DNA of 29,528 bases from Archangiaceae bacterium (GCA_043750125.1 JAYVCD010000176.1:1-29528), one strand, 5' to 3'; counted from the first letter of the stretch, positions 1 to 29,528 are shown. Notes: generated by a model from the letters alone, not told the origin. Translations and numbers: made by a program.

Positions 1-2417
1 CGAAGCGTTGCCAATTCTTCACCGCGGGGATCCCTGCCGCTGCGGCCGAAGTTGCCGATCGGGTCGAGGCGTTCCTGCGGCTCGAGAACCGTCGACGCCT
101 GACGCAGCCGATCGACCTTGTAGCGAAAAAATGACTCGAGCCGGTTGAGCCCGGCGGTCAGCTCTGCGGGCAACGGGGCTTCAGGAGACAGACCTTCGAG
201 CGCTTGATCAATTCGCGCCGAATACGCCCGGCTCAAGAAATCATGAACCGGGTCGGCGGCCGGCAGCGCCTCGAGCGACGCCTTCCGCAACGCCAGGCTG
301 CGGTCGGCCCGGCCCAGCCGAGCAAAGCCCCACGCAAACTCGAAGCCGACGTACGCCCGGGTCAACGCCAGTGGAGCTTCGTTGGGAGAGCGCTTGCGCG
401 ACGTGTCGTCGAAGGCCTTGAGAATCGACTCGAGCTGCTGCGCGACGCGATTCGTTCGCTCGGTGCCCCCTCCGGCATTGGCCTGGCCGGTGACGCGCAA
501 AAGCCGGGGGACGTCGCGCTCGAGCGACAGCCCGCGCGTCAGCCGGCCGAGCAGCCGGTCGCGGGCGCGGGCGAGCAGCAGGGCGTCTCCTCCACTGAGC
601 GCAGAGAGGGCGACCCGCCCCAGCCAGAGCGTGCGCACGTCGAGGCTCTCGTCGAACTTGTCGAGCCAGGCGGTGAGCGCGCTCAGCCGCCGGGTCCACG
701 AGGAGTCTTTCGAGAGGGCCACCTGGGTGAGGTGGGCGACGAAGGCCTGGGCCTGTTCGGCGTCCGGGTTGGTGAGCGCCAGCAGGACCTCGAGCCGGGT
801 GCCGCTGACGTTGGCCCAGCGACGCGAGAGGTTGAGCGCTTCATCGTTGTCGGCTTCCCAGATCGCGTGGCCCCAACACAGCCCCCCTTCGCGATGGCGG
901 TTGAGCCGCGAGTAGAGCTCGGCCAGGCGGACCCACGCCGCGCGCCGCTCGGAAGAATCGGAGCGGGCTTCGAGCGCGAGAAATGCCTGCTCTTCGCGGG
1001 CGAGGTTCTCTTCGAGCTCAGAAGGGGGCAGCGCAGTGGGCAGCTGCAGCTGCACCGCCGAAGGGGTCCGCCCCGCGTCGGCCCGCGCAACTCGGGGGGT
1101 GGCCGCTCGGGGCCGAGTCAGACCGGGCTCGGTGGGCTCGGTGGAACGGACCGCTTTTCGAGGGCGGGTGGAGCTGCCTGCCCCGCCGTCCCCCTCATCC
1201 ACCGGAAGGCGCGGACCCAGCACGTCGTCGATAAAGAACGCCTCGAAGTGGAAGCGAGCGGACCGGATCCACGGCTCGAGCACCTGCTCGCCGCCCTCGA
1301 TGACGTAGTCGACCCACTCGGAGAGCGGGCGAAAGGCGCTCTCTGGAAGCGCGACGCGTGAGAAGCCGCCCCCGCCGGTGGGCTCGAGCCAGCTGAGCAC
1401 GTCGGGGTCATTGGCCAGCCAGCTGCGAAGGCGATCTCGGCGCAACGGAGGTTCGATGGTGAGGCCCAGCGGCGCGTAGAGGTTGGGCAATTCGAACAGG
1501 CGCGCGTACGGATCTCCGGGAAGCGCGCCAGAAGCCGACTCGCGACCCGGCCGGAATCGCAGCGCGAGCGTGTCGTTCGAGACCGCGAACATCAGCCCGT
1601 CGAGCGCGGCCTGCGGAGTCGAGCGCACCAGGGCCTCGATCGCCTGCAGACCCTTGTTGGTGATCCACAACGAAGGGGCATCGTGGCGAGCGGCGCGGGT
1701 GAGCTTGAGGGTCACCGGAAGCCGCGGCACGGTCGGCTCGGTGGGAAGCAGGCCAAGCGCCGGAAGCTGGGTGGGGGTGACGAGCTGGTCTGCGTCGGTC
1801 CACGGGCCATCGGCGACCAATTGCCAATCGCCCACCCCGGGGACGAGCAACATTCCAGCCCGGGGCAGCTCGAGCGTGGGAACCAGCGGGTGAGCAAAGC
1901 CCAGCTCGGTCCACACCGAGTCCTGGTGGGTGGGCGTCGGGACCCAGGCGCGCAGTCCATCGACCCGATCGAGCGCGCGGTTGAGCACGAACCAGGGCGG
2001 CTGATGGACCCGGACCAGCGAGACGATTCCTTCGGCGCCGCGGACGACTCTGAATTCCTGGCGGTCGCAGCCCAGCCGCAGCAGCTCACCGCATAGGGCC
2101 AGCATTCCTTCCGAGGTGGGAAAGGTGAAGAGCACCCGCGCCGGAGTTGCCGTCGGCTCGTCGGTGCGACGCGCGGGAAGCGTGGCGGCCCAGCAGCAGA
2201 CGCTGACCAACCCCGACGAGCTGGCGCGCTCGACGACTCCGGCCTGGCGCAGGGCCAGCTTCTTCGCGGTGGGCACGGGAAGCGAGGGTTGAACTTCGAT
2301 CGACCCGTCTGCGAGTCGGGTGAACTTGACCTCGGCTCGCTGAACCTCAGGGGGCACCAGCCCCGACTTGAGGGCAATCTGCAGAGCGCTGGCGCTGGCG
2401 AAGACGAGGGAATCCAC
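1..2417 (-). CDS. Large (>805 aa) uncharacterised protein, FtsH ternary-system component (fvmX7-like; numbering tentative); 3' end beyond left edge
   Basis: Absent from the ORF track, consistent with no stop inside the window. Hand translation from GTG 2417: MDSLVFASASALQIALKSGLVPPEVQ...LCGELLRLGCDRQEF...PPWFVLNRALD...AFRPLSEWVDYVI, then a low-complexity linker, then FRYKVDRLRQASTVLEPQERLDP. All segments translated are open, GC3-rich and in one frame. Family recognised from memory. Confidence 0.8.
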   Translation of the reverse strand, partial: MDSLVFASASALQIALKSGLVPPEVQRAEVKFTRLADGSIEVQPSLPVPTAKKLALRQAGVVERASSSGLVSVCCWAATLPARRTDEPTATPARVLFTFPTSEGMLALCGELLRLGCDRQEFRVVRGAEGIVSLVRVHQPPWFVLNRALDRVDGLRAWVPTPTHQDSVWTELGFAHPLVPTLELPRAGMLLVPGVGDWQLVADGPWTDADQLVTPTQLPALGLLPTEPTVPRLPVTLKLTRAARHDAPSLWITNKGLQAIEALVRSTPQAALDGLMFAVSNDTLALRFRPGRESASGALPGDPYARLFELPNLYAPLGLTIEPPLRRDRLRSWLANDPDVLSWLEPTGGGGFSRVALPESAFRPLSEWVDYVIEGGEQVLEPWIRSARFHFEAFFIDDVLGPRLPVDEGDGGAGSSTRPRKAVRSTEPTEPGLTRPRAATPRVARADAGRTPSAVQLQLPTALPPSELEENLAREEQAFLALEARSDSSERRAAWVRLAELYSRLNRHREGGLCWGHAIWEADNDEALNLSRRWANVSGTRLEVLLALTNPDAEQAQAFVAHLTQVALSKDSSWTRRLSALTAWLDKFDESLDVRTLWLGRVALSALSGGDALLLARARDRLLGRLTRGLSLERDVPRLLRVTGQANAGGGTERTNRVAQQLESILKAFDDTSRKRSPNEAPLALTRAYVGFEFAWGFARLGRADRSLALRKASLEALPAADPVHDFLSRAYSARIDQALEGLSPEAPLPAELTAGLNRLESFFRYKVDRLRQASTVLEPQERLDPIGNFGRSGRDPRGEELATL

Positions 2418-2480
2418 GGGCTGCAGAAGTAAGCCGAACCGAGCCTCGATGCAGCTACTTACGCAGCGTAGGCTGGCGAG

Positions 2481-2666
2481 ATGAACCGGCTGCCTGCGCC
2501 GAAACTTACCGATTGGCTCGAGCCGATGCTGCCGTCTACCCGGTACCGGGTTCAGCTCGGGGCCCACGCGCTGCTCGAGCATCGCCCGGGACACGGCGCG
2601 CGCCTACCGCTGGCGGTCCCGGAACCGATTGCTGAGGCGATTCGCCGGGTGGCCGAGCAAATTTAG
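2481..2666 (+). CDS. Small hypothetical protein (61 aa), possibly a remnant of an alpha/beta-hydrolase C-terminus
   Basis: ATG start, GC3-rich codons, fills the gap between two minus-strand genes and stops 1 bp from the next gene's stop. Tail PGHGARLPLAVPEPIAEAIRRV loosely resembles the hydrolase C-terminal helix. Confidence 0.4.
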   Translation: MNRLPAPKLTDWLEPMLPSTRYRVQLGAHALLEHRPGHGARLPLAVPEPIAEAIRRVAEQI

Positions 2667-2667
2667 A

Positions 2668-2934
2668 TCAGCGCTTGTTCGCCACCGGCGCAGCGCGGGG
2701 TGCTTCCTTCTGCGGCTCTTCCTGCGGTCCGGTGACGACGCCTTCCCGTTCGATCACCACCTGGCCCATGTCCTCGGCGGTGACGGTGCCGCCGGCGATC
2801 AATGCCGCGACAATCTTCCGATGCGCCTCTTCGTGCTCCATCGGCAGCGCGTCGGGGTCAGACTCGTACTTCACCCAGACGTTCTTCTTCTTCGTCACCG
2901 GGTCGGTCTGAAGCCTCAAGGTCAAGGTGGCCAT
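2668..2934 (-). CDS. Small acidic protein, FtsH ternary-system component (fvmX3-like, tentative)
   Basis: 88 aa ORF MATLTLRLQTDPVTKKKNVWVKYESDPDALPMEHEEAHR, 4 bp downstream of the AAA protease stop, strong coding bias. Confidence 0.8.
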   Translation of the reverse strand: MATLTLRLQTDPVTKKKNVWVKYESDPDALPMEHEEAHRKIVAALIAGGTVTAEDMGQVVIEREGVVTGPQEEPQKEAPRAAPVANKR

Positions 2935-2938
2935 CGCT

Positions 2939-5059
2939 TCAGCCCTCGGTGGGAACGGGGTTCTGGTTCAGCCCCGCGGGAAGAAAGGAGCTCAGTGCTT
3001 CGCGATCGAGGACCTTCTTCTGGACCAGCAGGTCGCGCAGGGTCTCGACCAGCACCCGGTTGTCGCGAAGGATGCGGGCGGCGCGGCCTCGTTGCTCTTC
3101 GAGGATCTTCCGGACTTCGGCTTCCGCGTGCCCCTTCAAGGCCTCGGACGGCTCGAGATCTTCGTTGCTGCGCCGCTCGAGCCGCCGCACTCCGACCGCG
3201 TCACCGCCCATTCCAAACTCTTCCACCAGGGCCCGCGCGATCGCCGTCGCGCGATCGAGATCCGACGAGCTGCCGATCGACAGGTCATTGAGGCACAGCA
3301 CCTCGGCCTCACGTCCTCCGAACAAGGTGCAGATCTGATCGAGCAGCTGCCCCTGGGTCACCACGTACCGATGCGCGGGGTCCGAGTAGCTGACGAAGCC
3401 CAGCGAGCCCGCGAGGTCGCCGCGAATCGAGATGCGATCAATCGGAGGGCTGTGGGTACAGAACAGCGCCGCCACCGCGTGTCCCGCTTCGTGGGTGGCG
3501 ACGACCTTCTCTTCTCGGCCCGTCAACGCGGGACGTTCGACGAACTCATTGAGCGTCTTCTCGATGTCGTCGACGGTGGTCGCATCAAAGCGGTCTTCGC
3601 GCAGTCGCATGCGCGCCAACGAGCGACACAGGGCCTGCAGATGGTCGCCCGAGTAGCGGGTGGTCATGCCCTCGACCAGGTCGCCGGTGCGCTTGACGGT
3701 GTAGTCCATCGCCCGCGGCGAGAAGTTCAGCGACATCTTCTGGTCGTAGATGCCCAGGATCGCGCGCCGGTCTTCCATGTTCGGAAACGGAACGTGGAGG
3801 TGGAACTCGAACCGTCCGGGCCGCAGCAGCGCGGGGTCCAGCGACTCGACGAAGTTGGTAGTGCCGACGACGAACACCAGCTCTTCTTTTCGAAAGCCGT
3901 CCATCTCGGTGAGCAGCTGGTTCACCATCGAGTGCTCGACCCCGCTGCCGACGTGCATCCCCCGCCGCACCGCGAACGAATCGAGCTCGTCGAAGATGAT
4001 GATCGCCGGAGCCGCCTGGCGGGCCTGCACGAACACCCGGCGCAGATTCTCTTCACTTTCCCCGACCCACTTCGACTTCAGCTCGGGCCCGCTGACGACC
4101 GAGACCGCCGCGCCAAGAGAGGTGGCCATCGCCTTGGCGAACAGCGTCTTCCCCGTTCCCGGAGGCCCCCAGAAAATCATCCCCCGGGGAATCAGCCCTT
4201 CGACCCGCTTCACCTGCCCCTCGTCGGCGAGGGCTTCCTTCAGCTTGAGGACGTCGAGAATTTCCTTCTGCAGCCGCTCTTTGACTTTCGGGTAGCCGCC
4301 GATGTCGCGGATGAGATCCACCTCGGGGACCTGCAGCGCACCGACGAGGGTATTCGCGCGCAACTGGCCCAGCGCCGGCCTGGGGTCCGAGGGGTAATCT
4401 TCGCCCTGCAGCGTCGAGAGCATTCGACGCAGCCGCACCGCGTTCACGCCCGAGACGTGCTTGTACAGCGAGTAGGGCTTGAAGATTTTTCCGGCCGAGA
4501 GCTTTCGCGATTCGCGTTGGGTGACCAGCTGGCCCAGCCGTTCGCGCGGAGTGCCCAGCAGCGACTCGCTGCGCGGGAACAGATTTTCAATCACCCGGGG
4601 AATCGGAAAGCTCGGGTCTTTGAAGCCGAGGATCACCAGCTCGGGATTTTCGTACAACAGGGGAATCGCCTCGCGCGCCTCGGACGTGAGCCCGCCCACG
4701 CTGGTGGTGAGCAGGTCCAGGTGCGGCAGCGCGAGGACCCGTTCGGCCACGGCGCCGCGCACCGCTTCGCGCAGCAAGAAGATGATCGCCGCGACGAGGC
4801 TGATTCCCGGTGGCAGCGGGGGCATGTCCGAGATGGGCCGCCCGTCGAGGTAGAGGAAACTCTTTCCTTCCTTCTTCAGCCGATCGCGCACGCAGCGGTA
4901 CAGGTACGGAGTGAGCTCTTTGTCCGCCTCGACCAGCACTGACAGTCCGTTGCGCAGCGAATCGGTGATGCGGGAAATGGCGTCCGGATAAGCGGCCTCG
5001 ACGGCGGCAAAGGCGTTGAGCTCGAGGGGAAGGGCGGCCTCGGCGACCTCGGTGCTCAA
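2939..5059 (-). CDS. Soluble AAA+ ATPase / M41 zinc metallopeptidase (FtsH-like, no TM anchor) with a degenerate N-terminal AAA-like domain
   Basis: Walker A GPPGTGKT, pore loop SKWVGESE, Walker B IIIFDELD, second region of homology ALLRPGRFE, zinc motif HEAGH and GSSSDLDRAT. TTG start overlaps the upstream stop (TTGA). No hydrophobic helices. Confidence 0.93.
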   Translation of the reverse strand: MSTEVAEAALPLELNAFAAVEAAYPDAISRITDSLRNGLSVLVEADKELTPYLYRCVRDRLKKEGKSFLYLDGRPISDMPPLPPGISLVAAIIFLLREAVRGAVAERVLALPHLDLLTTSVGGLTSEAREAIPLLYENPELVILGFKDPSFPIPRVIENLFPRSESLLGTPRERLGQLVTQRESRKLSAGKIFKPYSLYKHVSGVNAVRLRRMLSTLQGEDYPSDPRPALGQLRANTLVGALQVPEVDLIRDIGGYPKVKERLQKEILDVLKLKEALADEGQVKRVEGLIPRGMIFWGPPGTGKTLFAKAMATSLGAAVSVVSGPELKSKWVGESEENLRRVFVQARQAAPAIIIFDELDSFAVRRGMHVGSGVEHSMVNQLLTEMDGFRKEELVFVVGTTNFVESLDPALLRPGRFEFHLHVPFPNMEDRRAILGIYDQKMSLNFSPRAMDYTVKRTGDLVEGMTTRYSGDHLQALCRSLARMRLREDRFDATTVDDIEKTLNEFVERPALTGREEKVVATHEAGHAVAALFCTHSPPIDRISIRGDLAGSLGFVSYSDPAHRYVVTQGQLLDQICTLFGGREAEVLCLNDLSIGSSSDLDRATAIARALVEEFGMGGDAVGVRRLERRSNEDLEPSEALKGHAEAEVRKILEEQRGRAARILRDNRVLVETLRDLLVQKKVLDREALSSFLPAGLNQNPVPTEG

Positions 5060-5622
5060 ATCCGTACCTTGATCGTCAGGTTGCCGCTGCCGTCTTCATG
5101 AATCTCTTCGACGGTTCCCAGCTCTCCGGCCCGCTTCTTCAGCGCGCTGGCCGTGACCTTGTTGACCACGGCATCGAGCTCTTCTTTCAGATCTTTCAAC
5201 TTGGCCTCGAGCTGCGCGGTGACCTTGCGGCGAAGCGCTTCTTCCTCGGCCTGGGCCTCGCGGTCCAGCTGCTCTTTTGCAGCCGCGCGCAGCTGCTCTT
5301 CGAGCTGGGGATCAACGGCGTTGGTGTTGAGGATCACCCGGGTGCGTTGGGTCTCGAGGTCCAGATCGACGTGGCCTTCGACGGTGATCGCCACTTCGCC
5401 CGATTCGACGTTCACCTTCACGGTGATCCCGTCTGGGTCTTTGCGAACGGCGTGGTCCCCCTCGCGCAGGAAACCCTTCTGTTCGAGCTCGGCCGAAAGC
5501 AAAGCCCCCATCGCGCCTTTCCCCAGAATGGGAAGCAGCTCGAGGTTGCTGCATACCCCGTCGTCGACTTGAACGTGGCGGCTGAGGCTCTCGGCGATGG
5601 TGATTCGGTAGGCGCGACTCAT
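5056..5622 (-). CDS. Coiled-coil uncharacterised protein, FtsH ternary-system component (fvmX5-like, tentative)
   Basis: 188 aa from ATG 5622 (MSRAYRITIAESL...LELLPIL), charged helical C-half, ends GNLTIKVRI. Translationally coupled to the AAA gene. Confidence 0.8.
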   Translation of the reverse strand: MSRAYRITIAESLSRHVQVDDGVCSNLELLPILGKGAMGALLSAELEQKGFLREGDHAVRKDPDGITVKVNVESGEVAITVEGHVDLDLETQRTRVILNTNAVDPQLEEQLRAAAKEQLDREAQAEEEALRRKVTAQLEAKLKDLKEELDAVVNKVTASALKKRAGELGTVEEIHEDGSGNLTIKVRI

Positions 5623-5655
5623 GGCGGCGGACCCCACCACAGTCCGGCTGAACCC

Positions 5656-7203
5656 TCAATCGCCAGACTTGCGGGGGCCGACGCCGAAGGTGTTGTCGCT
5701 GTGAAAACCCTTTGGATGGTTGAGGAATTCCTCGGCGCGCCGGGGCCCGAGCAGCCTTTCCAGCTCGTCAATCATTCGCTCGTCCTCGACGAGAAAGAGC
5801 CGGAAAGCCCGCATCACCGCAACCCCGTCTTCCGGATTCCCCCTCGGCCTGAGGCCCGCCCGTTCGTCGGCCAGCGTCCGCACCGCCTCGGCAAAGTCAT
5901 CTTTCAGCGCCTTGGCCCGAAGCTCGTTGAAGATCGTCTCGGTGCCCAGCGTGCTGGCCAGATTGGGGTCGCCTCCGATTTCTTTGTAGATCTTCAGCAG
6001 CCCAGTGCGAGTGCGCGCGCTCGAACCCTCGAACAGCTCTCTGACTTTCGCCACCTCTTCGGGGGTCAACCCGAGCTCGTCTCTCACCTTGTCATCGACC
6101 TTGATCGGCTCGCCCGACAGCTGGGGCCCACGCAACCGCAGCTCGCCCTTCTGCGCGGACGCGAGCAGCTCGGCGGGCTCAAACCGGTAGTAGTTGCGCT
6201 TCGGGTGGCTGCCTTCCGTTTCGGCCGCCAGCTTCTTCTTCAGCGCTTCGCGCTGTCCGAGGAGCGCTTCTTTCTCGTCTCTCAACGCTTCGACCATCGC
6301 GATCAGCTGCGGTTGGGTCATCGCCTGCAACGCAGAAGGAGCGGGAATCCGGGTCGGCTCGCCGGTGAGCGCGAGCGGGCGCGACGCGCTCGGCCGGGCG
6401 TCGCCTCCTTTCCACTGCTCGCCTGCGCTCACCACCACCGGCGCCCCCACCCCCTGCCGAACGCTGGCGTGGCCTTCGATGACGAACAGAGTCAGCGCTC
6501 CTCCCATCGCGGCGGCGACGGCGACAGACGACAGCTTGATCCATTGGGTCTTCATCAATTCTCCCGAGCGGGTGGTGTTCAGCACGTCGGTGACACGAGC
6601 CACCCCTTCGGCAGGTTCCATCGAGAGAACCGAAACTCCGTTCACTTCCACCGTCGCCCCCGAAGCGGTGAGCGTCAGTCCTTCCGCCCGAACCACCGCG
6701 GTGCCTCGAGTCAGCGCCAGCCCCTTGTCATGGGTCAGCTGCGCGCCCCCCGGCATCAACACCGTCGCGCCCTGCCCGTCCAGCTGGGCCGACGCCGCGC
6801 GCGCCACCTCGAGGAGCCAACGAGCGCCCCCAAGGGTTGCGGGCGCGGTGAGGGTTTTTCCGTCAACCTTCACCTCTCCGGTCGGTACGACCCCCCACTG
6901 CTCGGCAGGCGCGCCGAGGAAAGTCCAACCGAGGAAGCAGAGCCCCACTGCCGCGGCGGCCAGGCCGACCCACAGCTCGAGGCCCGGGGTGCGCCTCTTC
7001 GGTTCCGGCCGGCGGACTCTGGCGATCAACGCTTCGAGCTTCGCCTCGCTCAGGCCCACCGGCAGCGAACCCACCGCGGCGTCGAGCACCTGCAACTGCC
7101 TCAACCGCTCGGCAAACCCCGCCTGGGCTTCGAGCGCGCGCGCGGCCTCGGGGGAAAGCTCTCCGGCCCGGTAGCGCGACAGCTGTTCGAACTCTTCACT
7201 CAT
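5656..7203 (-). CDS. Membrane-anchored anti-sigma factor with FecR-like beta region, coiled coil and uncharacterised C-terminal domain
   Basis: N-terminal LSRYRAGELSPEAARALE anti-sigma-type helix, TM segment LWVGLAAAAVGLCFLGWTFLG, FecR-like strands (LALTRGTAVV, TVEVNG, LFVIEGHASV, VVVSAGEQW). ATGA overlap with the ECF sigma gene. Confidence 0.8.
   Translation of the reverse strand: MSEEFEQLSRYRAGELSPEAARALEAQAGFAERLRQLQVLDAAVGSLPVGLSEAKLEALIARVRRPEPKRRTPGLELWVGLAAAAVGLCFLGWTFLGAPAEQWGVVPTGEVKVDGKTLTAPATLGGARWLLEVARAASAQLDGQGATVLMPGGAQLTHDKGLALTRGTAVVRAEGLTLTASGATVEVNGVSVLSMEPAEGVARVTDVLNTTRSGELMKTQWIKLSSVAVAAAMGGALTLFVIEGHASVRQGVGAPVVVSAGEQWKGGDARPSASRPLALTGEPTRIPAPSALQAMTQPQLIAMVEALRDEKEALLGQREALKKKLAAETEGSHPKRNYYRFEPAELLASAQKGELRLRGPQLSGEPIKVDDKVRDELGLTPEEVAKVRELFEGSSARTRTGLLKIYKEIGGDPNLASTLGTETIFNELRAKALKDDFAEAVRTLADERAGLRPRGNPEDGVAVMRAFRLFLVEDERMIDELERLLGPRRAEEFLNHPKGFHSDNTFGVGPRKSGD
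6553..6565 (-). promoter_or_regulatory. Candidate internal ribosome-binding site and in-frame ATG (Met217) within the anti-sigma gene
   Basis: Minus strand reads GGGAG-AATTG-ATG AAG ACC: a Shine-Dalgarno 5 nt before an in-frame ATG, followed by a signal-peptide-like sequence. Confidence 0.5.
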
Positions 7204-7775
7204 GACTCACCTGCCCGCACGAAAGTTTTGGCTTGAGACAACAGCGGCTGAAGGCTGACCGCCAAAGCGGCCCGCGCTCGGTGAAGACGGGACTTCAGGG
7301 TTCCCATCGGCACGCCTTCCACCTGGGCGACGGCTTCGAGCGACTGCCCGTGAAGCTGGGTCAAGACGAAGACCGTGCGCTGCGCCTGGGGCAACTGGGC
7401 GAGCGCCGCCTCGAGCGCCGCGTCCAGCTGCTGCTGATGGACGGCGACGAAAGCGCTCGGTCGGTCATCGGCCACCTCGAGCCCGGTTTCCATCGGCGCG
7501 AGCTTTAAGTGACGACGCTTCTTTTCGTCGAGCAACCACCGATGCGCGACGGTGAAGACCCAGGTGGTGAGAATCGCCGGACCGTCGAACTCGAACCGGT
7601 TCACCACCGTGAGCAGCTTCTCGAGCAGCTGTTGAGTCAGGTCGTCCGCGTCGTTCTCGTTGCCGGCGCGCCGAACGAACGAATGCAGCACGGGGGCGTA
7701 CCGCCGCAAGAAGACGTCTTGGGCCCCTCGGTCGCCCCGCCGCAGCTGTTCGACGGTGAATCTGTCCAACTCCAT
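7200..7775 (-). CDS. ECF-subfamily RNA polymerase sigma factor (191 aa)
   Basis: Region 2 DADDLTQQLL...TTWVFTVAHRWLLDEKKRR; region 4 LAQLPQAQRTVFVL...SLEAVAQVEGVPMGTLKSRLHRARAAL. Start trimmed to ATG 7775 (MELDRF) because the longer ORF overlaps the upstream gene. Confidence 0.93.
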   Translation of the reverse strand: MELDRFTVEQLRRGDRGAQDVFLRRYAPVLHSFVRRAGNENDADDLTQQLLEKLLTVVNRFEFDGPAILTTWVFTVAHRWLLDEKKRRHLKLAPMETGLEVADDRPSAFVAVHQQQLDAALEAALAQLPQAQRTVFVLTQLHGQSLEAVAQVEGVPMGTLKSRLHRARAALAVSLQPLLSQAKTFVRAGES

Positions 7776-7788
7776 GGGCTCGAGGGTC

Positions 7789-7814
7789 ACACGAACTGGG
7801 CCGAAAAAGGTTCC
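7789..7814 (-). promoter_or_regulatory. Putative autoregulatory ECF promoter (-35 GGAAC, 16-nt spacer, -10 CGTGT)
   Basis: Minus strand GGAAC-CTTTTTCGGCCCAGTT-CGTGT lies in the 40-bp gap just upstream of the sigma ATG and matches the common ECF AAC/CGT architecture. Confidence 0.6.
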
Positions 7815-7815
7815 G

Positions 7816-8319
7816 TCAGCTCTTCGATTGCAGCCCGACTGCGATCGTCCCTTCTGGCTGGGGGCCAAACTTCATCGCTCCCGCGGGGAGGAAATAGAGG
7901 ATGTCCATCAGGCCCCCTTCCACCGTCGGCACGTGCCACGAGCCGGGGGCGTACACCGTCCACCCTTCGCTGCGCCCATCGAACCGCGGGCTGCCCGAGA
8001 CTGCGAAGCAAAGGTCGAACTCTCCGCCGGGGTGGGTGTGCGCCATGCCCGCACCGGACATGTGCACCGCGTCGATCGACAGGCCCCCTTCGGTCGATTT
8101 CAAGACCCGGGAATAGCGGACGCCTTCGTTCTCGCGCTCGCACAGCCAGCGTGCTTCGACGCCTTCGCGCATCATCGCCTTGACCCGCTGGATCTGCGGC
8201 GAATCGATGGGAAGCTTCGCTGCCAACGCAACGCCCGCAGCGGGGTCGGACACGTTCGTCTCGCGCAGCGCCGCCAACACCGGCCCCAGCGCTTCAAGAA
8301 ATTCTTCCCGGTTTGCCAT
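7816..8319 (-). CDS. DUF4863 / 4-hydroxylaminobenzoate lyase (PnbB)-like cupin protein (167 aa)
   Basis: C-terminal part of the 389 aa track ORF, from MANREEFLEAL. Contains WLCEREN.GVRYSRV, SIDAVHM, HTHPGGEFDL, FDG...GWTVYAPGSWHVPTVEGG, ILYFLP.G. Confidence 0.8.
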   Translation of the reverse strand: MANREEFLEALGPVLAALRETNVSDPAAGVALAAKLPIDSPQIQRVKAMMREGVEARWLCERENEGVRYSRVLKSTEGGLSIDAVHMSGAGMAHTHPGGEFDLCFAVSGSPRFDGRSEGWTVYAPGSWHVPTVEGGLMDILYFLPAGAMKFGPQPEGTIAVGLQSKS

Positions 8320-8402
8320 CGGACGAAGCCACCACAGGTCGGAAGTGACTGCCATCATTCCTTCTACCCCCCGCGGCGGCCTGTTCTCGCGCGCTTCCCC
8401 TC

Positions 8403-8418
8403 TGGCACCTGCGCTGCA
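8403..8418 (+). promoter_or_regulatory. Putative sigma54 (-24/-12) promoter of the FIST gene
   Basis: TGGCAC-CTGCG-CTGCA with exact GG-N10-GC spacing (GG 8404-8405, GC 8416-8417). Predicted +1 is about 8429, 2 nt before ATG 8431. Confidence 0.5.
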
Positions 8419-8430
8419 CCCATACCCGGG

Positions 8431-9198
8431 ATGGACGTTAAACAGGGCCGCTGGACCCTCGAGTCGGGCTGGACCTGGGCCACGAAAGGCCCCGACGCGA
8501 CTGCGAGGCTGGTGCTGGCATTTGGAGGGCACGCCGCGCTGCTGGGCCCCGGGCCTCTCGACGCGCTGAGTGTGAAGTTCCCAAACGCGCACGTGGTGGC
8601 CTGTTCGACCGAAGGAGAGGTCGAAGGCACCCGTGTCTTCGAAGACGCGATTGTCGCGACTGCAATCCGGTTCGAGCACACCGAGGTCCACGTGGCCGAG
8701 GCGCGGATCATTCCAGGACGCAGCAACCACGAAGCGGGAGTGCAGCTCGCGCAGTTGATGGCGCGTCCCGACCTGTCCCACCTGTTCGTCCTCTCGAGCG
8801 CGGTGGAGCTCGAGCCTGGCACGCTCTCGAAGTGCCTGACCGCAGCCCTGCCCCGGCACGTGGCGTTGACCGGAGGCAGCGCGCGCGCGGTCTGCTTTCA
8901 GGGCCGGCCGATGGCCAACGCGATTGTGGCGGTGGGATTCTTCGGTCACCGCCTGCACATTGGCTACGGCGCCCTCGATGGACACGACCCCTTCGGTTCC
9001 GAGAGCCGCAACGGGTTCGGCGGAGGGTCGCCCGAGCTTGCAATTCTGACCAGCAGCGCCAGCGCTCCACGCGCCCCGACCCAGAGGCTGGAAGAAGAGG
9101 TGCGCAGCGTGCGGGCAATGCTCGGCCCCGATGTGGCGCTGACCGGCTTCTGCGGCCAGGCACAGCGCACGACCGTGACCACTTTGAGAGAAGAGTAG
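8431..9198 (+). CDS. FIST (NosP-family) sensory-domain protein, internally shortened; possibly degenerate
   Basis: 255 aa from MDVKQGRW. FIST_N motifs LVLAFGG, FPNAHVVACSTEGEV, AIVATAIRFEHT, HLFVLS, ALTGGSA, GYGALDGHDPFG. Only the tail of FIST_C is present. Confidence 0.75.
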   Translation: MDVKQGRWTLESGWTWATKGPDATARLVLAFGGHAALLGPGPLDALSVKFPNAHVVACSTEGEVEGTRVFEDAIVATAIRFEHTEVHVAEARIIPGRSNHEAGVQLAQLMARPDLSHLFVLSSAVELEPGTLSKCLTAALPRHVALTGGSARAVCFQGRPMANAIVAVGFFGHRLHIGYGALDGHDPFGSESRNGFGGGSPELAILTSSASAPRAPTQRLEEEVRSVRAMLGPDVALTGFCGQAQRTTVTTLREE

Positions 9199-9207
9199 CC
9201 GCTCGGT

Positions 9208-10236
9208 TCAGATTGGATTTTCGAGCTCGGACAACAGGCGACCGGCCTGGAGGAAGCCGGGGGCCCCCAGGACTTCCCACGCCTTCACCAGCGCTTGCGA
9301 TTTTTCGTAGTCCTCTTCGAAGAAGCGCACCACGCGATGCTCTTGATCCCACCGGCGCAGCTGGCCCAGGACCCTCAACAAGGCGCCCGCCTGTCTGCGC
9401 GCGTCCGACCGATCGCGCAGCGAAGTCGTCGGCGAAAGGCTCTTCACCCAGTCGTCGCCGTTTTTCTTTTCGTCGATCACCTGCGCCCCGGCCTCGACCA
9501 GGAACCCGAGCAGCTCACGGCGCTTCGCGCTCTCGGCGGCCTTCAACAGCGCACTCAACACCGCGTCTTGCGCTTGCCCCACCCGAGAGAGCTCGGCCGG
9601 ATCTTCGACCTGCGCCTTGCTCGATTCCATCTGGGCCCATGCGCGGGCGAACGTCGGCTGCCAGGCTTCGAGAAAAAACGTCAGCGGGGCGCCGGGTGCC
9701 AGGTCCATCACCGGAAGCTCTTCGCCCAGCGCCTCGGCGCGGGCCAGCGCCGCCGGAGCCAACACCCAGCACAACGCCGAGCTGCGCACCCGCGGCTGTG
9801 TCGCAAACCCCCGCTCACATTCGGTGTCCGTCACCATCATCAAGGCCAGGGCCAGCAGCGCTTCGTCTGCCCACGACTGCGCCGGGGCGACCGGCAGGGG
9901 TTTGAGCCCGCCTTCGCACAGCGGGGTCCGCAACAGCCACTGCAGCAACCCCCACGACGCCGCCTGAAAGTCGATCGGAGGCAGCGCAATCCGTTCCCAC
10001 AACCGCTGGTTGCGCTCCTGTCTCCAGCCGCCACCGCGCAACACGGCCAGTCCCACTCCGCGCCCCAGGGTTTCCTGCAGCAACCGCATCGCCGTCGGGC
10101 CCAGCGCCGTGGGCGAGGGGCGTTGGAAGCTGAGCAGCCGTTCGACTTCGGGGTACGACGAGATTCCGACCACCGCCCGCGCGATGCGCAGCAGCTCGGA
10201 TTCCTGGGTCGTCACCCGCGCACTTTGCAAGGGCAC
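9208..10236 (-). CDS. Helical uncharacterised protein, FtsH ternary-system component (fvmX6-like, tentative)
   Basis: 342 aa, GTG start 1 bp after the radical SAM stop. Motifs ESELLRIARAVVG, LQETLGRG...LRGGGW, RRELLGFLV, RVVRFFEEDYEKSQ. Family recalled from memory. Confidence 0.72.
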   Translation of the reverse strand: MPLQSARVTTQESELLRIARAVVGISSYPEVERLLSFQRPSPTALGPTAMRLLQETLGRGVGLAVLRGGGWRQERNQRLWERIALPPIDFQAASWGLLQWLLRTPLCEGGLKPLPVAPAQSWADEALLALALMMVTDTECERGFATQPRVRSSALCWVLAPAALARAEALGEELPVMDLAPGAPLTFFLEAWQPTFARAWAQMESSKAQVEDPAELSRVGQAQDAVLSALLKAAESAKRRELLGFLVEAGAQVIDEKKNGDDWVKSLSPTTSLRDRSDARRQAGALLRVLGQLRRWDQEHRVVRFFEEDYEKSQALVKAWEVLGAPGFLQAGRLLSELENPI

Positions 10237-10237
10237 T

Positions 10238-10813
10238 TCAAGTCCCCGAGCGCACGCGGTCGGCGAGCGTTGGCCAGCCGTTGATGGTCAGCCCTTCGCG
10301 GGTCAGCCGAAGCTCGACCGTATTCGCGGCGTGGAACCGCGCGTCGTCGGGGGCGTAGCGATCGGTGAGGAAATGAAGCACCTGATTCGTCGAGCCCAAC
10401 CACCGACGCTTCGTCTCGGGCAGCGACTGCTCGTAGCGGCCGTCGACCAGCAGGTCGATCGCGCCGAGCAGTCGGGCACTGCCGGGCCTGAGGCGAAGCT
10501 GCTCGAGGGTGTAGCCGCTGTAGAGCATCACCGAGAGGCCGCCCGCCCGAACGCGCTCGCAGAAGTCGGCGACGGCCTCTGCCTGCTCGCCGGGCTCGCC
10601 GCCGAGAATCGAGATTCCCTCGAGGCCCCCGGTCGCCAGCGCCTCTCGCGCGAGCTCGACCGAATCGACGACCCGGCCTTTGTCCGCAGCGAACATCTCG
10701 GGGTTGCAGCAGCCCGGGCATCGAATGCTGCAGCCCTGGACCCAGACCGCAAAGCGTCGACCCGGGCCTTCAGCCTCAGTCGGGGAAACGATCTGCGCGA
10801 TGCGAAGGTCCAC
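10238..10813 (-). CDS. NrdG-like small radical SAM (glycyl-radical activating enzyme-like) protein
   Basis: 191 aa; EGPGRRFAVWVQGCSIRCPGCCNP (CxxxCxxC), GISILGGEP, YSGYT, IDLLVDGRY, WLGSTNQ. Confidence 0.9.
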   Translation of the reverse strand: MDLRIAQIVSPTEAEGPGRRFAVWVQGCSIRCPGCCNPEMFAADKGRVVDSVELAREALATGGLEGISILGGEPGEQAEAVADFCERVRAGGLSVMLYSGYTLEQLRLRPGSARLLGAIDLLVDGRYEQSLPETKRRWLGSTNQVLHFLTDRYAPDDARFHAANTVELRLTREGLTINGWPTLADRVRSGT

Positions 10814-10853
10814 GGGCAGAAAGCTAAACAGCTTCCCGGGTGGCGATCATCCT

Positions 10854-11939
10854 TCAGATGGGCAGGACGCCGGCGGCGAGCTCCATCATCTGCAGCCGGC
10901 GTTGGGTCACCGGGCTGGTCCCGTCGATCAACGCGTCGGTTTCGATCAACACCCGCTCGAGCGGGAAGCGCTGCACCGACGCATCGGACGTGGGAATTCC
11001 GCCCTTCACCGGAGGCTGCCACCCGACCATCTCGTCCGTCGCACCCGCCAGCAGCGCCTCGACCGCAGCCAGCCCGAAGCGACCGGCGACCATTCGGTCC
11101 ATGTACGAAGGGTTTCCTCCCCGCACCACGTGGCCGAGCACGGTCGCGCGAATCTCGACACCCGCAATCTCTTTCGCGAGCACTTCCTCGACCAGCCGCA
11201 CCAACCGCGTCGTTGGAACCGAGACGCCCTCGGCTTTGATCACCAAAACCCGGCGCTTGCCCCGCGCGTAGCCATTGCGGACCACGTTGGCCACATCGTG
11301 GACCAACTGTTCCTCGCTCTTTCCCTGCTCGCGAATCAACGCGGCGTCGGCGCCGGCGGCGATGCTGCTGGCCATCGCCAGGTACCCACAGCTGCGCCCC
11401 ATCACCTCGACCACGAAGGCCCGGCGATGGGCGCGGGCGGTGTCTGAAATCTTGTCGCAGGCCTCGACGATGGTGTTGAGCGCGGTGTCGACGCCGAGCG
11501 CGGTCGAGGTGCAGCCGATGTCGTTGTCGATGCTGCCGGGAATGCCCATCACCTTGACCCCGAACTCGGTGGCCAGGCAGTGCGCGCCGGTGAGACTGCC
11601 GTTGCCTCCAATCACCACCAGCCCGTCGACGTGGTGTTTGGTCAGCTGCCCGACGGCGGCTTTGCGACCCGCGGGCTCGCGAAACCGCAACGACCGCGCG
11701 GTGCCGAGCAGCGTGCCGCCCATGCCTCCGGCGAAGTCGAGCTCGAGGTCCGCTCCGATGGTGCCGTTGTCGACCGCGCGGGTCAGCTCGCGAAACCGGC
11801 CGTCGATCAACCCTTCGTAGCCGTCCAGCGACCCCAGAACATGCGCCCCCCGCGCCGCAGCGAGCTTCACGACCGCGCGAATCGCCGCGTTCATTCCGGG
11901 GGAATCGCCGCCGGACGTCAGCACCACAAGCCGTTTCAT
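10854..11939 (-). CDS. pfkA: ATP-dependent 6-phosphofructokinase
   Basis: LTSGGDSPGMNAAIRAVV, GGTLLGTAR, IGGNGS, GSIDND, VEVMGR, LGHVVRGG; AAGGA ribosome-binding site upstream. Confidence 0.93.
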   Translation of the reverse strand: MKRLVVLTSGGDSPGMNAAIRAVVKLAAARGAHVLGSLDGYEGLIDGRFRELTRAVDNGTIGADLELDFAGGMGGTLLGTARSLRFREPAGRKAAVGQLTKHHVDGLVVIGGNGSLTGAHCLATEFGVKVMGIPGSIDNDIGCTSTALGVDTALNTIVEACDKISDTARAHRRAFVVEVMGRSCGYLAMASSIAAGADAALIREQGKSEEQLVHDVANVVRNGYARGKRRVLVIKAEGVSVPTTRLVRLVEEVLAKEIAGVEIRATVLGHVVRGGNPSYMDRMVAGRFGLAAVEALLAGATDEMVGWQPPVKGGIPTSDASVQRFPLERVLIETDALIDGTSPVTQRRLQMMELAAGVLPI

Positions 11940-12271
11940 GAGGTCCTTTGCTAAGAGCGACTCTCACTTTCGTTGAACCTTCTTCAGAGCGAAACCATGA
12001 AATTCCTTCTGCTGCCACCGTCTACCCCCGCTTCACCCAGGACGGCACCGAGCTCGACCGTCCGCTCGATTGGATCCTCGTCAAGTGCGAGCAAGGTCAG
12101 GCGCGGTTCAACTTCTCGATGTGAGGTTTCGCGAAGCTCGCTCCAAACCTCCACCAGACTGAAAATGCGATTGGCTGAGGCGGTGCCAAATTTCACCCGC
12201 CAACAGGAGCCGCCAAGCGGAACAGAGCCTTTCGGTCACTTCGGCCCCGATTCGGCAATGAGCGCCGATTC

Positions 12272-12291
12272 TAATCCAGCTTCCTGGATTA
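12272..12291. promoter_or_regulatory. Perfect 8-4-8 palindrome, candidate transcription-factor operator
   Basis: TAATCCAG-CTTC-CTGGATTA in the divergent pfkA / TonB-receptor intergenic region, ending 99 bp before the receptor start. Confidence 0.5.
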
Positions 12292-12390
12292 CCCTCCGCC
12301 ATCAATGGCGCCTTTCCAAATGCGCGGTGCGTCCGCGATCGGATTCATCGCCAAGCGCATGACTCAACAGTGCGTTAGATCACCGTCGCT

Positions 12391-15000
12391 TTGCGCCCGG
12401 CCTTCCTCCTCATTTTCCTCCTCTGCACCGCTGCATTCGCGCAGCCAGACGCTGGCGCGCCGACGGGGACGCTGACCAAAGCGCCCACGCTGCTCAAGCA
12501 GGTCGAAGCGATCTACCCGCCCTTGGCACTCGACGCCGGGTCGGGAGGAACGGTGGTGATGGAAATCGACATCGGTGCCGACGGCAAGGTGGTCGCCGCG
12601 GGGGTGATTCAGAGTGCCGGCGCCGAGTTTGATCAAGCCGCACTCGAAGCGGTCCGACAGTTCGAGTTCACGCCCGCCGAAGTGGACGGAACGCCAACGG
12701 CCGTTCGCATTCAGTACAGCTACGAGTTTTTCTTTCGCCCCGAAGTGGTCACCTCTGCTCTCGGCGCCGACGGGGGAGCTGCGGCCGAGGTGGTGAACTT
12801 CGAAGGCACGCTGGTCGAACGTGGCACGCGCGCGCCCCTGCCCGGTGCGACGATCGCGATCGGAGAACTGAACACCGTCTCGGACGATCAAGGCCGCTTC
12901 AGCTTCGTCGCCGTGCCGCTGGGGGCGCAGAAGGTGGTGGTGGTCGCTCCGGATTACGCACGCTACGAAGGGGTCGAACAGATCAAGCCGGGCGAGAAAA
13001 CGGTCGCCACCTACTTCGTGCGGCGCAAGGTGTACGGCGCGTTCGAGACGGTGGTACGGGCGCCTCGTGAGCGCAAAGAGATCGCGCAGATCACGCTCAA
13101 GCAAGAAGAGATGCGGCTGATCCCCGGCACCAACGGCGACGCCTTCAAGGTGGTGCAAAATCTGCCCGGGGTCGCGCGGTCTCCCTTCGGAATCGGGCTG
13201 GTCATCGTGCGCGGCAGCAACCCTTACGACACCCGCACCTATGTCGACGATGCGCAGGTCCCGCTGTTGTTCCACTTCGGGGGGCTCTTCTCGACCTTCA
13301 ACAGCAACCTGCTGCAGGACATCAGCTTCCAGCCGGGAAATTTCGGCGTCGAATACGGCCGCAACATCGGAGGGCTGATCAAGGCGACGGTGCGCACTCC
13401 TTCGCAGCACGGAATCCACGGCTACGCAGACATCAACGTCACCGACGCGTCCGCGCTGATCGAAGCGCCCGTTTCAGAAAACTGGAGCGTCGCCGCTTCC
13501 TTCCGTCGCAGCTGGATCGACGTGCTGCTCCCGTGGGGGCTGAAGACCTTCTATCCAAAGTCGAAGGACCTGCTGAGCTTCACCGTCGCTCCGAACTATT
13601 TCGACTGGCAGCTGCGGGCCGAGTGGCGGACGAAGAATGGCAAGCGCCGGTTCTTCGTGACCCTGTTCGGAAGCTCGGACGCGCTGAAGCTGGTGCTGCC
13701 CAACCCGGCGATCGACCCCGAAGGGCGCGGCGAGCTCAGCACCACCATCGGCTACAACCGGCTGTTGGTCGGCTTCGATGCCACCTTGAGCCCCTCGGTC
13801 TCGTTCAGCTCGCGCACCTTCGCGGGCTCGGATTTCTACGCATTCACCGTGGGGTCCGACCTGTTCGCGAAAGGGCAGCAGTGGCCGGTCGCTTCGCGCA
13901 ACGCGTTCACGATCGAGCTCGAGTCGCTGAACCTCACGGTGGACACCGGGGTGGACCTCAATCTGTTGACGTTCCACCTCAACTTCCAGCGCCCGCCCGC
14001 CTTCAAGCTCAACCAGATTCCGGACCCTTTTCTGTCCCGGCAGCTGCTCGCGGAAGACACGACCACGACCACCTTTCAGCCTGCGGTCTTCGCCGAGGCG
14101 ACCTGGCGGCCGTTGCCCTCATTGAAGATTGTCGGGGGCGTTCGCGCCGACTACGACCTGCAGCTGAACCGGGGCTGGGTCGACCCTCGCATCGTGGCGC
14201 TGTGGACCCCGATCGAGTCGACCACGATCAAAGCGGGGGCCGGACTGTACCACCAACCTCCGGACTATCGAGGGGGGCAGCTGTCGAAGAAATTTGGAAA
14301 CCCCCACCTGCTCCCGGAAGGCGCGAGCCACTACACCGTCGGCGTCGAGCACCATTTCACCGACGCGATCAGCCTCGACGTGCAGCTGTATTACAAGGAC
14401 CTCTTTCACCAGGCCCGCGCGACCCTCGGAGCGGACTCGGGAATCACCAATGTCGACACGGTGGACCTGCACTACGTCAGCACCGGGGTAGGCAAGGGCT
14501 ATGGCGTCGAGCTGTTGCTGCGGCACGCGCTGACGAAGAACTTCTTCGGGTGGATCGCCTATTCACTCTCGCGCACTGAACGGGACTACGCGCAGGGCCA
14601 GCAATACGGGGCCCACCCGTTCGATCAACCGCACAACCTGGTGATCGTCGCCAGCTACAAGCTGCCGTACGACTTCATCGTCGGCGCGAAGCTTCGCTAC
14701 ACGACCGGCCCGCTCAACACCCCGACCATCGGCTCGATCTACGACACCAACGGGAACTACTACTACCCGCTGTTCGGCCCCCAGTGGAGCCGACGGTTGC
14801 CCGACTTCTTCCAGCTCGACGTCCGCATTGATCGCCGGTTCGTGTTCGAGCGGTGGATGCTCGCGCTGTACGTCGACGTCCAAAACGTCACCAACCGCCA
14901 GAACGTCGAAGGCGTGACCAACAACTACGACTACACCAAAGAGCAGTTCATCTACGGGCTGCCGATCATCCCCGTCCTCGGAGTGAGGGCCGAATGGTGA
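12391..15000 (+). CDS. TonB-dependent receptor with N-terminal TonB C-terminal domain and carboxypeptidase-regulatory-like domain
   Basis: Signal peptide (..CTAAFA/Q), TonB_C (YPPLA..GTVVMEIDIGADGKV..FDQAALEAVRQFEFTPA), Ig-like beta-sandwich (GTLVERGTRAPLPGATI), plug (IPGTNGDAFKVVQNLPGVAR, GNFGVEYGRNIGG), barrel ending LGVRAEW. Confidence 0.92.
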   Translation: MRPAFLLIFLLCTAAFAQPDAGAPTGTLTKAPTLLKQVEAIYPPLALDAGSGGTVVMEIDIGADGKVVAAGVIQSAGAEFDQAALEAVRQFEFTPAEVDGTPTAVRIQYSYEFFFRPEVVTSALGADGGAAAEVVNFEGTLVERGTRAPLPGATIAIGELNTVSDDQGRFSFVAVPLGAQKVVVVAPDYARYEGVEQIKPGEKTVATYFVRRKVYGAFETVVRAPRERKEIAQITLKQEEMRLIPGTNGDAFKVVQNLPGVARSPFGIGLVIVRGSNPYDTRTYVDDAQVPLLFHFGGLFSTFNSNLLQDISFQPGNFGVEYGRNIGGLIKATVRTPSQHGIHGYADINVTDASALIEAPVSENWSVAASFRRSWIDVLLPWGLKTFYPKSKDLLSFTVAPNYFDWQLRAEWRTKNGKRRFFVTLFGSSDALKLVLPNPAIDPEGRGELSTTIGYNRLLVGFDATLSPSVSFSSRTFAGSDFYAFTVGSDLFAKGQQWPVASRNAFTIELESLNLTVDTGVDLNLLTFHLNFQRPPAFKLNQIPDPFLSRQLLAEDTTTTTFQPAVFAEATWRPLPSLKIVGGVRADYDLQLNRGWVDPRIVALWTPIESTTIKAGAGLYHQPPDYRGGQLSKKFGNPHLLPEGASHYTVGVEHHFTDAISLDVQLYYKDLFHQARATLGADSGITNVDTVDLHYVSTGVGKGYGVELLLRHALTKNFFGWIAYSLSRTERDYAQGQQYGAHPFDQPHNLVIVASYKLPYDFIVGAKLRYTTGPLNTPTIGSIYDTNGNYYYPLFGPQWSRRLPDFFQLDVRIDRRFVFERWMLALYVDVQNVTNRQNVEGVTNNYDYTKEQFIYGLPIIPVLGVRAEW

Positions 15001-16334
15001 ACCCCGTCCAGAGAAGTCGAAGCAGCCGCCCCGTTCATCCCGAGAGTAGTCGAGGGAAGAGCAGTCGAGGGGGCCGCCCCGTTCATCCCGAGAGCAGTCG
15101 AGGGAAGAGCAGTCGAGGGACGACCAGTCGAGGGACGGTACTTCTCACCGCCGCGCTGCTGCTGTCCTCGTGCGCCGAAGCCTGGTCGCCCGAGTCGATC
15201 ATCGAAGATCTCCGGGTGCTCGGAATGAAGGCGGAGCCCGCCGAGCTGAAGCCGGGCGAATCGGCGTCGCTTTCGGCGTTGATCATCGACCCGTCGCGGC
15301 CCGGGGCGAAGAACACGGTGCTGTGGATCGGCTGCGACCCAGACCCCTTCAATCTCGGCCGCAGTGCGTGTTCCGACCCGGCCGTTCTCGTGAACCCCGC
15401 GAAGCTGATCAGCGGAGGCGAGCTGCCGCCGGGGGTGAAGCTGATCGGCCTCGACGACTTCGCGACCTACGCCGCGGCCAAGGACGTCTTCCGCCTGCTC
15501 GCGGCAGACGACTCTCGACGGCAAACGGGCACGGTGGGCCAGGTGTTGGCGATCGCGCTGGCGCAAGAGACGTCGGGGACGCCGACGATGTCCGAGCTGG
15601 CCGCCTTGTTCGAGCGGGTGAAGAACAAAGAAATCAAAGCGGTCATCACCCTGTTCCGAATTCGGGTGTCGGAAGCGCCGACCCGAAACACGAACCCGAA
15701 GATCTCAGGGTTCAGAGTGGCCGGAGAGCTGCAGTTACCGGGAGTGCGCACCCGGGTGTTCTCGGCGCAGAAAGTCGAAGTCGGGCTCGAGGCTCCTGAT
15801 GAAGCGTTCGAGCCGTACGTGGAAGTGACTCCCACCGCGACGGAACAGAAGGTCGAACGGCTGACCTCGGCCTGGTACTCGACCTCGGGGCGCTTCAACA
15901 CGCTGCGGGTGGCGCTGCGCAGCGAGGTGAAAGGGGCGTACACCGCAGCGGGAGACCCGGAATTTCCGCTGGACGTGGTACCGCCTGCGCGCACCGGAAC
16001 TTTCTACGTCGTGATGCGCGACACCCGAGGCGGCCAGGATTGGATTCAGCAGCCCTTCTGGATCTGCGACCCTGCTCAACCTGATCCGCTCGTCACCGCG
16101 GTGAGGTCCCCTTCCACCCGAACGGACCTGGTCATTCTCGAAGGCACCCATCTGGAAGGCGTGCTCGACGTGGAAGCCGGCGGCCTGGGGCTGATCAAAG
16201 GCGCCGTGAATCCGGGCACCGGAAATTGGGAAGGACTGATTCCCCAGGCCCTGACCACCGGCGCCTACCCGGTGAAGATTCACGGCAAGAACTGCCGACT
16301 CTCAGACCCGGCGTTGACGCTCAGCGTCCCCTGA
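14994..16334 (+). CDS. Outer-membrane lipoprotein partner of the TBDR, with C-terminal IPT/TIG-like Ig domain
   Basis: Start at ATG 14994 (or GTG 14997) overlapping the TBDR stop. Lipobox LLLSSC (Cys codon 15171), then SIIEDLRVLGMKAEPAE and VVMRDTRGGQDW. Confidence 0.8.
   Translation: MVNPVQRSRSSRPVHPESSRGKSSRGGRPVHPESSRGKSSRGTTSRGTVLLTAALLLSSCAEAWSPESIIEDLRVLGMKAEPAELKPGESASLSALIIDPSRPGAKNTVLWIGCDPDPFNLGRSACSDPAVLVNPAKLISGGELPPGVKLIGLDDFATYAAAKDVFRLLAADDSRRQTGTVGQVLAIALAQETSGTPTMSELAALFERVKNKEIKAVITLFRIRVSEAPTRNTNPKISGFRVAGELQLPGVRTRVFSAQKVEVGLEAPDEAFEPYVEVTPTATEQKVERLTSAWYSTSGRFNTLRVALRSEVKGAYTAAGDPEFPLDVVPPARTGTFYVVMRDTRGGQDWIQQPFWICDPAQPDPLVTAVRSPSTRTDLVILEGTHLEGVLDVEAGGLGLIKGAVNPGTGNWEGLIPQALTTGAYPVKIHGKNCRLSDPALTLSVP
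15025..15134. repeat. Tandem REP-like repeat: 2 x 48 bp with nested 15-bp-spaced AGTCGAGGG units, inside the lipoprotein signal-peptide region
   Basis: 15025-15072 and 15073-15120 match at 46/48. AGTCGAGGG occurs at 15048, 15063, 15096, 15111 and 15126 (spacings 15, 33, 15, 15, all multiples of 3). Confidence 0.9.
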
Positions 16335-16339
16335 ACCCT

Positions 16340-17641
16340 TTAGCTGGAGACAGGAAGTTGCTTCCGCACCAACTGGCGCGGAGTCGGCGGCTTCAGATCG
16401 GGCGCGTCGATCGCCTCGAGGACGATCTCGAACAGCCCATTGTCGAACGGGTCTCCAGGAGCCGCCTTCTTCAGCACCAGCCGTTCGCGCTTGCCCTCAC
16501 CCGCAAGCTTCCGGGCGCGAAAGTGACAGTACGGGTTGTTGCCGGGGCGACCGAACAACGCGTGGGCGGTGAAGGTGCACCCTCCCATGCAGGTCTCGGC
16601 GAAGGGACAGGTGCGGCAAAAGCCCCAGAGGTCTTCGACGGTGCGTTTGCGCGCGAAGGCCAACTGAGGAGCCTCATTCCAGATCTGCTCGAGGCTCTGG
16701 TCTTTCAGCGACCCCCCGACGTACGACTTCGTCTGCAGCGACGGGCAGCCCTTCACCGCGCCGTCCGACTCGATGCCCACCACCAGCTTCCCGGCCTGGC
16801 AGCCTCGCCAGTGGTCATGCATCTCGGGGCGGGGCGAGCGCAGCAGCCCTTCCTCGGGGCCGAAGTACCCCAGATTATTTCCAGGGAAGATCACAATCCG
16901 GTCCTCGAACGCCCGCTTCTTCAGAGCGGCGATTCGCGGCACCAGGTCGTTCAAGTCCCAGGGCTGCAGCAACATCGCGGGGCGATCGGCCGCGCGCCCG
17001 AGCGGAACGGTGATCTGCACCTGCCAGCTGACGATGCCGAGCTTCTTCAGCTCTTCGTACAGCGGCTCGAGGTCCGCGTGGTTCAGCCGATTGAGGTTGA
17101 TGTTCGAAGCCGTGCGCATCCCCGCGGCCTTCAACGACCGAAGCGCAGCGGTCGCCGAGGCGAAGCTGCCGCGCGAGGCCCGCATCAAATCGTGCGTCGG
17201 CTCGAGTCCGTCGATGCTCACCGAGACCGAGTGCAGCCCGGCCTTCGCCATCTGCACCGCCAATTCGGGGGTGATGCCCCGGCCTCCCGTCGTCATCGTC
17301 GGACGAATTCCGCCGGCCTTCAGCGCGGCGATGATTTCGAGGAAGCCCGGGTGCAGATAGGCCTCGCCTCCAATCAACACCACTTCGGAGCAGTGCATCT
17401 TCACCAACTGCCCGACCACTTCGAGCGCTTGCGCGGTGCTGAGCTCTGACGGCCGCGCGGTGCCGGCACGCGAACCACAATGGGTGCACGGCTGGTCGCA
17501 GGCGAGGGTCAGTTCCCACACCACGTAGGCGGGGTGAAAGGGCTGGTTGACACCGAAGCGACGGAAGACTTTTTCCCGGTCGGTGGCACCCCCGATGCTG
17601 TTCCCATCGACGCGCGGCGCTGCGGTGTTTTCACTTTGCAT
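16340..17641 (-). CDS. Radical SAM/SPASM peptide maturase of the PlpX (splicease) / GDL-motif-peptide-associated family
   Basis: YVVWELTLACDQPCTHCGSRAG, LIGGEA, MTTGG, WQVQITVPLGRAAD, GNNLGYFGP, GCQAG..GIESDGAVKGCPSL, LWGFCRTC..CMGGC, GNNPYCHFRA, GDPFDNG; GGGGAG ribosome-binding site. Confidence 0.88.
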   Translation of the reverse strand: MQSENTAAPRVDGNSIGGATDREKVFRRFGVNQPFHPAYVVWELTLACDQPCTHCGSRAGTARPSELSTAQALEVVGQLVKMHCSEVVLIGGEAYLHPGFLEIIAALKAGGIRPTMTTGGRGITPELAVQMAKAGLHSVSVSIDGLEPTHDLMRASRGSFASATAALRSLKAAGMRTASNINLNRLNHADLEPLYEELKKLGIVSWQVQITVPLGRAADRPAMLLQPWDLNDLVPRIAALKKRAFEDRIVIFPGNNLGYFGPEEGLLRSPRPEMHDHWRGCQAGKLVVGIESDGAVKGCPSLQTKSYVGGSLKDQSLEQIWNEAPQLAFARKRTVEDLWGFCRTCPFAETCMGGCTFTAHALFGRPGNNPYCHFRARKLAGEGKRERLVLKKAAPGDPFDNGLFEIVLEAIDAPDLKPPTPRQLVRKQLPVSS

Positions 17642-17756
17642 TCGAGGCTCCCCGGGTCGTGAAACCCACGCTGTGCACTTCGTGGGCCCGTGGCTAACCC
17701 ACCAGAACTTCGAGTTGAGCGCCTGGGCCGCTGACGCCGAAGTCAGGGCGCGGGCG

Positions 17757-19300
17757 TCAGGCTGAAGGGCGGCGCGAGTCCTCGAGCCGCAGCTTGCGCA
17801 AACCGAACACCGTCATCCGGAACAACAGCAGGCCCGCGGTAAACCTTGAAATCTTGGTGTCGCCATAGGTTCGGGCCCGGTACCGCACGGGAAGGTCGGT
17901 AATTCGCAAGTTGAGTCGGGCCGCTCCGAAGAGCAGATCGAAATCGCCGAACGGATCAAAGTCGCCGAAGAAGTCGCGATGGGCGGCGATCTGTTCGTAG
18001 TCGCGACGCCACAGCACCTTGGTCCCGCACAGCGAATCTTTGATCGGCTGCTCGAGCACCCACGACAGCGCCGAGCTGAAGAACTTGTTGCCCAGCAGGT
18101 TGAGGAAGCGCATCGCCTCGCCTTCCATCGGGTAGACCAGCCGCACCCCGTTGATGAAGTCGCCGCGCCCCGAGACGAGGGCCCGATGAAACTTGGGGAG
18201 ATCTTCGGGCGGCACCGTGAGATCCGAATCGAGAATCATCAGCATGTCGCATTGCGCCGCCGCGAAGCCTTTCCGAACCGCGTCGCCCTTCCCCTTCCCC
18301 TCACCCTGCAAGATCAACTTCAGCTCGAGCGGACCCTTGTAGGCAGCAATGCACTTCTCGATTTCTTCGACCGTGCCGTCGGTCGAATTTCCGTCGACGA
18401 AAATCAGCTCGGTTCGGCCCCCCATCTTCGGAGTGCGTTGAATCGCCGCCTCGATGTTCCCCTTCTCGTTGCGGGTCGGACAGATGACCGACACCGAAGC
18501 CTGGGTCTTGGCCTTCGGGCTTTGGCTCGCGAGCGGACGACCCACCGCGTACATCAACAGCGAGGCGTGCTTGAGGCCCGGCACTTTTCCGCCGAGCCGA
18601 TTGATCACCGCGCCCACTGCGGGCAGCGCGAATGGAGCCAGCACGTCGGTACCCTGGCGAATCGTCTCGAACCCGGCCAGGTGCATCAGGTTCGCGATGT
18701 CCCGCTGCGACAACCAGTTTTGATCCGGCCACGGAGTCCGCTGTCCCATTCGGGTCGCCAGGTCGAGCACCGGCTCCCAGAGGAAGTTGTAGTAGGTGAC
18801 GATCAGCTTCCCGTCCGGCTTGAGCAGCGGCCGCACCCGCTCGAGCGCGACCTGCACATCATCGAGGCTGCCGATCACGTCTGAGAGCAGCACGTAGTCG
18901 AACGGCTCGGCGTCGATCGGATCCCGCTCGATGTCTGCCTGAAGGAACTCGAGCCCGGAATTTCTCTCTCTGGCCAGCGCGATCATCCGAGGCGAGATGT
19001 CGATTCCCAGACCGGACGAAGGGCGGGTCGACGCGAGCAGGTCTCCCAGACCGCAGCCGACCTGGAGCACCCGGAACCCCGGCACCACCAGGCTCGACAC
19101 CACCCGCTTCACTTCACGCGCGTAATACGAATTCTTCTCGAGCCAGCCGGCCCGCTGCTCGGCAATCACGTCGTACGCGCGGACCCGGGCCGCCCGTCGC
19201 TCGTCTTCGCCGCGCTGGAAAGCCTCGGCCAACGGGGGCAGCTGAGAATCGGGAACCATCTCGAGCCGCGCAGGTCGTGCGGGCCGTGATTTCACAGGAG

Positions 19301-19304
<4 letters not shown>
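17757..19304 (-). CDS. Bifunctional class I SAM methyltransferase-like / GT2 (polyprenol-phosphate glycosyltransferase-like) protein
   Basis: VLQVGCGLG and GIDIS (MTase); [53 protein letters not shown] (GT2). Start set at the ATGA overlap with fcl. Confidence 0.88.
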
Positions 19305-21257
<1,953 letters not shown>

Positions 21258-21261
<4 letters not shown>

Positions 21262-21995
21262 CGGGCGGGCTTCGTAGCACGCAGCTGGATGTAGGCCCAC
21301 GCGAAGCGCGGCACCACCCGGCCCGCCAACGCCTCGAGGGCCGCCACCGCCTCGCGCACCTTCGCCACCTGCCCCATCGACGGAACGCCGAAGCGGCGGT
21401 GAAAGACCAGCCGATGCAACGGCAGGGGCTGCAGCCGCTGCTCGTGATCAATCTGCAGCCCGGCGCTCTGAAGCAGGCCGCGCAGAAACGGAACGGTGGA
21501 CTTGAGCTCACCGCGTTCCACTTTCTGACTGAGCGCGTGCAACACGATCAGCGGGTTGTAGCGACAGGGCTCGAGCAGATCGAAGCGCCCCTCGGGGGCC
21601 AGCACCCGGAAGCACTCGGCCAGCATTCTTTCCGGCTGATCGAGGTGGTGGACCACATCGCGAACGATGACGTGGTCGAAGCTGGCATCGGCAAATGGAA
21701 GCGCATACGCCGACCCGGCCAGCAGCTGGGCGCGGTGCAGCCGCTGTCGGGCCAGCCGCAACTTGTCTGGGAACAGCTCGAGGCCGACCGAGCCGGCGGG
21801 GTCTCCCAGGTGAGTCAGGGTCGCTCCATCGCCCGCACCCACATCGAGCATCCGGGTTCCGACCGGAGTGAACGCCGCGTGGACCAGCTCGCGTTCACGC
21901 GCGCCGACGACCGGGTGCTCGAGCTGCCACCGCAGGTTCTCTTCATCGCCGCGGCCGAAAGCAGTGCGCAGATGTTCGCCGGAAATCGTCATCAC
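21258..21995 (-). CDS. Class I SAM-dependent methyltransferase
   Basis: [36 protein letters not shown]; 4-bp overlaps with both neighbours. Confidence 0.88.
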
Positions 21996-22891
21996 GGGGC
22001 GGTGAGGCTCTGCAACGCGGTGACGATGCGCGCGAGGTTGCTCTCGATGGGGGAAGGCCGCCAGCCCACCGGCTTCAGGCGCGGCGAATAGGTGATCGAA
22101 CCCGAATTGTCTTTGGTCAGAGTGAACACCACCGCCACCTGTCGCTGCAGGTAGCGCTCGACGGCCAGCTGCAGGCTGAAGATCGACGTAGGCCTGCCCA
22201 TCACCAGGTACGAGCAGCGGTCCTTCTCGCCCTCGGCCGCGACGAACGCGCCCACGTCATGCGCGGAAACGTAGTCGCGCAGCGTGGTCGCATTCGCAGA
22301 GATGGTGGTGGGCCGCCTGCGAAGCGCGTTCAGCACCAGGGTGGGAATCATTCCCAGCCGCTGCTGGCGGCGCGGTACCCCGTACACGCTCGAGGGGCGG
22401 TAGACGTATTTCTTCTTCAGCTGCGAATGTTCCAAAGCCCGTTCCTGCGACAGCTTGAGCTCGGCATAGGGCCGCAACGCCCCGCTGGGCGCCGGGCCTT
22501 CGATGCGCAGCTGGCCTTCGTGAATTCCCCCGCCCGACGAGAGCATGTGGAACTCGGTCGGGAAGCGCTGGTCGAGGCCCTGGGTCCACTCGAGCACCGC
22601 ACGAAACGAGTCGAGCTCGCTGGTCAGCGAGGCGGCGCTCGACGCGAAGCCACCGCGGCCCGCGCACCAGAAGACACGGACGCGGCGGGTTGCGACGGCG
22701 GCTGCGATCCACGGGTCGGCTGCCTTCAGTGAGTTCGCCACTCCCAAGGCGCCCGCCCAGTCGGAAGGAATGGTCGTCTCTCGGGTGACCGGCGGGCCGG
22801 GCAGGTGCCGAATCGCATCGCAGACGGTGACGCCGATCAGCCCCACCCCAAACACCACATCGACTGCCGCGCCGCGTTCAAACAGTTTCAT
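21992..22891 (-). CDS. NAD-dependent epimerase/dehydratase/reductase (extended SDR)
   Basis: VFGVGLIG, LSSGGG, YAELK (YxxxK), RPSSVYG, TLRDYVSAHDVG; start trimmed to ATG 22891. Confidence 0.8.
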   Translation of the reverse strand: MKLFERGAAVDVVFGVGLIGVTVCDAIRHLPGPPVTRETTIPSDWAGALGVANSLKAADPWIAAAVATRRVRVFWCAGRGGFASSAASLTSELDSFRAVLEWTQGLDQRFPTEFHMLSSGGGIHEGQLRIEGPAPSGALRPYAELKLSQERALEHSQLKKKYVYRPSSVYGVPRRQQRLGMIPTLVLNALRRRPTTISANATTLRDYVSAHDVGAFVAAEGEKDRCSYLVMGRPTSIFSLQLAVERYLQRQVAVVFTLTKDNSGSITYSPRLKPVGWRPSPIESNLARIVTALQSLTAP

Positions 22892-23900
22892 GGCGCAGCG
22901 CAGCCGGCAGCGCGGGCGCGGGCTCACGCCGCCACACTGCGTCCTTGCTTCGATCGACGACGGTGAAGGCCGGTCGGCCCTGCGCGCGGCTCATCGTGCT
23001 CGTCTGCCGCTCGAGGATCAGCCCGAACATGAACACCGAGGCGCCGGCCGAGCAGGCGATCAACACGAAAGTCGACGCCCAGCCCCGCACCGGAATGTCG
23101 TCCGGAGCGACCACCTTCTGGACCGCGACCGTGAGCCCCAGCAGCGCAAACCCCAGCGCGAACAGAAAGCCGCCCACCGGAATCCAGCGGAAGAACGGGG
23201 GGTGGTAGGTCATCACCAACCGGCGGAAGTGAGAGAGCAGACTGCCCAGGCGGTAGCCCGATTCCACCCGCGGGTCGGTCATCTCGATGGGCGCGGTCGA
23301 CAGCCGGTCGGTGAGCCAGCGCAGCGCTACGTCGAGGTAGAGGTCATGGCCCGCGAGGGCACCGGCCGCTCGCGCGATCTCTCCCCGGATCAGTCGGAAG
23401 CTGTTGAACATCGGGACGAAGGGGTCCGCCACCACCCACGCGGTCAACCGCTTCGCCATGCGGGAGGATGCGTTGCGCCACCACCTTGAATGGGTCGCGA
23501 CCGTGGACGCCGCGTAGCAAATGTCGAAGCTGCGCGGCAGCGTGGCCTCGAACAGGGCGTGCACTCGAAACGGATCGTGCTGACCGTCCTCGTCCATCGT
23601 GACGACCCAGTCGCCCGAGGTGTGGAGCATGCCCGCGGCGGTCGCGGCGTGCTGGCCCGAGTTCTTCGCGAGGTGAATGACGCTGATCCACGGTCGATCG
23701 CGCGCGAGCGAGGCGAGCAGTTTGGCCGAGCCATCGATCGGCTCGTCGCACACGAAGATCACTTCGATCAGCCGCAGCGAGGATCCCGACGACTCGAGGT
23801 GCGCACGGAACGCTTCCTGGCGGGCCACCAGCTCGGGAAGGTGCTTTTCGCCGTGGTAGACCGGCACCACGAACGAAAGCGAAAGAAACGCATCGGTCAT
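22878..23900 (-). CDS. GT2 glycosyltransferase, GtrB/ArnC-like with two C-terminal TM helices
   Basis: From MTDAFLSLSFVVPVY: HLAKNSGQHAATAAG, TMDEDGQHDP, NSFRLI, SGY, two hydrophobic helices around RGWAS. Confidence 0.88.
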   Translation of the reverse strand: MTDAFLSLSFVVPVYHGEKHLPELVARQEAFRAHLESSGSSLRLIEVIFVCDEPIDGSAKLLASLARDRPWISVIHLAKNSGQHAATAAGMLHTSGDWVVTMDEDGQHDPFRVHALFEATLPRSFDICYAASTVATHSRWWRNASSRMAKRLTAWVVADPFVPMFNSFRLIRGEIARAAGALAGHDLYLDVALRWLTDRLSTAPIEMTDPRVESGYRLGSLLSHFRRLVMTYHPPFFRWIPVGGFLFALGFALLGLTVAVQKVVAPDDIPVRGWASTFVLIACSAGASVFMFGLILERQTSTMSRAQGRPAFTVVDRSKDAVWRREPAPALPAALRHETV

Positions 23901-23973
23901 CGGCTCGCGAATAGCACGCTCGCAGACCCGCCACGCTTCGACATTTCGGAACCCAACGCCTTGCCACCAAGCC

Positions 23974-24831
23974 ATGCCGCGGCTAAGTGCGCGCGTGCGC
24001 GTGTCCGAATTGCCCGAAGAGCAGCACCCCGAACGGCAGCTCTTCGCCGCAGCCGAAGAGCTGGCCGACCAGCCCTCGCGAGAAGCCCAGCTGAGCCGAT
24101 TGTCGCAGTACCGCCGCGTCGCATTCGTCGGGCTGTCGTCGATGGCTCCTTCGGGCGAGCCGCCCACCTGGCCTTCGCTGCTGGTGCGCTTGCCCGCGGT
24201 GCCCCCTGACACCGCCGCGCTGCTTTCGTCCAACGACGATGCCGTGCTCGACGACGACACGCTGGGCAAAGCGGTCACCCTGGTGCGCGCCGCAGCCCGC
24301 GAGGTGTTGGGCCTGGTCGAGGCGCAAGATCAATCTCGCCACCTTGCCGCCCACCGCCGCGTCGTCCGGGGCGCGAATGGGTTCGTGGTGGGCTTTGCGG
24401 TCCTGGCGATGGTCGTGGCCGCAGCCTTCAAAGCGATCGAGCCGGTGGATCTCGCCGCCGGAAAGCCGTGGCGGGCCAGCAGCAAGATGTTCGATTGCCA
24501 CCCTGAGCGCATCGAGTGCGGCGGGGTCCGCACCGCGATCTTGTTTCACACCAACAGCGAGAACGAGCCCTGGTTCGAGATCGACCTCAGCACGCCCACC
24601 CCGTTCAGTGCGGTGACGATTCGCAACCGCAGCGACGCGGCGCCCGAACGCGCGGTGCCCCTGGTGCTCGAGGTCAGCGATGATCGCGCCGCGTGGCGGG
24701 TGCTCTCGACTCAGGCCGACCCGTTTCGGGTGTGGAAGGCCAAAGTCGGGCCGGTCACTGCGCGGTACGTGCGGCTGCGCGCGACGCGGCAGACGTACCT
24801 TCACCTCGACTCGGTGAAGGTGCATCCCTGA
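23974..24831 (+). CDS. Membrane-anchored discoidin (F5/8 type C, CBM32-like) domain protein
   Basis: TM FVVGFAVLAMVVAAAF, then DLAAGKPWRASS, FHTNSENEPWFEIDL, IRNRSD, LEVSDD, ARYVRL, LHLDSVKV. Confidence 0.85.
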   Translation: MPRLSARVRVSELPEEQHPERQLFAAAEELADQPSREAQLSRLSQYRRVAFVGLSSMAPSGEPPTWPSLLVRLPAVPPDTAALLSSNDDAVLDDDTLGKAVTLVRAAAREVLGLVEAQDQSRHLAAHRRVVRGANGFVVGFAVLAMVVAAAFKAIEPVDLAAGKPWRASSKMFDCHPERIECGGVRTAILFHTNSENEPWFEIDLSTPTPFSAVTIRNRSDAAPERAVPLVLEVSDDRAAWRVLSTQADPFRVWKAKVGPVTARYVRLRATRQTYLHLDSVKVHP

Positions 24832-25459
24832 CGGTGGAACGTTCGGCTGGTTCGAGCCCCATCATCGCGAAGGTCGAGCGGCCCCGCTTCGGGTGGGACT
24901 TGATCAAGCTGTGGTGGACGACCCGGAAGTTGGCGCGCTCGGCCAGCGAGATGTAGCCCTCGGGCTTGCGCGGGAACTTGCCGCGATCGAGCCGCGCGAA
25001 CAGGTTGCTCAAGTGATGGCCGGCCACGTAGGTCGGGTCGACGGTCGCCACCCGCTTCAGCCCGGGCGACTGCGACAGCATCGAGAGCAGCTCGAGCACG
25101 TCGGAATCCGAAAGGTGGTGGAGCAGCCCGCCGAGCATCACCCGGGAAGGTCGCAGCCGCTCGAGGTCGGCCGCTTCGAGCCGACGTTCCTCGAAGTGCA
25201 CGTCGGTGCGCCCCGCCGCCCGCTTGTACGCCGCGCGCAGCGCAATCGGGTCGGTGTCGAACCCGTGGTAGGCGCGAAAGCGGGTCTGGTGGGTGAGCCC
25301 ATCGCCGGTGCCACAGCCCACGTCGACCACCACGTCATCGGGCTCGACGCCCAGCTGCCGCCAGACCGGGCTGTTGTCCACCCCGCCGACGACGAACGGC
25401 CGCACGTGCTCGTAGACGAACGGGTGCCCCATCACGCGCTGGTAGATCGCGGAAATCAT
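24755..25459 (-). CDS. Class I SAM-dependent methyltransferase
   Basis: From MISAIYQ: VVVDVGCGTG, YHGFDTD, GGLLHHLSD, LDRGKF. The 3' end overlaps the convergent discoidin gene by 77 bp. Confidence 0.85.
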   Translation of the reverse strand: MISAIYQRVMGHPFVYEHVRPFVVGGVDNSPVWRQLGVEPDDVVVDVGCGTGDGLTHQTRFRAYHGFDTDPIALRAAYKRAAGRTDVHFEERRLEAADLERLRPSRVMLGGLLHHLSDSDVLELLSMLSQSPGLKRVATVDPTYVAGHHLSNLFARLDRGKFPRKPEGYISLAERANFRVVHHSLIKSHPKRGRSTFAMMGLEPAERSTVRDAPSPSRGEGTSAASRAAARTAQ

Positions 25460-25539
25460 CGGATGCCTGGGTTGGGCTTCATGTCCGGGCGTTTGCCACA
25501 GACCAACGCCGGCTTTCAAGGTTCACCGCGGCGGCGTCA

Positions 25540-27231
25540 CTACCAGGGCGCGGCGGTCGCACAGGCGGCGAGGTCTTTTCGCGCGTAGAAGACGAAGCTG
25601 CGCCCGAAGATGTCGGCCACCGAGGGCACCCGGCAGTACCTCGCGCGCAGAAACGGCTCGTAGATCGCCATGCTCACCATCGTCGTCGAGCCCACGGGCG
25701 CGTCGAGGATCACCGGGGGCGGCTTCGCGGTGAGCTCGGCGAGCAACTTCTCGCGGCTGCCCGGCGCGGTGCGCGCGAGGGTCGGCTCATTCCAGAAGGG
25801 GGGCACGATGCCTGCCACGGTGGTGGTGTAGGTGAAGAACGACGACGAGGGCCGCCGGCAGGAAATGTAGAGATCTCCGTAGGTCCCCCAGACGAAGAAG
25901 GCCTCGTGTCCCGGGCCCGCCAGCCGATCAATCTCGGCGCAGACCGGGTTGGGGCGAGGATTCTTGTACCAGCCCTGAACGTCGCGCTGCTCGTGCAGCA
26001 GCAACAGCTTTCGGACCCCAAACCCCACCAGCAGGCTGCCCAGAATCACCGCGACCACCAGCTGACCGCCCACCCGGGCCACCTCGCCCCGGCGCAGGAC
26101 CCCTTCCACACCGACCCCGGCCACCAACCCGAAGAAGGGCCAGATGGGGATGAAGTAGTGCGGCCAGATTCGCAATGGAATCGCGGCGCCGAGCGTCAGC
26201 ATCACCGCCCCGAACCCGACCATCGTCTCGAACGCGGTCGAGCCCGCCGCCTTCGCCAGACCGCGCGCCGAGAATTCTCTGATGCGGGACAGCGGCCGGC
26301 CGATCGCGACGACCAGGGCGAGCGCGAGGGCGACCTGGGCCCAGGTCCATTCGAAGAACAATGCGACCAGGCTCGAGATGATCTTGCCCTGGTACGGCTC
26401 CATGTAGATTTTCGCGTTGAAGCCGGTCGACCAGAAGATGAACGAGCCCAGCTCGCCCACCACCGCGTACCGCAGCAAGATCAAGCCGACCAGCCCGAGC
26501 CCGCCGGCGACGAAGGGAAGCAGCGCGCGGGTTGCCACCCGTTTCCACCGGGCCACCTGCTCGTCGTCGCGCCCGGCCTCGATTGCGGCGATGAACCAGC
26601 CGAGGGGAAAGACCGCCAGCGACAGGGTCTGCTTGGTGAAGGTGGCCACCCCGAGCAGTGCCCCCGCGGCGACCAGCCAGCCGATGCGACCGCGGCCGGT
26701 CTTGGCGCGGTGACTGCCGAACGCGGCGGCAAAGCAGGCCACCATCAACACCGCGATTCCCACCGGCTCGGCGGTGACGGCGACGCCCGCGTTTACGTCG
26801 TAGCTGACGGCGGTGGCGTAGACGTAGGCGACCGCTCCAATTGCACCGGCGAGCGGCCAACGGGCAGCCCAGCCGAACGCCAGGGTGGCGACCACCGTGA
26901 CCACGCAAGAGGTGAGGCCCAGCGCGCGCGACCCGGTGAACTCGAAGCGGCCGGTGAGGACCTGAAACAGCGCCAGAAACCAATAGAGAAAGGGGCCGCG
27001 GTGGGCGACTGCATCGACGTAGGGCAGCCACTGCCCATCGACCAGCCGCTCGGCAGCGGCGGCCTCGAAGCCCTCGTCGAACCCGAGCTGCTGCGAATAC
27101 GGCAACATGAAAAAAAGGTGAATCGAGGTCGCCACCGACGCGGCGGCGAGCGTCAGCCAACCGGGAACGAAGGTCAGAGCGCGCAGAGCGAGCTCGCGAA
27201 CGCGCTGCCGTGAGGGGAATTTCAACGCCAT
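25540..27231 (-). CDS. Polytopic GT-C fold glycosyltransferase (ArnT/PMT-like)
   Basis: After TM1, GFDEG...LVDGQWLPYVDAVAHRGP; many TM helices; TKQ and WPHYFIP motifs; C-terminal soluble domain. Confidence 0.78.
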   Translation of the reverse strand: MALKFPSRQRVRELALRALTFVPGWLTLAAASVATSIHLFFMLPYSQQLGFDEGFEAAAAERLVDGQWLPYVDAVAHRGPFLYWFLALFQVLTGRFEFTGSRALGLTSCVVTVVATLAFGWAARWPLAGAIGAVAYVYATAVSYDVNAGVAVTAEPVGIAVLMVACFAAAFGSHRAKTGRGRIGWLVAAGALLGVATFTKQTLSLAVFPLGWFIAAIEAGRDDEQVARWKRVATRALLPFVAGGLGLVGLILLRYAVVGELGSFIFWSTGFNAKIYMEPYQGKIISSLVALFFEWTWAQVALALALVVAIGRPLSRIREFSARGLAKAAGSTAFETMVGFGAVMLTLGAAIPLRIWPHYFIPIWPFFGLVAGVGVEGVLRRGEVARVGGQLVVAVILGSLLVGFGVRKLLLLHEQRDVQGWYKNPRPNPVCAEIDRLAGPGHEAFFVWGTYGDLYISCRRPSSSFFTYTTTVAGIVPPFWNEPTLARTAPGSREKLLAELTAKPPPVILDAPVGSTTMVSMAIYEPFLRARYCRVPSVADIFGRSFVFYARKDLAACATAAPW

Positions 27232-27303
27232 GAGATCAAGCGCGGGCGTCTATCACAGTCGTCGCTCGAAACTTCGGCCGAAGCGGGCTAGAGGCCAGCG
27301 CAG

Positions 27304-28425
27304 ATGATCGGCCTGGCGAACTTTCAACGGCAATGGGATTCGTCGCGCGACGCTTATCTCGCCGCGGTCGATCGGGTGGGGCGCAGCGGCTGGCTGATTC
27401 TGGGGAAGGAAGTCAGCCAGTTTGAAGCCGACCTCGCGAAGTTCTGGGGTGTCGAGCACGCCGTCGGCGTCGCCAGCGGTCTCGACGCGCTGGAAATCGC
27501 CTTCCGTTGTCTTGGAATGAAAGCCGGAGATCGGGTGCTGACGACTCCGATGAGCGCGTTCGCGACCACGCTCGCGATCATCAAGGTCGGAGCGGTGCCC
27601 GTCTTCGCCGACCTCGATGCCTCGGGCCAGCTCGACCTGGTTCAGGCCCGGGCGGTGGTGAAGGCCGCGCCGGCGAAGGTGCGCTTCGTGGTCCCGGTGC
27701 ATCTCTATGGCCACGCGATGGATCTCGACGCGCTCGAGACCTTCGCGAAGGAAGAAGGGCTCACCGTGATCGAAGACTGCGCGCAGGCGATCGGAGCGAA
27801 GAGTCGCGGTCGCCCCGTCGGAGCACTGAGCCGCGCCTTCGCCACCAGCTTCTACCCCACCAAGAACCTCGGGGCGTTTGGCGATGGCGGCGCTCTGCTC
27901 ACCAACGACCCCGCGGTCAGAGACCTCGCCCGCTCTCTGCGCGACTACGGCCAGTCAGACAAATACGTGCACGCCCACCTGGGGCTGAACAGTCGCCTCG
28001 ACGAGCTGCAGGCGGCGCTGCTCTCGATCCAGCTGTCCTTGCTGCCCGCTCAGACCCAGCGCCGCCTCGCCATCGCTGGCCGCTACCGCGAAGGCCTTGC
28101 CCATTCGGCAATTCGGGTGCTGCCGGTTCCCCCCGGGTCGCAGTCGGTGTGGCACCTGTTCCCCGTCGAGGTCGAACCCCCGTTGCGCAAATCGTTTCAA
28201 CGCCACCTGACCGAGTCGTCGGTGGGCAGCGCGGTGCATTACCCGACCCTGATTCCCCACCAGCCGGCGATGGCGAGCACCGCGTGGGAACCGAAGGCGG
28301 CGGGCTTTGCGCGGGCAGTGCAGCTGGCCGGATCTGAAGTCTCGCTCCCGATGCACCCCTTTCTCACCGACGCCGAGGTCGAGCAGGTGATTGATGCCTG
28401 CAACCGCTGGGAGGCAAAGCCGTGA
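27304..28425 (+). CDS. DegT/DnrJ/EryC1/StrS PLP sugar aminotransferase (FdtB-like)
   Basis: GVASGLDAL, PVHLYGH, IEDCAQAIGA, SFYPTKNLGAFGDGG, NSRLDELQAA, SLPMHP. Confidence 0.93.
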   Translation: MIGLANFQRQWDSSRDAYLAAVDRVGRSGWLILGKEVSQFEADLAKFWGVEHAVGVASGLDALEIAFRCLGMKAGDRVLTTPMSAFATTLAIIKVGAVPVFADLDASGQLDLVQARAVVKAAPAKVRFVVPVHLYGHAMDLDALETFAKEEGLTVIEDCAQAIGAKSRGRPVGALSRAFATSFYPTKNLGAFGDGGALLTNDPAVRDLARSLRDYGQSDKYVHAHLGLNSRLDELQAALLSIQLSLLPAQTQRRLAIAGRYREGLAHSAIRVLPVPPGSQSVWHLFPVEVEPPLRKSFQRHLTESSVGSAVHYPTLIPHQPAMASTAWEPKAAGFARAVQLAGSEVSLPMHPFLTDAEVEQVIDACNRWEAKP

Positions 28426-29357
28426 AGCCCTTCGTTCACCCCCAAGGTCTCTGCGAAGCAACGGACGTAGGCGAAGGCACCCGCATCTGGGCCTTCGCGC
28501 ACGTGTTGCCCAAGGCGCGCATCGGCCGGGACTGCAACATCTGCGACTACGTGTTCATCGAAAACGACGTGGTGGTCGGCGACCGGGTGACGATCAAGAG
28601 CGGCGTCCAGCTGTGGGACGGGGTGACGTTGGAAGACGACGTCTTCGTCGGGCCCAACGCGACGTTCACCAACGACCTGTTCCCGCGCAGCAAGCAGTAC
28701 CCCGAAAAGTTTTCCCGCACCCTGGTGCGCAAAGGAGCGTCGATCGGCGCCAACGCGACGCTGCTGCCGGGGGTGACCATCGGGCAGAACGCGATGATCG
28801 GCGCAGGTGCGGTGGTGACTCAAGACGTGCCTCCGAATGCGGTGGTGGTGGGAAACCCCGCGCGAATCTCGGGGTACGTCGACGCGCGCCATCGCAAACC
28901 GGCGGCCCAGGCACAGCCCAGCGGCGCCCAGCCGGTTCAGTCCAAGGTCAAAGGGGTGAAGCTCTGGTCGCTGGCGCTGCGCGGTGACATTCGGGGCGAG
29001 CTGACGGCGATGGAGTTCGACAAGGATCTGCCGTTCAAGCCGCTGCGTTCGTTCCTGGTGTTCAACGTCCCCAACGAGAAAGTCCGCGGAGAGCATGCCC
29101 ATCGGGTCTGCCACCAATTGCTGATGTGCGTGCATGGCTCGGTGCACGCGTTGGCCGACGATGGTGAGCACCGCGAAGAATTCGTGCTCGACCGTCCGAC
29201 GCTGGCGCTGCACCTGCCGCCGATGACGTGGGGCACCCAGTACCGCTACTCGCCGGACGCAGTGATGCTGGTGTTCGCGTCGCACGGCTACGACTCAGCC
29301 GACTACATTCGCGAGTACGACAGCTTTCTCGCCGAACTGCCGAATCGACCTCGCTGA
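28422..29357 (+). CDS. wxcM: WxcM-like bifunctional hexapeptide N-acetyltransferase / FdtA-type cupin 3,4-ketoisomerase
   Basis: N-terminal hexapeptide repeats (TRIWAFAHVL, CNICD, FTNDLFPRSK, VGNPAR) plus C-terminal cupin (DIRGEL, VRGEHAH, LHLPPMTW, YIREY); GTGA overlap. Confidence 0.88.
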   Translation: MKPFVHPQGLCEATDVGEGTRIWAFAHVLPKARIGRDCNICDYVFIENDVVVGDRVTIKSGVQLWDGVTLEDDVFVGPNATFTNDLFPRSKQYPEKFSRTLVRKGASIGANATLLPGVTIGQNAMIGAGAVVTQDVPPNAVVVGNPARISGYVDARHRKPAAQAQPSGAQPVQSKVKGVKLWSLALRGDIRGELTAMEFDKDLPFKPLRSFLVFNVPNEKVRGEHAHRVCHQLLMCVHGSVHALADDGEHREEFVLDRPTLALHLPPMTWGTQYRYSPDAVMLVFASHGYDSADYIREYDSFLAELPNRPR

Positions 29358-29358
29358 C

Positions 29359-29528
29359 ATGTATTCGCTGGTCATCCCGGTCTACCGAAACGAGAGCAAC
29401 CTTCCGTCGTTGCTCGAGGCGCTCGACACCCTGCGGGGGTCCTTGGCCGACCCGCTGGAAGTGGTGTTCGTGGCCGACGGAACCCCGGACCGTTGCGTCG
29501 AGCTGTTGCGCGAGAAGCTGCCCACCGT
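29359..29528 (+). CDS. GT2 glycosyltransferase, N-terminal fragment (runs off right edge)
   Basis: Hand translation from ATG 29359: MYSLVIPVYRNESNLPSLLEAL...LEVVFVADGTPDRC, 1 bp after the wxcM stop. Confidence 0.85.
   Translation, partial: MYSLVIPVYRNESNLPSLLEALDTLRGSLADPLEVVFVADGTPDRCVELLREKLPT

Follow-up and report, generated by a model that had tools for sequence, protein, structure and literature searches.

Positions 1-10813 of the window, the 29,528-nt stretch of DNA analyzed here, together with a second contig of the same genome (C205), very probably encode one complete FtsH ternary system of the simple type, within the MoxR-vWA class, and this reading is the best explanation overall. 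The window is one whole contig (C176) of Archangiaceae bacterium (GCA_043750125.1 JAYVCD010000176.1). FtsH ternary systems are MoxR-vWA subsystem 3 of Kaur, Burroughs, Iyer and Aravind (eLife 2020; PMC7159879), and their simpler type combines a vWA protein carrying an N-terminal helical domain with a stand-alone radical SAM effector (Kaur et al. 2020, PMC7159879). Judged by sequence, and with C205 counted, none of the eight parts of the simple type (Kaur et al. 2020) is missing. The systems had already been predicted computationally; this locus adds an interrupted myxobacterial copy, and function is inferred only. In the literature searched, the 2020 paper stood alone on the subject and no experimental work on the FtsH ternary system was found. 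PADLOC has no model for the system and returned generic AAA matches only (IetA, TRIP13), for 1/10 proteins.

The genes of the system, those lying between them and one flanking gene are as follows.

10854..11939, minus strand: ATP-dependent 6-phosphofructokinase (PFK), PFK E 3.2e-92; flank, outside the system, 40 nt upstream of rSAM.
10238..10813, minus strand: radical SAM protein (rSAM), 191 aa, Fer4_12 E 1.1e-31, CX3CX2C, NrdG/PflA (glycyl-radical-enzyme activase) lineage; module 1, first gene.
9208..10236, minus strand: fvmX6 (X6), 342 aa, PF20004 E 5e-55, start 1 nt past the rSAM stop; module 1.
8431..9198, plus strand: FIST_N-only protein, 255 aa, PF08495 E 4.8e-21; convergent with X6, 9 nt between stops.
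7816..8358, minus strand: PnbB/DUF4863-family protein, 180 aa, PF16155 E 4.7e-29.
7200..7775, minus strand: ECF-type sigma factor, 191 aa, Sigma70_r2, Sigma70_r4_2 and Sigma70_ECF, TIGR02937 73.1 bits (cut-off 42.9).
5656..7203, minus strand: anti-sigma-like membrane protein, 515 aa, 4-nt overlap with the ECF gene, ending 33 nt before X5.
5056..5622, minus strand: fvmX5 (X5), 188 aa, PF20003 E 1.1e-50; module 2, first gene.
2939..5059, minus strand: FtsH-like AAA+/M41 zinc protease, 706 aa, AAA E 2.8e-39, Peptidase_M41 E 1.9e-33; module 2.
2668..2934, minus strand: fvmX3-analog (X3a), 88 aa, PF20002 E 1.8e-26, pI 5.66; module 2, last gene.
2481-2666, plus strand: 61-aa ORF in the 250-nt X3a/X7 gap.
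3..2417, minus strand: fvmX7 protein (X7), first 805 aa, GTG start at 2417, cut by the contig end, PF20005 E 7.3e-49; module 3, first gene.
C205 1776-2798: bpMoxR, PF20030 207 bits, AAA_5, AAA_lid_8, P-loop GPPGTAKS; outside the window.
C205 ~2801-4294: ivWA, PF19997 107.4 bits (cut-off 35).

The original prediction of six co-oriented minus-strand system genes was confirmed by profile searches and gene coordinates, each gene lying where it had been placed. Five of the six proteins matched the fvmX series or M41 above curated cut-offs, as fvmX7, fvmX3-analog, AAA+/Peptidase_M41, fvmX5 and fvmX6 (Pfam, E 1e-26 to 1e-55); the fvmX5, fvmX6, fvmX7 and fvmX3-analog matches reached 172.6, 187.4, 167.3 and 92.5 bits against gathering cut-offs of 24-27. 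The sixth gene encodes an NrdG/PflA-like radical SAM protein. It is through the Pfam names fvmX1-7, ivWA and ivWA-helical_N that the window proteins are tied to the system of Kaur et al. 2020. In Myxococcota and Planctomycetota, homologues of the six genes are found together, and gene order and strand are the same in a comparison set of 80 related loci from the two phyla (54 myxobacterial, 26 planctomycete), supporting the claim that the composition is that of an FtsH ternary system. Taken together, the Pfam E-values and the recurrence of this order in 80 loci put the match far beyond chance. The coupled junctions that had been noted are also present, with 1 nt between rSAM and X6, a 4-nt overlap of X5 and the protease gene and 4 nt between that gene and X3a, but X3a and X7 are 250 nt apart.

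The remaining parts, such as a vWA component, had been expected to the left of the window, and C205 (locus L065) supplies them. This contig carries the last 278 residues of fvmX7, then bpMoxR, then a helical-N plus ivWA protein. X7 here amounts to 1,080 aa, and full-length relatives are 1074-1133 aa long. The stretch C205:1-834 corresponds to residues 797-1074 of the fvmX7 orthologue in G004, and the window copy stops near residue 795. Adjacency of C176 and C205 rests on this orthologue numbering because the contigs have no overlapping bases in common. The ivWA-helical_N match on C205 scored 25.2 bits, slightly below its cut-off of 27, and the MoxR protein matches RavA (PRK13531, E 3.4e-42), also below cut-off. 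X7 and MoxR are spaced by 0.94 kb in this genome, and the gap holds a repeat-rich ORF. The large fvmX7 protein is not itself the vWA component.

Comparison of junctions across the 80 loci, with gap sizes given by tblastn bounds, separates the system into three modules, rSAM-X6, X5-FtsH-X3a and X7-MoxR-vWA. Junctions wider than 500 bp were rare in Myxococcota at rSAM/X6 (1/27), X5/FtsH (1/52), FtsH/X3a (2/51) and X7/MoxR (0/10), so that rSAM-X6, X5-FtsH-X3a and X7-MoxR almost never part. The same width was exceeded at X6/X5 in 17/28 and at X3a/X7 in 12/19 myxobacterial cases, against 0/24 and 0/13 in Planctomycetota. Archangium-like Myxococcota have wide gaps at these two inter-module junctions, and Planctomycetota, Myxococcus and Cystobacter have narrow ones; in the Archangium-like lineage the junctions have opened, taking up unrelated genes. 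In the FtsH tree, one clade (UFboot 100 / SH-aLRT 99) comprises 43 rows, the window among them, of which 39 are split, 1 is compact and 3 are unknown. For 16 of the 39 rows labeled split, not counting the window, the label rests only on the lack of the partner gene in 2.5 kb or more of visible flank. Planctomycete rows were compact in 14/14. The description of the cluster as split by inserted genes was thus correct, and gene order and the FtsH tree show the split to be clade-wide and not an accident of one genome.

The genes reported to break the cluster (FIST, DUF4863, ECF/anti-sigma and the 61-aa ORF) are all real; the orientation of FIST was corrected, as it lies on the plus strand, unlike the six system genes. 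The other three genes of the X6/X5 gap (PnbB, ECF sigma and anti-sigma) run in the direction of the system genes, separated by a 40-nt spacer, a 4-nt overlap and a 33-nt spacer, the last of which, between anti-sigma and X5, has no terminator-like site. The 515-aa protein has no Pfam or NCBIfam family match; its position, the 4-nt coupling and hydrophobic windows within residues 73-244 suggest an anti-sigma role. Its copies end ~35 nt before X5 in G002, G004 and L068. The arrangement recurs in G001, G002, G004 and L068, where the proteins are 61-88% identical, with PnbB copies 76-88% identical in the first three, and the order in G001 is X6-PnbB-ECF-anti-sigma, without FIST. Co-transcription of the protease module with the ECF sigma operon is probable in this genus, and would place the module under the operon's control.

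In module 2, the start of fvmX5 (MSRAYRI) is conserved in 8/8 aligned homologues. The protease retains intact GPPGTGKT, IIFDELD and HEAGH motifs, and Walker A, Walker B and HExxH are found in 63/63 full-length homologues. Its N-terminal ~280 aa are system-specific and strongly conserved, with no PDB sequence match at E<=10 and no Pfam match at E<=1, and residues 1-286 contain no P-loop. A Kyte-Doolittle scan gave one marginal window at residues 82-105 (maximum 1.78), inside the strongly conserved region. Besides the system protease, Myxococcus-like genomes encode two canonical FtsH proteins at other places. X3a is modeled, at low confidence (pLDDT 59.7), as a β-hairpin, a helix with an invariant E33-H34-E35-x-x-H38, a strand and a disordered tail. 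The HE..H signature occurs in 64/64 sequences; the tail varies, and 54/64 have Lys at position -2. A paralogous X5-like/X3a-like pair with a His-rich tail lies among HxsC-like rSAM genes in G008.

In module 1, CX3CX2C is kept in 40/40 rSAM homologues, and the SAM-binding motif GGEP and a family-specific RRWxGSxNQxxH block are invariant. The profile matches the PFL-activase structure 3c8f (E 1.5e-12). Gly_radical (PF01228) was found in 0/5 genomes searched and in 3/14 controls (E. coli, B. thetaiotaomicron, L. lactis), and NrdD (NRDD, PF13597) likewise in 0/5, with matches in control genomes; among the five, G000 is 89% complete and G008 and G012 are single-contig. By these profile searches the radical SAM enzyme is an orphan without a glycyl-radical partner in the 5 genomes searched. 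X6 is predicted to be all-helical (19 helices, pLDDT 94.2, pTM 0.92), and no PDB fold resembles the model convincingly (Foldseek best E 0.038; VIA best Z 7.3). Its GGW motif, conserved in 38/44, terminates a helix in the model and does not make the kind of loop that a glycyl-radical site would call for. PFK is a conserved upstream neighbor across the Archangium-like clade, lying upstream of rSAM in 16/54 myxobacterial loci and also in G008, G012, G014, G016 and G032.

This neighbor raises the alternative that rSAM is a housekeeping anaerobic ribonucleotide reductase activase, NrdG, beside PFK and unrelated to the system. NrdG is indeed its best NCBIfam match (TIGR02491, E 3.3e-29), but at 101.8 bits against a cut-off of 126.1, and the protein falls below the PflA cut-off too. 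The missing NrdD argues against such a role, as does the adjacency of rSAM to X6 in 26/27 myxobacterial and 22/22 planctomycete loci, where PFK gave no match in the planctomycete set; we regard this alternative as extremely improbable. It is also very unlikely that the locus is a decaying remnant, in which insertions broke a former operon and the parts no longer cooperate. Up to four interruptions are present here (X6/X5 3.6 kb, X3a/X7 250 nt, X7/MoxR 0.94 kb, and FIST convergent with X6), yet the eight genes in this genome are all intact open frames with their catalytic motifs kept. In 5/5 genomes checked, X5, X6 and X7 share a contig and a strand, and all parts are still there in order in 5/5, even with gaps reaching 23 kb. 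The split is an old state common to the clade of 43 rows, which is not expected of genes released from selection.

There is nearly an even chance that the PnbB-ECF sigma-anti-sigma block (with FIST) is a passenger insertion with no functional tie, the protease module having its own promoter. The X6/X5 gap contents vary between genera, which argues that most inserted genes are passengers: G016 has DOT1-like, spermine-synthase-like and WD40 genes, G032 has peptidase S15, a histidine kinase and others, and G014 has two unknown plus-strand ORFs. The inserted proteins of the window match 2/80 loci at E<=1e-10 (L068, L069), through the anti-sigma protein only; in same-genus G003 no anti-sigma lies within the visible 371 bp ahead of X5, and FIST, present in G000 and same-genus G004, is absent from the same junction in G001. 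Set against this are the tight, co-directional spacing of 3/4 inserted genes, the retention of their arrangement in four loci, and an unrelated ECF/zf-HC2 anti-sigma pair that also lies inside the X6/X5 gap of G012. A further alternative concerns role: the system may be real but not anti-invader, serving Myxococcaceae and Gemmataceae as an endogenous machine for regulated proteolysis or proteostasis, inherited vertically and used, for instance, in development or stress. With one genome per species surveyed, presence is all-or-none by genus (present: g58 32/32, g5 16/17, g11 11/12, g1 3/3; absent: g12 0/21, g15 0/12, g30 0/10, g14 0/9), the locus is single-copy, PFK and TonB-type receptor gene neighbors are conserved across genera, and the FtsH tree groups by taxon. 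The generic PADLOC matches and the nature of the genes between modules, regulators and metabolic genes and not defense genes, also favor it. However, most families of the phylum are without the system (10/229 sampled genomes outside the window's own family carry it), and it occurs in a second phylum with 26 planctomycete loci, so transfer and loss do take place. Against planctomycete copies, the median identity is 28% for X6 and 31% for X7 but 54% for FtsH, and divergence of X6 and X7 so much faster than the enzymes would suit target-facing parts. Kaur et al. group the system by its architecture with MoxR-vWA conflict systems, and enrichment in multicellular bacteria is given as 63/79 (Kaur et al. 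2020, Table 1, PMC7159879). A putative anti-invader function is suggested only by this published contextual argument, and we consider an endogenous role in its place possible but rather unlikely.

As one complete FtsH ternary system, the locus may work through its three modules. MoxR, vWA and X7 would form a chaperone-like unit for sensing or assembly, and this unit would license the protease module, itself composed of X5, the soluble-looking AAA+/M41 zinc protease and the 88-aa X3-analog. The radical SAM enzyme and X6 may modify a protein or peptide of the system; the X3-analog, whose tail is disordered, is the leading candidate. Either regulated proteolysis or a modified peptide would result, and in this genus the ECF sigma operon may control the protease module through probable co-transcription.

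The locus resembles the simple type of FtsH ternary system in having a GXXXTAKS-type MoxR P-loop (here GPPGTAKS), as in the published description, a divergent vWA protein with a helical N-terminus, an FtsH-type AAA+ protein with active-site motifs, a radical SAM gene that stands alone and several helical or small proteins peculiar to the system, and in occurring in Myxococcota and Planctomycetota, as the paper reports. An effector, NEFF1, occurs in some simple-type systems (Kaur et al. 2020, PMC7159879). In contrast to the published arrangement, insertions specific to the lineage break up the gene order here, and the protease module has an ECF sigma/anti-sigma unit directly next to it. A further AAA+ copy, N-terminal and inactive, is described for the FtsH component (Kaur et al. 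2020, PMC7159879); it was not reproduced here: alignment of the N-terminal 280 aa to the AAA domain gave an hhalign probability of 0.2%, with both alignments shallow (Neff 1.8). The M41 domain is intact, with HEAGH, and the string 'M41' is absent from the paper's main text (PMC7159879). The protease shares with canonical membrane FtsH (TIGR01241; E. coli FtsH) the order of AAA+ then M41, Walker A and B, a pore-loop-like KWVG and HEAGH. However, it scores 270.4 bits against the 600 cut-off of the TIGR01241 equivalog, matching at residues 252-688 only, and the conserved N-terminus appears to replace the two-helix membrane anchor. Likewise, rSAM resembles the NrdG/PflA activases (3c8f) in its cluster motif, GGEP, small size and profile match, but differs in falling below both cut-offs, in the missing glycyl-radical enzyme or NrdD, in the RRWxGSxNQxxH block and in lying nearly always beside X6. 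The MoxR gene of C205 is followed by a vWA gene, as in RavA-ViaA MoxR-vWA pairs, but it belongs to the bpMoxR subfamily and stands within an eight-gene system that holds a protease and a radical SAM enzyme.

The left end of the window carries six minus-strand genes of the FtsH ternary system. Open reading frames and Pfam matches place them within 1–10813, as the original prediction had them. Pfam scores for fvmX5 (X5), fvmX6 (X6), fvmX7 (X7), the fvmX3-analog (X3-analog), AAA and Peptidase_M41 (M41) are far above the curated cut-offs, confirming the earlier finding and its interpretation as to the identity of the system. The genes predicted to break the cluster, FIST, DUF4863 and an ECF/anti-sigma pair, do lie between X6 and X5, with the correction that FIST is on the plus strand.

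Genes of the system and of the X6–X5 gap (coordinates, strand, description)
10238–10813, minus: radical SAM gene, motif CSIRCPGC
9208–10236, minus: fvmX6, Pfam 187.4 bits
8431–9198, plus: FIST_N gene, between X6 and X5
7816–8358, minus: PnbB/DUF4863 gene, between X6 and X5
7200–7775, minus: ECF sigma factor gene, between X6 and X5
5656–7203, minus: anti-sigma-like membrane protein gene, 515 aa, overlapping the sigma gene by 4 nt
5056–5622, minus: fvmX5, Pfam 172.6 bits
2939–5059, minus: AAA+/Peptidase_M41 gene, AAA 135 bits, M41 116 bits; GPPGTGKT, IIFDELD, HEAGH
2668–2934, minus: fvmX3-analog, Pfam 92.5 bits
3–2417, minus: fvmX7, open at the window's left end, Pfam 167.3 bits

The radical SAM and X6 genes are 1 nt apart, X5 and the FtsH-like gene overlap by 4 nt, and 4 nt separate the latter from the X3-analog. 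G+C content is 62–70% across the window, which contains no tRNA gene and no Rfam family. Direct or inverted repeats flanking 5641–9207, sought as a sign of mobile-element insertion, were not found. A promoter and terminator scan of 2300–11100 was uninformative, with zero promoter-like sites and nine terminator-like sites against 7.0 ± 2.4 expected.

The host genome is 89% complete in 460 contigs, and the window is the whole of one of them, C176. The remaining parts, including a vWA component, had been predicted to lie to its left, and they were recovered on another contig of the same genome, C205. Full-length X7 proteins of relatives have 1074–1133 aa, and the next genes encode a bpMoxR-type ATPase and then a protein that combines an ivWA-helical_N with an ivWA domain. 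Both bpMoxR and ivWA of the window's genome are on C205, which begins with residues 797–1074 of the X7 orthologue, while the window stops near residue 795. The two contigs share no bases, and their adjacency is inferred from this continuing residue numbering. With bpMoxR, ivWA and the rest of X7 on C205, the genome has the full set of eight parts of the simpler FtsH ternary type described by Kaur et al. (PMC7159879). The MoxR P-loop on C205, GPPGTAKS, is of the variant type singled out in that paper. Between the X7 stop and the MoxR start on C205 lie 0.94 kb (locus L065, 838–1775) with a signal-peptide/lipobox-like open reading frame containing long GTGGG-type Gly/Thr repeats. Two genomes of the genus, G001 and G003, have this reading frame conserved, and the X7–MoxR gap is at most 79 nt in relatives outside the genus. 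These repeats may cause the contig breaks found at this junction in several assemblies.

X5 is present in 12 of 61 genomes (relatives plus the window's own), with 11 of 36 relatives in the window's family and 0 of 24 in the order's other families, and in 91 of 401 genomes of a phylum-wide sample. Presence is all-or-none by genus (32/32, 16/17, 11/12 and 3/3 versus 0/21, 0/12, 0/10 and 0/9). Scanning species-representative genomes with an X5 alignment gave 136 relatives, from which the best 80 loci were used (54 Myxococcota and 26 Planctomycetota); parts were placed by tblastn and gap widths estimated from match bounds. The original prediction implied that homologues should co-occur elsewhere, and across both phyla they do, in one order. 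Four larger genomes keep every part on one strand in this single order despite gaps of up to 10–23 kb.

Gaps wider than 500 bp by junction, best 80 of 136 loci
Radical SAM–X6: Planctomycetota 0/22; Myxococcota 1/27
X6–X5: Planctomycetota 0/24; Myxococcota 17/28
X5–FtsH: Planctomycetota 0/16; Myxococcota 1/52
FtsH–X3-analog: Planctomycetota 0/13; Myxococcota 2/51
X3-analog–X7: Planctomycetota 0/13; Myxococcota 12/19
X7–MoxR: Planctomycetota 0/2; Myxococcota 0/10

A maximum-likelihood tree was built from 63 FtsH-like proteins of full length, after loci lacking a near-full-length single match had been dropped. The window's clade (43 rows, UFboot 100/SH-aLRT 99) comprises 39 split, 1 compact and 3 undecidable loci; the split labels besides the window's (39) come from a measured gap in 23 cases and, in 16, only from the partner's absence where 2.5 kb or more of flank can be seen. 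Planctomycetota are compact in 14 of 14 cases, and a clade of Haliangium, Cystobacter, Pyxidicoccus and Myxococcus in 5 of 6. With the within-module junctions almost always tight, the system is composed of three evolutionarily cohesive modules, radical SAM–X6, X5–FtsH–X3-analog and X7–MoxR–ivWA. Insertions between the modules are tolerated in one myxobacterial lineage, at X6–X5 and X3-analog–X7. The three units kept intact by evolution are likely sub-complexes or transcription units.

Individual junctions carry other genes. Of the 52 X5–FtsH junctions scored in myxobacteria, a single one exceeds 500 bp; it is in locus L019 (G032:C16:30900-50899) and holds a VIT-domain/TPR gene at about 8800–11649 on the plus strand. 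The only mobile-element gene seen at any junction is an IS481-family transposase gene (4259–5230, minus strand) in locus L037 (G012:C1:5222000-5232000), between the radical SAM gene and the 6-phosphofructokinase gene that flanks the system. In locus L039 (G016:C50:26000-40000), a STAND-type NTPase gene (AAA_16/NB-ARC; 11013–13349, plus strand) is positioned just upstream of X7 within a 23-kb X3-analog–X7 gap.

In the window, PnbB, the ECF sigma factor, the anti-sigma-like gene and X5 are co-directional, with a 40-nt spacer, a 4-nt overlap and a 33-nt spacer. No terminator-like site was detected in the 33-nt spacer, by a scan that overall performed no better than chance. Of the four other genomes of the genus, three match the DNA of 5641–9207 at 69–75% identity. 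A spacer of about 35 nt separates the end of the anti-sigma-like gene from X5 in G002, in G004 and at locus L068, and G001 has the order X6, PnbB, ECF, anti-sigma without FIST; G003 has no anti-sigma gene in the 371 bp that can be seen ahead of X5. In this genus, operon capture probably puts the protease module under control of the ECF sigma factor. The alternative, that the PnbB–ECF–anti-sigma unit is a passenger, we regard as close to an even call. The contents of the X6–X5 gap are unrelated in other genera, and G012, a relative, has an unrelated ECF/zf-HC2 pair in this same gap.

The FtsH-like protein is not an orthologue of canonical FtsH, scoring 270 bits against the 600-bit NCBIfam cut-off, and Myxococcus-like genomes have two canonical FtsH genes in addition to the ternary one. 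ATPase and protease motifs are retained in all 63 homologues. The N-terminal 280 residues are very conserved (mean column identity 78%); profile comparison and a PDB sequence search gave no link between them and AAA+. These searches did not reproduce the inactive AAA+ copy that Kaur et al. (PMC7159879) describe in the FtsH component. Identity with the developmental protease FtsH-D of M. xanthus (MXAN_4333) was considered and rejected on the layout of M41 genes: four complete Myxococcus-like genomes have three each, and the canonical pair, about 32 kb apart, sits about 2 Mb from the ternary gene. A second FtsH gene lies about 26 genes from MXAN_4333. FtsH-D is reported to degrade PopD (PMC4320627).

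By sequence, the radical SAM enzyme falls within the lineage of glycyl-radical-enzyme activases. The NrdG model scored 101.8 bits, under its cut-off, and the protein's profile matches PFL-activase (E 1.5e-12). Neither NrdD nor the glycyl-radical domain was found in any of five genomes searched, two of them closed, and control genomes matched. The substrate must be of another kind, making this an orphan radical SAM enzyme with no conventional substrate in these genomes. Its neighbor X6 is modeled as all-helical with high confidence, and a fold search gave no convincing structural relative, with nothing over the noise level for helical proteins. X6 has a near-invariant R-x-G-G-W, which we take to resemble the RVxG[FWY] motif. 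That X6 is itself a glycyl-radical protein was not supported; GGW caps helix 47–70 in the predicted model (pLDDT 94). Complex prediction for the radical SAM enzyme and X6 scored 0.00 in two runs without controls and speaks neither way. An ESM Atlas lookup of X5 returned its own family only.

The smallest protein, the X3-analog, is invariant at D28, L30, P31, E33, H34, E35, H38 and R63 in 64 sequences from both phyla. The HExxH is predicted to sit on a single helix (low-confidence model, pLDDT 59.7). After residue 63 there follows, to residue 88, a variable, disordered Pro/Glu/Gln-rich tail with a semi-conserved end, where 54 of 64 homologues have Lys at position −2 and 42 of 64 have Gly as the last residue; the window's copy ends NKR. 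A ubiquitin-like β-grasp was not supported, with a best VIA Z of 4.7 and no Ubl in 50 rows for this low-confidence model. Weak rows for MamM/ZnT C-terminal domains (Z 4.6) do not rise above noise, and the profile matched nothing in the PDB below E 0.047. Seven longer, fused forms turned up, every one of them a singleton from one contig with an X7 or M41 neighbor attached; they are probably run-on gene calls.

Kaur et al. (PMC7159879) propose that the radical SAM enzyme modifies a small stand-alone protein. The X3-analog as that target is a lead, supported by the features of its sequence and by an FtsH-less pair in a relative, G008 (locus L017, G008:C1:7846500-7866499, 7674–13045). This pair consists of an X5-like (PF20003, 63 bits) and an X3-analog-like protein (PF20002, 31.7 bits), the latter of 108 aa with a His-rich tail and HExxH not kept. 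It adjoins two HxsC-like radical SAM genes, with a B12-type radical SAM gene nearby, which suggests that other radical SAM enzymes, too, have X5/X3-analog pairs as partners.

A literature search on the FtsH ternary system returned the comparative-genomics paper of Kaur et al. 2020 (PMC7159879) alone and no experimental study, and PADLOC has no model for it. The locus is no new kind of system but a new member of a computationally defined, experimentally untouched kind. What we add is the full list of parts, their division into three modules, the orphan status of the radical SAM enzyme, an HExxH that is invariant in the X3-analog and an ECF unit specific to this genus. The conflict (anti-invader) role, as published, is kept as the leading reading. 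It fits the patchy presence among families and the occurrence in two phyla, as well as the observation that X6 and X7 have diverged fast compared with the enzymes. These same features count against an endogenous resident machine, which we consider less likely. Three observations nonetheless suit a resident machine better than a fast-turnover defense island: whole genera are fixed for the system, the FtsH tree follows taxonomy and the chromosomal neighborhood is conserved, with a 6-phosphofructokinase gene (10854–11939, minus strand) and a TonB-type receptor gene beside it in the window and in two relatives. Fixation within genera is unusual for a mobile defense island and compatible with a non-immune role.

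A more specific joint reading, which we hold to be improbable, is that of a machine with three modules, inherited vertically, whose product is a modified protein tag or peptide that it makes and then releases, with ECF capture of the protease module. The X3-analog would be a small metal-binding carrier, with an invariant HExxH on its one helix and a disordered tail that ends in Lys. The orphan activase-like radical SAM enzyme, working with X6, would have this tail as its substrate. The next step would fall to the soluble AAA+/M41 protease encoded alongside, controlled by MoxR–vWA–X7. The ECF sigma/anti-sigma pair would have captured the protease module in this genus, and the trigger would be an envelope signal, not an invader. 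Experimental handles are the three units, the orphan radical SAM enzyme and the invariant HExxH in the smallest protein; cultivable Myxococcus and Cystobacter species have the compact form, which makes direct tests feasible. Compact loci from isolates of Myxococcus, Cystobacter and Pyxidicoccus include L111, L115, L116 and L118.

Beyond the phosphofructokinase gene, the window carries a TonB_C, CarboxypepD_reg and Plug receptor-like gene (12391–16334, plus strand). It may run on into the 14853–16334 open reading frame; if it does, a frameshift or a mis-call is the likely cause. A TonB-type receptor gene also adjoins the phosphofructokinase gene at L037 of G012 and L040 of G032. At 16340–17641 on the minus strand is a radical SAM/SPASM peptide-maturase-like gene, below cut-off for TIGR04103 (437 bits versus 725). 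It heads a block extending to 29357 with glycosyltransferase, methyltransferase, GDP-mannose dehydratase, epimerase, DegT aminotransferase and FdtA/hexapeptide genes.
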